This document shows positions 1 to 64,000 of a stretch of 64,000 nucleotides of DNA, piece by piece (position 1 is the first letter of the stretch; each line of letters opens with the position of its first letter). A model generated the notes under the pieces. It saw only the letters and a program-made list of their open reading frames with translations. It was not told the origin of the DNA and searched no databases. This DNA is from Dehalococcoidia bacterium. GTDB taxonomy: Bacteria > Chloroflexota > Dehalococcoidia > Lucifugimonadales > UBA3495. The position numbers and the translations under genes were made by a program. The stretch is taken from assembly GCA_034423115.1 (NCBI GenBank), contig DAOUJD010000033.1:1696-65695 (forward strand), written 5' to 3'.

Positions 1-90
1 TGGACGCTGGTGAACGGCGAAATCACCTTCGAGGACGGCGAGCCCACCGGCGCAATGCCCGGGCTCCTGCTGCGGAACGGACGGGGGTAG
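1..90 (+). CDS. 3' end of a gene truncated by the window edge (product not assignable; tail resembles amidohydrolase-type C-termini)
   Basis: Frame 1 open from nt 1 to TAG 88-90 (WTLVNGEITFEDGEPTGAMPGLLLRNGRG*); only 29 codons visible. Confidence 0.35.
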   Translation, partial: WTLVNGEITFEDGEPTGAMPGLLLRNGRG

Positions 91-161
91 ACCCCCGCGA
101 ACGGAGAAGGGGCGGACGATCATCTGCCCCATCTCCATGATGGGCACACGGCGCGGATTGA

Positions 162-201
162 ACCGAGAGCCTATCCCACAACAATAGGATAGGCTCTCGG
201 T
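162..201. terminator. Perfect 15-bp-stem hairpin between convergent genes (bidirectional terminator candidate)
   Basis: ACCGAGAGCCTATCC (162-176), 10-nt loop, GGATAGGCTCTCGGT (187-201); lies between the + gene ending at 90 and the - gene ending at 418. Confidence 0.5.
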
Positions 202-271
202 CGCGGCGTCACTCGATTGTCGCATCGCCCACGGTACCAGCTTTTATCCGGAGCGATTATAAAGTCTCCGT

Positions 272-326
272 CCGCTCGTGGTGAGCCCGCCACAGGACCG
301 CCTCTGGCGGTTCGAACCATGAGCGG
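272..326. repeat. REP-like palindromic element, variant of the GAGCC..TTCGA / CCGCTC..GAGCGG family
   Basis: CCGCTCGTGGTGAGCC...TTCGAACCATGAGCGG; the same arms recur at 30911, 40618, 56191, 61484 and inside the MITE-like copies. Confidence 0.6.
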
Positions 327-417
327 ACTACCTCACCCCATGTCGATAATGGACTTCCCCTCTCGGTTGCAGGCGGCCAATGCATTGCCGTCCGACTCGG
401 AAATTCTTGCGACTCTG

Positions 418-1752
418 CTACGGCTTGGTGCCGACGGCGCAGTGGAACGGCGTTGAGATGAAGAAGGTGCCGTCGGTTTCCGCCTGCTCAACGGCGGCGC
501 GCCACTGGGCCGCTTCATCAGCGTTCAAAGTGGGCAGGATGCCGCCTTGCAGGAACCGCAGGCGGATCGGTTCCGAAAAGGTGCTGATGAACGGGAACAT
601 CCTGGTGTTCTCCAACCCTAGGCCGGCAAAACGGGTGTAGAGGGAAGAATCGTCGCAGCCGTCGGGATGGCCGGGGTCGTCCACCCACGGAGGCGATTCA
701 ATCCTGGTCTTGAGAGCCGGAGGCAACGGCAGGTTGACCCACCGATTCATGTCGTGGGCATGGCCCAACACGGCGATCCGCCCGCCCGGCTTGGCGACTC
801 GCACCATTTCGGGCAGCATTCGGTCCGCGTTGACGCGCTGGATCACGGTGCTGGAGAAAACGACGTCCATGCTGCTGTCGTCGAACGGCAGGGACTCGGC
901 GCTGCCCTCTCTGAAGCTGACCACGTCCTCCATGCCGTCGCGCCGTGCGATTTCCGCCGCCTCGCGCAGGAAGAAGGCGTTGACATCCACGCCGGCGACG
1001 GGGTTGGCGTTGTCCATCTGCCGCGCCATCCACCGGCATAATACGCCGGTACCGCAGCCGACCTCCAGAACGCTCTCGCCGGGCTGGATTGCCGCAGCGG
1101 CGATCAGACTGCCCACGGCGGACAGGTAACCTGGCGTGCGGCCCCGGGATTCCAGGCTGGCGACCATGCCCAACGCCGGGCCGGTCAGGGTCACCACGCA
1201 GTGCCGTTCGCTCAAAGCCGCGCCGATGGGGTCCCACTGGGATGGGCCCGCGCCCAGGGGCAGCAGGACCAGCGGCGGGCCGGAGCCGGCGACCTTGAAA
1301 AAGACGCCGTCGATCTCGCCTTCCTGCGCCGGAGGGGAAATCGCCGCAGGGCCATCCTGCGCATCGACCCGGCCCAGGAAGTCCAGCATCGATCCGGCTA
1401 CACCATCGCCGCGCTCGGCTGCGATGTCGGCGTAGTTGTTCGGGTACTGGTAATCGGAGAGGGTGACCTTCGAGGCAGACGGCAAGCCGGCCATGTTGCG
1501 GTTTATGGTCTCAGTTGCTCCACCCCGGTCGGCATTGAACACCAACAGCCGCTCGCCCAAGGATGACAGCGCCGACGAGTCGAACCCCAGGGGACACACC
1601 AGGGTCAACGAGGCTACGGCATCTGAGAATCCGGACGCCATTCCGTACCAGTCGTTCAGGTTTCGAGAGGCGAAGTGGGCTCGTTGGATGCCCAGATGCC
1701 GCATCACGCTTACGATTCTTTCTTCCACGGGAGTGTCGATCTGCGTTGCCAT
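418..1752 (-). CDS. class I SAM-dependent methyltransferase with long N-terminal extension
   Basis: SAM-binding motif VLEVGCGTGV and DVVFSS acidic loop; ATG at 1752 preceded by AGGAGG (the longer ORF runs to 1830). Confidence 0.8.
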   Translation of the reverse strand: MATQIDTPVEERIVSVMRHLGIQRAHFASRNLNDWYGMASGFSDAVASLTLVCPLGFDSSALSSLGERLLVFNADRGGATETINRNMAGLPSASKVTLSDYQYPNNYADIAAERGDGVAGSMLDFLGRVDAQDGPAAISPPAQEGEIDGVFFKVAGSGPPLVLLPLGAGPSQWDPIGAALSERHCVVTLTGPALGMVASLESRGRTPGYLSAVGSLIAAAAIQPGESVLEVGCGTGVLCRWMARQMDNANPVAGVDVNAFFLREAAEIARRDGMEDVVSFREGSAESLPFDDSSMDVVFSSTVIQRVNADRMLPEMVRVAKPGGRIAVLGHAHDMNRWVNLPLPPALKTRIESPPWVDDPGHPDGCDDSSLYTRFAGLGLENTRMFPFISTFSEPIRLRFLQGGILPTLNADEAAQWRAAVEQAETDGTFFISTPFHCAVGTKP

Positions 1753-1890
1753 GTTGCTCCCTCCTGGTACTGCTTGGTGGTTCGCTACGTCCGCGCTGCC
1801 CTCCCACACTGGCGGTAGGGAGCAAGACACCTATGCCGGCCATACTAGCACCACCGCACGGCACACAGGAGTGGTGGCGCCGCGACACCA

Positions 1891-2075
1891 GGGCTTTTCC
1901 AAAATCGGCACACGTCCCGCTCATGGTGCGGCACGCCCCAAGGTTCGCCTCTGGAGAATCCGCCTCTGGCGGGAGCCTGTCGAACCACGAGCGCGTCCTT
2001 CGACCCGCCACAGGCGGACCTACGGCAGCTCAGGACGAGCGGATGAAAGTCAATCGCACAACTTTGGAAATGGCC
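1891..2075. repeat. MITE-like element, family A (enlarged copy)
   Basis: Terminal inverted repeats GGGCTTTTCCAAAAT (1891-1905) / ACTTTGGAAATGGCC (2061-2075); interior carries GAGCCTGTCGAA and CCGCTCATGG / GACGAGCGG arms. Confidence 0.65.
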
Positions 2076-2114
2076 TGCCGCGACACGCCCAATCGGGGCA
2101 AGAGCGGTCAGAGG

Positions 2115-2975
2115 TTATTCAGCCGTCGCTCGCTGGACGAACTCGTGGGCGGCCGCGTAGTTCCTGGCACCGCTGCGCCGGATGGGCGGGACGACGTAGC
2201 AGTCCTCGACGCCGGCCGCGCGCAAACCCTCCCACACCTCAAGGGCGATATCGACGCCGGAGCGGCCGTTGGCCAGGTCGTCGGCGACCCATTGGGGCAC
2301 GCTGGCGAAGGAAACGCCGTCCGGCTCCATGAGACCGACGCCGTAGAAAACAGGGGTGGTCAATGGGCTGCCTGCGACGTGGGCGTAAGCATCGGCGAAT
2401 CGTGCCACGTCAGCGGGATCGAACACCGGCTGGGTGATGAGGAAGTGCGCTCCGGCCTGCACCTTGCGAACAGCCAGTTGCGCCTCAGGGTCGATGCCGC
2501 GACCGAGGTCCACGGTGGCGCCGATGCAGAAATCGGTGGGGGCCCGCAACGAGCGTCCGCGATAGTCGATGCCCTGGTTCAGGTTGGAGACGGCGGCGAT
2601 GAGTTCGGTGGCCCGCAAGTCGTTGACCGGCGAAGCCAAGTCCTGTTGGCCGAGGGGATCGCCGGCGACCACGATTACGTTCTCTAAACCGAGAGCTTGG
2701 GCACCCAGGAGCAGCGATTCCAGCGCCAGGCGGTTCATGTCCCGCGTGGCGAGGGTAAAAATCGGGTCGGCGTGGTGGCGGTCGCGCAGCACTGCGGCGG
2801 TGGCTACCGAGTTGACGCGCACGGCGCGGCCCGGATTGTATGCCGCCGATACGAACTGGACGTTGTCGGGCGGAGACGTAATGTCTTGAGGGCGACCGGA
2901 GCGTGGCGGCGAATAGTCGCAGATGAAGCAGGTACAGCCGGTAACCGCGTTACGGAGGTCGACTACCTTCGCCAT
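2115..2975 (-). CDS. methylenetetrahydrofolate reductase family protein
   Basis: 286 aa; MTHFR-like signature stretches (DYSPPRSG, TLATRDMNR, VVAGDP, AHFLITQPVFD). Confidence 0.75.
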   Translation of the reverse strand: MAKVVDLRNAVTGCTCFICDYSPPRSGRPQDITSPPDNVQFVSAAYNPGRAVRVNSVATAAVLRDRHHADPIFTLATRDMNRLALESLLLGAQALGLENVIVVAGDPLGQQDLASPVNDLRATELIAAVSNLNQGIDYRGRSLRAPTDFCIGATVDLGRGIDPEAQLAVRKVQAGAHFLITQPVFDPADVARFADAYAHVAGSPLTTPVFYGVGLMEPDGVSFASVPQWVADDLANGRSGVDIALEVWEGLRAAGVEDCYVVPPIRRSGARNYAAAHEFVQRATAE

Positions 2976-3021
2976 TGGTCAATACCGCCTGCGATGGCCG
3001 GTGTTGGATGGTTTACGTCGG

Positions 3022-3792
3022 CTAGCCGTCCAGTTCTTCCAGGTACTCCCGGAAGCGGACGATGGCCTGCTGCTCCGACCTGCCCACGTAGTACCGGATT
3101 CCCTGGACGTATTCCACCACGTCGCGGGGGAGCATGAGCAGTTCGTCCCGAGGCTCGTTGAGGTGGTAAAGGCCGTCCACGCCCTCCTCTAGACCGACGT
3201 ACAGCGAATCTTCCAGGGTGGCCTTCTCGCGAGCGTCCATATCCTTTCGCACGACCCACTGGCTGAATACGAAGGGCAGGTTGGTCCATTGGCTCCACTC
3301 GGTGCCCAGGTCGATACGATGAGCGAATCCGCGGGTGCCCCGGCGGCGACGCAGGGCGCGGTTGCCAATCAGCAGGAAAGCGTCGAAGGTCTCGTCAGGT
3401 CTGATGACATCGCCCGGCCGGACCGCGAACTCACCGGGCTCCAGGTTGTACTTGCGACGCAAGAGCACTTCCAGCAGCCTGGCGGCAGTGACGTCCTCGT
3501 CGGATATCCCGATGGTTACGCCGCCCAACTCTTCCATAGGGTGCTGCGAATACAGCGAAACGCTGACCGCCCTGGCCTGGGTGGAAAAGCAGAATCCGCT
3601 GATTGGCTCGAAACGATCTTCGAGGCGAAACACGTCGGTGAGGTGGGCCGGACCTGCGTCCAGTTCTCCGTTGGCGAGAGCGTCGCCGAGCTGGCGGGGA
3701 GTGGTGAGGCGCAACTCGATGCCCCGTCGCTCCATGTCAAAGTAGAAAGGCTCGGATTCCAGGTACGGCACGCGGCCGACTTTGATGGGCAT
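3022..3792 (-). CDS. mqnA: MqnA-like chorismate dehydratase (futalosine pathway; VitK2_biosynth fold)
   Basis: KVGRVPYLESEPFY, GELDAGP, SVSLYS, FLLIGNRAL, DLGTEWSQWTNLPFVFSQWVVR match the MqnA pattern as I recall it; ATG at 3792 (alternative start 3828). Confidence 0.65.
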   Translation of the reverse strand: MPIKVGRVPYLESEPFYFDMERRGIELRLTTPRQLGDALANGELDAGPAHLTDVFRLEDRFEPISGFCFSTQARAVSVSLYSQHPMEELGGVTIGISDEDVTAARLLEVLLRRKYNLEPGEFAVRPGDVIRPDETFDAFLLIGNRALRRRRGTRGFAHRIDLGTEWSQWTNLPFVFSQWVVRKDMDAREKATLEDSLYVGLEEGVDGLYHLNEPRDELLMLPRDVVEYVQGIRYYVGRSEQQAIVRFREYLEELDG

Positions 3793-3893
3793 GGTTTCGC
3801 CACCACTGTTGGTTGGGATAATCGGCAACGACTCGCATCGCGCTGCACTATCCGAGGGAGCGTTGCGACGGTAAGATTGTAGGCCGGGCCGCG

Positions 3894-4262
3894 TTGACGG
3901 TCAAGAACGGAGCTGATGTGGTCGGCGACCGAAATACCGCCTGGACGGTGGAAACCCTGAATGAGACGGTGGACGCCGAAATTGACGCACTACCCGACGA
4001 TATGTACGCCTATTTCATTCGTATCAGCGGTATGATTGCAGCCCGAGGTTTGCCGGCGATGCGTATGCCGCACGTGCGGCATTTGGAGGGTCCGCTCTGG
4101 GAAATGCGCCTTCGCGGACGGGACGGCATATCACGCGCTATCTACGTATCAGCGCAACGCCGTCGGGTGGTTGTAGTGCGGGTATTTATCAAGAAAACCG
4201 AGGAGACACCGCGTCGGGAAATCAGATTGGCATTGCAGCGAGCCAGGGAGATATCGCAGTGA
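3894..4262 (+). CDS. type II toxin, phage Gp49 / HigB-like (RelE superfamily)
   Basis: HLEGPLWEMRLRGRDGISRAIYV...VVVVRVFIKKTEETPRREI; stop overlaps the next start (GTGA); start uncertain (TTG 3894 or GTG 3918). Confidence 0.7.
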   Translation: MTVKNGADVVGDRNTAWTVETLNETVDAEIDALPDDMYAYFIRISGMIAARGLPAMRMPHVRHLEGPLWEMRLRGRDGISRAIYVSAQRRRVVVVRVFIKKTEETPRREIRLALQRAREISQ

Positions 4263-4606
4263 CGAAAGTAAGCAAGTTACATGAAAAAAGGTATCGTGAG
4301 AACGCCGAGTACCGGGCTGCATACGACGCGACAGAACCGCAGTACGAACTCATCAACGCTTTGCTGGATGCCCGCGCCTATGCCGGCATTGACCAGGACG
4401 AGTTGGCTGAGCGTATGGGCATTCACGTGACGGCAATCATGCGGCTGGAGGGCTGGAACAGCAACCCCTCGGTCAAGACCCTGCGCCGGGTGGCACAAGC
4501 TACGGGTACCAAACTAAAGATCAGCTTTGTACCTGATGAGAAAATCCCTTCGCCAGCGCCGGACGTATCCAAAACAACAGTACAGAGCAAGGAACTTGCG
4601 TCGTGA
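4259..4606 (+). CDS. XRE-family HTH antitoxin (HigA-like)
   Basis: HTH segment IDQDELAERMGIHVTAIMRLE; 4-nt overlap with the upstream toxin gene. Confidence 0.75.
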   Translation: MTKVSKLHEKRYRENAEYRAAYDATEPQYELINALLDARAYAGIDQDELAERMGIHVTAIMRLEGWNSNPSVKTLRRVAQATGTKLKISFVPDEKIPSPAPDVSKTTVQSKELAS

Positions 4607-6081
4607 AGAAAATGGCAGTAGTTGCGGTGGCGCTGATCGCGGTCCTGGGGTGCATTGTGGCGGCGATTCCCGCCGGCCAGGTTGCCGCCCAGGACACCGT
4701 TACCATCAACGAGCATGGGGTTGAAAACCAGTTTCCGGACGGACTGAGGTTTTTTATAGTCGCCGAGGCTGCGAGTCCTATCGACGAAATTCGGGTGTAC
4801 GTGCGGAAGTTGGGGCAGTCCAGCCGAACGGTGTACCGCGCGGTGGAGTTCGAACCGGGGAACTCGGTATCGGGAGAGGCCCTGTTTCAGAGCAAAACCT
4901 CCAACGAGTACATCCCGACCGGCACCCGACTGGAATACCATTTCGACATCCGCACCGCCGACGGCGCGGATTTCCAGACCGAACCGGAAACCATCGTGTA
5001 TCTAAATGAAGGGCTCGAATGGGACGTAAAGTCATCGGGCTTGATCGACGTCTACTACTACGATTATGACCGGCTGTCGGAGGTTCGGGCCGACCTGGTG
5101 CTGCAGGTAGCAACGAAAACCTACGCATACATGGGCCCCATCCTTGGCGTGGAACTCACCGAGCCCATGAGCATCGTGGTGTATTCGAACTACTCTCACA
5201 TGCGGGAGGCGCTGAATCCGTCTTCGCAGGTCGCAGCGCAGCAACTGAGGACGCTGGGCCGGGCCTATACCAACGAAAGGACGCTGCTGGTGGATGGCTC
5301 AGACGACCCATACGTCGGAGACAACACCCTGACCACCGCGGCCCACGAATTCACGCACCTGCTGGTGGCCGACGCCGCCGGCAGCGCGTACTCGCAGGTC
5401 GATATGTGGTTGAACGAAGGGTTGGCAGTGTATTCGGAACGGCAACCGGGCAACGAATTTGAGCGGTACATGCGAAACGCCATTTTCAACGACCGTGTGC
5501 CTCCGCTGGCCGGCCTGCGAACCTTCGCCGGCACGCCGCAGGAGACCCTGCGCGCCTACGGGCAGGGCCACGCCGTGGTCAAGTACATGCTGGCGGCCTA
5601 CGATCCGAGCCTGATGCAGGAATTGTTCGCAACGCTCCGCACCACCTACAACTTTGAAAAGGCGCTGGTCGCCTCATACGGCGTGACGGTGCCGGAACTG
5701 GACAACGAATGGCGGGAAAGCGTGGGCCTGGCTCCTCGGGACCTGTCCACGCCGCCTCCGCCTCCGTTGCAGGTGATACCCACGCGCGGGGCGCAACCGG
5801 CGGCCGAAGCCCCGGCGTCCACGGAGCCGGCGCCCACCGCAGCGGGTCAAGAATCGACCCGTCAACCGACGCCAACGGCGACCACGGCGCCGCAACCAAC
5901 CTACACGCCCGCGCCGCCCCCGACTCCGTCCGCGCCGGCCGGAGGGGGTTGTGGGGCAGCGCCGGCAGAGTCTGGCAATGTCCCATCCGAGATGGCATCC
6001 CTGGCTCTACTGGGTGTACCGGCGGGGTTGATCGCGCTGGCCGGCGCCCGCAGATTCAGGCGACGGGACGACGACTATTAA
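4603..6081 (+). CDS. secreted MA-clan zinc metallopeptidase-like protein with Pro/Thr-rich linker and C-terminal sorting-signal-like tail
   Basis: N-terminal signal peptide; HEFTH (HExxH) then NEGLAVYSE; tail VPSE + hydrophobic helix + RRFRRR. Confidence 0.7.
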   Translation: MKKMAVVAVALIAVLGCIVAAIPAGQVAAQDTVTINEHGVENQFPDGLRFFIVAEAASPIDEIRVYVRKLGQSSRTVYRAVEFEPGNSVSGEALFQSKTSNEYIPTGTRLEYHFDIRTADGADFQTEPETIVYLNEGLEWDVKSSGLIDVYYYDYDRLSEVRADLVLQVATKTYAYMGPILGVELTEPMSIVVYSNYSHMREALNPSSQVAAQQLRTLGRAYTNERTLLVDGSDDPYVGDNTLTTAAHEFTHLLVADAAGSAYSQVDMWLNEGLAVYSERQPGNEFERYMRNAIFNDRVPPLAGLRTFAGTPQETLRAYGQGHAVVKYMLAAYDPSLMQELFATLRTTYNFEKALVASYGVTVPELDNEWRESVGLAPRDLSTPPPPPLQVIPTRGAQPAAEAPASTEPAPTAAGQESTRQPTPTATTAPQPTYTPAPPPTPSAPAGGGCGAAPAESGNVPSEMASLALLGVPAGLIALAGARRFRRRDDDY

Positions 6082-6154
6082 TCTGCCCCAACACGTACAA
6101 TGACATGCACGCCATCGGCAGGCATGGTGGCGGCGACAATAACGGGAGGAACCC

Positions 6155-7132
6155 ATGCGCGCAGTCTGGTATGAGGAGAACGGGGACGCTTCAGTGCTGC
6201 AGGTCGGCGAGATGCCCGATCCCGAGCCGGGGCCGGGCGAGGTGCGCGTCCGCGTCGCAACCTCCGGCGTGAACCCGTCGGACTGGAAACGGCGTCAGAA
6301 TGCCGGCCCGGGAACCGCATTTCCGCGCGTCATACCAAACCAGGACGGCGCCGGCGTGATTGACCGCGTGGGCGAACGCGTGCCTGAATCAAGGATCGGC
6401 GAGCGAGTGTGGCTCTACCAGTCCCAGTTCGGCCGGCCGTTCGGCACCGCCGCCGACTACACGGTGCAGCCGTCCAACCGGGCGGTGCGGATGCCCGACA
6501 ACGTGGATTTTGCGCTGGCCGCAGGGCTTGGGGTGCCGGCGCTGACGGCGCACCGCTGCGTGTTCGCGGACGGCCCGGTGACGGGCAAGACGGTGCTGGT
6601 TCCCGGCGGCGCGGGGGCCGTGGGCAACATGGCGTTGCAGATGGCCCGGGTCGGCGGCGCGGCCAACATCATCAGCACGGTGAGCGGGGACGCCAAGGCC
6701 GAGATCGCACGGCAGGCGGGAGCGCACCACACCGTGAACTACCGCACCGAGGACACGGCGGCGCGCATCCTGGAGATCACCAACGGCGAAGGTGTGGACC
6801 TGATCGTAGAGGTGGACTACTCAGGCAACTTTGCCGTGAGCCAACGGATCATCAAGCGGAGCGGAACGATCACAATCTACGCGGCAGGCGACGGCCCGGC
6901 GCCGCCGTTCCAGTTTCCCGTGAGCAACGTAAACGTGCGCCACGTGCTGGTTTACGACATGCCGGAGGAGGCCAAGACCACTGGGGTGGATGACACCAAC
7001 CGGTGGCTGGCGTCAGGGGACCTGGAGGGAATGGACGGGCCGCATTTCCCGCTGGAGGACACGGCCGGCGCGCACGAGGCGGTGCGAGCGGCCACGGTGG
7101 GCAAGGTAGTTATAGACGTAAGCGACGGGTAA
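6155..7132 (+). CDS. NADPH:quinone oxidoreductase / zeta-crystallin-type medium-chain dehydrogenase
   Basis: GVNPSDW, LVPGGAGAVG Rossmann motif; GGGAGG RBS before the ATG. Confidence 0.8.
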   Translation: MRAVWYEENGDASVLQVGEMPDPEPGPGEVRVRVATSGVNPSDWKRRQNAGPGTAFPRVIPNQDGAGVIDRVGERVPESRIGERVWLYQSQFGRPFGTAADYTVQPSNRAVRMPDNVDFALAAGLGVPALTAHRCVFADGPVTGKTVLVPGGAGAVGNMALQMARVGGAANIISTVSGDAKAEIARQAGAHHTVNYRTEDTAARILEITNGEGVDLIVEVDYSGNFAVSQRIIKRSGTITIYAAGDGPAPPFQFPVSNVNVRHVLVYDMPEEAKTTGVDDTNRWLASGDLEGMDGPHFPLEDTAGAHEAVRAATVGKVVIDVSDG

Positions 7133-7142
7133 GTCGGTCGGC

Positions 7143-8099
7143 CTAGTCGTTCCAAAGGGGATGTTTGCGCCATTCTGTCGGGAGTCCCATCGCCGAGGTT
7201 TGCACCGTCAGGTGAGAGTCGAACAGGTCCAGAACCCTTTTCGTCCAATCGTTTCCCGGGTAGATGTGGTTCAACCAGTAACGGCATATGGTGAGCAATA
7301 TACCCAATTGATTGTTCGATAGTTTCGGTGAATGCCACTCTGGGAATTTCCTGCGCTGAGGTATTTTCACTCTTGTTCTATTGAATCGCCAGTTCCATAT
7401 GCGGTCATGGTGGGCACATCTGTTGCGCAGCACTCGCAGACCGATCAACCAAGAATTTGCAATGGCGTCCGGTTGGCCCAGCGAGCTTGCAACGTCTTTC
7501 TGAATGTTGTCGGCGACGCCCTGGAAGAATGACAGGGTGGTCCCAAAATCGATACTTTCTGCGACCATCCAGATCGGTAGCTCAGGCTCGGAACCTGGAA
7601 TCGTTACGTTAGAAACCGGAGCCGATCCTGTATGGTCTCGCGCCACGTTTTCCTGAGCCTCTTTGATTTTGCCCAGCCACCAGGTAAATGTCGGACCTTG
7701 GCGTGAAAAGTTCGGGAAGTTTGTCGCATCAAGATATTCGTAGGGGCCATACTCATGAGCGAAACGATAAGCTAAATCAGACCTGACTTGTACTTCAATG
7801 CATCCGATCGCTTCAAAGCACAAGGAACGTAATCTGTTGTCAAATTCAACGATGCCCCAGAGCGCTTCCAAAGTGGCATCTCCGCGGTAAAGATTTTCCG
7901 CACGGAAAAATTGAGCGTAGTCGGTCAATCTGAATTCGCCGACCATCTCCAAGCGACGAATCAACTCGGTTTTATCGGCCCGTAAGCCTCGGGCGATCAA
8001 ACGGTCCGCTGCCGGCTCAAAAGAGAAAACTGACGCCCCGGTCGCCATGATCCATCGCACAACAAAATACCCGCCGAAGTAAGCTGCATCCTTACTCAA
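7143..8099 (-). CDS. Abi_2 family (AbiD/AbiF-like) abortive-infection protein
   Basis: Hallmark LRVLRNRCAHHDRIWNWRF plus FDNRLRSLCFEAIGCIEVQVRS; visibly AT-richer than flanks; TTG start at 8099, alternative ATG at 8048. Confidence 0.75.
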   Translation of the reverse strand: MSKDAAYFGGYFVVRWIMATGASVFSFEPAADRLIARGLRADKTELIRRLEMVGEFRLTDYAQFFRAENLYRGDATLEALWGIVEFDNRLRSLCFEAIGCIEVQVRSDLAYRFAHEYGPYEYLDATNFPNFSRQGPTFTWWLGKIKEAQENVARDHTGSAPVSNVTIPGSEPELPIWMVAESIDFGTTLSFFQGVADNIQKDVASSLGQPDAIANSWLIGLRVLRNRCAHHDRIWNWRFNRTRVKIPQRRKFPEWHSPKLSNNQLGILLTICRYWLNHIYPGNDWTKRVLDLFDSHLTVQTSAMGLPTEWRKHPLWND

Positions 8100-8135
8100 T
8101 GAAGGAGAGAAGCCCGGCGGGTCTTGCTGCGTTTT

Positions 8136-8164
8136 ATTGTAGCATCAAGATGTCATATTAGCAA
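8136..8164 (-). promoter_or_regulatory. sigma70-like promoter for the Abi_2 gene
   Basis: Minus strand reads TTGCTA-N17-TACAAT (-35 at 8164-8159, -10 at 8141-8136), about 30 nt upstream of 8099. Confidence 0.45.
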
Positions 8165-8166
8165 CA

Positions 8167-8637
8167 TCATAAACGCCCTTCGTAGCGCGAGGGGCGTTCT
8201 ATCATGGCGCGTTCCAGGGCCACCTTGAGGCGTTCGCTGAAGAAGCGGCTGGTGGAAGAAATGATGCGGTGTTCCTGGCGGTCCTCCCGCTTGGTGGGCA
8301 GGGTCACGATGACGTGATACACCTTGAACTTGTTGGAACGGATGCGGTTGCTCCACCAGGTCACGGCGACGGCCACCAGCACCACGAAAATGCCCATAGT
8401 GAGCCAGGCTCCGGCGAATCCACCCACCATGGCCACGAAGAACCCGATGATCGATCCGCCCCCGACGGTGCGCCACCAGCGGATGGGCGGTCGGTCGGAC
8501 TCCTCCTCGACTATCTCCATCTCGACGGACAGGATGTCTTCGATGCGGTATTCCTGGCCCTGGGGTTCCACGAACCGCTCGTAGGTGACCAGCGCGCCGT
8601 GCTCTTTGAACAGCACCCGATCCTTGGATACCGCCAT
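8167..8637 (-). CDS. hypothetical membrane protein
   Basis: 156 aa with two central hydrophobic helices (IIGFFVAMVGGFAGAWL, GIFVVLVAVAVTWW); GGAG upstream of the ATG. Confidence 0.6.
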   Translation of the reverse strand: MAVSKDRVLFKEHGALVTYERFVEPQGQEYRIEDILSVEMEIVEEESDRPPIRWWRTVGGGSIIGFFVAMVGGFAGAWLTMGIFVVLVAVAVTWWSNRIRSNKFKVYHVIVTLPTKREDRQEHRIISSTSRFFSERLKVALERAMIERPSRYEGRL

Positions 8638-8675
8638 GATGGATATGCTCCGTGCCTCAAAAGTCCGACGATCAT

Positions 8676-8702
8676 GGATTCCGGCTTTCGCCGGAATGAC
8701 AG
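8676..8702. repeat. REP-like hairpin, family B half-element
   Basis: GGATTCCGGCTTTCGCCGGAATGAC; same unit as 32176, 36961, 40140, 53411. Confidence 0.6.
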
Positions 8703-8708
8703 AGGGGG

Positions 8709-9479
8709 TTACTGCGCCGTGGTGCCGCCGTCGATGACCAGTTCGGAGCCGGTCATAAAGGATGATTCTTCCGATGCCAGGAACACGATGCCGTAGGCGA
8801 TGTCGTCGGCGTTGCCAACCCGCCCGATGGGGATACGCTCGTTGATCCAGGCGAAATGCCGCTCGTTGTCATAGCTGCGGGTGGTCAACGGCGTGTGGCA
8901 GTAGCCGGGGTGGATGGAGTTGACGCGGATATTATCGCCGGCGTATTGCATGGCTGCCGACTTGGTGAGCAGGCGAATAGCGCCCTTGGCGGCGTGGTAC
9001 GCGGTTGAGGTCGGGCTGCCCACGATGCCATAAATCGACGAGATGTTGACGATGGAGCCGCCGCCGGCTTTCAGCATCTCGGGCACGCCGTGCTTGATGC
9101 CCAGGAACGTGCCCTTGGCGTGGACGTCGATCTGGCCGTCCCAGGCGTCTTCGGTGGTTTCCTCGACGGTGTAACGGGCGCCGGTGCCGGCGTTGTTGAC
9201 CAGGACGTTGAGGGTCCCAAAGGACGATACGGTGGCGGTGGCGGCGTCTATCCAGTCCTGCTCGTTGGTTACGTCCAGCTTAACGAATATGGCGTCGCCG
9301 CCGGCGGCCCGGATCTGCTCGGCGGTGCGCTCACCGTTCTCGGTGTTGATGTCGCCCAGGACGACCTTTGCGCCTTCCTGACAGAACATCCTGGCAGCCG
9401 CGCCGCCGAATCCCATCAACTCTCCCTCGACACCGCTGGCCGCTCCGCTGATGAGCGCAACCTTGCCTTCCAACCGCAT
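8709..9479 (-). CDS. SDR family oxidoreductase
   Basis: ISGAASGVEG cofactor motif, NNAG, catalytic Y-x3-K (YHAAKGA). Confidence 0.85.
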   Translation of the reverse strand: MRLEGKVALISGAASGVEGELMGFGGAAARMFCQEGAKVVLGDINTENGERTAEQIRAAGGDAIFVKLDVTNEQDWIDAATATVSSFGTLNVLVNNAGTGARYTVEETTEDAWDGQIDVHAKGTFLGIKHGVPEMLKAGGGSIVNISSIYGIVGSPTSTAYHAAKGAIRLLTKSAAMQYAGDNIRVNSIHPGYCHTPLTTRSYDNERHFAWINERIPIGRVGNADDIAYGIVFLASEESSFMTGSELVIDGGTTAQ

Positions 9480-9539
9480 GGGGAACCTCCTGTCGTCGTG
9501 CCGGATTGGTGCTGTTGGGCCGCATTATAGCAAGCGGGG

Positions 9540-10274
9540 TCAGTTCTCCGTGCGCCGGTCGCGCAACTGTGCTTCCAGTTCATCAATCCGTTGCTGCATC
9601 GCGGCCTGTGCGGCCTCGTGGGCCGCTCGTTCCTGCCGCCAGTTCTCCAGGTACTCGCCAACAACCGAGTCGTAGAAGCGCGGCCAGCCCTCGTCCCAGG
9701 CGAGATACAACCCCATCAGGTCGCTGTAACCCTTGAGGATGCCGTCGGGCTCGGTGGTCAGATCGACCGGGAGGTACACTCCGTCGCGCAGCACGCCGCC
9801 CCACAGGGGCTCTCCGTGGTGCTCGCCACCGCTGGGGTCGAAGCGCCAGTATTCGGAAATGCCGATGTCGGCATACACCCGGGTCTTGGTGACCGTATCC
9901 TCCGAACCGGTGCTCTCGGAGCCCACCTCCAGCGCCAGGTCAGGGGGCTTGCCGGCCTCCCAGGGCAGGTAGAGCTTGCGGCGACGGATGGCAGCCTGGT
10001 CGACCCCAAAGGCCAGGTAGATGTCGGGCTGGCGGCGGACGTTCAGGTTGGACGGGTCATAGCACAGGATCGTGTTGCTGCTGATGAAAACGTCGGGTCG
10101 TTGCCAGAAGTCGGCGAAACGACTGGCCAGGATGTTTAGAATCTCGTTGACAACGGTTTCCTGCTCCATAGCGTCAGGCATGGGCTCCGGTTCGTCCGGG
10201 TTGTAGTCCAGCGCGGCGTAGTCGATTTCGCCCCGCTTGACGTACGGCAACATCCCGGTTCTGGTGACAGTCAT
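9540..10274 (-). CDS. Uma2 family (DUF820) PD-(D/E)xK endonuclease-like protein with C-terminal coiled coil
   Basis: PDLALEVGS...YADIGISEYWRFDP core; ATG 10274 has a GAGG RBS (longer ORF runs to 10292). Confidence 0.7.
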   Translation of the reverse strand: MTVTRTGMLPYVKRGEIDYAALDYNPDEPEPMPDAMEQETVVNEILNILASRFADFWQRPDVFISSNTILCYDPSNLNVRRQPDIYLAFGVDQAAIRRRKLYLPWEAGKPPDLALEVGSESTGSEDTVTKTRVYADIGISEYWRFDPSGGEHHGEPLWGGVLRDGVYLPVDLTTEPDGILKGYSDLMGLYLAWDEGWPRFYDSVVGEYLENWRQERAAHEAAQAAMQQRIDELEAQLRDRRTEN

Positions 10275-10512
10275 AACGTAACCTCGACGCATCCGATCCG
10301 GCGGGGCCAGTCCTAAACAAAAAGTGCAGTTGTGATGGATGTGGTGTTGGAAACACTAAAATAAAGACAGACAGGAGTAGTTTGAAGTCCCACGCATTAT
10401 AGCAGTCAGTTGAGCCAATTCCGGCGGATCCCGTGGGCTTGCGGCGGGGGAGTATAATGCTGCCCTGTGATCCCCCAACACGAGCGTGGGACTCCAGAGG
10501 AGGAATGTCCAG

Positions 10513-11646
10513 ATGCCCGACTACTTCACGGAGGTGGATGTCCTCCGCAACGGCGATTCGGCCGGCAACGGCATGACGCTGCGCCTGACGGACCCCCACG
10601 GCCGAACGATTCACACCGTGGCGGTGCCGCAGGAAGGGCATTCACATACGGGGCCAACCTGGGCATACATTTTCGAGAACGAGGGCCTGACGCTCATCGA
10701 CCCGGGAGCAGAGGCGTCGTTCGATCTGCTGAAGTCGGGCATGGCGCTGGGCGGCCTTGAGGTAGGGGACATCGAGCGGGTGATCATCACCCACGGGCAT
10801 GCCGACCACGACGGCGGCGTGGCGCGCGTCCTAGAAGCCTCCGACGCCGAGCTATGGGCGCACGACATCTACCAGCCGCTCCTGCCCTTTGACCCTCGGG
10901 ATCTGCAATTCATGGCATCGTCGCCGATCCATCAGGCGATGTGGGAGACGGCGAAAGCCAACGGGTTCAGCCATTCAAACTCGGAGGAACGCGAGCGATA
11001 CATGGCGTCGCGAAAGACGCACCAGGTGGGTCATCACATCGCCCACGGAGAGCAGCAGGGCGCGCTCCAGTACATGCACGCGCCGGGCCATTCGCCCGAC
11101 GAGATCTGCGCCGTGATCGACAACGGACCGGGCAGCGGGATGGTGTTCACGGGCGACCACGTGCTGCCGGAGATCAGCCCGCACCCGACGATGAAAACGG
11201 CATTCAACCGTGCCGTGCTGAGCAGTCTGCCGGTCCACTACCAGGACCCGGACGATTCCTTCGGGTTGCTAACGTACCTGAAGTCGCTGCAGCGGGTGGC
11301 AGACCTGGGTACGGAGGTGGCGGTGCTGCCGGCGCACCGGCTGTACAACAACCACAAGTTCAACTTTCAGACCACGCAGCGAGCCGGCGATCTGATCCGG
11401 TTCCACGCGCGGCGGTTGGGTCGCATACTGGTTACGGCGGGGCCGGAGCCGCAGCCGTTGGAGGACGTGACGCGGCAGACGTTCGAGCGGCGCAAGCTGG
11501 AGGGCGGCAACTTCTTCGCCGCGCTCACCGAGGTGGTGGCGCACATCGAGCTGCTGGAAGACTCCGGCGACCTTGAGGTCACCGACGACCACAGGCTGCG
11601 CCGCACCGGCCGCGAAAACTACCAGGACTTGCTGCGGGCGCTGTGA
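10513..11646 (+). CDS. MBL-fold metallo-hydrolase
   Basis: ITHGHADHDGG (HxHxDH); AGGAGG before ATG 10513. Confidence 0.8.
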   Translation: MPDYFTEVDVLRNGDSAGNGMTLRLTDPHGRTIHTVAVPQEGHSHTGPTWAYIFENEGLTLIDPGAEASFDLLKSGMALGGLEVGDIERVIITHGHADHDGGVARVLEASDAELWAHDIYQPLLPFDPRDLQFMASSPIHQAMWETAKANGFSHSNSEERERYMASRKTHQVGHHIAHGEQQGALQYMHAPGHSPDEICAVIDNGPGSGMVFTGDHVLPEISPHPTMKTAFNRAVLSSLPVHYQDPDDSFGLLTYLKSLQRVADLGTEVAVLPAHRLYNNHKFNFQTTQRAGDLIRFHARRLGRILVTAGPEPQPLEDVTRQTFERRKLEGGNFFAALTEVVAHIELLEDSGDLEVTDDHRLRRTGRENYQDLLRAL

Positions 11647-11753
11647 CTGGGGCATTTCCCCTGCCTGCGCCGATGCTCCACGGCCCGCCGGAGTTCAGTC
11701 TAAGCCAAGGCTGACTGCTATACTGGCGCTACCATTCGCTAGGAGCATCAACC

Positions 11754-12170
11754 ATGGCGCAAATGACGCCGATGCAACCGTTTGACGAACTCGGCGAGAC
11801 TATCGAAGATTACCGGCTTCAATCACGTTATTTTTTGGAGCGCAGCCACCAATACCTAGCTGAGGATGACCTGCATCAAGCCTCCGAAAAAGGCTGGGGC
11901 GCAGCGGCATGGATGGCAAAAGCAACGGCCACCGCCAAAGGCTGGCAGTATGATCGGCATGAGCACTTTACAGAGGTCCTATACCAGGCCCGCCAGCTAA
12001 CTGGCGACAATCGGCTAACCGCGCTGCGTCGGACGGCCAACGAACTACATGGTAATTTCTACCAGCGCAAGAGGTTTTTGCACGCTGATGACATTGCCGG
12101 ATCGCTAGATGAGGTCGCCACACTGCTCGACATTCTGGAGCCGTTAACGGAACGCCAATCCACGGCATAA
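11754..12170 (+). CDS. PaREP1-like (HEPN-superfamily-like) small protein, paralog 1
   Basis: LAEDDLHQASEKGWGAAAWMAKATATAKGW matches the PaREP1 signature as I recall it; paralogs at 31728 and 34980. Confidence 0.5.
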   Translation: MAQMTPMQPFDELGETIEDYRLQSRYFLERSHQYLAEDDLHQASEKGWGAAAWMAKATATAKGWQYDRHEHFTEVLYQARQLTGDNRLTALRRTANELHGNFYQRKRFLHADDIAGSLDEVATLLDILEPLTERQSTA

Positions 12171-12180
12171 AGAACGCAGT

Positions 12181-12507
12181 ATGAAAATCATAGCCAACGA
12201 CGTCGCCAGTGGCTGGGTTGTCCCTTGCATCATTATCGAAGTCAAACCTCGCGAGGTGCGGGACTCATATGATGGTGGAATCCTAACAGACGACGACCTC
12301 CGTCAGTTGCAGGGTTATGTAGATGCTGACTCGCGTATGGAAGAAGGGTTGGCTGGGCTGACCAACGGAACCCGGTGGCACATCCACCAGTTACAGGATG
12401 GGGATCCGTTGAAAAATTTCGACCCTATTCATGTCGATATTTTGCACGATGACCCGGGATACGCTGCCGATGTGCTTGACGTGTACATGGGGCGACAAAA
12501 TTGGTGA
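12181..12507 (+). CDS. hypothetical; resembles the C-terminal half of an HsdR_N-type PD-(D/E)xK domain
   Basis: IIIEVK ... LRQLQGYV ... GLTNGTRW; starts 10 nt after the preceding stop. Confidence 0.45.
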   Translation: MKIIANDVASGWVVPCIIIEVKPREVRDSYDGGILTDDDLRQLQGYVDADSRMEEGLAGLTNGTRWHIHQLQDGDPLKNFDPIHVDILHDDPGYAADVLDVYMGRQNW

Positions 12508-12557
12508 GGATCGGCGTGATTGTCAATATGATGCGGGGCCTGACGCGGAACCTGAAA

Positions 12558-12935
12558 ATGTCCTATGACCCCGACAACGATATTTTGTGGTTGCGCGATG
12601 GCAGTCCAAGCGACGGCAGCAGCCTTTTGGAAGAGGCGCCTTTTGCCACGATGGAGATGCGCGACGAGGAGAGCCGGGAAGCGGTCGGCGTGGAAATATC
12701 GGGCTTCAGTACCTACTTCCCGTTGCGTCGGTCTGACTACTACGAACCAACAGACACCCTCACTTTCGGAACTGGGCGCGAAACCGCTACGTTGATCGCC
12801 GAAAACAGCGACTTGGTGGCATACTGGCGGCCCGATGAATTCGCGCCCCACGATCTGGAGCCTTTTGCAGTTGACTTGCGGAATGCATCCAAGCATTTGG
12901 CGCCTTTGGTTGCGGCTTTTCCACACAAGAAATAA
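12558..12935 (+). CDS. DUF2283-like protein with C-terminal extension
   Basis: MSYDPDNDILWLRDG ... AVGVEISGFS resembles the DUF2283 pattern; start uncertain (ORF open from 12501). Confidence 0.5.
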   Translation: MSYDPDNDILWLRDGSPSDGSSLLEEAPFATMEMRDEESREAVGVEISGFSTYFPLRRSDYYEPTDTLTFGTGRETATLIAENSDLVAYWRPDEFAPHDLEPFAVDLRNASKHLAPLVAAFPHKK

Positions 12936-12986
12936 CGATCTGTTCAAACGCGCCGGGACTTTACGCGGCGTCAACACCAGGAGGTA

Positions 12987-13775
12987 ATGTCCATGTCTCT
13001 GGACGGAAAGGTAGCGTTGGTAACCGGCGCGGGCCGCGGCATGGGTCGGGCCACTGCGCTGGCGCTGGCGAATGATGGGGCGAACGTCGCGGTCACGGAC
13101 ATCATGGCCGACAACGTGGAGGAAACGGCTACGGATGTGCGGGCCACTGGTCGCCAGAGCGTGGCGATCACAGCGGACATCGGCGACGGCGACGACATCG
13201 ACCGGGTGATCGCCGAAGCGGTGAGCTCGCTGGGGCGTGTCGATATCCTGGTGAACAACGCCGGCGTCACGCGCTACCTGGACATCATGGACATCACCGA
13301 GGCTGACTGGGACCGCATTCACCGGGTGAACGCGCGGGGCGCATTCTTCGTGATGCAGCGGACCGCGCGGCAGATGATCGACCAGGGCAGCGGCGGGCGC
13401 ATCGTCAACATCGCGTCCATCGCCGGCAAGGGCTACCGGGGCACGTCCAACGCGGCCTACGCAGCCAGCAAGGGCGCGGTGATTTCTATGACGCTGATCG
13501 CGGCGCACCAGCTGGCGCGTTACGACATCAACGTGAACGCCATCTGCCCGGGCTCAACCATCACCGCGATGTCCACGAGCACGATGGAGCAGCGGGCCGC
13601 GGATGCCGGCATCTCGGTTGACGAGTTGCAGGCGCAGCGGGCGTCCAACATACCCATCGGGCGGGCCAACGAGCCGGAGGACATAGCGGCGATGGCGGCG
13701 TTCCTGGCCAGCCCCGGCGCGCGGAACATCACGGGTCAGACGATCAACGTGGACGGCGGGCTGGTGATGCACTGA
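12987..13775 (+). CDS. SDR family oxidoreductase (FabG-like)
   Basis: VTGAGRGMG, NNAG, YAASKGA; AGGAGG RBS. Confidence 0.85.
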   Translation: MSMSLDGKVALVTGAGRGMGRATALALANDGANVAVTDIMADNVEETATDVRATGRQSVAITADIGDGDDIDRVIAEAVSSLGRVDILVNNAGVTRYLDIMDITEADWDRIHRVNARGAFFVMQRTARQMIDQGSGGRIVNIASIAGKGYRGTSNAAYAASKGAVISMTLIAAHQLARYDINVNAICPGSTITAMSTSTMEQRAADAGISVDELQAQRASNIPIGRANEPEDIAAMAAFLASPGARNITGQTINVDGGLVMH

Positions 13776-13881
13776 GCAAATTAAGGTGGCTAAATTGCCG
13801 ACGGTACCACGTTTCGATATGATTGCATTTGAACACCGAGAAGGTAAAGTTTGGTAATCGCGGCATGTGAGGATATGCGTC

Positions 13882-14157
13882 ATGGACAGGCGTATCGCAG
13901 AGACCACACCAGATGCGGCGAGTAGCCGGGAGTCTGCTCCTGCTAAATGGTGGCGAGATAAGGTGAACATCGCCCTTATAGCAATCGCGGCCATAGCCGC
14001 TATTGGAATCGTAGTTGCTTGCGTCGGCGCGTTTGCCCTTGGCTCATCAACAACGGTCTGGGTAGGCGGCGGTATAGTGAGCATATCGGCGCTTGCTTGG
14101 GCAGCGTGGGCAATCGCGTTCATTGCGTTAGTAACTATTCGGAAGACGAAAAGATAA
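13882..14157 (+). CDS. hypothetical small membrane protein
   Basis: Two hydrophobic helices; GAGGA RBS before ATG 13882; AT-richer spacer; 3' end overlaps the convergent ORF by 23 nt. Confidence 0.4.
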   Translation: MDRRIAETTPDAASSRESAPAKWWRDKVNIALIAIAAIAAIGIVVACVGAFALGSSTTVWVGGGIVSISALAWAAWAIAFIALVTIRKTKR

Positions 14158-14398
14158 CCCCGCGCAGGATTACGCATACACCAGCCAGTATGATCACCCC
14201 CAATCCGGCCACGCTCATCGCGAGAGCCGCCGCCGCTAAACCCGCGCCGCCAGTCAACTTGAACACCAAGCCTGCCGCCAGGAAGATGGCAACGAAAAGG
14301 CAGCCAATAGCCAAAAATAGCCTGTAGCGCAGCGGCAAACTCAAAGCTAGGGATGCGAGGGCGGCCCATAATCCTTTGTCCGGCGACTTCATTACCAT
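14135..14398 (-). CDS. hypothetical small membrane protein
   Basis: Hydrophobic throughout (LFLAIGCLFVAIFLAAGLVF, VAGLGVIILAGVCVIL); start uncertain (14398 or 14455). Confidence 0.4.
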   Translation of the reverse strand: MVMKSPDKGLWAALASLALSLPLRYRLFLAIGCLFVAIFLAAGLVFKLTGGAGLAAAALAMSVAGLGVIILAGVCVILRGVIFSSSE

Positions 14399-14586
14399 AC
14401 CCTGATCATGGGACAAAACTCTCGATGCCGTAGCGTCCCCGGAATGATATAGCATCGTGATTTTGTCTGCCCTGTCCGCTTGCGCCGCCCTAACTGCGTG
14501 TATATGATGGCGGCGGAACTCAATTCGCTGTCGCCACGATGGTTCGGAGATACGGCTATCTCGGTGGTGAAAGGAGCAAGTCAGGT

Positions 14587-16137
14587 ATGAAATACGACTA
14601 TATCGTGATTGGAGCCGGGTCGGCGGGATCGATTATCGCCAGCCGGTTGACCGAGGACCACAGCAAGCACGTGCTGCTGATCGAGGCGGGGCCGGACTAT
14701 CCGGAGTTCGAACACCTGCCGGAAGAGGTCAAGTTCGGCTATAACACCGAAATTGACATCATGGTCAGCGACCATAACTGGCAGTTCGTCGGGAAGGGCA
14801 CGGACACCTCCCCTGAAATCATGGTGCCGCGCGGCAAGGTCACCGGCGGGTCCAGCGCCATCAACGGACAGGTGTTCCTGCGGGGCGTGCCAGAGGACTA
14901 CGACGGCTGGGCGGCCGAGGGCAACGACGAGTGGGGATACACCAAGCTGCTGCCCATCTTCCGCCGCATCGAGACCGATACCGACTACGGCAACGACGAC
15001 TTCCACGGCGGCGACGGCCCCATCGTAATGCACCGTTTCGCTCGCGAGTCGTGGCTGCCGGCGCAGAACGCCTTCAGCGCCGCGTGCGTGGCCGCCGGCT
15101 TCCCCGAAACCTGGGACCACAACCATCCCGATTCCTACGGCGTTGGCCCGACCCCATTCAACAACCCCAACGGCATCCGTATGAGCACGAACCTCGGCTA
15201 CCTGTCGGAGTCGAGACACCGATTGAACCTGACCATCAAGGCCAACTGCCACGTGCATCGGATTATTTTCGACGGGAACCAGGCCACGGGCGTGCAGTTG
15301 GAGTCGGGCGGCGAGGTCTTCACCGCCGAGGGCGAGGAGATCATCCTGAGCAGCGGCGCCATCGGATCGCCGCACATCCTGATGCTGTCAGGGATCGGGC
15401 CGGCCGACCACCTGCGTGAAATGGGGATTCCGGTGATCCAGGATGCTCCGGGCGTGGGCCAGAACCTGCGCGACCATCCCACCGTGTGGTGCACCTGGCG
15501 CACCAAGCCGGAGGTTGAGCTGGACGGCCTGGCGCCGCGCTCCCAGCTATGCCTGCGCTACACCGCCGACGGTTCAGACCTCCGCAACGATATGAAGATC
15601 AGCATGCAGTCCTTCGCCACCGAGCGCATCAACCGGGGCGGAGACCGCATGGTTCCGCTGGGCATTCGCATGAGCACCGGCATACAGCTGGCTGCCGGCG
15701 CGGGGCACATGCGCTTGCAGTCCACCGACCCTTACCAGCAGCCTTTCCTGGACTACAACTACCTCAAGGAGGAGTCGGACCGGGTGCGGCTGCGGGATTC
15801 GGTGCGCCTGTGCATGCAGTTGGCGGATCACCCCGATTTCCAGAACCTGATCCAGGAGTGCATCGAGCCGCCGGCGGATGCCTTGGAGAGCGACGAAGCG
15901 CTGGACGCCTGGGTGGCTCGCGAAGTGACCACGTCCCAGCACATTTCGGGCACCTGCAAGATGGGGCCGGACAGCGACCCCATGGCGGTGGTGGACCAGT
16001 TCGGACACGTGAAGGGCGTTACCAACCTGCGCGTGGCCGACGCCAGCGTGATGCCCGACTGCATCCGGGCCAACACCAACGTCACCTCGATGACCATCGG
16101 CGAACGCGTCGCCGAGTTCATCAAGGAAGGGCGGTAA
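14587..16137 (+). CDS. GMC family oxidoreductase (choline dehydrogenase-like)
   Basis: DYIVIGAGSAGS FAD motif, GGSSAINGQVFLRG, C-terminal HISGTCKMG. Confidence 0.9.
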   Translation: MKYDYIVIGAGSAGSIIASRLTEDHSKHVLLIEAGPDYPEFEHLPEEVKFGYNTEIDIMVSDHNWQFVGKGTDTSPEIMVPRGKVTGGSSAINGQVFLRGVPEDYDGWAAEGNDEWGYTKLLPIFRRIETDTDYGNDDFHGGDGPIVMHRFARESWLPAQNAFSAACVAAGFPETWDHNHPDSYGVGPTPFNNPNGIRMSTNLGYLSESRHRLNLTIKANCHVHRIIFDGNQATGVQLESGGEVFTAEGEEIILSSGAIGSPHILMLSGIGPADHLREMGIPVIQDAPGVGQNLRDHPTVWCTWRTKPEVELDGLAPRSQLCLRYTADGSDLRNDMKISMQSFATERINRGGDRMVPLGIRMSTGIQLAAGAGHMRLQSTDPYQQPFLDYNYLKEESDRVRLRDSVRLCMQLADHPDFQNLIQECIEPPADALESDEALDAWVAREVTTSQHISGTCKMGPDSDPMAVVDQFGHVKGVTNLRVADASVMPDCIRANTNVTSMTIGERVAEFIKEGR

Positions 16138-16157
16138 AAACCGCCAATCGGGGATCT

Positions 16158-16185
16158 GTAGGGGCGAATAATCATTCGCCCCTAC
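16158..16185. terminator. REP-C type hairpin after the GMC gene (terminator-like, no U-tract)
   Basis: GTAGGGGCGAAT aatc ATTCGCCCCTAC, 12-bp perfect stem; family recurs at 40390 and 58661. Confidence 0.5.
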
Positions 16186-16202
16186 TCATAGGTAGGTATT
16201 TC

Positions 16203-16517
16203 ATGCCTCCCGCACGCAAATGGGAACGTATAGAAGACCTGGCGGTCCTGCACCTGTACCGGGGCAAGGTGGCGAAGGACAGCCGCGAGGTGGCGGCGCT
16301 GGCCGCGGCATTGGAACGAAGCAGGCAATCCATCGGCGCACGGATACAGGCGTTCGCGGGGCTGGATCCGGCCAACCCATATAAGCCATCGAGCAAGGCC
16401 ACCGCGCTCACGCAATCGGTTTGGGCCGAATACCTGGCGGATAGGACGGCGATAGCGGTGGAGGGTCAGCGGGCGTACCTGGGGATACTGAACCGCTATT
16501 CCATGGGGAGGCCGTGA
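16203..16517 (+). CDS. hypothetical protein (104 aa)
   Basis: ATG at 16203 in the frame of track ORF 15549..16517. The pattern W-x-x-x-E-D-L ... RSRQSIGARIQAF..LDP ... SVW resembles N-terminal regions attached to some HNH endonucleases (weak recollection). Confidence 0.45.
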   Translation: MPPARKWERIEDLAVLHLYRGKVAKDSREVAALAAALERSRQSIGARIQAFAGLDPANPYKPSSKATALTQSVWAEYLADRTAIAVEGQRAYLGILNRYSMGRP

Positions 16518-16600
16518 TCGTCAGACGATCAGGGCGCTTAATGCTTTGGATCCTTATCTTATTTATTTACCATTTAAGGATTTATGAAATGCTATAATAA

Positions 16601-16629
16601 TTCCATTTGCCGAGCAAGCATGGTACAAT
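16601..16629 (+). promoter_or_regulatory. extended -10 promoter candidate
   Basis: TTCCAT-N17-TACAAT with TG at 16621-16622 (TGGTACAAT); followed by AAGGAGG and ATG 16652. Confidence 0.45.
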
Positions 16630-16651
16630 GAGCGTCCCAAGGAGGCTCCTT

Positions 16652-16822
16652 ATGGCTAGTTTAACCGGAGACCCCAAAATTGACGCTCTACTGATCAAGC
16701 ACGCAGACGAAATTCGGCGTTTGGAGGCGTTCGGCCAGGAGAAGGCCGAGGAAATTGATCGTCTGATCGCTAAATTCCACGAGAGCCGAGCGAAGCGAAT
16801 GGGAACTGTTGCCGCGAAATAG
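16652..16822 (+). CDS. hypothetical small helical protein (56 aa)
   Basis: AAGGAGG 7 nt upstream of the ATG; AT-rich islet. Confidence 0.5.
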   Translation: MASLTGDPKIDALLIKHADEIRRLEAFGQEKAEEIDRLIAKFHESRAKRMGTVAAK

Positions 16823-16846
16823 GCCATCCCGTATTAACCGGCCCGT

Positions 16847-17167
16847 ATGAACCAGGAACGGGATTGGCAAGCCGAACGAGCCCTGTTGGTGGAGATCCAC
16901 AAGGATGTCGTGGCCATCCTAAGGCGGCGCGCTATCCGGTTGTTTGAAATCCTCGAACGATCCGACTACATCGCCGTATTGAATACCATTGTTCTGAACG
17001 TAATGCAGCGAGGCGATTATCATCGCGCACTGAATAATCTCCGAGATTTCATTCTGGAAACCCCTGCGTTGGACAGGATGTTGCCGGAACTAATGGATAA
17101 TGCAGAACCAGGTTTGACCTTTCTGAGCGCACACGCTGAGCAGTATCGACTATCAGAGATCCTGTAG
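16847..17167 (+). CDS. hypothetical protein (106 aa)
   Basis: Only long ORF in the AT-rich islet; no recognisable motif; weak RBS. Confidence 0.45.
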   Translation: MNQERDWQAERALLVEIHKDVVAILRRRAIRLFEILERSDYIAVLNTIVLNVMQRGDYHRALNNLRDFILETPALDRMLPELMDNAEPGLTFLSAHAEQYRLSEIL

Positions 17168-17224
17168 CGCGCTTGCAGCACGTCGGCCATGGGAACCCCG
17201 GCTATGTGGGAACCAAACAATTTA

Positions 17225-17250
17225 AGGGGCGGGTTTTGAAACCCGCCCCT
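17225..17250. terminator. GC hairpin between convergent genes (REP-C related)
   Basis: AGGGGCGGGTTTTGAAACCCGCCCCT. Confidence 0.5.
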
Positions 17251-17275
17251 GCGCACGTCTGCGATGACCCCAAGT

Positions 17276-17671
17276 CTAGACGAGGACGCCGAAGCCGGAC
17301 TTGGTGCAGATTTCCAGGCGGTTGTGGTCGGGGTCGTGGAAGTAGAAGGCCTGCTGGCCGTCGTGGCGGGTCTGGATGTCGGTGCACTCGACGCCGATGT
17401 TCTGCAGTTCGTCGCGGGCCGCCGATATGTCGTCCACCTCGAACGCGGTGTGATGCGATGGCGCGGATGGGGCGTCGGGATTCTCGATGATGTGGACCAT
17501 TGCGCCGCTGGGTAGCTGGAGCCAGTAGAGGTTGTCGTTGTCCACCATCTTCGGAATCTGCTTGACGCCCAGGACTTCCTCGTACCACTTGAGGGCGATG
17601 TCCTTGTCGCGGACGTTGTAGGTGATGTGGTTGATTGCCTTGAGGCGGATGTTGTCAGCCATGAGTCCCAT
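17276..17671 (-). CDS. VOC family (glyoxalase/dioxygenase-fold) protein
   Basis: INHITYNVRD ... HHTAFEVDD ... FYFHDPDHNRLE; GGAGG RBS before ATG 17671. Confidence 0.8.
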   Translation of the reverse strand: MGLMADNIRLKAINHITYNVRDKDIALKWYEEVLGVKQIPKMVDNDNLYWLQLPSGAMVHIIENPDAPSAPSHHTAFEVDDISAARDELQNIGVECTDIQTRHDGQQAFYFHDPDHNRLEICTKSGFGVLV

Positions 17672-17722
17672 GTTCAGTTTTCCTCCGGTTGTGAGTGGGT
17701 AATCGCTGCCTGATTGTAACGG

Positions 17723-17775
17723 GTACAGTTCACCCTCACCCTGAACCTCTCCCATAGGGGGAAAGGGAACTGTAC
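17723..17775. repeat. structured palindromic element between same-strand genes
   Basis: GTACAGTTC (17723-17731) pairs with GAACTGTAC (17767-17775); interior CACCCTCACCCTGAACCTCTCCC / GGGGGAAAGGG. Confidence 0.4.
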
Positions 17776-17783
17776 GAGGCGGA

Positions 17784-18755
17784 TCAGATGTTGAGGAGGC
17801 GTTCGAGGTTCCCGAAGAGGATGGAGTCCTTCTCCTCGCGGGAAAGGCTCTCCAGGCCCAGCAGCCAGGCGACGGGCCAATCGGCGCACATGTCGAAGGG
17901 CCAGTCGGTCCCAAAAACCACCTGCTCGATGCCCACCATGTCGATGAGCATACGCAAACCCTCCTCGCTGTGCGTCAGGCAGTCGTAGTAGAAACGGCTC
18001 AGGTAGGCGCTGGGCGGCTGGTCGATGTTGACGCGGGCCTCGGGGCGCACCTGCCAGCCGCGATCCATGCGTCCGATGCCATAGCAAGCGTAGCCGCCGC
18101 CGTGGCTGAGGCAGACCCTGAGATCGGGGTAGCGGTCCATCACGCCGCCAAACACGAAGGACGCGAAGGTCACGGCGCGGTCGGCAAGATTGCCGATGGT
18201 GTTGGGCAGGTGGTAGCGGTCAAGCCTGGGGGATACTATCGTGCTGCCGCCCTGGTGGATGAGGAACATTGCGCCGAGGCGTTCCGCGGTGGCCCACAGC
18301 GCGTTGAAGTAGGGATCATCGAAAGTACGCCCGTTGACGTGATCGCCGATCATGGCGCCCTTGAGTCCAAGCTGCTCCACGGAGCGCGTCAGTTCCTCGA
18401 TGGCGGCGCCGACGTCCTGCATGGGCAGGTGGGCCAGGCCGGCAAAGCGGTCGGGGTATTCCTCGGTGAGCTGGGCCACGTAGTCGTTGCACTCGCGGTG
18501 CATGGCCAAGGTCTGGTCCGGGTCCAGATCGTAGAAGTACATGTTGGCGTTGGTGGACAGGACGTGCACGTCCACGCCGAGGGATTGCATATCGGCGATG
18601 CGCTGTTCGGGCGTCCAGAAAGTACGAGGGTTGTAGCGGTGCTGATTGTAGAGCGTGGGGGCGCTGACGCCGAACCAGTTATCGCCGCTCTGCATGGCCC
18701 GGAGGGCGCTGGCAGGGGTGATGTGCGCGTGAACGTCGAGGACTCGTACTGCCAT
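17784..18755 (-). CDS. amidohydrolase-2 family protein (ACMSD-like decarboxylase/hydratase)
   Basis: LDVHAHI N-terminus, FGTDWPF near the C-terminus; GAGGAG RBS. Confidence 0.8.
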   Translation of the reverse strand: MAVRVLDVHAHITPASALRAMQSGDNWFGVSAPTLYNQHRYNPRTFWTPEQRIADMQSLGVDVHVLSTNANMYFYDLDPDQTLAMHRECNDYVAQLTEEYPDRFAGLAHLPMQDVGAAIEELTRSVEQLGLKGAMIGDHVNGRTFDDPYFNALWATAERLGAMFLIHQGGSTIVSPRLDRYHLPNTIGNLADRAVTFASFVFGGVMDRYPDLRVCLSHGGGYACYGIGRMDRGWQVRPEARVNIDQPPSAYLSRFYYDCLTHSEEGLRMLIDMVGIEQVVFGTDWPFDMCADWPVAWLLGLESLSREEKDSILFGNLERLLNI

Positions 18756-19017
18756 GAGGTGCCGTCTCCTCTCGGGGGCGACGTTGTTTGTGTATCAACG
18801 GGATCGGGCCAGCTTGACGCGCCTGGATTATAGACGGTTTCGAGAAATCCGTCAGTCGCGACGCGCACGGGCCCAGACGCACAACAGCAGTCGGGCAATG
18901 ATTTGAAAACCGGCGGTTGTCGCGGCCATTGCTGCCGGTATTCCCCAAGCGCCGCATTACGATATTCAATATCCGTAACGGTTATTTTGTCATCAGACGA
19001 ATATCGCTAAAATATAT

Positions 19018-19046
19018 TTGACAATCACTTTATCCGTAAGTAGCAT
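19018..19046 (+). promoter_or_regulatory. sigma70-like promoter of SBP paralog 1
   Basis: TTGACA (19018-19023) N17 TAGCAT (19041-19046); identical hexamers and spacing upstream of paralog 2. Confidence 0.55.
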
Positions 19047-19142
19047 CGGGCGACGATAGCCGTTTGGCGGCACCACATGCCGATGGTCGAATTGGCGCGC
19101 ATCGTTTCAAGTAAGGAGCGATTCCCAGGGAGGTTTCAATCA

Positions 19143-21080
19143 ATGGATTTCCGAAGATTGTGGCATCCACGAACCCTGCTGGCGCTGTGGGCGTTGGCGT
19201 TGACGGCCGTGATCGTTGGTTGCGGCGGGGCAACCACGACGCCGGAACCCACTGGCGGCGGCTCTACCGGCGCGGCCGCTCCGCAGGCGGCGGCAACTCC
19301 CACGCTCAACCCGTTCGCAGGCGCGGAGGCGCCGACTCCCACCGCTCCACTGAACGTTGCTCCTACTGCGGTTCCGGTGCCAACGGCCATGATGGCGGTT
19401 GACGAGCGGCCCGACTGGTGGCAGGAGGGCGAAGACAACCACTACCGGGGAGACTTCCCGCTGGTTGCCACCCACAACCCGGGCTTCTGGGACGTCCACT
19501 ACGGCGGCTCTCTGAACACAGTGCTCATCCCGTCGGGCCCGCGCTTCAACCAGATCATTGAATACAACCCCGTCAACCCCAACGAGATCATCGGCGACCT
19601 CGCCGTCAGTTGGGAGTCTTACGAGGAGGGGAACGAATTCGGCTACGTCTTCCACCTCAACCCGGACGCGCATTTCACGGACGGGCACCCGGTCACCGCA
19701 GAGGACATAGTGTTCTCGATCAACCGCATCACGCTGGGGCAGGTGGAAGAAGGTGTGCTGCGCGCTCGCACCGGGTTCCTGAACAACTTTGTCAAGCACG
19801 GCACTGGCGAGGTGATCAACGACCACACGGCGAAAATCCCCCTCAGGTTTCCCGCCTCCGGCTTCCTGCCCAACCTGGCGTCCGACTACATGAAGGTGTA
19901 CCCCAAGCACGTCGCCGAAAACATGACCCAGGAGCAGGCCAACACGGGCCTGACGCAAGAGAACGCCCTGGCTGCCATCAATGCCGGTTCTCCCGAGGCG
20001 CTCATCGGCTCCGGCCCCTGGATGCTGCGGGAATGGGAAAAGGACGTTGGCTACACCTTTGACCGCAACCCCGACTATTTCAAGACGGGCCGGCCGTTCT
20101 TTGACGGCTTGAAGATATTCCTCATCAGGGATACGGCGCGCCGCATTTCCGCTCTACAAGCCGGACAGGTGTATGGCACGTACCAACCCGTGACGGGGTC
20201 CAATCGTCCTGAGGACATGGCGCGATTGGAGGAGGACACCGACGGTCGCGTGCGTGCCGTTATCCTGGAGGACTCGGGCGTGGAGGCATGGTTCCTCAAC
20301 CACGAAAAGCCTCCCTTCGACGACCCTCGGGTCCGCCGCGCCGTGTTCCTGGCCGTCAACCGCGACAATGCCGTGGAAAAGTCGATCCTGGGATTCGGGT
20401 CTCCCGGCACTTTCTTCGCGCCCGGCGTGGTCGAGGACCTGGGTGAACTGAGGGCCAACAGTCCTGCCTTCATGCTCGACCGCGGTCCCGCGCTGGAGGA
20501 AGCGCGGGGGTTGCTGGCCGAAGCCGGTTATCCCGACGGGTTTGAGTTTACGGTCAACGTGGTCAACAGCAACCCGGCGCTGTCGATGGCAGAGGTTCTG
20601 GCGGCTCAGTTGCGCGAAGACCTGGGTCTGGAGGCTGTCCTTCAGCCCACCGACCTGGCAACCATGTACGTGGGGATGCGCGACGGTGTCGCCAACGTTG
20701 ACGGCGTTGGCACCGGCATAATCCTGCGCGACCCGGGGGACATCATCAACCAGTTCTACCTGCAGGACGTGCTTCGGAACCCGCACAACTGGCAGAACGA
20801 CCGCGTTGACGAGTTGATCGACCTGCAAAACCGCGCCATTGATCCAACCGAACGCCAAGGGCATCTTGACGAACTGGCCGGCATCCTGCATCGCGGGGAG
20901 AGCCACTGGCTGCCGGTGTTCTGGAATTCCAACGGCGGAGCGTTCGACTGTCGCATCCAGAATTACTACAACCCGCCAACCGTCCAGTTGATCAAGAAGT
21001 GGGACCATGTGTGGTGGGCCGGCGGCGAGTCGTCCGACTGCGACCACAACGCCAACTCCGAACGCGGCTACCGACCCTAG
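19143..21080 (+). CDS. ABC transporter substrate-binding lipoprotein, family 5 (peptide/nickel type), paralog 1
   Basis: Lipobox VIVGC; long SBP_bac_5-like body; GGGAGG RBS before ATG 19143. Confidence 0.85.
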   Translation: MDFRRLWHPRTLLALWALALTAVIVGCGGATTTPEPTGGGSTGAAAPQAAATPTLNPFAGAEAPTPTAPLNVAPTAVPVPTAMMAVDERPDWWQEGEDNHYRGDFPLVATHNPGFWDVHYGGSLNTVLIPSGPRFNQIIEYNPVNPNEIIGDLAVSWESYEEGNEFGYVFHLNPDAHFTDGHPVTAEDIVFSINRITLGQVEEGVLRARTGFLNNFVKHGTGEVINDHTAKIPLRFPASGFLPNLASDYMKVYPKHVAENMTQEQANTGLTQENALAAINAGSPEALIGSGPWMLREWEKDVGYTFDRNPDYFKTGRPFFDGLKIFLIRDTARRISALQAGQVYGTYQPVTGSNRPEDMARLEEDTDGRVRAVILEDSGVEAWFLNHEKPPFDDPRVRRAVFLAVNRDNAVEKSILGFGSPGTFFAPGVVEDLGELRANSPAFMLDRGPALEEARGLLAEAGYPDGFEFTVNVVNSNPALSMAEVLAAQLREDLGLEAVLQPTDLATMYVGMRDGVANVDGVGTGIILRDPGDIINQFYLQDVLRNPHNWQNDRVDELIDLQNRAIDPTERQGHLDELAGILHRGESHWLPVFWNSNGGAFDCRIQNYYNPPTVQLIKKWDHVWWAGGESSDCDHNANSERGYRP

Positions 21081-21107
21081 ACTGCATCGTACCGACGGCA
21101 ATACTGC

Positions 21108-21137
21108 AAGGGCGGCCCTCGGGTCGCCCTTCTTTTT
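21108..21137 (+). terminator. rho-independent terminator
   Basis: AAGGGCGGCCC tcg GGGTCGCCCTT (11 bp, one G-U) followed by CTTTTTG. Confidence 0.7.
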
Positions 21138-21243
21138 GCCTTCGCCGGCGGCGCTCCATCCGGGCCTGAAAGATCCACGTTAGCGCATCATCAATAAGGG
21201 CTATGTTTGATAATAATACTGCTACAGTATCATCAATTCGGAA

Positions 21244-21272
21244 TTGACAATCTTTCCGCGCGTGAGTAGCAT
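21244..21272 (+). promoter_or_regulatory. sigma70-like promoter of SBP paralog 2
   Basis: TTGACA (21244-21249) N17 TAGCAT (21267-21272). Confidence 0.55.
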
Positions 21273-21368
21273 CGTCCCCCGCTGGCAGTCCCGGACTGTC
21301 GAGCGTAATTTTTTGTTTCGGCGCCAAGCCGATTCAGGCAAGTGCGATATTCACGGAGGACTCACTCA

Positions 21369-23309
21369 ATGGATTTGCGACGAATCTGGCATCCAAGAAC
21401 CTTGCTTGCGTTAGGGGCGCTGGCCGTGACCGGTGTGTTGGTCGCCTGCGGTGGCGCGACTACGACCACCCCGACCACCACCGGCGATACGTCCGGCGGC
21501 GCGAGCGCACCGGCGGCGCAAGCAGCCACCCCCACCCTCAACCCCTTCGCCGGCGAACAGGAACCGACGCCCACCGCTCCGCTGGACGTGGCTCCTACCG
21601 CAGTGCCGGTGCCCACAGCAATGGTGGCCGTTGACCAGCGGCCGGACTGGTGGCAGGAAGGCGAGGCCCAGCACTACAGGGGAGACTTCCCACTGGTGGC
21701 GACCAGCAACCCAGGGTTCTGGGACGTTCACTACGGCGGTTCCATGAACACCGTGCTGATCCCCTCTGGTCCCCGGTTCAACCAGATCCTCGAGTACAAC
21801 CCGGTCAACCCCGGTGAAATCATCGGCGACCTGGCGGTTAGCTGGGAGTCCTACGAAGATGGCGACGAGTTCGGGTACATCTTCAACCTGCACCCGGAAG
21901 CCACCTTCTCGGACGGAGTACCGGTGACCGCAGAGGACGTCGTGTTCTCCATTGACCGTATCACGCTGGGACAGGTCGAGGAAGGCGTGCTGCGCGCACG
22001 CACCGGCTTCCTGAACAACTTCGTGGTTCACGGCACTGCCGAGGCCATTGACGACAAGACGGTCAAGATCCCCCTGCGCTTCCCGGCCGCCGGTTTCCTG
22101 CCCAACCTGGCCTCCGACTACATGAAGGTGTACCCCAAACACGTGGGCGAGAACCTGACCCAGGAGCAGGCCAACCAGGGCAAGACCCAGGCCGAGGCCG
22201 TCTCTGCCATCAACGCGGGCACGCCGAACAGTCTGATCGGCTCCGGCCCGTGGATGCTGCGTGAGTGGGAGAAGGACGTGGGGTACTCCTACGACCGGAA
22301 CCCCAATTACTTCAAGGAAGGTCGTCCGTTCTTTGACGGCCTCCGGATATTCCTGATCCGCGACACCGCCCGCCGTCTCTCGGCGCTGCAGGCCGGACAG
22401 GTCTTCGGCACCTACCAACCCGTGACCGGCAGCAACCGTCCCGAGGACATGGCCCGCCTGGAAGAAGACACCGGCGGCCGTGTGAGAGCCGTAATACTCC
22501 GAGCCTCGGGTATCCAGGCCTTCTTCCTGAACCACGACAAGGCTCCGTTTGACGACGCCCGCGTCCGCCGCGCCTTCTACCTGGGCCTGGACCGGGACCT
22601 GGGCGTTGAGAAGTCGATTCTAGGATTCGGTGAGCCAGGCACGTTCTTCGCGCCCGGCGTTGTGGAAGACCTTGAGGACCTGCGCGCCAACAACTCGGCC
22701 TACGGAGATCGTGACGCCGCTCTGACCGAGGCCCGTCAGCTCCTGACGGAAGCCGGCTATCCAGACGGCTTCGAGATCACGGTCAACGTGGTGAACAGCA
22801 ACCCCTCGCTGTCCAGCGCAGAGGTTGTGGCGCCGCAAATGCGCGAAGACCTGAACATCAACATCGTCATCGAGCCCACCGACCTCGCCACGATGTACGT
22901 CGGGATGCGAGACGGCGTTGCCAACATGGACGCTGTCGGTACCGGCATCATCCTGCGCGACCCGGGCGACATCATCAACCAGTTCTACCTGCAGGACGTG
23001 CTGCGCAATCCGCACAACTGGCAGAATGATCGGGTTGACGAGCTGATCAACCTGCAGAACCGCGAGGTTGACCCCGCCGCGCGCCAGGCGCACCTGGAAG
23101 AGCTGGCCGGCATCCTCCACCAAGGAGAGAGCCACTGGCTGCCCTACTTCTGGTACTCCAGCGGCGGCGCGTTTGACTGCCGTATCCGCAACTACCACTA
23201 CCCACCCACGGTTCAGCTCATCAAGAAGTGGGACCACGTGTGGTGGGCCGGCGGCGAATCGTCCGCTTGCGCCCACGCCGCCAACGCGGACCGGGGCTAC
23301 CAGCCATAG
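21369..23309 (+). CDS. ABC transporter substrate-binding lipoprotein, family 5, paralog 2
   Basis: Lipobox VLVAC; collinear with paralog 1, with long identical blocks (SGPWMLREWEKDVGY, TGIILRDPGDIINQFYLQDVLRNPHNWQNDRVDEL). Confidence 0.85.
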   Translation: MDLRRIWHPRTLLALGALAVTGVLVACGGATTTTPTTTGDTSGGASAPAAQAATPTLNPFAGEQEPTPTAPLDVAPTAVPVPTAMVAVDQRPDWWQEGEAQHYRGDFPLVATSNPGFWDVHYGGSMNTVLIPSGPRFNQILEYNPVNPGEIIGDLAVSWESYEDGDEFGYIFNLHPEATFSDGVPVTAEDVVFSIDRITLGQVEEGVLRARTGFLNNFVVHGTAEAIDDKTVKIPLRFPAAGFLPNLASDYMKVYPKHVGENLTQEQANQGKTQAEAVSAINAGTPNSLIGSGPWMLREWEKDVGYSYDRNPNYFKEGRPFFDGLRIFLIRDTARRLSALQAGQVFGTYQPVTGSNRPEDMARLEEDTGGRVRAVILRASGIQAFFLNHDKAPFDDARVRRAFYLGLDRDLGVEKSILGFGEPGTFFAPGVVEDLEDLRANNSAYGDRDAALTEARQLLTEAGYPDGFEITVNVVNSNPSLSSAEVVAPQMREDLNINIVIEPTDLATMYVGMRDGVANMDAVGTGIILRDPGDIINQFYLQDVLRNPHNWQNDRVDELINLQNREVDPAARQAHLEELAGILHQGESHWLPYFWYSSGGAFDCRIRNYHYPPTVQLIKKWDHVWWAGGESSACAHAANADRGYQP

Positions 23310-23347
23310 GCGACGCAGCGGTTCGGACGAGCCAACAGCACGACTCC

Positions 23348-23375
23348 GGCCGGCCCTTTACAAAAAGGGCCGGCC
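23348..23375 (+). terminator. perfect 11-bp GC hairpin after SBP paralog 2
   Basis: GGCCGGCCCTT tacaaa AAGGGCCGGCC; no U-tract. Confidence 0.45.
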
Positions 23376-23429
23376 CAATGTGTATAATTACCACCCTACA
23401 CACCCAATTCCGCCGGCAGGAGTTGAGGA

Positions 23430-24389
23430 ATGTCTCAGTACCTGATTAGAAGATTGCTCCTCTTCATCCCGACGATGTTGCTGGCCACCATCCTGGTGTT
23501 CGCCTTGTTCTCCATCGTCCCGGGGGACGCCGCCGTATTCCTGCTTACTGGAGAGGACGCCGGCGGGCGGGTGACCAACGAGGACTTCGAGCGTCTGCGG
23601 GAGGACCTGGGCCTCGACCGACCGATCTACATCCAGTACGCCGACTGGCTGTGGGGAGTCGTTAGGGGAGACCTGGGTGATTCTCTTTACTACGGTACTC
23701 CCTTCGGCTTCGAACTCATCGAGCGGTTCGCCAGAACCTTTGAACTTGCGGTGCTGGCCATCGTAATGGCGTTCGTCGCTGCTGTCCCGTTGGGAATTCT
23801 GTCGGCGATGAAACAGGACTCCGGAATTGACTACGCCAGCCGGGTCATTGCGTTGTTGGGCATCGCCATGCCGACGTTCTGGATCGGGGTGCTGGTCATC
23901 TACGCTCTCGTGTATGGGACAGGATGGCTGCCGCCACTAGAGTACGCCCATTTATGGGAGGACCCGATACAGAACCTTAAGTTGATGGTGCTGCCGGCAG
24001 CGGTGATCGGGTTCCATGACATGGCCTTCACCGCCCGCGTCACCAGATCGGCGATGCTGGAGGTGATGCGCGAGGACTACATGCGCACGGCTCGATCCAA
24101 GGGCCTGCGCGAGTGGGTCGTGGTGGGTCGCCACGCGCTGAAAAACGCGATGCTGCCGGTGATCACCGTGTCCGGCTACCAGTTCGGACGACTGCTGGGC
24201 GGCGTGATTATCGTCGAGCAGATTTTCGTCGTTCCCGGCGTGGGCAAGTTCCTCATTGACGCCATCAACCACCGGGACTTCCCGGTGATCCAGGGCGTGA
24301 TCCTGATGACGGCCGCCGTGGTGCTGCTGCTCAACCTGATCATAGATATGCTCTACGGCATCCTGGACCCACGGATCCGGTACTCGTAA
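23430..24389 (+). CDS. ABC transporter permease (DppB/OppB-like)
   Basis: 6 TM segments; EAA-type loop YMRTARSKGL. Confidence 0.85.
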   Translation: MSQYLIRRLLLFIPTMLLATILVFALFSIVPGDAAVFLLTGEDAGGRVTNEDFERLREDLGLDRPIYIQYADWLWGVVRGDLGDSLYYGTPFGFELIERFARTFELAVLAIVMAFVAAVPLGILSAMKQDSGIDYASRVIALLGIAMPTFWIGVLVIYALVYGTGWLPPLEYAHLWEDPIQNLKLMVLPAAVIGFHDMAFTARVTRSAMLEVMREDYMRTARSKGLREWVVVGRHALKNAMLPVITVSGYQFGRLLGGVIIVEQIFVVPGVGKFLIDAINHRDFPVIQGVILMTAAVVLLLNLIIDMLYGILDPRIRYS

Positions 24390-24441
24390 ACGCACGTACG
24401 CCAACGATAATTGCAACAGGTTCTCATCGGCAGGTGTTGCC

Positions 24442-25350
24442 ATGATTGATCAGACCACGGAACAGGCGACTTTAACCCGGGAGGAGCTTCCCGCACCGGG
24501 GTTAACCTCGCGGGCATTGACCGGTTTCTTCCGGTTCGTGCGGACGAAACCCCTGGGCGCGGTCGGCGGGGTTATCGTCCTGCTGCTGGTGGTTGTGGCC
24601 CTCCTCGCGCCGGTGCTATCGCCCTACGATCCTCGCTCCACACCCGCCCTGCCCTGGGAGGCGCCCAACGCCAACTACCTGCTGGGCGCGGACTACATTG
24701 GTCGGGACGTATTGAGTCGCCTGATTTACGGCGCGCGCATTTCGCTATACGTCGGTTTGGGCAGCGTGGTGGTGGGCATCACCGGCAGTTTCATCATCGG
24801 CGTGGCGCTCACCTACATCGGCGGCATAGTGGACACCGTCTCGCAGCGCGTCGTGGACGCCCTGATGTCGCTGCCGGGCCTGCTGATCGCCCTGGCGATC
24901 ATGGCCGTGGTTACGCCGTCCCTGAACACCGTGATCCTGGCCATCGTAATCGGCATGATTGCACCCGTGATCAGAACGGTGCGGTCACAGGTGTTGTCGC
25001 TGCGGGAGCTGGACTACGTGACGGCGGCGACGGCAATCGGCGCCCCACCCTGGCGCATAATCCTGCGCCACATCGTGCCCAACTGTTTTGCCACGTACCT
25101 CGTGCTGGCGACGTACTACCTCGGTTTCGCCATCATCATTGAGTCGTCGCTGTCGTTCCTGGGCGTGGGCACTCCGCCCGACCAGCCAAGCTGGGGCGGG
25201 ATGCTGGTGCGCGCGGCTTCGGCGCACGTCAAGAGTGGCCCCTGGCTGGCGATATGCCCCGGTCTCGCCATCTTCATGGTGGTGATGGGGTTCAACCTGC
25301 TGGGCGACGCCCTGCGCGACGTGTTCGACCCGCGCCTGCGTGGCCGGTAG
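24442..25350 (+). CDS. ABC transporter permease (DppC/OppC-like)
   Basis: N-terminal anchor plus BPD_transp_1-like core (ELDYVTAATAIGA). Confidence 0.85.
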   Translation: MIDQTTEQATLTREELPAPGLTSRALTGFFRFVRTKPLGAVGGVIVLLLVVVALLAPVLSPYDPRSTPALPWEAPNANYLLGADYIGRDVLSRLIYGARISLYVGLGSVVVGITGSFIIGVALTYIGGIVDTVSQRVVDALMSLPGLLIALAIMAVVTPSLNTVILAIVIGMIAPVIRTVRSQVLSLRELDYVTAATAIGAPPWRIILRHIVPNCFATYLVLATYYLGFAIIIESSLSFLGVGTPPDQPSWGGMLVRAASAHVKSGPWLAICPGLAIFMVVMGFNLLGDALRDVFDPRLRGR

Positions 25351-25417
25351 CCACCAATAACGTCCCAGGCAAATACCGGGAGGCAGGGCAAAACCGCCGA
25401 TGCCTCCCGCTCGTATT

Positions 25418-25624
25418 TTAAAGAAATCTGGTCGCCGCCACCGCAATGGCCAACAGCGCGGCCATGACACCCGAGAACCCGATCAACAGGCGATAGCCCA
25501 TGGCATCAATCCTGCCTTCGAGCCTGGCAATGTCTTCCTTGGTGGCCAAGGTGGGCAGGATGGTGTCCAAGCGAGTTTCCAATATGGTCACGCGCTCTTC
25601 CAGGGTTGGGCCGGGAGTCGTCAT
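25418..25624 (-). CDS. small coiled-coil protein with C-terminal TM helix
   Basis: LEERVTILETRLDTILPTLATKEDIARLEGRIDAM then LLIGFSGVMAALLAIAVAA; AAGGA RBS. Confidence 0.5.
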   Translation of the reverse strand: MTTPGPTLEERVTILETRLDTILPTLATKEDIARLEGRIDAMGYRLLIGFSGVMAALLAIAVAATRFL

Positions 25625-25675
25625 AAAGCGTTCCTTTTGAAAAATATATTCCGCTAACTATGGTATTAGTATCAC

Positions 25676-26311
25676 ATGTTTTTCACACCATTACAACACA
25701 CGCTGCATAACCAACGCTTTGGGCGCACACTGTTGCTCACGGTGCTGGCCGCGCTGGTGTGCGTGATACTGGCCTGTACGCCAACGCAGGGGACCCCGAG
25801 CGGCGAGCCGTGGGAAACCACACTCGCACCCACCGACGCCATCGCGCCGACCCTCGCTCCCGCCGCCGCGCTGCCCACTGCGGAGTTGGCTGACACCGTG
25901 ACGCCAATGCCCACGGCACGAGTGGAATCGGCGGCTACCACGCTGCCGGCCGCCACGTCGCTGCCTGTGGCAAGCGAGGGGAATGTGATGATGGTCGAGG
26001 CCGAAGAAGCGGAACGGACCCGCAGCAAATACGAAAGCCTACTGAGCGCAACGTGGGCGACCGACTTCTCCCGCACCACCATTTCGTTCGACGAGATCAT
26101 GACCGGCGGCCCGCCCAAGGACGGCATACCGGCCATCGATGACCCGCAGTTTGAATCCGTCGCTGATGCTGACGCATGGCTGGACGACCTTGAGGCGGTG
26201 CAGGTGGTGGACCTGAACGGCGACGCCCGGGCGTATCCGGTGCAGATCATGGTGTGGCACGAGTTGGTCAACGACACCGTGGGAGGTGAGCCCGTCGTCA
26301 TCACGTATTGA
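25676..26311 (+). CDS. DUF3179 family lipoprotein, N-terminal part ending at an in-frame TGA
   Basis: Lipobox ILAC; PPKDGIPAIDDPQF ... GEPVVITY then TGA at 26309-26311. Confidence 0.6.
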   Translation: MFFTPLQHTLHNQRFGRTLLLTVLAALVCVILACTPTQGTPSGEPWETTLAPTDAIAPTLAPAAALPTAELADTVTPMPTARVESAATTLPAATSLPVASEGNVMMVEAEEAERTRSKYESLLSATWATDFSRTTISFDEIMTGGPPKDGIPAIDDPQFESVADADAWLDDLEAVQVVDLNGDARAYPVQIMVWHELVNDTVGGEPVVITY

Positions 26312-26332
26312 CCACTGTGCAATACCGCCTTC

Positions 26333-27085
26333 GTGTTCAGGCGGACGGTTGACGGCGAGACACTGGACTTCGGGACGACGGGCGCGCTGCGGGACAGCAA
26401 CCTGCTGATGTACGACCGGCAGACCGAATCCTGGTGGCAGGAGTTCGGCGGCGAGGGAGTAATCGGCCACTACGCCGGCCAAAAGCTGGAACAACTGTAC
26501 CTGTCCATCGCGTCTTGGGGTGATTTCAAAGCCATGTACCCGGACGGGCAGGTGCTCTCACGGCCGGATTCAGGCAGGTCATACGGCGCCAACCCCTACG
26601 CGGGTTATGATCGTCCTGGCAACTCTCCCTTCCTTTTCGACGGTCCGGAGGATCCCCGCCTGCCGGCCGTGGAAAGGGTGGTCGCGCTGGAGAGGGGCAG
26701 CGACGCGTGGGCGGTGTCGTTCACCACGCTGGCGGAGGAACGCGTGGTATCGGCTTCGGTGGCCGGCGAGGACATCGTGGTTTTCTGGACGCCCGGCACG
26801 GCGTCGGCCCTGGACCGAGGTTCGATCAAATCGGGACGCGACGTGGGCACCGCCGGCATCTTCTCGCCGGTAGCGCCGGATGGCGATATGCTGACGTTCA
26901 CCGCAGATGCTGAAGGTACCATCACCGACGAGCAAACCGGCAGCGCGTGGAACATCTTTGGGAACGCCACCAGCGGGCCGCTGGAGGGAACGCAACTGAC
27001 ACCGGTTCCCGGGCGCATCGGGCAGCTATGGTTCTCATGGGCGGTTTACAGACCCGATACGGTGGTGTACAACGGAACACGGTGA
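26333..27085 (+). CDS. DUF3179 family protein, C-terminal part (same frame as 25676..26311; open from 26312)
   Basis: PLCNTAFVF ... FGTTGALRDSNLLMYDRQTESWWQ directly continues the domain after the TGA. Confidence 0.6.
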   Translation: MFRRTVDGETLDFGTTGALRDSNLLMYDRQTESWWQEFGGEGVIGHYAGQKLEQLYLSIASWGDFKAMYPDGQVLSRPDSGRSYGANPYAGYDRPGNSPFLFDGPEDPRLPAVERVVALERGSDAWAVSFTTLAEERVVSASVAGEDIVVFWTPGTASALDRGSIKSGRDVGTAGIFSPVAPDGDMLTFTADAEGTITDEQTGSAWNIFGNATSGPLEGTQLTPVPGRIGQLWFSWAVYRPDTVVYNGTR

Positions 27086-27202
27086 ATTATTACATGAGGT
27101 CTCTATTGACAATGGCTATATCGGATTACAGACTGTAACCATCTTACGAGTATGTACGTTGCTTACACTCGGCAGACGGTGACGCCAAACTCAGAGACTT
27201 CT

Positions 27203-28231
27203 ATGGTTGATATAAACATCAAAGTCCCCGCTATCGAAAAGTTACTAGATTACACCGCTTCTGGTATCGGCGCTGTCGCGGGCCCAATATTTCTTCCTTG
27301 GCAAGCACTTTGGGAAGGGAAAGCGAAGCGTATTTCCGCTAAGACCGACGCCGATGTGCGCAGTATCCAAGCTAAATCAGAAGCTGACAGCCTGTCCATC
27401 ATTGCTGGCGCCCAAGCAGAAGCTCGGCGTTTCCTGACGACGACGGACGCACAGGTTAGTGGTACGGCGGATATCACACGCGACGATGTTGTCCAACACA
27501 TTGAGTTTCAGGGAAAGAAGCGATTAGCAAACGCCAAGGACATAGTGGCGGTCGCCGCTGACGTACTCGGCGACAAGGAAGTCACCGACCACGAGCCTGA
27601 CCCCGACTGGACCGCGCGATTTTTCGATTACGCTCAAGACGTTAGTTCCGAGGGTTTAAAGTCGATCTGGGCGCGAATCCTTGCTGGCGAGGTAGAAAAC
27701 CCGGGCCGGACTTCGCTGCGCACCTTATCGGCTCTTCGAGATATGACCCAGCGCGATGCTGAGATCTTCCATAACATGATGGAGTACGTGGTGAGCGATT
27801 TCATTCTGATCGATTACTGCGCGACCGCTTCCGGCAACAAAAAAGACGCGGAGATCATAGCTCTCAACAATATGGATCTGGCCTTTCCCAGCATGGTGGT
27901 AAACAGAAACATTAATTTGGGTGACGATGGAGCGTGGGCAATACAGCATCACGGCCACGTGTTGAAAATCGAAGGTACCGCAAACACAAAGCTCGACTCA
28001 TTTGCGCTGTCGCACGCGGTTTTAACACCTCAAGGTCGGGAGTTGGCTGCTTTCTGCACACACGAACCGAATCTTCAATATTTGGGGTTGCTCGCTGGAT
28101 GGTTGGCAGAGCACAACTGTACTCTTTCACTGGCACCCCTCATTTCAGTGGACGAAAACGGGCTGATGCACTACTCGACAAATGCGGTTCGCGTGATTGA
28201 ACCCGTAACTCACGCGGATATAATCGCATAA
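27203..28231 (+). CDS. DUF2806 domain protein
   Basis: PDWTARFFDYAQDVSSEGLKSIWARILAGEVENPGRTSLRTLSALRDMTQRDAEIF matches the DUF2806 core as I recall it; AT-richer islet. Confidence 0.6.
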   Translation: MVDINIKVPAIEKLLDYTASGIGAVAGPIFLPWQALWEGKAKRISAKTDADVRSIQAKSEADSLSIIAGAQAEARRFLTTTDAQVSGTADITRDDVVQHIEFQGKKRLANAKDIVAVAADVLGDKEVTDHEPDPDWTARFFDYAQDVSSEGLKSIWARILAGEVENPGRTSLRTLSALRDMTQRDAEIFHNMMEYVVSDFILIDYCATASGNKKDAEIIALNNMDLAFPSMVVNRNINLGDDGAWAIQHHGHVLKIEGTANTKLDSFALSHAVLTPQGRELAAFCTHEPNLQYLGLLAGWLAEHNCTLSLAPLISVDENGLMHYSTNAVRVIEPVTHADIIA

Positions 28232-28252
28232 GGGCGGGTTTCATACCCGCCC
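28232..28252. terminator. GC hairpin between convergent genes
   Basis: GGGCGGGT ttcat ACCCGCCC. Confidence 0.45.
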
Positions 28253-28289
28253 CTACCAGTTCGGTACCAACTGCAAGCGTAACAATGGC

Positions 28290-29357
28290 CTACCCCCGCC
28301 ACACGTGCCGCACCCCGCGCACGGACGCTAGGCGTTTTTCGGCGAGGAGGTCGGCGGCGCGGGCCGTGGAGATTTCCTTTTTGCTCGACGTGGCGAGAAC
28401 CGCCGCCATCTGCTCGTAGATTCGCTCGGTCTGCTGCCGGGAGCGGTCCGGGTTGTAGGGCTGTCCGATCTCAGCCGCGGCGTTGATGATGCCGCCGGCG
28501 TTGATCAGGAAGTCCGGCGCGTAGATGATGCCCCGGCGGTGGAGTTCCTCGCCGTCCTCGGGGGTCGCAAGCTGGTTGTTGGCGCCGCCGGCCACGATGC
28601 GGCAGTTCAGGCGGTCGATGGTCTCGGCGTTGATGACGCCGCCCAGGGCGCAGGGCGCGAAGATGTCGCACTCCACGTCGTAGATTTCGTCGGGATCGAC
28701 CACTTTGACGCCCATGTGGCGGGCCTTGTCCAGCGCGACCTCGCTGATGTCGGTGGCGAAGATGCGGGCGTCGTCCTCCAGCAGGTGCTCGGCGGTATGG
28801 GAGGCCACCTTACCGAATCCTTGCATGGCGATGGTGCGCCCGCGCAGCGAATCGTCGCCCCAGGCGTGGGCGGCGCAGGCGCGCATGCCCATGTAGATGC
28901 CCAGGCCGGTCATGATGGAGGTGTCGCCGCTGCCGCCCAGTGTCACGTCCAGGCCGACGACATGGTCGGTTTCCTGGTGGACGTATTCTAGGTCGCGGCC
29001 GGTGGTGCCGACGTCGGTGGTGGTGAGATAGCGCCCGCCCAGGGTATCGACGAACCGACCCCAGGCTCGCAGCAGCCCCTCAGTCTTGTCGGTGCGGGGG
29101 TCGCCGATGATGACACCCTTGCCGCCGCCCAGGTTCAGGCCGGCGGCCGCGGACTTGTAGGTCATGGCCTGGGAGAGTCGGAGGGCGTCGGCCAGCGCGT
29201 CGGCCTCGGAGGCATAGGGCCACATGCGGGTGCCGCCGCACGACGGGCCCAGCGTAGTATCGTGAATCGCGATGATACCGCGCAGGCCACTCTCGGGGTC
29301 GCTGTACATTGTGACTTGTTCGTGACCGTGTTTCACCATCTTATTGAGAACGTCCAT
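28290..29357 (-). CDS. ldh: leucine (Glu/Leu/Phe/Val family) dehydrogenase
   Basis: GPSCGGTRMWPY, AAAGLNLGGGKGVI catalytic-Lys motif; AGGAGG RBS. Confidence 0.85.
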   Translation of the reverse strand: MDVLNKMVKHGHEQVTMYSDPESGLRGIIAIHDTTLGPSCGGTRMWPYASEADALADALRLSQAMTYKSAAAGLNLGGGKGVIIGDPRTDKTEGLLRAWGRFVDTLGGRYLTTTDVGTTGRDLEYVHQETDHVVGLDVTLGGSGDTSIMTGLGIYMGMRACAAHAWGDDSLRGRTIAMQGFGKVASHTAEHLLEDDARIFATDISEVALDKARHMGVKVVDPDEIYDVECDIFAPCALGGVINAETIDRLNCRIVAGGANNQLATPEDGEELHRRGIIYAPDFLINAGGIINAAAEIGQPYNPDRSRQQTERIYEQMAAVLATSSKKEISTARAADLLAEKRLASVRGVRHVWRG

Positions 29358-29539
29358 AGCATCGCCTCCTGCTTGTGAGAGTATCGGTGGATGGAGCGAA
29401 GCGACGTGGGACTGGGTTTCCGCACGTAGAGGCCATCGCCTCTACTACTATTATAAAACACGATACCGGCCCCTCTGGACGCCTTGGGGTATAATCCCCG
29501 CAGTTTTATCCGCAGAATCAACATGAGGAGAACATCTAA

Positions 29540-30073
29540 ATGCCTCCCAAGCAGTACGAAAACCCGCCCGGCCTCGTGATCGAAGCGACCAAGGAATACC
29601 GGGCGATTATCAAGACCGACAAAGGCGACATGACGATCCAACTGATGCCCGAGGTCGCGCCACGAACGGTCAACAACTTCGTCTTCCTGGCCAAGGATGG
29701 CTTCTACGAAGACAACCAGTTCCACCGGGTGATCAACGGATTCATGATCCAGGGCGGTTGCCCGCAGGGCGACGGCACGGGCGGGCCGGGCTATCGGTTC
29801 CGCGACGAGGAGGTGACGCGTTCTTACACGCGGGGCACGCTGGCGATGGCTAACGCCGGCCCGAACACCAACGGCAGCCAGTGGTTCATCGTACACGGGG
29901 CCGATGTGGGACTGCCGCCGAACTACACCATTTTCGGCATGCTGACGGAGGGCGACGACGTGCTGGAGGCATTGGCGACGTCGCCGGTGCGCCAGAGCCG
30001 GGGCGGTGAAAACAGCCAACCCACCGAACGCCTTGCGATCCAGAACATCGAGATCACCGAGACTGACCGCTGA
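29540..30073 (+). CDS. cyclophilin-type peptidyl-prolyl cis-trans isomerase
   Basis: FHRVINGFMIQGGCP, MANAGPNTNGSQWFI. Confidence 0.9.
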   Translation: MPPKQYENPPGLVIEATKEYRAIIKTDKGDMTIQLMPEVAPRTVNNFVFLAKDGFYEDNQFHRVINGFMIQGGCPQGDGTGGPGYRFRDEEVTRSYTRGTLAMANAGPNTNGSQWFIVHGADVGLPPNYTIFGMLTEGDDVLEALATSPVRQSRGGENSQPTERLAIQNIEITETDR

Positions 30074-30118
30074 TAACCGCTGTTCCGTGCCGTAAGGGTC
30101 TGAATACGGCAAACACGG

Positions 30119-30146
30119 CAGGGGTGGGCTCCATAGCCTGCCCCTG
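30119..30146 (+). terminator. hairpin terminator candidate
   Basis: CAGGGGTGGGCT ccat AGCCTGCCCCTG (12 bp, two G-U) followed by AATATTTTA. Confidence 0.5.
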
Positions 30147-30259
30147 AATATTTTAGCGACGGCAAGCCGGGGAGGGTGCGCCGTTGTCATACGTCAATCC
30201 GTCCGGCCTGCATTGCCGCGGCAGGCCGGGCGAAGCTGGAAGCGTCGGCATGCGTGTGC

Positions 30260-31573
30260 ATGAAACTCCGACCAGGATCGCTGTACTACGGATGGGTCGT
30301 TGCCGGAGCGTCGGGGAGCATCGGGTTCGCCAACGCCGCATCCGCCATATCGATACTGACGATATTTGTCGTGCCCATGTCCCAGGAATTCGGATGGGGC
30401 CGCACAGAGATCGCCGGCGCAACGACGCTGGGAGCGATCCTGGGAGCGGCGTTGGCGCCGTTCATCGGGCGGCTGGTGGACCGGTTCGGATCGCGGCTGA
30501 CGCTGGTGATCGGCGGTGCCGTGATCGGGCTGGGCTGCGTGTACCTGTCGTTGATGCAGACCCTGACGGGTTTCTACGTCGCGTTCACGATTTCGCGCAT
30601 CGCAGACCAGGGCGGAGTCAAGATCGGCGCGACGGTGGCCGCCGGGAAGTGGTTCCAGCGGTACCGCGGACGAGCCACGGGGTTGGTGTTCCTGCTGGAG
30701 ACAGTGGGCGTGATTGTGCTGGCGCCCATGACGCAGTTGGTGATCGGCCAGTGGGGATGGCGCTCGGCGTGGCTGATGCTGGCAGGGCTGATGTTCGTGC
30801 TGGGCGTTATCCCGTGCGCGCTGTGGGTGCGACGGCAGCCGGAGGACATGGGGTTGAGCGTGGACGGCGACAGCCCGACGACCGGCACAGCAACGGCTCC
30901 CGATGCCAGTCCGCTCATGGTGAGCCTGTCGAACCACGAGCGGACCGCAGCCGACAAAGAGACTCCGGCTGCGGAAATCACAGTGGAGGAGCGGTCGCTG
31001 ACGCTGGGCCAGGCGGCGAAGACGCGGGTGTTCTGGGTCGCGCTGGTGTCGCTGTTTCTGGGCAGCAACGCGATGGCCGGGCCGGGGCTGCACCTGGTGC
31101 CGTACCTGACGGAGCGAGGACTCAGCGCGACGGCGGCGGTGGGAGCCATCAGCGTGATGGCCACGTCGGGCGCCGTGGGCGCGATGGGGTCGGGCATAGC
31201 CGCGGATCGAGTATCGCCGCGCTGGCTGATGGTAGGGTTGTACCTACTGGGCACGGCGGCGCTGACGCTGCTGGTGCAGACTGACACGCTGGTCGAGACC
31301 TATGCGGTGGTGATCCTGATGGGGCTGATCGGCACCGGGATCAACACGCTGGCGCCGTTGATGTGGGCGGCCAGCTACGGACGCGGGTCGCTGGGGGCGA
31401 TACACGGCGTGGGCCGCGCGTCACAAGTGTTGGGATTCGCCTTCGGGCCGCTGGTCGCGGGGATCGCGTATGACCGCACCGACACCTACCGGGAGGTTTT
31501 CCTGCTGATGGCGGGCGTGGCGGTGGTGGCGGCGGTTTTGATGGCAACGGCGCGGACGTGGCGGAGAGCGTAA
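30260..31573 (+). CDS. MFS transporter (OFA/MCT-like), paralog 1
   Basis: 12-TM layout; YYGWVV N-terminus shared with the other two MFS genes; central loop contains a REP-derived 11-codon block. Confidence 0.8.
   Translation: MKLRPGSLYYGWVVAGASGSIGFANAASAISILTIFVVPMSQEFGWGRTEIAGATTLGAILGAALAPFIGRLVDRFGSRLTLVIGGAVIGLGCVYLSLMQTLTGFYVAFTISRIADQGGVKIGATVAAGKWFQRYRGRATGLVFLLETVGVIVLAPMTQLVIGQWGWRSAWLMLAGLMFVLGVIPCALWVRRQPEDMGLSVDGDSPTTGTATAPDASPLMVSLSNHERTAADKETPAAEITVEERSLTLGQAAKTRVFWVALVSLFLGSNAMAGPGLHLVPYLTERGLSATAAVGAISVMATSGAVGAMGSGIAADRVSPRWLMVGLYLLGTAALTLLVQTDTLVETYAVVILMGLIGTGINTLAPLMWAASYGRGSLGAIHGVGRASQVLGFAFGPLVAGIAYDRTDTYREVFLLMAGVAVVAAVLMATARTWRRA
30911..30943. repeat. 33-bp REP unit lying in frame inside the MFS coding sequence
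   Basis: CCGCTCATGGTGAGCCTGTCGAACCACGAGCGG, identical to intergenic 40618-40650; translated PLMVSLSNHER. Confidence 0.8.
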
Positions 31574-31727
31574 GGGTGGGGGTAATTCGATCAGGGCGAC
31601 GTTCCATGTAGTTGATGCTTCGAAAGACTCGGGATGACCGGACTGTTCAGGCCGCGTTGTACATATTATTCCCCAACTCTTCATTTATAGTGGTACGATA
31701 TGATCAGAGAGTTGGAGGATTATTTCA

Positions 31728-32114
31728 TTGACCACCACATCAGTCCAGGATCAAATTGACGAACTGTTTGCCGACGCCCGCCAAATCCAGGCCCAGGCAG
31801 TCGAACGTCTAGAACAACACGACATTCGCGATGCGGCGGAGAAAGCCTGGTGCGCCACAAAACGCGCTACCGATGCCGTGATACTGGCCCGCACCGGAGA
31901 ACAACCTGGGCCCACCGGCCTCACCAGCGACGGCCTCGATGACCTGGTAGCGGCAGACCCGGCGGTGGCTCCGCTACAGGGCCGATACTACAGCCGCCTC
32001 AGTCAACTGCATGGCTCCTGCTTTTACACCGGAGCGTGCAATCGGCACACTGAGCGGCGCATCAGGGAAACCGCCGATTACATCGACGATGCCGAGGCGC
32101 TGGCCGCACAATAA
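31728..32114 (+). CDS. PaREP1-like/HEPN-like small protein, paralog 2 (divergent)
   Basis: DIRDAAEKAWCATKRATDAVI; TTG start with GGAGGA RBS. Confidence 0.45.
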   Translation: MTTTSVQDQIDELFADARQIQAQAVERLEQHDIRDAAEKAWCATKRATDAVILARTGEQPGPTGLTSDGLDDLVAADPAVAPLQGRYYSRLSQLHGSCFYTGACNRHTERRIRETADYIDDAEALAAQ

Positions 32115-32175
32115 CCAGCAGCGCCAGGGCAATCGCATTTCAATTGTCGGCCCTTGGATAAGACTCTCCCGGCCA

Positions 32176-32204
32176 CCGTCATACCGGCGAAAGCCGGTAT
32201 CCAG
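32176..32204. repeat. REP-like hairpin, family B
   Basis: CCGTCATACCGGCGAAAGCCGGTATCCAG (8-bp stem, GAAA loop). Confidence 0.65.
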
Positions 32205-32489
32205 TGCCTGAAATCGGCAGTTTCGCGGTCGCTTTCTTCATTCGGCGGCCTCTGGACTCCGGCTTGCGCCGGAGTGTCGGGCCTCTAAATTCCAAATGCG
32301 ATTGCCCTGCCAGCAACGCCCGCTATTCAATCCTTCTTCCGCCCGGGCTGCTTCAATCGGCCGAGGCAATCGGCGCGTCGCCGAATGCCCGCCGTGTGGA
32401 TTCAGTAGATTCGCAAACGAAGTGCAACATCTGATTATGGTGTTGCCATGGGAATGTACAATAAGCCTCAATGAAACGGACTGACACGG

Positions 32490-32768
32490 GTGATGACCAT
32501 GAACGACTGGAGCACATGCACGGCCATCGAGAGCCGCCCGGGCAAAGTCAGTGGCGCATGGATATTCAAAGGCACCAGGGTGCCGGTGTCTGCGCTTTTC
32601 AACAACTTAAAAGGTGGAGCCACCATCGACGAGTTCATGGAATGGTTCCCTGGGGTGACGCGCCACCAGGTGGAAGCTGTCCTGAGTCATCAGATCGCAT
32701 CATTGGAGAGCGGGCCCGACCATGAGGATACTGCTGGACCACAGCGTGCCGCGGCCTCTCAAGAATAA
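32490..32768 (+). CDS. DUF433 domain protein (antitoxin-like partner of PIN-like proteins)
   Basis: RPGKVSGAWIFKGTRVPVSALFNNLKGGATIDEFMEWFPGV. Confidence 0.7.
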   Translation: MMTMNDWSTCTAIESRPGKVSGAWIFKGTRVPVSALFNNLKGGATIDEFMEWFPGVTRHQVEAVLSHQIASLESGPDHEDTAGPQRAAASQE

Positions 32769-33059
32769 TTTGCCAGGGCACGACGCGGACACCGCTGCGG
32801 AAAGAGGGTGGCAGGAATTGCACAACGGTGAACTCCTGGATCGAGCCGAGGCGGACGGCTATGAGTTACTGATCACTGCCGACCAACAAATGCCCTTTCA
32901 ACAGAACTTTGCCCGAACGAATACTTTGCCCGAACGAATATCAGCGTCCTGATCCTTACCACCAACTCCTGGCCGGATTTACGACAACGCCTGGACTATG
33001 TGAACCAGGCTGTGAACGACCCGGGGCGCGACCAGATAACCGAATTGGGCATCCGGTAA
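32722..33059 (+). pseudogene. PIN-like (DUF5615-type) toxin gene frameshifted by a 17-bp tandem duplication
   Basis: MRILLDHSVP...ELLITADQQMPFQQNF. CTTTGCCCGAACGAATA occurs twice in tandem (32907-32923, 32924-32940). Deleting one copy restores ...ARTNISVLILTTNSWPDLRQRLDYVNQAVNDPGRDQITELGIR* ending at 33057-33059. Confidence 0.75.
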
Positions 33060-33088
33060 AGGCCCGTTCCTCCCGGCAGGTAAATCCG

Positions 33089-34492
33089 CTACGAGTCGTC
33101 GCCGGCAGCAGGGGCCGGAGCGGGCGCGGAGACCGTGGGTGTGGCTTCGGGGGTGGTCGGAATTTGCGGACGCTTGGCGAACAGGAAGCAGACGCCGCCG
33201 GCGTAGTTGAATCCGGCCAGCACCAGGAAGGCGACGGTGTACGTGCCGGTCCAGTCGTACATGTAACCGGCGAAGGGGCTGGAAATCAGCAGCAGGCCGT
33301 TCATGGGAATGGTGCTGATGCCCAGGATCTTGCCGAAGTTGCCGCGGCCGAAATACTCGCCCCTGATGGACGTGGTCAGCGGGTTGCGGCCGCCGAACCC
33401 TACTCCGAATATCACGGCGAAGGCGTAGAACATCCATAACTCGCTGCTGAAGGTGAGCAGCACCACCGCGCTGGCCTGGATGATGGTGAACACGAACAGG
33501 CCGATGCGCTTGGGGAACCGGTCGCCGACGTAGCCGCCCAGGGGCTGGGCAAACATGGACATGATGGTGTAGAGGATCACCACCGTGCCGGCGTATTCCT
33601 GGAGTCCCTCGTCCTTGAGGAGCAGGCCGAGGTGGGTGAAGATGGCCAGGATGATCATGCTGGTCATGCCGTGGCCGACGGCGATGAGCCAGAATGCCGG
33701 CGTGCGTACCGCCTGCTGTGCGGTGAGTCCCTGGGGCTGGGTTTGGGCCGCTGCGCCGCGCCGGGTCTGCGGCGTGTTCGTGCCCTCGGCCTGGAGTCCC
33801 ATGTCCTCGGGCCGGTTGCGGATGAGGTAGGACAGGGGGAACGCCACCGCTAGGATGAGAATGGCGATAATGAGGGCGACGTTTTCCCACCCGATGGCGC
33901 GGCCGACGTTCAGGGTGATACCGGTGAAGGGGACGCCCACGCTGCCATTGATGCCCAGGTCGATGAGGGGGATGACGATGAGCGCGCCGCCGCGGCTCAT
34001 GAAGTTGGCCCAGCCCATTGCGGAGGCCATGCGGCGGGAGAACCAGTTGTTGATGGTGGTCATCATGGGCACCCAGCTGCCCATGCCTTGGCCGGCGGCC
34101 ATCACCATGTAGGCCACGTAGAACATGTAGAGGGGCGCGACGGGCCAGAAGCCGGCGTCGATCTGCCAAAAGATCAGGAACCCGAGGCCCAGGATGATGA
34201 ACCCGATGAGGACCATCTTGCGGCCCCCGAGCTTGTCGGTGAGGTAGCCCTCCAACGGGCCCATGAGGCCGCCCTCGATGCGGGTGAGGGTCAGGGCTAG
34301 CGACAGTTGCCCGCGGGGCCAACTGAACTGGTTCTCCAGCGCGACGGCCCAGAGGGTCATGGCGTGGAACAGCGGGACGGTAGCGATCGTCATCACGAAA
34401 CCGGTCGCGAAGACGATGTACCAGCCGTAGTAGATGTTGGGCCGGCGGAATCCGAAACGCGAACCGCCGGACGGCGGCGCCTGGGTGGTCAT
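33089..34492 (-). CDS. MFS transporter (OFA-like), paralog 2
   Basis: 12-TM layout; IYYGWYIV N-terminus. Confidence 0.8.
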   Translation of the reverse strand: MTTQAPPSGGSRFGFRRPNIYYGWYIVFATGFVMTIATVPLFHAMTLWAVALENQFSWPRGQLSLALTLTRIEGGLMGPLEGYLTDKLGGRKMVLIGFIILGLGFLIFWQIDAGFWPVAPLYMFYVAYMVMAAGQGMGSWVPMMTTINNWFSRRMASAMGWANFMSRGGALIVIPLIDLGINGSVGVPFTGITLNVGRAIGWENVALIIAILILAVAFPLSYLIRNRPEDMGLQAEGTNTPQTRRGAAAQTQPQGLTAQQAVRTPAFWLIAVGHGMTSMIILAIFTHLGLLLKDEGLQEYAGTVVILYTIMSMFAQPLGGYVGDRFPKRIGLFVFTIIQASAVVLLTFSSELWMFYAFAVIFGVGFGGRNPLTTSIRGEYFGRGNFGKILGISTIPMNGLLLISSPFAGYMYDWTGTYTVAFLVLAGFNYAGGVCFLFAKRPQIPTTPEATPTVSAPAPAPAAGDDS

Positions 34493-34571
34493 GACAAAAG
34501 CGCAAAAATAGCGTCCGCGCCGGGCGGATCCACCAGAGGTGGACCGGAGGCGGACGGTTACGTAGCGACGC

Positions 34572-34799
34572 TTATTCTACGCCTTTTGGGAATATGGGCA
34601 CAAGGCATAATGTGTGATGACGAATATCACGGGATACGCCTGTTGGTATCGTTGGAGAGGCGGTGTTGATCGGTGCCTTGCGACGCTTGGGGTGGTGCCC
34701 GCACTGGAGGCAGATCCAGTCGGAATCGCGGCGGTTCTCAAAATTCACGTAGAGGTCGCCGCCGCAACGCCGGCAGCCTCGAAAGACATATCTGGTCAA
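34572..34799 (-). CDS. small zinc-ribbon protein
   Basis: CRRCGG-x17-CLQCG (CxxC...CxxC); TTG start with AGGAG RBS. Confidence 0.45.
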   Translation of the reverse strand: MTRYVFRGCRRCGGDLYVNFENRRDSDWICLQCGHHPKRRKAPINTASPTIPTGVSRDIRHHTLCLVPIFPKGVE

Positions 34800-34979
34800 G
34801 AGTGGCTCCTGTAACCGTAGTTGGGATTTTTCGCCCTCCTATCAGTTTTGGAGCAGCAGGATCATAATAGTATATGTGTTCGCTTTTGGTGAAGGGCGTA
34901 GTGTCACTGCGTTGACATATATAACGACAAATGACACGATTGGCGCATACAGAGTCACCCATGGGAGTACAATAGACCC

Positions 34980-35429
34980 ATGCCGCCCGCCACCTACACG
35001 GAAGCGCCCGCGTTGCGGAACGAACGCATCGGAAAGCACCTGGCAAAATGCCGGGAATACTGGCTGAAGTGTCCGGCCTACCTGGAGGAAGGCGACCTGT
35101 GCCAGGCGGGAGAGAAGGCGTGGGGTGCCGTGGCGCAGATGACCAAAGCGGTGGCCAGCGAACGGGGTTGGCGGCATTTCCTGCATCGAGAACTGCTGGC
35201 GGCGATCAGGCAGATTGCCGACGAGTCGGATGACCACATCACGATCCGCGAGTCCATAGAGTTAGTGCGGTCGATGCACCCCGAATCCTATGAAGTGAAC
35301 CTGGATCGGATCACAGTGGAAATGGGCATGGCCCGGGCTGCGATACTGCTGGAAACGTTCTGGCAGTTGTTGCCGGAGCACCACACGGGCGGGATGTCGT
35401 TCGGGGAGTGGCTGGCGCAGGCGGACTGA
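34980..35429 (+). CDS. PaREP1-like (HEPN-like) small protein, paralog 3
   Basis: LEEGDLCQAGEKAWGAVAQMTKAVASERGW parallels paralog 1. Confidence 0.5.
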   Translation: MPPATYTEAPALRNERIGKHLAKCREYWLKCPAYLEEGDLCQAGEKAWGAVAQMTKAVASERGWRHFLHRELLAAIRQIADESDDHITIRESIELVRSMHPESYEVNLDRITVEMGMARAAILLETFWQLLPEHHTGGMSFGEWLAQAD

Positions 35430-35438
35430 GGGAACGTC

Positions 35439-36725
35439 TCAGGCGGGGACGGTTTGGCGGCGGCGGCCGATGAAGTCTGCGGCCCACATCGCGATGATGG
35501 ACCCGAAGGTCATGCCGGCGGAGACGATGAACGCCTGGATGTAGTCGCCCTGCAGGTCGAACATGATGCCGCCGATGATGGGGCCGAGGAATATCGCGGA
35601 GCCCCGTCCCATCTCGACGAACCCCATCACCGTGCCCAGGGAATCGGCGGGAAAGAGGTCGGCGGCCTTGGCGCCCACGATGAGGCCGCTGATGCCATCG
35701 GTGACGCCGGCAAAAAACACGTAGATCGCAAGGGGCCAGAAGCTGATGCCGTCGCCGAAATAGAGTACGAACAGGACGGACGCGGCCGCGATGCTCATGC
35801 CGACCGTGTACACCGACTCACGGCCCCAACGGTCGGTGGCCAGACCCACCAGCGGGCGGGCGAAGAGACTGACCAGACCCACCGCGCCCATGGTGTTGGC
35901 AGCCTGCTGCGCGGTGTAGCCGGCCAGCACGAAGAAGGCCACCAGGTGCACCCGTATCAACTGCACGCCCACGGAGCCGGTGATGCGGGTCAGCACCAGC
36001 AGCCACATGGCTGGGTCGCGCACGGCACTGGCTAACGCCGGCGTACGCTGGCCGACCGGGTTGGAGTCCGGCTCGTCGGGTTGCACCCCGTCGGCAACAG
36101 GCTGCGGAGCGGTTGCAGAAACCTCGTGGGACAGTGATTCGGGGGCGCGGCGCTGGAGCAGGCCGTTGGGCACGGCGATCATCACGGCGAAGATGACGCC
36201 GAATATGCGGTAGGCCCAACGCCAACCGACGGTGGTCACCAGGTATCCGGCCAGTGGGGCGAAGATGGCCTGTCCGATGGGATTGCCGCTGTCGGCCAGC
36301 CCCAGCATCCGCCCCCGGGTCTGCGGGAACCACGGGGCCAGCGTCGCCGTCATGGAGAAGGAAGAGATGCCGGTGTGGCCGATGCCGGAGAAAATCCCGT
36401 AGAAGATGAACATCTGCCAGAGGTCGGTGGCATAGCTGGAGGCCACCCAGCCGAACAGGATGCACAGGCCGGCCAGGGGGAGCAGCACCCGCGCGCCCCA
36501 CCGGTCCAGGAGGATGCCCAGGAACGGCGCGGACAAGGCGCCAATAAGGCCGGCCGTGGAAAACACGGCGGAGGTGTAGGTCGCGCTGCGGCCGAACGAA
36601 TCCTTCAGGGCGTGGAAATAAACGGATTCGCTGTTCTTGGTGCCGCCCTCGATGGTCAGGTTGCCCAGGGACAGGACGAATACGACCCAACCATAGTGGA
36701 GGCGGGAGCGGGCGGCGGCAAGCAT
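35439..36725 (-). CDS. MFS transporter, paralog 3
   Basis: 12-TM layout; LHYGWVVFV N-terminus; ATG 36725 (longer ORF runs to 36794, inside a MITE). Confidence 0.8.
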   Translation of the reverse strand: MLAAARSRLHYGWVVFVLSLGNLTIEGGTKNSESVYFHALKDSFGRSATYTSAVFSTAGLIGALSAPFLGILLDRWGARVLLPLAGLCILFGWVASSYATDLWQMFIFYGIFSGIGHTGISSFSMTATLAPWFPQTRGRMLGLADSGNPIGQAIFAPLAGYLVTTVGWRWAYRIFGVIFAVMIAVPNGLLQRRAPESLSHEVSATAPQPVADGVQPDEPDSNPVGQRTPALASAVRDPAMWLLVLTRITGSVGVQLIRVHLVAFFVLAGYTAQQAANTMGAVGLVSLFARPLVGLATDRWGRESVYTVGMSIAAASVLFVLYFGDGISFWPLAIYVFFAGVTDGISGLIVGAKAADLFPADSLGTVMGFVEMGRGSAIFLGPIIGGIMFDLQGDYIQAFIVSAGMTFGSIIAMWAADFIGRRRQTVPA

Positions 36726-36783
36726 CCGCCGATTATACACGCGGAAGCGCGGAGCGTTGTTGTAGGGACGGGCAGAATGACAA

Positions 36784-36901
36784 GGCCTTCCCAAAGTTGT
36801 GCGATTGAAGTCTATCCGCTCGTCCTGAGCCTGTCGAAGGACGCGCTCATGGTTCTACAGGCTCACCATGAGCGGGACGTGTGGCGACTTTGGAAAGGCC
36901 C
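36784..36901. repeat. MITE-like element, family A
   Basis: GGCCTTCCCAAAGT ... CCGCTCGTCCTGAGCCTGTCGAAGGAC / GGTTCTACAGGCTCACCATGAGCGG ... ACTTTGGAAAGGCC. Confidence 0.7.
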
Positions 36902-36960
36902 TGATAGGTTCAACGGGATGGGGACGAGCAATCCTTCAGTTTCCAGGCGACGATCCCAAA

Positions 36961-37083
36961 CCGTCATACCGGCGAAAGCCGGTATCCAGAAAACCGTTTC
37001 AAATGCGACCGTGATCGAGGCCGGTATTTCCCGGATTCCGGCTCAAAGCCTGCCCCGTACCTGATACGGGGGCCGGAATGACG
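36961..37083. repeat. MITE-like element, family B (full-length, about 123 bp)
   Basis: Starts CCGTCATACC, ends GGAATGACG; two internal hairpins; collinear with 40140-40263. Confidence 0.7.
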
Positions 37084-37336
37084 CGTTGGTGGGCCGGCCC
37101 ATGGCATCGCCAATGCACGCACCGACATCAACCCAAACTTTCTTGATGGCTTCAGCTTCCGCCTCCATGCCGGAGGACCCGGCCAAGCGGCGCGCGCGCA
37201 AAGCTTGGTGAATCCTCATCAGGTCATCCGCATCGTATTGATTCAGCGCGCCGCCTATGTCCATGACCCGCGCCATGCCTTCCAGGAAACTGGGTCGGGC
37301 ATGATGGGTGCGGACAATGTGGCGCTTCGTTGCCAT
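37043..37336 (-). CDS. hypothetical small protein (97 aa)
   Basis: GGAGGA RBS before ATG 37336; the last codons and the stop lie inside the family B repeat. Confidence 0.55.
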   Translation of the reverse strand: MATKRHIVRTHHARPSFLEGMARVMDIGGALNQYDADDLMRIHQALRARRLAGSSGMEAEAEAIKKVWVDVGACIGDAMGRPTNASFRPPYQVRGRL

Positions 37337-37471
37337 TGTGGCTTTCCTCCGTCCAAATGAACGCACAATGTTCACGCAGTTGGCTGGTCAAAATGCCGCG
37401 TTGATCAGGAAGAAAAGGCTATCACCGTGCTGAGACTCTGTCCACATTGGCCCTTCCAGCAAAGCCTATTT

Positions 37472-37783
37472 TCAACGTGATGTTAGTGTAACCCGTACGG
37501 TGCCATCAGGTTCATGGACGTGATTGCCCAGCGCAACTTCGATGTTCTCCAAAGCGTCGAGGATGCGCTGCTGATTGGCTTTGACCTCAGCCATATCCTC
37601 TTGCAACTTAGCCACATCCTCTTGCAACTCAGCCACGCTTATTCTCAGGCTGGAAACGTCTTCCTGGAGGTGCCGGGTGTCGTTATCCAGGCGCACGACA
37701 AAAACCATTATAGCGATGATGGCCCCGGCGATGGGCAGAACCACCGGAGCGAGCGCTGAGATTCTTTGAATCCAACTGTCCAT
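37472..37783 (-). CDS. small membrane-anchored coiled-coil protein
   Basis: N-terminal TM (VVLPIAGAIIAIMVFVV) then LQEDVSSLRISVAELQEDVAKLQEDMAEVKANQ; start uncertain (ORF open to 37840). Confidence 0.5.
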   Translation of the reverse strand: MDSWIQRISALAPVVLPIAGAIIAIMVFVVRLDNDTRHLQEDVSSLRISVAELQEDVAKLQEDMAEVKANQQRILDALENIEVALGNHVHEPDGTVRVTLTSR

Positions 37784-37995
37784 AATTCCGCGGAGGGCAA
37801 CCGGGAGGCATCCCATCGCACCATGACAAGAGTACCACACTTAATATGCAGAATACGTTCAAGTACGTGCCCAAGCAGTCCAAATCCCACGCCTCCGGGA
37901 ATAGCCTGAACCGCAATGACAAAGCGCCAACGCGTGGACCAACAACGTTGGTGTAACATGGGCAAATATCGACGCTGATTATTGGGAATAACGAT

Positions 37996-39726
37996 ATGAC
38001 CACCACCGACACCACACCCAACCGCCTCTACTTCGGCGACAACCTCGACATCCTGCGCCAGCACGTCGCCGACGAGTCGGTTGACCTGATCTACCTGGAC
38101 CCGCCCTTCAACTCCAACGCCACCTACAACGTGCTGTTCCGCGAGCGGTCGGGCGAGGAATCGGCGGCGCAGATCACCGCCTTCGAGGACACCTGGCACT
38201 GGGGTTGGGAGTCGGAGACGGCCTACCAGGACGTGGTGACCCAGGGGCCGGAGAAGGTCGGCAGTCTGCTGTCCGCCCTGCGCCAGTTCCTGGGCCAGAA
38301 CGACATGATGGCCTACCTCACCATGATGGCCCAGCGCATGACCGAACTGCACCGCGTCCTCAAACCCACGGGCAGCATCTACCTCCACTGCGACCCGACG
38401 GCGAGCCACTATCTGAAACTGCTGCTGGATGCGGTGTTTGGGGCAACGAATTTTCGTAGTGAGATAGTTTGGAAAAGGACCAGTGCCCATAGCGATGCCA
38501 AACAAGGCCGTAAACAACATGGGCGTATCCACGATATCTTGCTGTATTACACAAAGAGCGCAGAATGGACTTGGAACGTCATATACACGCAATACGATCA
38601 AGAATACGTGGACAACTTTTATCGCCACGTAGAATCCGGTAACGGGCGCAGGTATCGGGTTGGTGATCTCACTGCCGCTAAACCGGGAGGAGACACTACA
38701 TACGAGTGGAGGATCAAACGCCCCAAAGAAGGAGAATGGGAAGCTGATGTAACAAACGAATGGCAAACCCCACGGGCAGATTGGGAATACAAAGGAGTGC
38801 CACCCTATCAAGGCCGCTACTGGGCCTTTTCGCAAGAAAACATGAGGCAATTCGCACGCGAAGGCCGATTGGTTTATTCCAAATCAGGCACGCCCCAATA
38901 CAAACGGTATCTCGACGAAATGCCTGGGGTGCCGTTGCAAGACTGGTGGGATGACATTCGCCCCATAAGTCCGAGGGCCCGTGAGCGGCTCGGCTACCCG
39001 ACGCAGAAGCCGGAGGCGCTGCTGGAGCGGATCATCAACGCCAGCAGCAACGAGGGCGACGTGGTGCTGGACCCCTTCTGCGGGTGCGGCACCGCCACCG
39101 TGGCCGCCGAGCGGCTCAACCGCCGCTGGATCGGCATCGACATCACCCACCTTGCCATCACGCTGGTGCGCCACCGCCTGCGGGACAGCTTCGGCGACGA
39201 GCTGCGGCCCTATGAGATCGTCGGGCAACCCACGGATACCGGCAGCGCGGGCGCCCTGGCCGAGCACGACCGCTACCAGTTCGAGTGGTGGGCGCTGGGC
39301 CTGGTGGACGCCCGGCCGGCCAACGACCGGCGACGGGGCGCGGACGCCGGCGTGGACGGCTACATCAACTTCTTCGACGACAACAGCGGCCGGCCCAAGC
39401 GCATCATCGCGCAGGTGAAGAGCGGCCACGTCAACCGGGGGATGATCGCCACCCTGAAGGGCGACATGGAGCGGGAGCACGCGACGCTGGGGGTGTTCAT
39501 CACGCTGCAACCACCAACGGAGCCCATGCGTCAGGAAGCGTTGTCCGCCGGCATCTACACGCCCGAGCACTTCCCCGACCAGCAGTACCCGCGCCTCCAG
39601 ATCCTCACCATCGACCAACTGCTGGCCGGTGCCAGCGTGGCCTACCCGAGAGGCGGCGTGCCGGCCACGTTCCGGCAGGCGCCCCGCCGTCGCCGCAGCC
39701 AGGGCCAACAAAGCGCGCTCGTGTAG
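37996..39726 (+). CDS. beta-class (N6A/N4C) DNA methyltransferase fused to a C-terminal Mrr-like PD-(D/E)xK nuclease domain
   Basis: Motif IV IYLDPPF near the N-terminus, motif I VLDPFCGCGTATVAAERL later (IV before I). C-terminus FEWWALGLV...GADAGVDGY...IIAQVKSG...GVFITL resembles Mrr_cat. Confidence 0.8.
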   Translation: MTTTDTTPNRLYFGDNLDILRQHVADESVDLIYLDPPFNSNATYNVLFRERSGEESAAQITAFEDTWHWGWESETAYQDVVTQGPEKVGSLLSALRQFLGQNDMMAYLTMMAQRMTELHRVLKPTGSIYLHCDPTASHYLKLLLDAVFGATNFRSEIVWKRTSAHSDAKQGRKQHGRIHDILLYYTKSAEWTWNVIYTQYDQEYVDNFYRHVESGNGRRYRVGDLTAAKPGGDTTYEWRIKRPKEGEWEADVTNEWQTPRADWEYKGVPPYQGRYWAFSQENMRQFAREGRLVYSKSGTPQYKRYLDEMPGVPLQDWWDDIRPISPRARERLGYPTQKPEALLERIINASSNEGDVVLDPFCGCGTATVAAERLNRRWIGIDITHLAITLVRHRLRDSFGDELRPYEIVGQPTDTGSAGALAEHDRYQFEWWALGLVDARPANDRRRGADAGVDGYINFFDDNSGRPKRIIAQVKSGHVNRGMIATLKGDMEREHATLGVFITLQPPTEPMRQEALSAGIYTPEHFPDQQYPRLQILTIDQLLAGASVAYPRGGVPATFRQAPRRRRSQGQQSALV

Positions 39727-39776
39727 GTGAACACACAAAACGGTAGAGGCGAATCCGCCTGAGGCGGACTCGCCCC

Positions 39777-40100
39777 TGCGCGACCAGATACGGCGCCTGT
39801 AGGGGCGAGGCATGCCTCGCCCCCACCCACGCCGACAACATCGAACGACCCCGATCCATCGAACCACCCTGATCCGATGACCAGGGCCATTCCAAAGTTA
39901 CGTGATCTTCTTGCATCCGCTCGTCCTGAGCTGCCGTAGGTCCGCCTGTGGCGAGTTGAAGGACGCGCTCGTGGTTCGACAGGCTCACCATGAGCGGGAC
40001 GCATGGAGACTTTGAAAAGGCCCGATCCAATGACACTTCCCCCTTGCCCCTCATCTCCACCCATCCTTACCATTCAACTATCCAACCGTCCGAATCCAAC
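39777..40100. repeat. direct repeat copy 1 (interrupted by a MITE) of the unit at 40412-40563
   Basis: Shares CCAGAT(A/C)CGGCGCCTGTAGGGGCGAGGCATGCCTCGCCCCCACCCACGCCGACAACATCGAAC ... CCGAATCCAAC. Confidence 0.75.
39884..40023. mobile_element. MITE-like element, family A, inserted into a repeat whose paralog shows the empty site
   Basis: TIRs GGGCCATTCCAAAGT / ACTTTGAAAAGGCCC; flanked by GATCCGATGA (39871-39880) and GATCCAATGA (40024-40033); the paralog at 40485-40498 has a single ACCCGATGA. Confidence 0.7.
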
Positions 40101-40139
40101 GTAACCGTTCAGGTTTGAGGTGACCATCCCAAACCCAAA

Positions 40140-40263
40140 CCGTCATACCGGCGAAAGCCGGTATCCAAAAACCCTGGTCATCCGCAACCGTGAGCAGGGT
40201 AAAGATTTCCTGAATGCCGGATCAAAGCCTGTCCCCTACCTGACACGGGGTGCGGAATGACGG
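40140..40263. repeat. MITE-like element, family B (full-length)
   Basis: CCGTCATACCGGCGAAAGCCGGTATCC ... CCCCTACCTGACACGGGG ... GGAATGACGG. Confidence 0.7.
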
Positions 40264-40411
40264 GTTGAGTGCGAGAATACGTCGACGACTCTGATGCTTC
40301 CAACTTCACGCCGAAGACAGACGTTCTGCCCATCAAGGGAGAGGGGATAATTTAGGCGGTGCATCCTTCGACACGCTCAGGATGAGGTAGGGGCGAATAA
40401 TTATTCGCCCG

Positions 40412-40563
40412 TGCGCGGCCAGATCCGGCGCCTGTAGGGGCGAGGCATGCCTCGCCCCCACCCACGCCGACAACATCGAACCACCCTGACCCGATGACAC
40501 TCCCCCCTTGCCCCTACTCTCCATCCATCCGTACCATTAACTATCCAACCGCCCGAATCCAAC
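40412..40563. repeat. direct repeat copy 2 (uninterrupted)
   Basis: See 39777-40100. Confidence 0.75.
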
Positions 40564-40617
40564 CCGTCGCCCAACCCCATGCCAGTCCATTCGATTATCC
40601 ACACGCACCGATGTAGT

Positions 40618-40650
40618 CCGCTCATGGTGAGCCTGTCGAACCACGAGCGG
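40618..40650. repeat. 33-bp REP unit (intergenic copy)
   Basis: Identical to 30911-30943. Confidence 0.8.
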
Positions 40651-40989
40651 ACGGTTCGCTTACCAATATCCCGGATGGTATTTGCTGCTCGGATGATCAG
40701 ATAACCGAATGACCCTGCACCCCACACCAGTCCAATACCCAACTCCAAACGTCGCGCCCCCAAATCCTCCCATCAGCCCGCCAAAACCATCAAATCCGCC
40801 GCCAAAACCGCTCTCGCCGCCCCCATTTGCCCCCAAAACCCAACCCAACGCCCTACTCAAATAAACGGAAATGAGCGGAAATGAGCGGGATTTCGCCAAA
40901 ATCGCCACCATCTCATCACAATACCCAATCCCATTCATCCCCTTTATCCCCTTTATCCATGTAAATACCCTCCCGTCAGAGGTAACCCC

Positions 40990-41322
40990 ATGACCCTCTC
41001 CCAAATCCGCCGTCGCATCAACGCCCTCAAGCGCAGGTTCGCCCTGGAACTCACCATCATCAAGCTCCGACGCATCGCCGAAGCCGTCGCTGACCACTGG
41101 GATCCTTCCCAACCCCCCGAACCGGCTGAAGTCATCGAGCGCTTCGTCAAAGCCGGCTGCCGCCTCCCCACCTTCGCCAACCTCAGCCGCTACCTCAACC
41201 AAACCCAACGCCAGGGGGACATCCCTCACCCTGAAGACATCGTAATCAACCTGCTTCCCTGGATTGACGGCGACCGCTACCACAAATTCCTCCGCTGGGA
41301 CCTTCCCGCCCCCGCGCGTTAG
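40990..41322 (+). CDS. hypothetical 110-aa protein, copy A of a duplicated gene
   Basis: 95 of 110 residues identical to 53586..53918 (manual alignment); conserved GAGGTAA(C/T)CC before the ATG in both copies. Confidence 0.65.
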   Translation: MTLSQIRRRINALKRRFALELTIIKLRRIAEAVADHWDPSQPPEPAEVIERFVKAGCRLPTFANLSRYLNQTQRQGDIPHPEDIVINLLPWIDGDRYHKFLRWDLPAPAR

Positions 41323-41326
41323 CCAT

Positions 41327-41402
41327 CCCCCCGCCGTCATCCCTGTCCCCCGCCGTCATCCCCACACCCCCACCGTCATTCCCACACCCCCACCGTCATT
41401 CC
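41327..41402. repeat. four tandem units of about 20 bp related to the family B terminus
   Basis: CCGCCGTCATCCC at 41331 and 41350; CCACCGTCATTCCC at 41370 and 41390. Confidence 0.6.
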
Positions 41403-41492
41403 AGACTTGATCCGGAATCCACGAACGTCCTGCTGCCGCCAACGTTGGGTACGCCGGCATCTTCCGGATACCGCCCTGCGCCGGAACGACGG
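41393..41492. repeat. MITE-like element, family B variant
   Basis: Starts CCGTCATTCC, ends GGAACGACGG. Confidence 0.5.
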
Positions 41493-41534
41493 TTTAGCCG
41501 ATTCAGCCCGGCAATCGAACGGTCCTGCCTTCCA

Positions 41535-41652
41535 GGGCCATTCCAAAGTGGCGGAATCCAACCAATCCGCTCGTCCTGAGCCTGTCGAAGGACGGTCCTC
41601 ATGGTTCGACAGGCTCACCATGAACGGACGTTGGGCGACTTTGGAATGACCC
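41535..41652. repeat. MITE-like element, family A
   Basis: GGGCCATTCCAAAGT ... GAGCCTGTCGAAGGAC / GGTTCGACAGGCTC ... ACTTTGGAATGACCC. Confidence 0.7.
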
Positions 41653-41730
41653 TTGCCTGCCTCCGTGGTCCGGTGGTCGGTGTGCCGTATCGTATAATGC
41701 GGCCATTCGATTTGCGGAGTCATCGCACCC

Positions 41731-43005
41731 ATGGCAATACTGAAACCCTTTCGCGGCTGCCGATTTGATCCCAGCGTGGTGGGCAACCTTTCCGACGTGA
41801 TCTGCCCGCCCTACGACATGATCGGGCCGGAGCTGAAAACCGAGTTGCAGGGGCGCAGCCCGTACAACGCCGTGCACCTGGAGGGCGGCGAGCAGCCCGA
41901 CCCGGTGGACCCGCAGGCAGGCTACCAGCAGGCGGCCCAACTATTCCGGCAGTGGCTGTCGGACGGCGCGCTGCACCAGGACGACGGGCCGTGTTTCTAC
42001 CTGATGCGCCACGCCTATGACTTCGGCGGGCGGCGTCGGCAGCACGTGGGGCTGTTCGCGGACGTGCTGGTGGAGGACTACGACGCGGGGGCGGTGCTGC
42101 CCCACGAGTTCACGCGGGAGCCGGCGGTGCTCGACCGGGTGGCGCTGCTGGACGCGTGCCAGGCCCAGTTCAGCCCGATCATGTCGCTGTACCGCGACTC
42201 TGACGGCGACCTGCAACGCATCTTTGACGGCGTGCTGGAAAACGCGCCGGACGCCACGGGAACAACTCCGGCCGGCGGCAACGCGGAACTGTGGCGCATC
42301 GCCGACGCTGAGACGCAGGCAGCCATCACCGACACCTTCGCCGGCCGGCCGGTGTTCCTGGCCGACGGGCACCACCGCTACGAGGCGGCGCTCCGCTACA
42401 GCCGGAGCCAGGCCGGCACGGCTGGCGACGCGGCGAGCAACTACGTGATGATGACGCTGGTAGAGTTCGACGACCCGGGGCTGCTCCTGCTGCCCTATCA
42501 CCGGGTGGCCGGCGGGATGGACGACGAGCAGATGTCGGACGTGCGGGCGCTGATGGACGGGCTGTTCGACTCGCGACCGCTGGACCCCGACATCACGCCG
42601 GCCGGCGCGGTGGCCGAGGTGGCGCGGATGGGCGAGGACGCCCACTGCTTCGCGGTGTTCTGGAGCGACGGGCCGCCGACCCTGCATACCATGCGCGCCG
42701 GCGTGGGTTGGCAGAGTTGGGGTCAGTTGGCCGTGTCCGAGGCGTGGGTGCTGCAGGAGCGGGTGCTGGCGCCGGCGCTGGGGGACGCGCTGGGCGAGTG
42801 CATCGACTACAGCCCCGACCACGACGGCATCGTGCAGCGGGTGAACCTGGGTGAGCAGCAGATGGCCATCCTGCTCAAGCCGTTCCCGCTGGAACCGTTC
42901 CGGCAGATCGTGAGCGCGGGCAACCGGCTGCCGCCCAAGTCAACATTCTTCTACCCCAAGCTGCCCACCGGCCTGGTCATCAACCGCCTGGACGGCAGCA
43001 TCTAG
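41731..43005 (+). CDS. DUF1015 domain protein
   Basis: MAILKPFRG..., ICPPYD, LADGHHRYEAAL. Confidence 0.8.
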   Translation: MAILKPFRGCRFDPSVVGNLSDVICPPYDMIGPELKTELQGRSPYNAVHLEGGEQPDPVDPQAGYQQAAQLFRQWLSDGALHQDDGPCFYLMRHAYDFGGRRRQHVGLFADVLVEDYDAGAVLPHEFTREPAVLDRVALLDACQAQFSPIMSLYRDSDGDLQRIFDGVLENAPDATGTTPAGGNAELWRIADAETQAAITDTFAGRPVFLADGHHRYEAALRYSRSQAGTAGDAASNYVMMTLVEFDDPGLLLLPYHRVAGGMDDEQMSDVRALMDGLFDSRPLDPDITPAGAVAEVARMGEDAHCFAVFWSDGPPTLHTMRAGVGWQSWGQLAVSEAWVLQERVLAPALGDALGECIDYSPDHDGIVQRVNLGEQQMAILLKPFPLEPFRQIVSAGNRLPPKSTFFYPKLPTGLVINRLDGSI

Positions 43006-43021
43006 GCCGGGAGGATGCGCC

Positions 43022-43624
43022 ATGACCACAACTGTCGCGCCACCAGTAATTTCGCCGACCGAACATGAATGTGGCCGTTCCCGCCGGCTGTTCACCGTGG
43101 ACGAGCTCCACGTCATGGACGCGGCCGGCATATTTGACAACGGTGAGCGCATCGAACTGCTGGATGGGGAGATTATCGTAATGCCGCCAATCGGGGACCC
43201 CCATGCTGATGGAACCGATCGACTGGGAGGAGACCTAACCTACACACTCCACGGCAGGGCACGAGTACGTGTCCAAGGGCCGGTGAGGATCAACGACGAC
43301 AATTTGTTGCAACCTGACGTCGCCGTTCTCCTATTGCGTGAGGACTATCATCGTCGGGCGCCCACGCCGGCGGATGTGCTGCTGCTGATCGAGGTGGCCG
43401 ACACGTCGCTGGAGTTTGACCGGGAGGTGAAGTTGACGCGGTATGCCGCCGCCGGTATCCCCGAGGTGTGGATCGTGAACCTGCGGATGCGTCAGGTGGA
43501 GGGCCACTCGGATCCGGTGGACGGGACGTACCGCAGCCGGCGAGTGGTGACGGCGGAGGGGCGCATCGGCCCACTGGCGTTTCCGGACGTTGCGCTGGCG
43601 GTGTCCGATTTCCTGCTGGAATGA
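43022..43624 (+). CDS. Uma2 family (DUF820) endonuclease-like protein
   Basis: ELLDGEIIVMPP ... PDVAVL ... LLIEVADTS ... YAAAGIPEVWIV. Confidence 0.8.
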   Translation: MTTTVAPPVISPTEHECGRSRRLFTVDELHVMDAAGIFDNGERIELLDGEIIVMPPIGDPHADGTDRLGGDLTYTLHGRARVRVQGPVRINDDNLLQPDVAVLLLREDYHRRAPTPADVLLLIEVADTSLEFDREVKLTRYAAAGIPEVWIVNLRMRQVEGHSDPVDGTYRSRRVVTAEGRIGPLAFPDVALAVSDFLLE

Positions 43625-43847
43625 CGCCGCAGGATGACCGTTAGGGGGTAAATTTAGGGCGCGTTGTTGAGTTCTCAGGAAGCAGGTGGCAGCAGCGTCA
43701 AATGGCGCGTTGACCCCGCCGCTTGTTTGGCCTGTCAACCTTTGTTACAATTCCGGCGCACGAAAGGCACGGACGGTGGAAGGCGACTAAACGCCGACTT
43801 CACGCCGCACCAGCGTCCTTTGCGTAACCAATGGAGGAGGAGATACT

Positions 43848-44636
43848 ATGCCGTCGTTCTGGGAAAATATCCGCATGCCAGACCCCACGGGCGAGCGCGA
43901 ATCGGGGGCCAACATTGCCGAAGGCGGTGACATGGCCGCTTACGTCAGCTTTCCGCCGCCAAGCGTGGGCACCAACCTGCCCGCCGTCATCGTCGTCCAG
44001 GAAGCTTTTGGCGTCAACCGGCACATCCAGCGCGTCGCGGACCAGTTTGCCGCGGAAGGCTACGTAGCCGTGGCGCCGGCCCTGTTCCACAGGAACGAGC
44101 GCAACCCCAACCCCAGCCTGGGTTACACCCCCGATGACTTTGACGCCGCCATCAACACCTACATGCCCGAATTGACCGGCGGGGGCATCATCGCCGACAT
44201 CAACGCCACCATAGACTACCTGCAGCGCACGTATCCCCGCACCCGCGGACAGAAGATCGGAATCGTCGGGTACTGCATGGGCGGCCGCGTGGTCTATCTC
44301 GCCGCCAGCTCCTGCGATGGCCTGAGCGCCGGCGTCGTTTACTACGGCGGCGCGATCCTGGCCGCTTACGGCGACGGCGTGACCCCGATCGACGGGACTG
44401 CCAGCATCAACATTCCGCTGATGGGCAACTTCGGCGATACGGACGGGAACCCGACACCGGATGACGTGGCGCAGATTTCGGCGGCGCTGACCGCAGCCGG
44501 AAAGGCGCACGACTTCAAGTCGTATCCCGACGCCGGCCACGGCTTCAACTGCGACGACCGCGACAGCTACAACGAGGCTGCCGCGTCCGACGCGCAGGCC
44601 CGCACCGTGGCGTTCTTCAACGAACACCTGAAGTAA
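43848..44636 (+). CDS. dienelactone hydrolase family protein
   Basis: Nucleophile elbow GYCMGG, C-terminal YPDAGHGF; GGAGGAGG RBS. Confidence 0.85.
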   Translation: MPSFWENIRMPDPTGERESGANIAEGGDMAAYVSFPPPSVGTNLPAVIVVQEAFGVNRHIQRVADQFAAEGYVAVAPALFHRNERNPNPSLGYTPDDFDAAINTYMPELTGGGIIADINATIDYLQRTYPRTRGQKIGIVGYCMGGRVVYLAASSCDGLSAGVVYYGGAILAAYGDGVTPIDGTASINIPLMGNFGDTDGNPTPDDVAQISAALTAAGKAHDFKSYPDAGHGFNCDDRDSYNEAAASDAQARTVAFFNEHLK

Positions 44637-44747
44637 GCGACCGGGTCAATCCGCTTGAACCGCGGCCCCCTTGTCAGTGCGCAGGGGGGCCGTTAGCATG
44701 TTTCAAAGATGCCCTTTGGCCGAGTGGTTACCGCGGGAGTCATACCA

Positions 44748-45056
44748 ATGAGCACGCTCAAGGAAAACATCGCCGCCTACGAGGCGATGCAGGACGATCT
44801 GGAACTGGACTACTTCGGCAAGTGGGTCGTGTTCTACGACGAGGCGCTGGCCGGTTCTTACGAAACGTCCGAGGATGCGGTTAACGATGCCATGACGCGG
44901 TTCGGTCGCGGCCCGTACCTGATAAAGCAGGTGGGTGAGCCGCCGCTGCGGGGGTTCTGGCATCCGACTTGGGGGGCCGTATCGCCCGAATCTCCTCTGC
45001 CACAAGGGTTCTGGCATCCGACCTGGGGGGCCGTACCGGAACGTGCCGACGATTGA
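44748..45056 (+). CDS. small protein (DUF5678-like core) with duplicated C-terminal tail
   Basis: YFGKWVVFYDEALAGSYETSEDAV...YLIKQVG, then GFWHPTWGAV twice, encoded by a 30-bp direct repeat. Confidence 0.5.
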   Translation: MSTLKENIAAYEAMQDDLELDYFGKWVVFYDEALAGSYETSEDAVNDAMTRFGRGPYLIKQVGEPPLRGFWHPTWGAVSPESPLPQGFWHPTWGAVPERADD

Positions 45057-45501
45057 TTGCGGTTTTGAGAACCGCCCCGACCAATTGGTGCGCGTTGGCC
45101 CTACAACCTTGGTCCAAATCGGGTACGACCCCGACTATGAGTCGGGCAATAACTCACAGGGCGCTTTGCCAGCGGCACGTGTCACGGCCCTGTTGGATAC
45201 CGGAGCGACCGCTACCTGCATCGACGATGCCCTCGCGATGGAATTGAATTTACCCATCTTCGAACAGGAGAGTGTTTCCGGTGTTCACGGAATCGCGATG
45301 ATGACCAGATATCGCGCCCAAATCCACTTGGCTGAACTCGACACCACCTTGTCCGGTGCATTCTTTGGGGCTCATCTCAGCGCTGGCGGCCAGCCTTACT
45401 TGGCTATCATCGGCAGGGATTTCCTGCGCCACTTCCAGCTGATTTACGACGGACGAACCGGAGCGGTTTCGCTGAGCAACGAGATTGACCCCAGGCCATA
45501 G
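45043..45501 (+). CDS. retropepsin-like (clan AA) aspartic protease
   Basis: ALLDTGATATCID and AIIGRDFL; no ATG, so a GTG start at 45043 overlapping the upstream gene is assumed. Confidence 0.6.
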   Translation: MPTIDCGFENRPDQLVRVGPTTLVQIGYDPDYESGNNSQGALPAARVTALLDTGATATCIDDALAMELNLPIFEQESVSGVHGIAMMTRYRAQIHLAELDTTLSGAFFGAHLSAGGQPYLAIIGRDFLRHFQLIYDGRTGAVSLSNEIDPRP

Positions 45502-45687
45502 CCCTCGCAGCGTTTCCCACCCCGGCCTCCTCCTGCGATTGTTGGAGGGGGTTTGGTTGTCACATTAATTTTACGGAACCTTTACCGTCCATTAATTTCG
45601 CGGCAATAGGGGCGCAACACCGACCTTTTACATTGATGGGGCGAATTCGCGAATACGTGGCCCGCCGGCCGCAGGGAGCAACCCCTC

Positions 45688-47184
45688 ATGAACAAAGTCG
45701 AAGCGCTCAAAGCCGAGAAAGACGGACTGGACATCTTGAACGACATTCCCAACTTCAGCAAGGAGGGTTGGGAATCCATCCCCGCGGATGACCGGGACCG
45801 CCTCAAGTGGGCCGGCATCTTCTTCCGACGGCAGACTCCAGGCCGGTTCATGATGCGCATCCGGATTTCCAACGGCATCAGCAACTCGGCCCAGTTCCGC
45901 GCCATCGCCGGCATCAGCGACGACTACGGCAAGAGGTTCGCCGACCTCACCACGCGCCAGCAGATTCAGTTGCGCGAGTTCAGCATCGAGCAGGTGCCGG
46001 ATATCTGGCGGCGCTTGGACGACGTTGGCCTGATCTCGCTGCAAACGGGCATGGACAACATCCGAACCGTCGTGGGCTGCCCGGCAGCCGGCCTGACTCC
46101 CCACGAGTTGCTGGACGCATCACCCATCGCCCGCGAGTTCACCGACATGTTCGTGGGCAACCGGGAGTACACCAACCTGCCGCGCAAGTTCAACGTCACC
46201 ATCACGGGATGCCTGGAAAACTGCACCCACGTTGCCACCCAGGACATCGCCATGACTCCGGCCGTCAAGACGGTTGAGGGTCAGGAAATCGTCGGGTTCA
46301 ACGTGGCGGTGGGCGGCAAGATGGGGTCCGGAGGCTACACGCCAAACACGCCGCTGGATCTGTTCGTAAGGCCCGAAGAAGCCGCCGAAATCTGCAACCA
46401 CATCGTGCTGATCTTCCGCGACCACGGTTCACGCGAAGCCCGCAACAAGGTGCGCCTGGCTTTCCTGATTGCCGAGTGGGGAGCCGAAAGGTTCCGCGCC
46501 GAAATCGAAGCGCGGGCGGGACGTACGCTGTTGTCCGCCGGCAGGGACGCCGCGACAGATAACCACACGAGCCACATCGGGATCTTCCCACAGAAGCAGG
46601 CCGGCCTGAACTACGTGGGCCTGTGTGTACCGGTGGGTCGCATCACCACGGCGCAACTGCAGGGCGTGGCCGACCTGGCCGACGAGTACGGGGACGGTGA
46701 AATTCGTATCACGCCGGAGCAGAACCTGATCATCCCCAACGTACCCGACGAACGGCTGGAAGCGCTGACTGGCGAACCATTGCTGCAAACTTTGTCCTAT
46801 CGGCCGTCGAACATCACGCGGGGAACGGTGAGCTGCACCGGCATCGATTACTGCCACTTCTCGCTGATCGAGACCAAGGAGCGCGCCACGGAAACGGCCC
46901 GCGTGCTGGAACAGCGGCTGCCCAATATCGGCCCGGTGTCGCTGTATTGGTCCGGCTGTGCCAACGGGTGCGCCAACCACGCCCTGGCGGACATCGGTCT
47001 GGTGGGCAAGCGAGTACGAATCGACGACGAAATCGTGGAGGCGGTGGACATCTACCGGGGAGGCGCAGCGGCACGCGCCACTAATGGCAAGCCCCCGGTG
47101 CCGGTGATGAGCAACGTCGCCTGTTCAGATCTGCCCCAGGTGCTGGAAGAGATGCTGACGCGACAGGAAGGCGACGTTTGCTGA
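45688..47184 (+). CDS. ferredoxin-dependent sulfite/nitrite reductase (siroheme, 4Fe-4S)
   Basis: NIR_SIR repeats; Cys cluster VSCTGIDYC ... WSGCANGC. Confidence 0.85.
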   Translation: MNKVEALKAEKDGLDILNDIPNFSKEGWESIPADDRDRLKWAGIFFRRQTPGRFMMRIRISNGISNSAQFRAIAGISDDYGKRFADLTTRQQIQLREFSIEQVPDIWRRLDDVGLISLQTGMDNIRTVVGCPAAGLTPHELLDASPIAREFTDMFVGNREYTNLPRKFNVTITGCLENCTHVATQDIAMTPAVKTVEGQEIVGFNVAVGGKMGSGGYTPNTPLDLFVRPEEAAEICNHIVLIFRDHGSREARNKVRLAFLIAEWGAERFRAEIEARAGRTLLSAGRDAATDNHTSHIGIFPQKQAGLNYVGLCVPVGRITTAQLQGVADLADEYGDGEIRITPEQNLIIPNVPDERLEALTGEPLLQTLSYRPSNITRGTVSCTGIDYCHFSLIETKERATETARVLEQRLPNIGPVSLYWSGCANGCANHALADIGLVGKRVRIDDEIVEAVDIYRGGAAARATNGKPPVPVMSNVACSDLPQVLEEMLTRQEGDVC

Positions 47185-47210
47185 CGTGATCGGCACTGCG
47201 AAACGATTTG

Positions 47211-47233
47211 GGGGCAGGTTTGAATCCTGCCCC
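47211..47233. terminator. GC hairpin between convergent genes
   Basis: GGGGCAGG tttgaat CCTGCCCC. Confidence 0.45.
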
Positions 47234-47266
47234 TACTCGTTGGCAAACCCCTGGATCGCGGAGAGT

Positions 47267-48685
47267 TCAGGACACGGGCGGGCGGTGTTGGCTCCAAGGC
47301 TGGGCGTCCTCGAAGGCAGCCATGGCGCGGAGCACGCGGCCCTCGGCTCCGGCGGGGCCCACCAGGTGCAGGCCGATGGGCAGGCCGGCTGCTGAAAATC
47401 CACAGGGTACGCTGGCCGCCGTCTGGCCGCTCATGTTGATGGGGAAGGTGAAGGGCAGGTAGCCCCACCAGGGATCTACCGAACGGCCGGCGATGGTGGT
47501 GGGATGCTCGCCGATGGGGAAGGCAGTTACGGCCATGGCTGGCGTGAGCAGCAGGTCGTAGGTGTTGAAGAAATCCGCGAAGCGACGCTTGTGCCGGTCA
47601 ACGTAGGCCAGGGCGCGGGACAGGTCGGCGGCGGAGTATTGGGACGCAGCGTCGTACGTGTTGCGGACGTAGTGGGTAAGTTCGTCGCGGCGTTCGGGAT
47701 AGAGATCGATGTTGGAGGTGTAGGAGGCGGTGCCGAACACGGTGGCGAAGGCCGGGAACGGGTCGCTCTCGATCTCGGGGGCGGCCTCCTCGACGATGGC
47801 GCCCATCTCCTGGAACACCTGGGCGGCGGCGCGGGTTACCTGCACCACCTCGGGGTCAACGGCGGCATAGCCAAAGTCGTCGCTCCAGGCGATCCGCCAA
47901 CCCTGAACGCCGCCCTTCAACGCTGTGGTGTAGTCGGGCGGCGTGTCTGTCATGGTGTTGGGGTCGCGGGAGTCGGGGCCGGCCAGCACCTGCAAGAGCA
48001 TGGCGGTATCGGCCACCGTGCGGCTCATGGGACCCGACTGGGAGAAGTGGTTGACCGCGGGGCCACCGTATCCGCCGTAGCGGGGCACGCGACCGTGGGA
48101 CGGTTTGATGCCGGTGACGCCGCTGAAACTGGACGGAATGCGGATGCTGCCGCCGCCGTCACTGCCGGTGGCCAGGGTGCAGAGGCCGGCGGCTAAGGCA
48201 GACGCCGCCCCGCCGCTGCTGCCACCTGGAGTGTAGTCGGTGTTCCACGGATTGCGGCAGGGATCGCTGACCAGGTTCTCGGTGGTGCCGGACTGGCCGA
48301 ACTCAGGTGTGTTGGTCTTGCCCAGGATGATTGCGCCGGCGGCCTTGACGCGCTCGACGACGATGGAATCCATGTCGGGCACGCGGTCGCGGAATATGGC
48401 GGAACCCATGGTGGTGGTCACGCCCTTGGTGAGTTCCAGGTCCTTGATAGAGATAGGGATGCCGTGGAGCGGGCCGAGGCTGTCGCCGCGTTGCACGGCC
48501 TCATCGGCGGCACGGGCGTCAGCGAGGGCCTGGTCGGGGCAGAGGGCGAGGTAGGCGCTGAGGCGTGGGTTGAGTTCCTCAATGCGCTGGTAGAAAAACT
48601 CGGTGAGTTCGACGGAGGAGATATCTCCATCGGCGATCATGCGTCGGATTTCGGTGGCGGGTGCGAAGGCGAGTTCGGAGTCCAT
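47267..48685 (-). CDS. amidase (amidase-signature family)
   Basis: GGSSGGAASALAAG, KPSHGRVP. Confidence 0.9.
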   Translation of the reverse strand: MDSELAFAPATEIRRMIADGDISSVELTEFFYQRIEELNPRLSAYLALCPDQALADARAADEAVQRGDSLGPLHGIPISIKDLELTKGVTTTMGSAIFRDRVPDMDSIVVERVKAAGAIILGKTNTPEFGQSGTTENLVSDPCRNPWNTDYTPGGSSGGAASALAAGLCTLATGSDGGGSIRIPSSFSGVTGIKPSHGRVPRYGGYGGPAVNHFSQSGPMSRTVADTAMLLQVLAGPDSRDPNTMTDTPPDYTTALKGGVQGWRIAWSDDFGYAAVDPEVVQVTRAAAQVFQEMGAIVEEAAPEIESDPFPAFATVFGTASYTSNIDLYPERRDELTHYVRNTYDAASQYSAADLSRALAYVDRHKRRFADFFNTYDLLLTPAMAVTAFPIGEHPTTIAGRSVDPWWGYLPFTFPINMSGQTAASVPCGFSAAGLPIGLHLVGPAGAEGRVLRAMAAFEDAQPWSQHRPPVS

Positions 48686-48733
48686 AATGCGATCCTGTTG
48701 ATGGTCGGTGCCTGAGATTGTGCTAAGCAGGGT

Positions 48734-49141
48734 TTACTCGGATTCGTCTTTAACCGTTTCTCCGGAAATTATCCTGACCTGTTCCGGTGTGAGGGGCACG
48801 CCCAGTTTGGCCATTTCGCGTTGGATACGCTCGCGCTCTGCTTGCCGGCTTTGCATGTCCCTTTTTATGTCCCTTTTTTCAGCCCACGCTTTTACAGTCT
48901 CTCTCGCCGCGAAAAACACTATCATTCCTCCGTAGAACACCATCGACGTGGGAAACAGCAGCAGCGTCGCGACTATGATGATCCCGTCGTCCCACTCCGT
49001 CAGCGACGTGAGATGACCCAACAACGGCGAACCATCGCATCCCGCACAGCCCGCAAGCAACACCGTAACCAGCATGCTGACGCTGATCGACACTGCCCCG
49101 TCAAAAAATCGCCACGTTAGGCGGTTCCCCTCGTCTCGCAT
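48734..49141 (-). CDS. hypothetical membrane protein with charged C-terminal helix
   Basis: Three hydrophobic segments then KRDIKRDMQSRQAERERIQREMAK; AT-richer. Confidence 0.5.
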   Translation of the reverse strand: MRDEGNRLTWRFFDGAVSISVSMLVTVLLAGCAGCDGSPLLGHLTSLTEWDDGIIIVATLLLFPTSMVFYGGMIVFFAARETVKAWAEKRDIKRDMQSRQAERERIQREMAKLGVPLTPEQVRIISGETVKDESE

Positions 49142-49314
49142 TGTATCATCCTAGCGTGGGCGTCTCCCTTTTTTGGGTTGACAATCTACCACTCCCGCTG
49201 TCTGACATCCCCCGTTTCGCCACGCCGGAGCGTCACCAATTTTTGGCAAATCGGAACGGTGATCGTTGGCAGGATCGTGTATAGTAGGCGTCCGTTGCGC
49301 CGGCCAGGGGAATC

Positions 49315-50343
49315 ATGGTGCGGGCGCTGCTTGCTTTGATCATGGCTACCGTTGGAATCATCGCAAACCCCGCCGCCAGCAAGGACATACGCCGGCTGGT
49401 AGCGCAGGGCCGCGTGGTGCCTGACTGGGAGAAGGTGAACACCGTCCGGAGGGCGCTGATCGGGCTGCAATCCACCGAGGTTGACAAGGTGGTGGCGATG
49501 CCCGACAGCGGGAATCTGTGTCGTAGGGCTGCCGACGATTCGGGCATCAGCATACCGCTGGAGATGCTGCCAATGTCGCCGCTGTACACCGAGGGGGACA
49601 CGACCCGGGCAGCAGCGATGATGGCGGAAATGGGCGTGGGATGCCTGATCACGCTGGGCGGCGACGGCACCAACCGGGCGGTGGCAGTGGGAACCAACCA
49701 GATACCGGTGGTGGCGATCTCCACGGGCACCAACAATATATTCCCGGTGATGGTGGAGGGCACGCTGGCCGGGATTGCCGCAGGGCTGATCGCATCGGGA
49801 CGGCTCAGCGCGAACGACGCCGCGATAGTCAGCAAGACACTGCACATCCACGTGAACGGCGAGCCGACGGAACTGGCGCTGGTGGACGTCGCGGTCTCGC
49901 GCGAACGGTACGTGGCGACCCGAGCAATATGGGACCTGCGCACCGTGTATGAGGTGTTTTTGACTCGCGCGGAGCCGGCCGGCATCGGCCTGTCGTCCAT
50001 CGGCGGGCGGCTGCATCCCCTGTCGCTGGCCGACGTGGGCGGGCTACACTACCGTCTCGCGGGGCCAGACGCGGATCCGGACGGCTCATCCACGGTGATT
50101 GCGCCGGTGGCTCCGGGCATGGTGGAGCCGGCGACGATCGCGAGGTGGGACCTGCTGCACGAGGGCGTTCCCGTGTCATTGCAACGGCGCTATTGCACCA
50201 TCGCCCTGGACGGCGAACGGTCGCTGGTGCTGAGTCCCGATGACGCCGTGGAGGTGGTGCTGGCGCGGGATGGGCCGCCGGTGGTGCAGGTGCAGCGGGC
50301 GCTATTGCGGGCGGCGCAACTGGGTCTGTTCAACCACCCCTGA
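49315..50343 (+). CDS. ATP-NAD kinase family protein (AcoX-like)
   Basis: ITLGGDGTNRAV, STGTNN. Confidence 0.7.
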   Translation: MVRALLALIMATVGIIANPAASKDIRRLVAQGRVVPDWEKVNTVRRALIGLQSTEVDKVVAMPDSGNLCRRAADDSGISIPLEMLPMSPLYTEGDTTRAAAMMAEMGVGCLITLGGDGTNRAVAVGTNQIPVVAISTGTNNIFPVMVEGTLAGIAAGLIASGRLSANDAAIVSKTLHIHVNGEPTELALVDVAVSRERYVATRAIWDLRTVYEVFLTRAEPAGIGLSSIGGRLHPLSLADVGGLHYRLAGPDADPDGSSTVIAPVAPGMVEPATIARWDLLHEGVPVSLQRRYCTIALDGERSLVLSPDDAVEVVLARDGPPVVQVQRALLRAAQLGLFNHP

Positions 50344-51086
50344 TGCTGGCCGGCTGGGAGTTGGTCGTCGGCCTGGCGGCGCTGCTGCTGGGTTCGTTCG
50401 TTTTCAGCGCGGTGGGTTTCGGGATGGCGCTGGCGATGGCGCCGATACTGCTGCTGATACTGGAGCCGCAGCAGGTGGTGGTGCTGGCCAACTCGATGAT
50501 CGTGCTGGCTACGGTGATGATCCTGGCACAAACCTGGCGGCATTACCGATGGAGACAGTCGCGGCTGTTCGTGGTGGCCGGACTGCCGCCGGTACCGTTG
50601 GGTGTATTCCTGTTGAGTACTGCCGCGCCAACGGTGCTGCGGACGGCGATCGCCGGTCTTATCTTGGTGATTGCCCTATTGATGCTGTTCGACGTGCGGC
50701 TGCCCGGGGCCCGGACACGTGGGGGCGCGGTCGGTTTCGGATTCACGACGACGCTGCTGACCACCACGCTAAGCATCGGCGGTTTTGTGGCCGGCATCTA
50801 CGCTATCGAGCAAGACTGGTCCCGGGAGCAGATGCGGGCAACGCTGGCGGTGTATTTCCTGCTGGCGGGAGCGCTGGGTCTCGCGCTGTACGCGGTGACG
50901 GGGTTGCTCTCACGGGAGATGGTGTACGACATTGGTGTCGGCGCGCCGGCGGTGGTTGTGGGGGCGCTGGCGGGCGGTTGGTTATCGCGACGGATGAGCC
51001 TGGAGGTGTTCCGCTACGCCGCTCTGTTTGTGATCATCGGTGGATGCCTGGCGCTGTTGGGACGGGAGGTGTGGCGATTAGCATGA
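50343..51086 (+). CDS. TauE/SafE (TSUP) family anion exporter
   Basis: Polytopic membrane protein; start overlaps the preceding stop (TGATG). Confidence 0.7.
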   Translation: MLAGWELVVGLAALLLGSFVFSAVGFGMALAMAPILLLILEPQQVVVLANSMIVLATVMILAQTWRHYRWRQSRLFVVAGLPPVPLGVFLLSTAAPTVLRTAIAGLILVIALLMLFDVRLPGARTRGGAVGFGFTTTLLTTTLSIGGFVAGIYAIEQDWSREQMRATLAVYFLLAGALGLALYAVTGLLSREMVYDIGVGAPAVVVGALAGGWLSRRMSLEVFRYAALFVIIGGCLALLGREVWRLA

Positions 51087-51322
51087 CGTCTGATCGAATA
51101 CAGGCCAATCCTCACGAATAGGGTTACTGCCTGTTCAATTCGAACACAATCACTTGACAAGCATTCCCGGCGCTGTCCATTCCTGGTTCGTAGTGGTAAC
51201 CATCGCAACGATATGCTCTTTCATATCGAACATTCCTACGTGATTCGGACTGGAACAGGTGAAGCGTTTTTCCGTCGGAGACGTGATTCGCTATTGCTCT
51301 GTTGATTTGCGTCAGATGTACG

Positions 51323-52243
51323 TCAGGATGAGAGGTCGTGGAAGGCGGCCAGGGCGGCGGTGATGCCGTCGCCGACGGCTGCGCCCAACTGGCGGGTGGA
51401 TTCGGCGCGAGCGTCGCCGCAGACGTACACCTTGGGGATGTTGGTGCGCATGTGGATGTCGGCGCGGATGTGGCCCAGTTCGTCCATGTCCAACTGGTCT
51501 TTGAAAGCCTCGGTGTTGGGGTGGAAGCCGACGTAAACGAACGCGGCGGCGGTGGGGTAGTCGTAAATCTCGCCGGTTTTGAGGTCCTTGACGCGGGCAG
51601 CCTCCAGGACGTCGTTGCCGACGAACTCCTCGACGACGTGGCTCCACAGCCACTTGTATTTGGGATTGGCAAAGGCGCGGTCCTGGAGCACCTTGGTGGC
51701 GCGGAGTTCATCGCGCCGGTGGATGATGGTAACCGAGTTGCAGATGCCGGTGAGGTAGAAACTCTCGTCCATGGCGGAGTCGCCGCCGCCGACGACCACC
51801 ACGTCCTGACCACGGAAGAAGTTTCCGTCGCATACGGCGCAGTAGGAGACGCCGCGACCGCCGAATTCGTCCTCGCCGGGCACTCCCAGCTTGTTGTGGG
51901 CTCCGCCGGTGGCGATGATAATTGCCTTGGCGGTGAAATCCCCCTCAGAGGTCCGGACCAGCTTGCGGTCATCGTAGAGGTTTTCCACCGACTCGACCTC
52001 GGCGAACTCCATTTCGGCGCCGAACCGATCCGCCTGGTTGTACATCTCGTCGGCCAGTTCCTGACCCTTTACGCCGGCGCGGAACCCCGGGTAGTTCTCA
52101 ATGTCGTCGGTGATCAGGAGTTGGCCGCCGGGACCGATGCTCTCGATCATGAGAGTGCTGAGCATGGCGCGGGTGGAATAGAGGCCGGCGGACATACCGG
52201 CGGCGCCGGCGCCGAGAATCACAACGTCGTAGTCCTTTGCCAT
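51323..52243 (-). CDS. trxB: thioredoxin-disulfide reductase
   Basis: VILGAGAAG, redox CAVCDG, VVGGGDSAMDE. Confidence 0.9.
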   Translation of the reverse strand: MAKDYDVVILGAGAAGMSAGLYSTRAMLSTLMIESIGPGGQLLITDDIENYPGFRAGVKGQELADEMYNQADRFGAEMEFAEVESVENLYDDRKLVRTSEGDFTAKAIIIATGGAHNKLGVPGEDEFGGRGVSYCAVCDGNFFRGQDVVVVGGGDSAMDESFYLTGICNSVTIIHRRDELRATKVLQDRAFANPKYKWLWSHVVEEFVGNDVLEAARVKDLKTGEIYDYPTAAAFVYVGFHPNTEAFKDQLDMDELGHIRADIHMRTNIPKVYVCGDARAESTRQLGAAVGDGITAALAAFHDLSS

Positions 52244-52323
52244 CGAAATGGTCCCTCCTATCGGGTGGTGGTAGTCCTACCCTGGTGGTCAGGCGAGATA
52301 GTTGCTTGGCGCGCCTCCACACA

Positions 52324-53295
52324 TCAGCGATTTGCGCCGTAACGGGCGCGGGCCGACCGCCGCACCGAGGCCGCGCGAACGTAATCGACGGCATGGCGAA
52401 GGCCTTCCTCAAGCGATACCTTGGGTTCCCAGCTCAGTTCCCTGGCGGCGCGGCTGGACTCCAGGGCGATGCTCAAAACTTCGCCAGCCCGCCGGGGCCG
52501 ATAAACCGGCTCCTGGAAAAACTCCGTACACGCCTGCAACAGGGAATGGATGCGGTTGATAGTAACAGGCTCGCCCGTGCCTATGTTGTAAGTTCCGCCG
52601 TCGCCTCGATATGCCGCCGCCAGGTTGGCTTCGACCACGTCGGACACGTACACGAAGTCCCGTTCCTGCTCACCATTTCCATAGATGTTGGGGCTGCGGC
52701 CCCGGAGCATCAAACCGGCGAAGATGGCGATCACGCCGGCCTCGCCGTTGGGGTCCTGACCGGGCCCGTACACGTTGGCGTACCGCAGGATAGTGTATTG
52801 CAGGCCGTAGGTCTGGTAGAAGAGATCGAGGTACAACTCGCTGACATACTTGGACAAGGCGTACGGGGTGAGGGGATTTACGGGAGTGTCCTCGTCGCAC
52901 GGGACGGTGTCCGGGTTGCCGTAGATGGCGCCGCCAGTGGAGGAGAAAACGATCTTGTCGACCCCTTCGGCGGCGGCGGCGGACAGCAGCCGGATGGTGC
53001 CCAGCACGTTGGAATCGGCGTCGGCCACCGGATCCAGCGTGGACTGTCGCACGCTGCTCTGGGCGGCCAGGTGAAATATTATCTCGGGCCCTTCGCGCTG
53101 AATGATCTGGTTGATCCGTGGATCATTGATCGGGGCGTGATAGAAGGTCGCCCGGTGGTCGAGATTGCGCAGTTGACCCGAGCTGAGGTCGTCAACCACG
53201 GCCACCGCGTAGCCACTATCCAGCAGGCCGCTTACGAGGTGCGACCCGATAAAACCGGCGCCGCCGGTTACCAATACCTTGGTGGATTCTTCCAT
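52324..53295 (-). CDS. NAD-dependent epimerase/dehydratase (GalE-like)
   Basis: VTGGAGFIGSHL, YALSKY; ATG 53295 (longer ORF runs to 53337). Confidence 0.85.
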   Translation of the reverse strand: MEESTKVLVTGGAGFIGSHLVSGLLDSGYAVAVVDDLSSGQLRNLDHRATFYHAPINDPRINQIIQREGPEIIFHLAAQSSVRQSTLDPVADADSNVLGTIRLLSAAAAEGVDKIVFSSTGGAIYGNPDTVPCDEDTPVNPLTPYALSKYVSELYLDLFYQTYGLQYTILRYANVYGPGQDPNGEAGVIAIFAGLMLRGRSPNIYGNGEQERDFVYVSDVVEANLAAAYRGDGGTYNIGTGEPVTINRIHSLLQACTEFFQEPVYRPRRAGEVLSIALESSRAARELSWEPKVSLEEGLRHAVDYVRAASVRRSARARYGANR

Positions 53296-53391
53296 ATATT
53301 CCGGCACTTGGGAGGGGAGTTTGGTGCACAATCCCAACGTATATCCTAATTGATGCGGGGAAGTCCGGCAAGAAGAAACGCGCGACCGCCA

Positions 53392-53532
53392 GGGCCTTTC
53401 TAAAGTTGATCCGTCATTCCCGCTTCCGCGGGAATCCAGGCGGTGATTGTGCTCAGAATGTTCTGGATTCCGGCTTTCGCCGGAATGACGGTTTGTGGTG
53501 AAAGGACGCTAACCGGGACTTTGAAAAGGCCC
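53392..53532. repeat. family A termini enclosing a family B element (nested/chimeric MITE)
   Basis: GGGCCTTTCTAAAGT ... [CCGTCATTCC...GGAATGACGG at 53411-53491] ... ACTTTGAAAAGGCCC. Confidence 0.65.
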
Positions 53533-53585
53533 TGAGCAACCGCCAGGCTTTTTGATTATCGGTGTAAACCGGGTTGAGGGCACGG

Positions 53586-53918
53586 CTAGCGCGCGGGGGC
53601 GGGTAGGTCCCAGCGGAGGAATTTGTGGTAGCGGTCGCCGTCAATCCAGGGAAGGAGGTTGATGACGATGTCTTCAGGGTGAGGGACGTCCTCCTGTCGT
53701 CGGGCATTGTCCAGGCAGTGGCGAAGGTTACCGAAGGTGGGGAGGCGGCAGCCGGCCTTGACGAAGCGCTCGATGACTTCGGCGGGTTCGGGAGGTTGGT
53801 CGGGGTCCCATTCGTCGCTGACGGCTTCAGCGATGCGTCGGAGCTTGATGATGGTGAGTTCGAGGGCGAACCTGCGCTTGAGGACGTTGATGCGGCGCCG
53901 GATTTGGGAGATGGTCAT
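53586..53918 (-). CDS. hypothetical 110-aa protein, copy B of the duplicated gene
   Basis: See 40990..41322. Confidence 0.65.
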   Translation of the reverse strand: MTISQIRRRINVLKRRFALELTIIKLRRIAEAVSDEWDPDQPPEPAEVIERFVKAGCRLPTFGNLRHCLDNARRQEDVPHPEDIVINLLPWIDGDRYHKFLRWDLPAPAR

Positions 53919-54290
53919 GGATTACCTCGGCGGGGGGAATTGTCATGGATGAAGGGGATGGGCAGGATGGGGGATTGGGATGGGATGGTGGAGATTTTTG
54001 GGAAATCCCGCTCGTTTCCGCTCATTTCTGTTCATTTGAGTAGGGCTGGGATGTGTGATTGGGGGTAAATGGTGGCGGTTTGGGTTGTTTTGGGGGTGAT
54101 ATTGGTGGTTTTGGCGGGCAGATGAGCGGGTTTCGGTGAGCGATGTTTACGGTGTTTGGACGTGGGCATGGCACGGCTCGCGATCTGGGTGACGGGTTGG
54201 ATTTGGTGTATTGGTTAAATGGTAAGGATGGGTGAAAGGTGGGGGCAAGGGGGAAGTGTCATTGGCAGCGGGAAAGGGCAGAGAGGGGAT
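53586..54290 (-). repeat. right arm of the long inverted repeat
   Basis: Its reverse complement shares CCCTACTCAAAT(A/G)AAC(G/A)GAAATGAGCGGAAA(T/C)GAGCGGGATTTC and TGACACTTCCCCCTTGCCCC...CCATCCTTACCATT with the left arm. Confidence 0.7.
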
Positions 54291-54435
54291 TTCCTGGAGA
54301 ATCGAAAGGCTGTGATGCGACCCGCAGCGTATCGCCGAGGAACCTGGGACACGTTGACGTTCAGCTCTTGAACTTGTTGAATCCGATTGAAGCCTGCCAT
54401 CCTGTCGTCGTGGGCAGACACGTCAACGTGGGCTT

Positions 54436-55023
54436 TCAGTAGGTCATGGGCTCCTCTACTGCTACCGTCGCGGCTTCGCGAGGTATGCCTATTCCCTCAA
54501 GAAACGTGTAAACGTCTTCGACGTCCCACTCGCTGGACACCCCGATGTAGAGCTTGTTTATGCCTTCGTGCAGGTCGATCATATGCACCCCGTCCTGATC
54601 CCATATACCCTCCGACTGCATCAGGTCATACCACTCCGAAAGCTGGGTGATGGTGTAATCGCCCTTGATCACGTTCAGTTTCAAGCCCGACTGGGGATCA
54701 AGCAGTTCTTCAAGGGCTTCTCGATCCTTTTCCCATTGTTCGGGGTCGTTCTTGTCGTCTGCGATGTAGATGTTGAGGACGGTTGCTCTCCTGGAAAGGA
54801 AAACGCCGCCGAACCCGGGATTTTTGCTGGCAGCACTGATCAGGCGGCCTCTCATGTGCTCCCTGGAGAAAGACGGGTCCAGATTCTCGTAGATTGACCG
54901 GTCGTACCGCTGGTCGGTTGATTCGCCAGAGTTGCTGGACGGCCATAGGGACCACGCGAAGCCCACCACGGTCACCGCCAGGATGAGGAACCAAGTTATC
55001 GCTATGAGACGTTTCGATGCCAT
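54436..55023 (-). CDS. hypothetical exported protein
   Basis: N-terminal anchor/signal IAITWFLILAVTVVGFAW; GGAGGG RBS; AT-richer. Confidence 0.55.
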   Translation of the reverse strand: MASKRLIAITWFLILAVTVVGFAWSLWPSSNSGESTDQRYDRSIYENLDPSFSREHMRGRLISAASKNPGFGGVFLSRRATVLNIYIADDKNDPEQWEKDREALEELLDPQSGLKLNVIKGDYTITQLSEWYDLMQSEGIWDQDGVHMIDLHEGINKLYIGVSSEWDVEDVYTFLEGIGIPREAATVAVEEPMTY

Positions 55024-55371
55024 TGCATCACCCTCCATAGCTCGGACAGAAGGGGTTGTTCCAGTGGGGATTGTTTACACGACCAGACATGCGCATGCGG
55101 CCGGTTCTCCCGCATCCAAGCTACGATCGAGAGGCTGACGGTAAATCCTCTTAACGCCCTCCGGTTGACGCGTTCCGGCCGCGCAGGCTGCGTATGGGAG
55201 ATTCTGTTGCTGAGTGGTCGAAGGCATCGTTCCAAAAAACCGAAAGGCGTGCCCGCGCCCGCGCCGGTTCGGATGCGGTCGAGTTCCGCCGCCGTTGACT
55301 CCTGTTGCCTTGACATACCGCTACCCCTGTAACAGAATATCGCCATCCCAACCCCGCACAGGAACGAGAGT

Positions 55372-56166
55372 ATGACAACAGTTCAGAACGGTTCTCTGAC
55401 TACCGTGAATGTCAACGGTACTGCCGTCGAAATGTATTCGGGCGGCAATGGCCCGCCACTGGTCTTCTTCCACGGCGCCGGCGGCTCCAACGGGTGGCAG
55501 CCGTACCACGAAGACCTGTCGGCCGAGTACACCGTATTTGTTCCCAGCCAGCCTGGCTTCAACGGCACCGAAGCGCCCGGGTGGATCAAGACCATCAGCG
55601 ACGTAGCCCATTTCAATCACATGTTCATCGACGCGCTGGGTCTGCAGGACATCGTTCTGATGGGTTCGTCGATGGGCGGTTGGGTGTCCGCTGAAATGGC
55701 GGCGATGGACGACCACAACATCAACGCCCTGATACTGGTGGACGCGGCCGGAATCAAGCCGCGACAGGGCGAGATCGCAGAGATCTTCATGGTTTCCGCC
55801 GACACCCGCCTGAAGCAGCGATTCCACGACCCCAGCCAGGTGCCGAACTACGAGAACTACACTCGCGAGCTGAGCCCTGAAGAGCAGTTGGTGGTGCACT
55901 CCAACGCCATCACGGCGTCGCAACTGTGCTGGAAGCCCTACCTGCACAACCCCAGCCTGCCACACACCCTGTCCCGCGTGGAGACGCCCACGCTCATCGT
56001 GTGGGGCCGCGAGGATGCCATCATTCCGGTGGAGTGCGGGCACCTGTTCCAGCAGGCGATCCAGGGCAGCCAACTGCGCATCATCGACAACTGCGGACAC
56101 TCCCCTGCCGTGGAAAAGCGCGGCGAATTCGTGGCCGCCGTCAGCGGGTTCCTGAACAGCCTGTAG
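55372..56166 (+). CDS. alpha/beta hydrolase
   Basis: FFHGAGG, nucleophile elbow GSSMGG, C-terminal GHSP. Confidence 0.85.
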   Translation: MTTVQNGSLTTVNVNGTAVEMYSGGNGPPLVFFHGAGGSNGWQPYHEDLSAEYTVFVPSQPGFNGTEAPGWIKTISDVAHFNHMFIDALGLQDIVLMGSSMGGWVSAEMAAMDDHNINALILVDAAGIKPRQGEIAEIFMVSADTRLKQRFHDPSQVPNYENYTRELSPEEQLVVHSNAITASQLCWKPYLHNPSLPHTLSRVETPTLIVWGREDAIIPVECGHLFQQAIQGSQLRIIDNCGHSPAVEKRGEFVAAVSGFLNSL

Positions 56167-56190
56167 ATTCCCATTTTCTGACCCTTTTCG

Positions 56191-56260
56191 CGGTCATCCT
56201 GAGCCTGTCGAAGGATGACATGGCAAGCGGCACATGGTTCGACAGGCTCACCATGAGCGG
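56191..56260. repeat. REP palindrome (family A core without the termini)
   Basis: CGGTCATCCTGAGCCTGTCGAAGGA ... GGTTCGACAGGCTCACCATGAGCGG. Confidence 0.65.
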
Positions 56261-56286
56261 ATGAAGACGAAAAAGGAGCGAATATC

Positions 56287-57438
56287 ATGGCGCATCAACT
56301 CGAAGTATTCTGGTTCTCAGAGCAACCCTACGGCCACGTTACCGAAGACGACCTGGCGCCTTACGAATCCGGTCGGATGCACTTCCCCAACACGTACTTC
56401 GATCCGGAGAAGGCGCACGTCCTGTACTCCAATTACCACGACCAGTACCAGTTGGCCGACGAGGTTGGTTTCGACGGGATCATGTCCAATGAGCACCACA
56501 GCTCCTACTGGTGCATGAAGCCGTCGGTGAACGTGGACGCCGCGGTCATCACGCAGCGAACGAAGAACGCCAAGATCGCGATGCTGGGCAACGTGATCGC
56601 GGTGAACGATCCGGTGAAGATGGCCGAAGAGATCGCCATGCTGGACTGCATCAGCGGCGGCCGGATCATCTCCGGTTTCGTGCGGGGCACGGCTGTTGAA
56701 ACGCTGCACGCCGGCTACCCGCCCACCGAGAACCGCCCCCGCTTCGAGGAGGCGCACGACCTGATCGTCAAGTGCTGGACCGAGCCCGGCCCCTTCCGCT
56801 GGGAGGGCGAGTACTGGCCCCACCGCATGGTGAACCCGTGGGTGGTTCCGATCCAGAAGCCGCATCCGCCGGTCTGGTTCCCCGGCACGGGCAGCCCCGA
56901 GTCGGTGATCTGGGCGGCGAAGCACCGCTACCCGTACATGAACCTGGGCTCGCTGCTGGACCTTACCAAGCAGCTCAAGGGCATCTACCACGAGACCGCC
57001 GCCGAGGAGGGCTACGAGGCTGGGCCCGAGCACTTCGGGTACCTGATCCGCTGCCTGGTGGCGGACACCGACGAGCGGGCGCAGGAGATTGGCCGGACGT
57101 TCCTGTGGACCGAGAACCACCGGAACCGCGGGCCGATGGAGTTCAACGACCCGCCGGGTTACCAGTCCCGTGAGGCATTGCGCATCAAGATGTCGCGGCC
57201 GTTGATCGGCACGGGCACCATGGGTCGGCGGATGTCCTACGAGGACCTGCAGGATGCCTACAACATCATCGTGGGCAGCCCCGAAACCGTTACGGAGAAG
57301 CTGCGGCACATCCGTCGGGACCTTGAGCCCGGCTACATCCTGATCTACGGCAACGAGGGCCACATGCCTCACGAGGACGTGATGCGCTCCGTGGAGTTGC
57401 TGGGTACCAGGGTGATACCGGCGCTGAAGGAAGGGTAA
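56287..57438 (+). CDS. LLM-class flavin-dependent oxidoreductase (luciferase-like monooxygenase)
   Basis: FDGIMSNEHH, typical LLM length and layout; AAGGAG RBS. Confidence 0.8.
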   Translation: MAHQLEVFWFSEQPYGHVTEDDLAPYESGRMHFPNTYFDPEKAHVLYSNYHDQYQLADEVGFDGIMSNEHHSSYWCMKPSVNVDAAVITQRTKNAKIAMLGNVIAVNDPVKMAEEIAMLDCISGGRIISGFVRGTAVETLHAGYPPTENRPRFEEAHDLIVKCWTEPGPFRWEGEYWPHRMVNPWVVPIQKPHPPVWFPGTGSPESVIWAAKHRYPYMNLGSLLDLTKQLKGIYHETAAEEGYEAGPEHFGYLIRCLVADTDERAQEIGRTFLWTENHRNRGPMEFNDPPGYQSREALRIKMSRPLIGTGTMGRRMSYEDLQDAYNIIVGSPETVTEKLRHIRRDLEPGYILIYGNEGHMPHEDVMRSVELLGTRVIPALKEG

Positions 57439-57694
57439 CTCTCAAATTCGCTTCACTGGCGATTCGCAGGGGCGGGACGTGTCTCTCGCCCCTGTTAGTT
57501 TGTGCCTGCGTGTTACACTAGTCTCCGACCGCGGAGCAGAAAACGACATGACAACTTCCGTCCAACTCTCGGCTGAAACAGAGGAACGCCTCGAGTTTCT
57601 GGTTTCGGAAACCGGCCTCACCAAGTCTTCCATCCTTCAAGAGATTATCGAGCGTGGGTTAGACGACGTTGAGGACTATTACCTCGCGGTAGTA

Positions 57695-58201
57695 TCAACG
57701 TCGGTAGATATTGAGTTTTTCTTCCTGTTGCCAGCAGACCAGGGCCAGGGAGTACACCAGCATCTCCACACTCTTGGTGTATCCTTTGGTCCGTCGCATC
57801 AACCGGTTCAACTTGCCCCGCCATACCGAATGCAACCCTTCATTCCAGTTCACTGACCCACCCTTGCCAACCACGTGCCGATCCGGGGGCAACCATCCCA
57901 AGTACACTGGGTAAGCGTCGCTGCGGTACAGCTCTGCCTCAGGCAGCCTTTCGTATAACCGCAAGAAGGGCGCTTCACTGCGGTCGCCCACTTCAAAGTC
58001 CACCCAGCGACCACCGTCCGACTCCCCTACCACCGCTGTCCAGACCCAGCAGTCCTCCCGCTTCTGCCCGCGTCTGACCCCCCGATAGGTCCACATTTCA
58101 TCACACGACACCACCAGGGAGGGCTGTCGCCCTCTCCTTCCCTGGGTGCGCTGTTCACCGCGCTCCCGCAGTCGCCTCAGCGCCCGCTGTCCCCCTTTTT
58201 C
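57695..58201 (-). CDS. insB: IS1 InsB-like DDE transposase segment, reached by a -1 frameshift from insA
   Basis: SCDEMWTY ... YRSDAYPVY ... transposase body in the -1 frame; A5G run (GAAAAAG, 58195-58201) near the end of insA. Confidence 0.7.
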   Translation of the reverse strand, partial: EKGGQRALRRLRERGEQRTQGRRGRQPSLVVSCDEMWTYRGVRRGQKREDCWVWTAVVGESDGGRWVDFEVGDRSEAPFLRLYERLPEAELYRSDAYPVYLGWLPPDRHVVGKGGSVNWNEGLHSVWRGKLNRLMRRTKGYTKSVEMLVYSLALVCWQQEEKLNIYRR

Positions 58202-58470
58202 ACCCACTGGCTGACCGCCTGGGTACTGTATCCCAACACCCGCCCGATGGCGCTCAGGCTGCTCCCTTCCGTCCGCCTCCGGCGGATGGTTAGGGCTCGC
58301 TCCTTCACCCCAGCCGCAGGACGCCGATACGCCCCTGCCGGCAGATAGCGACGCTGGCAGTCGCCACAGCAGTACCGTTGCTTCCCCCCGGAGAACCCGT
58401 CCTTGCGCATCCAGTTGGAGCCGCAATCGGGACAGCGAACGTCGTGTCGATAAACTCGGGCCCGCACCAT
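58177..58470 (-). CDS. insA: IS1 InsA-like protein (zinc finger plus HTH)
   Basis: CPDCGS...CCGDCQRRY zinc finger; GGGGAGG RBS before ATG 58470. Confidence 0.75.
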   Translation of the reverse strand: MVRARVYRHDVRCPDCGSNWMRKDGFSGGKQRYCCGDCQRRYLPAGAYRRPAAGVKERALTIRRRRTEGSSLSAIGRVLGYSTQAVSQWVKKGDSGR

Positions 58471-58616
58471 CCTCTTGCCTCCCCATTTTCCTGCTGCAAC
58501 TGATTGTAAACCAATCACCACTTATGTTGATAATACCTACCTCGCTGTCCAAGTTCTTGAACGTGTCCGCTCTGGTCAAGAGCGCGTATTTTCATCCGAC
58601 GAGGTGAGACGCGACC

Positions 58617-58661
58617 TTGGCCTGGACGGTTGAGTATTCTGCTACGGCCATTACTGGTTAG
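58617..58661 (+). pseudogene. 14-codon remnant of a RelE/ParE-type toxin gene
   Basis: TTG-AWTVEYSATAITG* overlaps the antitoxin stop as in RelBE operons and is cut off where a REP hairpin begins. Confidence 0.4.
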
Positions 58662-58682
58662 GGGCGAATGATCATTCGCCCC
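58661..58682. terminator. REP-C hairpin
   Basis: GGGGCGAATGATCATTCGCCCC (perfect palindrome). Confidence 0.45.
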
Positions 58683-58778
58683 CAATACGTTCCAGGATGC
58701 TTCGTCGCGGCTACTTGCCGTTGCGCTGTTGAGAGCCATCAGAGTCGGTTGAACCGGAGTCAACCCATGGGCCGGGTT

Positions 58779-59915
58779 CTACTCCTCCGTGATGACAACC
58801 GCCACGCCATCTTGCACCGCCCGCTGGCGATTGGCGTCGGATATGGCAGTTCCGATGACGACAGCCCTGGAGGCGGTATCGCTGGCGCGTTGCAGTATTC
58901 GAGACCGGCTGCGGGCGCGGTCAACATCATCGTCGTCGATAGTGATTGATACTTCAGCTACGGCATAAACCGATTCGCCGGCGGGTGTCAAACCAGTCAG
59001 GATCAAGTCGGTGCGTTCAAGCTCGTCAGATTCCTCGTCACTGATCGCCCCGCTCTCCGTGGCCTGATCCAATAGTTCATGTATGTTGACGCTCACGCGG
59101 TCAGCGACGGTGATGCCATACACCACGTTGACTTGCCGCAAATCCAGGTGGCGGCGAGCGACGCGGGGGGCTCTTCTGGCCACCTTCCGTTCATAGTCGG
59201 TGCCCGTCAAGTTGTTGAGCTGTCCCTGCATGCGATCCTGGGTTGCCTGCATGCGATCCTGAGAGGCTTGCATTTGGTCCTGAGAGGCTTGCATGCGATC
59301 CTGGCTGGTCTGCATACGCTCAAGGTCGGTCTGCATGCGCTCCTGGGTGGACTGCATGCGCGCCTGGGTGTCTTTGAGTTCGGCAACGTCTGCCTTCACC
59401 TCCACCATGCCACCCTTCAGTTCCGCAACGTCTGCCTTCACCTCCACCATGTCGCCCTTCAGTTCCGCAACGTCTGCCTTCACCTCCGCCATGTCGCCCT
59501 TCAGTTCCGCAACGTCTGCCTTCACCCCCGCCATGTCGCCCTTCAGTTCCGCAATGTCGCCTTCCATACGAGCTTGAATCTCTCGTATTTCCTGTACGCT
59601 CGCTTCCAGCCGGGCTTGCGAAGCCTTGAGTTCGGCCAGGTCTGACTCAACACGGTCCAGGCGTTCAACTGTATTGGTGATCACCCGGCTACTGACGAGC
59701 GCATAGCTTGCGATTTGCTCAGTGGTATCCCTGAGCGTTGATGCCAACTCCGTCAGCCGATCCTGAACCTGGACCAGCAACTCACCCTGCTGCTGGACGA
59801 CGGCGGGCAGTCGCTGGAGTTCCTGCCCCAGCACGTGACTCCGCATCGCCTCCTGGAGCTCCGGGTTCTGCTCCATAGCGGACAGGATGTCAGAGAATTC
59901 GTTGATGGTAGCCAT
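58779..59915 (-). CDS. coiled-coil repeat protein with C-terminal PD-(D/E)xK-like domain
   Basis: VKADVAELKGDM(A/V)E x4, MQ(A/T)SQDR-type heptads x7, then DLILTG...YAVAEVSITIDDDDVDRA...AVVIGTAISD. Confidence 0.65.
   Translation of the reverse strand: MATINEFSDILSAMEQNPELQEAMRSHVLGQELQRLPAVVQQQGELLVQVQDRLTELASTLRDTTEQIASYALVSSRVITNTVERLDRVESDLAELKASQARLEASVQEIREIQARMEGDIAELKGDMAGVKADVAELKGDMAEVKADVAELKGDMVEVKADVAELKGGMVEVKADVAELKDTQARMQSTQERMQTDLERMQTSQDRMQASQDQMQASQDRMQATQDRMQGQLNNLTGTDYERKVARRAPRVARRHLDLRQVNVVYGITVADRVSVNIHELLDQATESGAISDEESDELERTDLILTGLTPAGESVYAVAEVSITIDDDDVDRARSRSRILQRASDTASRAVVIGTAISDANRQRAVQDGVAVVITEE
59226..59372. repeat. seven tandem 21-nt units inside the coiled-coil gene
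   Basis: CTGCATGCGATCCTG(N6) period 21, in frame. Confidence 0.85.
59388..59555. repeat. four tandem 42-nt units inside the coiled-coil gene
   Basis: GTCTGCCTTCACCTCCACCATGTCGCCCTTCAGTTCCGCAAC starting at 59388, 59430, 59472, 59514. Confidence 0.9.
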
Positions 59916-59990
59916 GATGCGGGTGGGTTCCGGATTCGCCGGTGGTTACCAGTCTATTGTGCCATAAACATGGCAAGACAGACAGTTGAA

Positions 59991-60011
59991 GGGCGGGTGT
60001 GAAACCCGCCC
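59991..60011. terminator. GC hairpin between same-strand genes
   Basis: GGGCGGGT gtgaa ACCCGCCC. Confidence 0.45.
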
Positions 60012-60037
60012 CCTATATCGTTCCGGAACAGCCTCGG

Positions 60038-61342
60038 CTACTTCCCGTTGCGCTGCTGGGAGCCGTCGGGGTAGAGATCGTCCCAGAGGGCGTCGCGCCA
60101 GTCCACGCCGACGGGCAGGATGGCCTGGGCCGGGCGCAGCATGTAGTAGTTGTCGCCGGCGCCGGGCGGGGTTCCGCCCTCGGCAACGGTGCGGGTCGCC
60201 TGTAGCAGTTGGCGGCGGGCGTAGATGATGGCCATGTCGGTGCGACTGAGGTTTTCGCGGGTGCGGTCGACGATGTGGCCCATGCTTTCCTGCACGGCCA
60301 CATCCTGAGCGTTCACGCCGTCGATGCCGCTGAACGTCTCGGTCTTCTGCACGGCGCGGTCGATCATCCAGTTGTTGTCGCGGTTGACCCTGGTGCGGAA
60401 GCTGTCGAGCATGTGCTCGGGGCCGCGCCCGTAGCTGCGGTCCATGTCCACCCGTTCCTGGGTATCGATGGGGTCGTCGTAGGATAGGTCCCAGTTCCAG
60501 ACCATGACGCTGTTGTCGTCCATGGGGACCCACATGTGGCCGGAGGCGAGGAATCCCACGGGCCCTGGCCGGCCGCGATATCCGCGCTGACTGGCGCGGA
60601 TCTGGTGGAAGGGCATGATGAAGTGGTACGCGCGGACGTGGTTGCCCTCGTCGCCCAGCGAGCGGATGCCGGCGTAGCGGTAGCCGTAGTCGGTGATGTC
60701 CACCTCCAGTTCCGGCGGCTTTCCCTGCACGTGGGGAGAGTCGATGCGCAGGCCGGCGTGCTTGGTGTCGGTGCGCAGCGTGCGGTGCAGGATGGTGGCG
60801 TGGGCAGAGTCGATGCCGCCCTCGAGGGCCTGGAGCCAGTTGCACTCCTGGATGTTCTTGGTTACGTGGCGGTGGGTGTCCGGCACGGCGGCCCACTCGA
60901 ACTTGGGAGCCGGCGGCATATGCTCTTTCGGGCCCATGTAGGCCCAGATGACGCCGCCCATCTCGATGGTCGGGTAGGCGGTGGTGGTCATCTTGGAGGG
61001 GAAATCGCTGTCGGCCGGCTCGTTCATCATGTCGGTGCACTGGCCGTTCACGTCGAACTTCCAGCCGTGATACACGCAGCGCAGGCCGCACTCCTCGTTG
61101 CGCCCCAGCCACAGCGACACCAGCCGATGAGGGCAAAGCTCTTCCAGCAGGCCGATGCGGCCGTCGGTGTCGCGGAATGCGACCAGTTGCTCGCCCAGGA
61201 GTTTCACCCGAACCGGCTCGCCGTCGGGCTCGGCCAGTTCCCAGGACAGCAGGGCGGGCATCCAATAGCGGCGCATCAAATCGCCCATTGGGGTACCGGG
61301 GCCGACCTGGGTCAGCGCGATGTTATCTGCCTGCGAAATCAT
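60038..61342 (-). CDS. Rieske (2Fe-2S) ring-hydroxylating oxygenase, alpha subunit
   Basis: CPHR-x16-CVYHGW Rieske motif; AGGAGG RBS. Confidence 0.85.
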   Translation of the reverse strand: MISQADNIALTQVGPGTPMGDLMRRYWMPALLSWELAEPDGEPVRVKLLGEQLVAFRDTDGRIGLLEELCPHRLVSLWLGRNEECGLRCVYHGWKFDVNGQCTDMMNEPADSDFPSKMTTTAYPTIEMGGVIWAYMGPKEHMPPAPKFEWAAVPDTHRHVTKNIQECNWLQALEGGIDSAHATILHRTLRTDTKHAGLRIDSPHVQGKPPELEVDITDYGYRYAGIRSLGDEGNHVRAYHFIMPFHQIRASQRGYRGRPGPVGFLASGHMWVPMDDNSVMVWNWDLSYDDPIDTQERVDMDRSYGRGPEHMLDSFRTRVNRDNNWMIDRAVQKTETFSGIDGVNAQDVAVQESMGHIVDRTRENLSRTDMAIIYARRQLLQATRTVAEGGTPPGAGDNYYMLRPAQAILPVGVDWRDALWDDLYPDGSQQRNGK

Positions 61343-61483
61343 GGCGGCGTGTCCTCCTGTAATCCGGTTGGCCGGCGCGGGCCGATCATAGTTGCAGCGG
61401 GTTTGCCGGCATTATACAAAAATCGGCATGGCATGTATCCTTCCGCTCGGTTTCACTAGGGTCTTTACACAGGGGCCCAGCGC

Positions 61484-61544
61484 CCGTTCATGGTGAGCCT
61501 GTCGAACTATGGGCACCGTCCTTCGACAGGCTCAGGACGAGCGG
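61484..61544. repeat. REP palindrome (family A core)
   Basis: CCGTTCATGGTGAGCCTGTCGAA ... TTCGACAGGCTCAGGACGAGCGG. Confidence 0.65.
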
Positions 61545-61609
61545 AATGTTTGGATTTTGCGGCTTGGGGAATGCCCTGCGGTTTACCCTTTGGATGAGGT
61601 GGTTTACCC

Positions 61610-62395
61610 ATGATGATTGTAGATACCCACGTCCATATCGGACGCGACCACTATGAACCCGTGGAAATGCTGCTGGCACAGATGGAGTTGAACGGCGTTG
61701 CCAAAACGGTGCTGGTGCAGTCCACGGCGACGCTGGATAACTCCTACGTGCTGGAGTGCATCCAGCGGTTCCCTGGGCGTTTCTCCGTGGTGTGCCGGGT
61801 GGACGTTGATGACCCGGCCGCCCCCGACACGCTGGACAGCCTGCACGCCGCCGGCGCGGAGACGCTGCGAATCCGCAATTTTCACCGTTCTCCCGGCAAC
61901 GATCCGCTGGCGATCTGGCGGGCCGCCGCCAACCTGGGCGTGTCGGTGAGCGTGGGCGGGCCGGCAGAGGGTTTCGCCTCTGCGGAATTTGACGCGCTGG
62001 TGGCCGAACTGCCCAACCTGACGTTCATCCTGGAGCACCTGTGTGGCATGGGCATCCACGCCATCGGCGCGCCGGAGATGCCGCCGGAATCGACCTACCG
62101 GCAGGCGTTGGAGTTGGCCCGTTATCCCAACACGGTCATCAAGATTCACGGGATGGGCGAGATCAGCGACCCGCCGTTCCCGTACCGCAACACGCCGCCG
62201 TGGGTGCAGATGGCGTACGACGCGTTCGGGCCGGACAGGATGGTGTGGGGTTCGGACTGGCCGCGTTGCACCAACCGCGAGGGGTACCGGAACTCGTTGC
62301 GCTATACGATACGTGAGATGGAGTCGTGGTGCCCGCAGGAAGACATCGGCAAAATATTCGGGGCAACGGCGCTAAAACTATGGAGATTCGCGTGA
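61610..62395 (+). CDS. amidohydrolase-2 family protein
   Basis: MMIVDTHVHIG, WGSDWP. Confidence 0.8.
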   Translation: MMIVDTHVHIGRDHYEPVEMLLAQMELNGVAKTVLVQSTATLDNSYVLECIQRFPGRFSVVCRVDVDDPAAPDTLDSLHAAGAETLRIRNFHRSPGNDPLAIWRAAANLGVSVSVGGPAEGFASAEFDALVAELPNLTFILEHLCGMGIHAIGAPEMPPESTYRQALELARYPNTVIKIHGMGEISDPPFPYRNTPPWVQMAYDAFGPDRMVWGSDWPRCTNREGYRNSLRYTIREMESWCPQEDIGKIFGATALKLWRFA

Positions 62396-62484
62396 TGTTC
62401 ACGCTATGGTAACAACTCCTCTACAGCGAGAGCAGTATTTGGCCAGAGATATCTCTGCTTATAACCAGCGAAGAGTGTTACCAA

Positions 62485-63651
62485 ATGATCGGCAGATGCA
62501 TCAAATACGTTGGCTGCGCAGTAATCCTGCTCACACTCCTGGCCTCATTTGCCTGCGGCCAGGGGGAACCGCAAATTCAGACGACGCCGGAACCCGCCGC
62601 CACCGTTCAACCTTCATCCGGGGCGATGGAAGCCGCAGCCGCTCCCGTGCGGACCGATGCGGCCGCGATGGACCACCAGGGCGTGAGTCGGCTGGCCATG
62701 GTGCGCGAGAGGGGAACGCTGGTGTGCGCGAGCAACAACAACGTGGCCGGTTTCGGTTTTCTGGACGCTGGCGGGAACACCGTTGGCTTCGACGTCGATT
62801 TGTGCCGAGCCGTGGCTGCCGCAGTTCTCGGCGACGCCGACGCGGTGGAGTTTCGGACCGTCGAAGCCGCCGAGCGTGGACCAGCCATGCAGTCGGGCGA
62901 GATCGACGTGATGTCAAATCTCACCACCTGGACGAGTTCGCGCGATGCGGCCTGGGGGAACTTCGTGCAGACCATGTTTTACGACGGACAGGGATTCATG
63001 GCGCCGAGGAGCCTGGGTGTTTCCACCATGATGGAACTGAGAGGCGCGAAGATCTGCGTGCTGCAGGGAACCACCAGCGAGTTGAACATCCAGGATTTTG
63101 ATACTGAAAATAGCATGGACTTTGAGATCGTGACCTTTGCGGACGACATCGGCACCAATGAGGCCTACCGGAGCGGTCAGTGCGACGCGTTGACCACGGA
63201 CCGCTCCGGGCTGGTCAGCACCCGATCGAGTTTCGACAACCCTGATGACCACATCATCCTGCCGGGCGTCATATCGGAAGAGCCCCTGGGCCCACTGGTT
63301 CCGCACGGAGACGACCAGTGGTTCGACATCGTCAAAACCGTGATCGCCATTCTAATATACGCGGAAGCGTACGGCGTGACCTCCGACAGCGTGCCAAGCG
63401 CGGCTACCGGAGACACCAAGGTTGACCGGCTGATGGGCATGGAAGGATCATTTGGGCAGGAAACCCTGGGATTGCCCGACACCGTGGCGCAGGACGTGAT
63501 CCGCGCCGTTGGCAACTACGGTGAAATCTACGACCGGCATCTGATCCCGCTGGGCCTGGAACGGCAGGGCAGTCGGAACGCGCTATGGGCCAACGCGCCA
63601 TGCGTCGATTGCCCACGGGGCGGCCAGATCTACGCCGCGCCATTGCGGTAG
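62485..63651 (+). CDS. amino-acid ABC transporter substrate-binding lipoprotein (AapJ/BztA-like)
   Basis: Lipobox LLASFAC; GFDVDLCRAVAAAVLGD, TTDRSGL. Confidence 0.8.
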   Translation: MIGRCIKYVGCAVILLTLLASFACGQGEPQIQTTPEPAATVQPSSGAMEAAAAPVRTDAAAMDHQGVSRLAMVRERGTLVCASNNNVAGFGFLDAGGNTVGFDVDLCRAVAAAVLGDADAVEFRTVEAAERGPAMQSGEIDVMSNLTTWTSSRDAAWGNFVQTMFYDGQGFMAPRSLGVSTMMELRGAKICVLQGTTSELNIQDFDTENSMDFEIVTFADDIGTNEAYRSGQCDALTTDRSGLVSTRSSFDNPDDHIILPGVISEEPLGPLVPHGDDQWFDIVKTVIAILIYAEAYGVTSDSVPSAATGDTKVDRLMGMEGSFGQETLGLPDTVAQDVIRAVGNYGEIYDRHLIPLGLERQGSRNALWANAPCVDCPRGGQIYAAPLR

Positions 63652-63851
63652 TTGCGTTGAATCCGACTGACGGTCTTCTCCAGGATCGGCGGGCAGTATC
63701 TCCGTCCCCAAATTTGACGCAATGTTCAGGAGACATATTCCGCAAATACGTTAACGAAGGCAGAACAAAGTGTAGCAACAAACATGGTAGAATCGTCCGC
63801 GTTAAGACGCTAGGCGTTTACGCGACCGATAGCACAGGAGGAACAATACCG

Positions 63852-64000
63852 ATGAAGCGAACTATCAAATACCTTGCTGGCGCAATCGTAATACTTGCGC
63901 TGGTGGCAGCGATGGCCTGCGGGCAAGAGCAACCGCCCGCTCCGCCGGCCCCCGCCGGCACCGAACCCACCGCTGCCGCCACTCCCACACAGGTGATGGA
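63852..64000 (+). CDS. 5' end of a lipoprotein gene (probably another substrate-binding protein), truncated by the window edge
   Basis: AGGAGG RBS; signal plus lipobox LVAAMAC, then a Pro/Ala/Thr linker like 62485's. Confidence 0.6.
   Translation, partial: MKRTIKYLAGAIVILALVAAMACGQEQPPAPPAPAGTEPTAAATPTQVM

Follow-up and report, generated by a model that had tools for sequence, protein, structure and literature searches.

DUF3179 (PF11376) is catalogued as a prokaryotic selenoprotein family with the motif UxxC/T (PMC9312934, PMC13188914). In their passages on this family, both works credit the selenoprotein to Zhang & Gladyshev 2007 (PMC1976440), where it derives from the Olavius algarvensis delta-1 symbiont. 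MBW1804167.1 and MDJ0986319.1 are published examples, and the product name 'DUF3179 domain-containing (seleno)protein' is in use at NCBI. More generally, many selenoprotein families carry the CxxC/UxxC motif of extracytoplasmic thiol:disulfide oxidoreductases. In the bacterial SECIS/SelB system, for which fdhF of E. coli is the prototype, the stem-loop lies within the coding region right past the UGA. The bSECISearch consensus for such elements comprises a loop of 3-9 nt, an upper stem of 4-16 bp, a UGA-loop distance of 16-37 nt and an MFE of at most -7.5 kcal/mol (PMC13188914, Fig. 2), and a subset of bSECIS elements fails this consensus according to the same review. In BSepDB, Dehalococcoidia MAGs are entered with 46 and 49 selenoprotein genes, implying that this lineage uses Sec heavily.

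Here we describe a DUF3179 gene from a Dehalococcoidia (Chloroflexota) bacterium, found within 64 kb of a 274,645-bp contig; this 64-kb stretch was analysed as a whole and is referred to below as the window. Like the catalogued DUF3179 selenoproteins, it encodes a full-length domain, places the candidate Sec first in a U-x-x-C motif aligned to C-P-L-C, and carries a hairpin directly past the UGA. It differs in its host, which belongs to Dehalococcoidia/SAR202 and is not a deltaproteobacterial symbiont. DUF3179 is already known as a selenoprotein family, and the finding is correct but ordinary; it leaves the current understanding of Sec recoding unchanged.

The DUF3179 gene and its in-frame TGA

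Two ORFs, 25676..26311 and 26333..27085, lie in one frame, and the sole stop between them is the TGA at 26309-26311 (codon context ...ACG TAT TGA CCA CTG TGC AAT...). The read-through product, 469 aa in length, is DUF3179 from end to end: with Cys placed at the TGA, it matches positions 1-292 of the 292-position PF11376 profile (E 7e-99) and scores 331.3 bits against a gathering cut-off of 27, with the whole domain covered. No NCBIfam model fits the read-through protein. Public gene calls give the same gene as two products, of 211 and 250 aa, each assigned to PF11376.

The preliminary description of this locus had reported these two ORFs, their common frame and the lone TGA, and re-reading the sequence returned exactly the same coordinates. 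It had also placed the TGA exactly on a Cys codon of a T-Y-C-P-L-C motif with the second Cys kept, giving U-P-L-C. Both points are borne out, given that in 97 aligned homologs the column falls within VT[FY]-C-P-L-C-NTA with both Cys residues invariant, and that the codon for the second Cys is TGC in the window. Moreover, 111 Cys-form genes carry TGY at the codon matching the window TGA. The features of the locus are collected in the table.

Table. Features of the DUF3179 locus, in window coordinates.
Feature	Position	Strand	Remarks
Probable DUF3179 selenoprotein gene, complete	25676..27085	+	469 codons plus stop; one in-frame candidate Sec-UGA; PF11376 match
Predicted signal peptide and lipobox V-I-L-A-C	25676..25777	+	Cys34 (25775-25777) is the predicted lipidation site; pattern match
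Codon -1, TAT, T-ending	26306..26308	+	Directly 5' of the candidate Sec-UGA
Candidate Sec-UGA, residue 212	26309..26311	+	First Cys column of C-P-L-C; TGA in 76 species representatives
Partner Cys215 of U-P-L-C, TGC	26318..26320	+	Invariant in 77 Sec-form and 111 Cys-form genes, the search patterns themselves having demanded TGY at this codon
Frozen eight-codon block (ACC GCC TTC GTG TTC AGG CGG ACG)	26324..26347	+	Near-zero synonymous variation; probable RNA-level footprint of the SECIS
Candidate bacterial SECIS hairpin	26325..26344	+	5' arm CCGCCU 26325-26330; 8-nt loop 26331-26338 (UCGUGUUC); 3' arm AGGCGG 26339-26344

We consider it highly probable (about 0.93) that this TGA is a Sec-UGA served by a bacterial SECIS, and that the gene yields a U-P-L-C lipoprotein of the DUF3179 family. 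Read in this manner, the gene encodes one selenoprotein and not the two fragments of the public gene calls, and the same split annotation probably holds for the 76 orthologs described below. The best full-length database matches are Cys forms at only 45-58% identity, and Sec-form orthologs of up to 98% identity exist in genomes. SAR202/Dehalococcoidia are abundant in the sea and in association with sponges, and corrected calls would matter when their selenoproteins are counted.

Conservation of the TGA codon and the downstream hairpin

Orthologs were sought across 185,579 species genomes with a degenerate pattern in which TGA was required. This returned 85 loci, comprising 76 true DUF3179 genes and 9 chance matches, the latter being about the number expected for such a pattern. 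The 76 TGA-carrying species-level genomes are nearly all Dehalococcoidia, Chloroflexota or SAR202, and many of the assemblies are chromosome-level MAGs from other projects. The encoded proteins share 46-98% identity with the window protein, and because of this divergence the 76 loci do not represent one contaminating sequence. In each of the 64 loci complete to the end of the gene, 252-270 codons stay open past the TGA. The codon directly 5' of the TGA is TTT or TAT in 67 of 77 Sec-form genes compared to 30 of 111 Cys-form genes, while ~10% of the remaining Phe/Tyr codons of the same Sec genes are T-ending.

The hairpin, which written as DNA consists of CCGCCT, the loop TCGTGTTC and AGGCGG, begins 13 nt past the UGA; 19 nt separate the codon from the loop, which opens 22 nt past the U of the UGA. 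Its loop of 8 nt, stem of 6 bp, spacing of 19 nt, MFE of -9.1 kcal/mol for the hairpin alone and GU in the loop all agree with the bSECIS consensus. However, the first G of the loop, followed by U, stands at position 3, whereas the consensus has it at position 1 or 2, and the two agree only when the loop-closing U·C juxtaposition is counted as stem. A further difference from the bacterial SECIS is the lack of a conserved lower stem; the single-sequence MFE structure hinted at one, which was rejected on the grounds that its partner Val codon, +13, is free to vary. At gathering threshold across the whole window, and at E<=10 across 26200-26500, Rfam returned no SECIS or other relevant family.

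Taken singly, the hairpin is no better than chance. A 72-nt single-sequence fold was unexceptional against shuffles (z = +1.04), and 52 of 111 Cys-form control genes hold some stem of >=6 bp within the allowed interval. What exceeds chance is the cross-species conservation. The hairpin register is kept in 73 of 77 sequences, and among 75 distinct sequences 97.1% of the hairpin cells are paired, compared to 29-46% in slid controls. None of the 111 Cys-form homologs has a hairpin in the same register, and none exceeds 4 of the 6 pairs. Compensatory changes were observed at pair 17-36 (CG in 63 sequences, GC in 9) and at pair 22-31 (UA in 70, CG in 1). The covariation score of the hairpin was matched by 0 of 500 shuffles, with the events themselves few, namely one C-G to G-C swap common to 9 related sequences and one U-A to C-G change. 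In three divergent orthologs (L058, L068 and L074) the hairpin is shifted by one register and has a 9-nt loop, with GGUC in L068 and L074 and GUG in L058. RNAalifold, applied to the 77-sequence alignment, missed the hairpin and returned another, weak consensus (-2.68 kcal/mol). The near-invariance of the stem and the shifted register of three sequences are the probable reason; pairing was counted on the named structure in place of the RNAalifold consensus.

The coding sequence across the hairpin is constrained at synonymous sites as well. Synonymous entropy falls to 0-0.5 bit across codons +5 to +12, compared to 1.2-1.9 bit at most 4-/6-fold codons elsewhere, and the codons flanking this block vary freely, as do the 111 Cys-form genes across the hairpin region. 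Codon +10 encodes R (AGG) in the Sec form and D or E in the Cys forms, implying that the protein sequence has been bent to form the 3' arm. The result is an unusually clean and measurable SECIS footprint within a coding sequence: synonymous sites are frozen in eight codons, and the 3' arm owes its formation to an Asp/Glu-to-Arg change. The hairpin was found as the preliminary description had drawn it, including its arms, the start of its loop 22 nt past the U and the GU within the loop. That description had named orthologs with TGA in this column and a conserved hairpin as a check; the TGA is shared by 76 species, and the hairpin is in register in 73 of 77 sequences.

Proposed Sec insertion and alternative explanations

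Our model is that the hairpin acts as a bacterial SECIS during translation, where it would recruit SelB·GTP·Sec-tRNA(Sec) to the ribosome, and the UGA at 26309-26311 would be read as selenocysteine and not as a stop. SelB and tRNA-Sec would accordingly be at work in the genome from which the window derives. The UGA at 27083-27085, which the mRNA carries in addition, has no such element and would terminate translation. The exported product would then be lipid-anchored via Cys34 on the outward side of the bacterium's membrane, and the mature protein would contain a single chalcogen pair, U212-P-L-C215. U212 and C215 would most likely form a redox-active selenylsulfide centre, or alternatively a Sec/Cys(+His) metal site, and this centre could possibly be serviced by extracytoplasmic TlpA-like thioredoxins.

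Several other explanations for the in-frame TGA have to be weighed against Sec insertion. A single substitution separates TGA from TGC and TGT, the public gene calls give two fragments, and the single-sequence hairpin is unremarkable, all of which would fit a recent nonsense mutation of a Cys codon in a decaying gene, the second option raised by the preliminary description. This option is refuted by the 76 species-level genomes that have TGA in this column, with proteins as little as 46% identical, and by the 3' half that stays intact in each of the 64 assessable loci; the downstream protein is also conserved, its synonymous variation being of the kind that purifying selection typically leaves, and we regard a pseudogene as most improbable. 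An error at 26309-26311 would be conceivable for a window drawn from a metagenome assembly, but 76 assemblies independent of one another have TGA here, and this explanation is refuted and just as improbable as the former. Conversely, the selenocysteine (U-x-x-C) candidate put forward in the same description is backed by the 76 species with TGA, the intact downstream ORF, the conserved hairpin and the suppressed synonymous variation.

It is also conceivable that the UGA is passed without selenocysteine, either by near-cognate read-through with Trp or Cys or by termination and re-initiation at GTG 26333 to yield two polypeptides, with the conserved hairpin stimulating read-through or re-initiation and not serving as a SECIS. 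UGA-C is generally held to be a weak termination context, and Sec machinery was not found within the window: selA, selB and selD are absent from its Pfam-annotated genes, and a tRNA scan detected no tRNA in the 64 kb and, among the orthologous loci, no tRNA-Sec in the first 60. However, the UGA replaces precisely one Cys of a CxxC motif, a classic Sec/Cys exchange, in a catalogued UxxC selenoprotein family and a selenoprotein-rich lineage, and, apart from the position of the loop G, the spacing, stem length, loop size, energy and GU loop of the hairpin fit a bSECIS. Re-initiation would furthermore leave the C-terminal fragment with no signal peptide, and, judging from the model of a Cys homolog, would cut a single domain between neighbouring beta-strands. 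We therefore consider passage without selenocysteine very unlikely. Genome-wide reassignment of UGA to sense (code 4 or 25-like) has nothing beyond the in-frame TGA itself in its favour, is refuted and carries a negligible probability. Of the 27 ORFs with Pfam support in the window, 8 end in TGA, among them 45688..47184 (NIR_SIR, stop 47182-47184), in line with the earlier claim that TGA is a genuine stop elsewhere in the window, and it also closes the DUF3179 gene itself and 24 of 64 Sec-form orthologs. A coarse and unvalidated screen of the 64 kb, based on GC by codon position, passed a single further in-frame TGA flanked on either side by a coding signature; this TGA, at 6191-6193 on the minus strand, was taken to be a probable antisense artefact. 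A same-frame ORF pair at 12429..14369 on the minus strand was likewise considered as a selenoprotein and rejected as an Arg-rich antisense artefact.

Fold, neighbours and possible function of the protein

Lipoproteins were predicted by the pattern [LIVMFWSTAG](2)-[LIVMFYSTAGCQ]-[AGS]-C, modelled on PROSITE PS51257, after an N-terminal hydrophobic signal. The window protein fits this pattern with VILAC, ending at Cys34, and a hydrophobic stretch followed by the lipobox was found, as a pattern match only, in 70 of 73 Sec-form orthologs. Cys215 is the only Cys of the mature protein in 69 of the 73. Taken together, these comparisons put a single Sec/Cys pair, borne by a lipoprotein predicted to be exported, at the heart of what DUF3179 does. 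To our knowledge, no catalytic activity has been described for DUF3179.

The AlphaFold model of the closest Cys homolog (P0005) is all-beta. A Foldseek search with this model returned no full-length PDB match, and the family profile found nothing among PDB sequences. DUF3179 proteins resemble oxidoreductases of the TlpA/ResA/DsbA type with CxxC/UxxC motifs in that the Sec/Cys pair is two residues apart and the location is extracytoplasmic, and in that Cys-form DUF3179 genes are fused or adjacent to TlpA-like thioredoxin genes. In contrast, the all-beta model is not thioredoxin-like, no Pfam thioredoxin-family match was obtained, and no thioredoxin fold occurs among the 50 Foldseek matches listed. 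A TlpA-like neighbour is present in only ~13% of loci and is absent from the window.

A weak local likeness was observed to the Rieske-type ferredoxin fold (2qpz, 5bok, 3gce), an all-beta domain of ~105-125 residues, with Foldseek probabilities up to 0.96 and a target TM of ~0.5, but with E-values of only 0.05-0.5. DUF3179 has an invariant His 17 residues N-terminal to the C/U-x-x-C, a spacing that resembles the Rieske arrangement, C-x-H...C-x-x-H. Compared to this ligand set, DUF3179 is without the first Cys and the last His, retaining only His...C/U-x-x-C. No PF00355 match was obtained, and an hhalign comparison with the window's own Rieske protein was negative, which speaks against membership among the Rieske [2Fe-2S] proteins.

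An unlikely proposal is that the N-terminal all-beta domain of DUF3179 is a Rieske-fold derivative with a Sec metal site and that the hairpin belongs to a lineage-specific class of bSECIS. In such a protein the cluster-binding loops may have been remodelled to a His and U/C-x-x-C, with Sec binding a metal, or acting as a metal-coupled redox centre, on the outward side of the membrane, and TlpA-like thioredoxins may keep the Sec site reduced, by analogy with Sco/CuA maturation. Such a class of bSECIS would be marked by the 8-nt UCGUGUWC loop, the lack of a lower stem and the selected U directly 5' of the UGA, and would be read by a Dehalococcoidia SelB of altered specificity.

As for the genomic surroundings, one Cys-form locus adjoins a different type of ABC transporter from the Opp/Dpp-type transporter found upstream of the Sec-form genes, and a functional link to the latter was set aside, the arrangement being treated as clade synteny. 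Among the Sec-form loci, the upstream Opp/Dpp-type transporter is syntenic in at least 46 of 76.

The interrupted reading frame and its orthologs

The preliminary description had joined two ORFs lying in the same frame with only a TGA between them, and had placed this TGA on the first Cys of a C-P-L-C motif in a DUF3179 lipoprotein. Both observations were confirmed. The ORF coordinates were exact, the TGA is the sole intervening stop (GTC ATC ACG TAT TGA CCA CTG TGC AAT ACC GCC TTC GTG TTC AGG CGG ACG), and the complete 469-aa product, with Cys set at the TGA, matched the whole PF11376 (DUF3179) profile of Pfam (1-292/292, E 7e-99). Across 97 aligned homologs the TGA column falls in VT[FY]-C-P-L-C-NTA, with both Cys invariant.

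A degenerate scan for T-[YF]-TGA-P-L-C-N-[TS]-A over 185,579 species, each represented by a single genome, returned 85 loci. Of these, 76 were true DUF3179 genes with TGA at the first Cys column (Sec forms, as distinct from Cys forms, which have TGY there), and the other nine were chance matches, approximately the number expected from the information content of the pattern. Almost all Sec-form loci are labeled Dehalococcoidia, Chloroflexota/Chloroflexi or SAR202, and many are chromosome-level MAGs. The window's own genome is absent from the 76, since the nearest locus, L006 (OZ241987.1), is only ~85% identical to the window in DNA across 8 kb.

Coordinates of the features discussed (window positions unless a locus is named)
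Feature	Position	Strand	Remark
DUF3179 gene	25676-27085	+	split in public calls; locus L210, 12273-13682
Upstream ORF	25676-26311	+	211 aa
Downstream ORF	26333-27085	+	250 aa
Codon -1	26306-26308	+
In-frame TGA	26309-26311	+
Hairpin 5' arm	26325-26330	+	CCGCCT
Hairpin loop		+	TCGTGTTC
Hairpin 3' arm	26339-26344	+	AGGCGG
Codon +10	26339-26341	+	AGG
Ordinary TGA stop	27083-27085	+
Shifted stems, Sec-form loci L058, L068, L074	TGA +14 to +33		CGGCC/GGCCG, CGGCU/AGCCG, CGGCC/GGUCG
TlpA-like gene, Cys-form locus L206	3336-3974
TlpA-like gene, Cys-form loci L207, L208	5480-6004
Further in-frame TGA	6191-6193	-
Same-frame ORF pair	12429-14369	-	TGA-separated
Gene opposite the ORF pair	12987-13775	+
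Opp/Dpp-type cluster	19077-25350	+
DUF2806 gene	27152-28231	+
Defence/mobile-element genes	7143-8099	-
	9540-10292	-
	37996-39726	+
	43022-43624	+
	57695-58579	-

The downstream hairpin as an RNA element

The hairpin reported in the preliminary description was found at its positions. On its own it does not rise above chance, as a 72-nt segment gave z = +1.04 against shuffled sequence, an unbroken stem of 6 bp or more within the SECIS-permitted interval occurred in 52/111 Cys-form control genes, and no Rfam family matched. The case for a SECIS is carried by comparative evidence, not by the single hairpin. When the 77 Sec-form sequences (the window gene and its 76 orthologs; TGA plus 54 nt) were aligned without gaps, the helix formed by columns 17-22 with 31-36 was paired in 97.1% of cells, compared to 29-46% when the 3' arm was slid by 1-3 columns, and all six same-register pairs formed in 73/77. 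The outer pair was C-G in 63 and G-C in 9 distinct sequences, the swap coupling ACC-to-AGC (Thr to Ser) with CGG-to-CGC, and the inner U-A pair became C-G in one sequence; none of 500 column shuffles reached the observed covariation score. Synonymous entropy among Sec-form orthologs was 0-0.5 bit per codon at +5 to +12, counted from the TGA (ACC GCC TTC GTG TWC AGG CGG ACG), and 1.2-1.9 bit for most four- and six-fold codons on either side of this block. Blind RNAalifold on the Sec-form alignment did not recover the helix.

Cys-form controls were drawn from metagenomes with the same pattern carrying TGY for TGA (at least 120 loci, 111 usable DUF3179 genes). The same-register hairpin was absent from these, never exceeding four of six pairs (n=111), and their synonymous sites vary freely over the hairpin region. 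The protein differs as well: the 3'-arm stretch reads F-V-[YF]-R-R-T in Sec forms and [ILV]-[VA]-F-[DE]-R-[RT] in Cys forms, with Phe rather than Ile, Leu or Val at codon +7, and Arg rather than Asp/Glu at codon +10, a change that supplies the AGG pairing with CCU. It appears that the putative SECIS dictates the amino-acid sequence of the strand under the hairpin, the coding sequence being bent to the RNA structure. Codon -1 ends in T in 67/77 Sec forms (TTT 44, TAT 23, TAC 9, TTC 1), in 30/111 Cys forms, and in ~10% of the other Phe/Tyr codons of the same Sec-form genes; a selected U-UGA-C context upstream of the proposed Sec codon is suggested. We regard as modestly new the frozen eight-codon footprint of the candidate SECIS, the residue change that builds its 3' arm, and the preference for a T-ending codon before UGA.

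The most divergent Sec-form orthologs (L058, L068 and L074; 46-48% identity) break the main register yet fold into an equivalent hairpin of 5 bp that is offset by one position and has a 9-nt loop. These loops contain GUG or, in L068 and L074, GGUC, the motif that the E. coli fdhF SECIS carries in its loop. The shifted stems point to turnover of the predicted SECIS within the DUF3179 family.

Set against the published bacterial SECIS consensus (PMC13188914, Fig. 2), the window hairpin has an apical loop of 8 nt (required, 3-9 nt), an upper stem of 6 bp (4-16 bp), a UGA-to-loop spacing of 19 nt (16-37 nt) and an MFE of -9.1 kcal/mol (<= -7.5). Strictly read, it departs from the requirement that loop position 1 or 2 be a G, its first G standing at position 3, followed by U; some bacterial SECIS elements fall outside the consensus (PMC13188914).

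Decoding of the TGA and annotation of the family

Two readings had been offered for this TGA, a selenocysteine in U-x-x-C, which was preferred, and a fresh nonsense mutation. The data cannot be accounted for by a fresh nonsense mutation, a decayed gene (pseudogene) or an error of assembly: TGA occupies the same column in 76 species genomes at protein identities of 46-98%, and 252-270 codons stay open after it in 64/64 loci whose gene end lies inside the retrieved DNA. Reassignment of UGA to sense was also rejected. TGA terminates 8/27 Pfam-supported ORFs in the window, where it had already been described as a genuine stop, and an ordinary TGA stop ends the DUF3179 gene itself and 24/64 orthologs. 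Judged from comparative sequence, the preferred reading of the TGA as a selenocysteine codon is right, and conservation of UGA, element and downstream ORF across 76 species is hard to explain without functional decoding. Among the window genes there are no SelA, SelB or SelD domains, the 64-kb window holds no tRNA, and no tRNA-Sec was found in the first 60 orthologous loci scanned, so that support for the Sec machinery lies at the lineage level only. In BSepDB, the ten bacteria richest in selenoprotein genes include Dehalococcoidia MAGs, with 49 and 46 such genes (PMC13326102). In a study of sponge symbionts with SAR202 among its bins, most of the symbiont bins carried both SelA and SelB (PMC5649159).

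A coarse GC-by-codon-position screen of the window gave only one further in-frame TGA flanked on each side by a coding signature, which was set aside as a putative antisense artefact. A TGA-separated ORF pair without a Pfam match was rejected as a second selenoprotein candidate because its Arg-rich translation is typical of antisense to a real gene.

DUF3179, with motif UxxC/T, is tabulated among prokaryotic selenoproteins in two reviews (PMC9312934, PMC13188914), and NCBI names one homolog 'DUF3179 domain-containing (seleno)protein'; the kind is therefore already known, and the window gene is a further member. The 2026 review refers for DUF3179 to Zhang & Gladyshev 2007, on Olavius algarvensis symbionts (PMC1976440), and the entry order in the review tables indicates that it is probably their 'OS_HP1'. 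On the contig from which the window derives (ENA ERZ23495130, NGUY21-1_SAMN17524321_METAG-scaffold_114, 274,645 bp), public annotation splits the gene into proteins of 211 and 250 aa, both PF11376. Full-length protein-database matches to the read-through product were Cys forms only (45-58% identical), and the protein search yielded no full-length ortholog above 60% identity, though genomes hold Sec forms of up to 98%. This suggests that gene callers generally split Sec-form orthologs, and the clade appears to be systematically mis-annotated.

Possible redox context and gene neighborhood

The N-terminus carries a hydrophobic segment and lipobox (VILAC), followed by a Pro/Thr/Ala-rich linker and the DUF3179 domain; the segment and lipobox were matched by pattern in 70/73 Sec-form orthologs. 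In 69/73, the C of U-P-L-C is the sole Cys of the mature protein, so the Sec/Cys pair would be its only chalcogen centre. Two Cys-form proteins (P0038, P0088) have a TlpA-like thioredoxin domain fused at the C-terminus (WAGxCPxCR), and at Cys-form loci L206, L207 and L208 a TlpA-like AhpC-TSA/Redoxin gene (WxxxCPxCR) comes next after DUF3179, with overlapping stop and start codons at L207 and L208. A cytochrome c gene lies upstream at L206. These associations of Cys forms hint at a pathway of thiol redox or metallation outside the cytoplasm. In a low-sensitivity survey, a TlpA-like ORF lay within 4 kb at 10/77 Sec-form and 16/120 Cys-form loci; there is none in the window.

The closest Cys homolog, P0005 (60% identity over the domain), was modeled confidently with AlphaFold2 as a largely beta structure (pLDDT 89, pTM 0.81) that had no full-length Foldseek match in the PDB. 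The sole recurring resemblance, weak and local, was to Rieske-type ferredoxins (P0005 residues ~135-245; probability up to 0.96, target TM ~0.5, E 0.05-0.5), and sequence and profile tests of a Rieske relationship were negative. The invariant His of a W-H-E motif lies 17 residues N-terminal to C-P-L-C, a spacing similar to that of Rieske ligands. We infer that U-P-L-C may be either a selenylsulfide redox centre outside the cytoplasm or a metal site of the Sec/Cys(+His) type.

Directly upstream of DUF3179 is an Opp/Dpp-type ABC transporter cluster in which two SBP_bac_5 binding proteins in tandem accompany two permeases, and no ATPase gene adjoins them. Its synteny with DUF3179 holds at 46/76 Sec-form loci or more. 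Between DUF3179 and a Glu/Leu/Phe/Val dehydrogenase gene stands a DUF2806 gene of 52% GC, compared to 64-67% in its neighbors; it is missing from all 76 orthologous loci and seems to have been inserted recently in the window genome alone. The window also contains dispersed defence or mobile-element genes, comprising Abi_2 (GC low, 51%), two Uma2-family endonucleases, an N6_N4 methyltransferase fused to Mrr_cat/NA-iREase1, and an IS1-like transposase.
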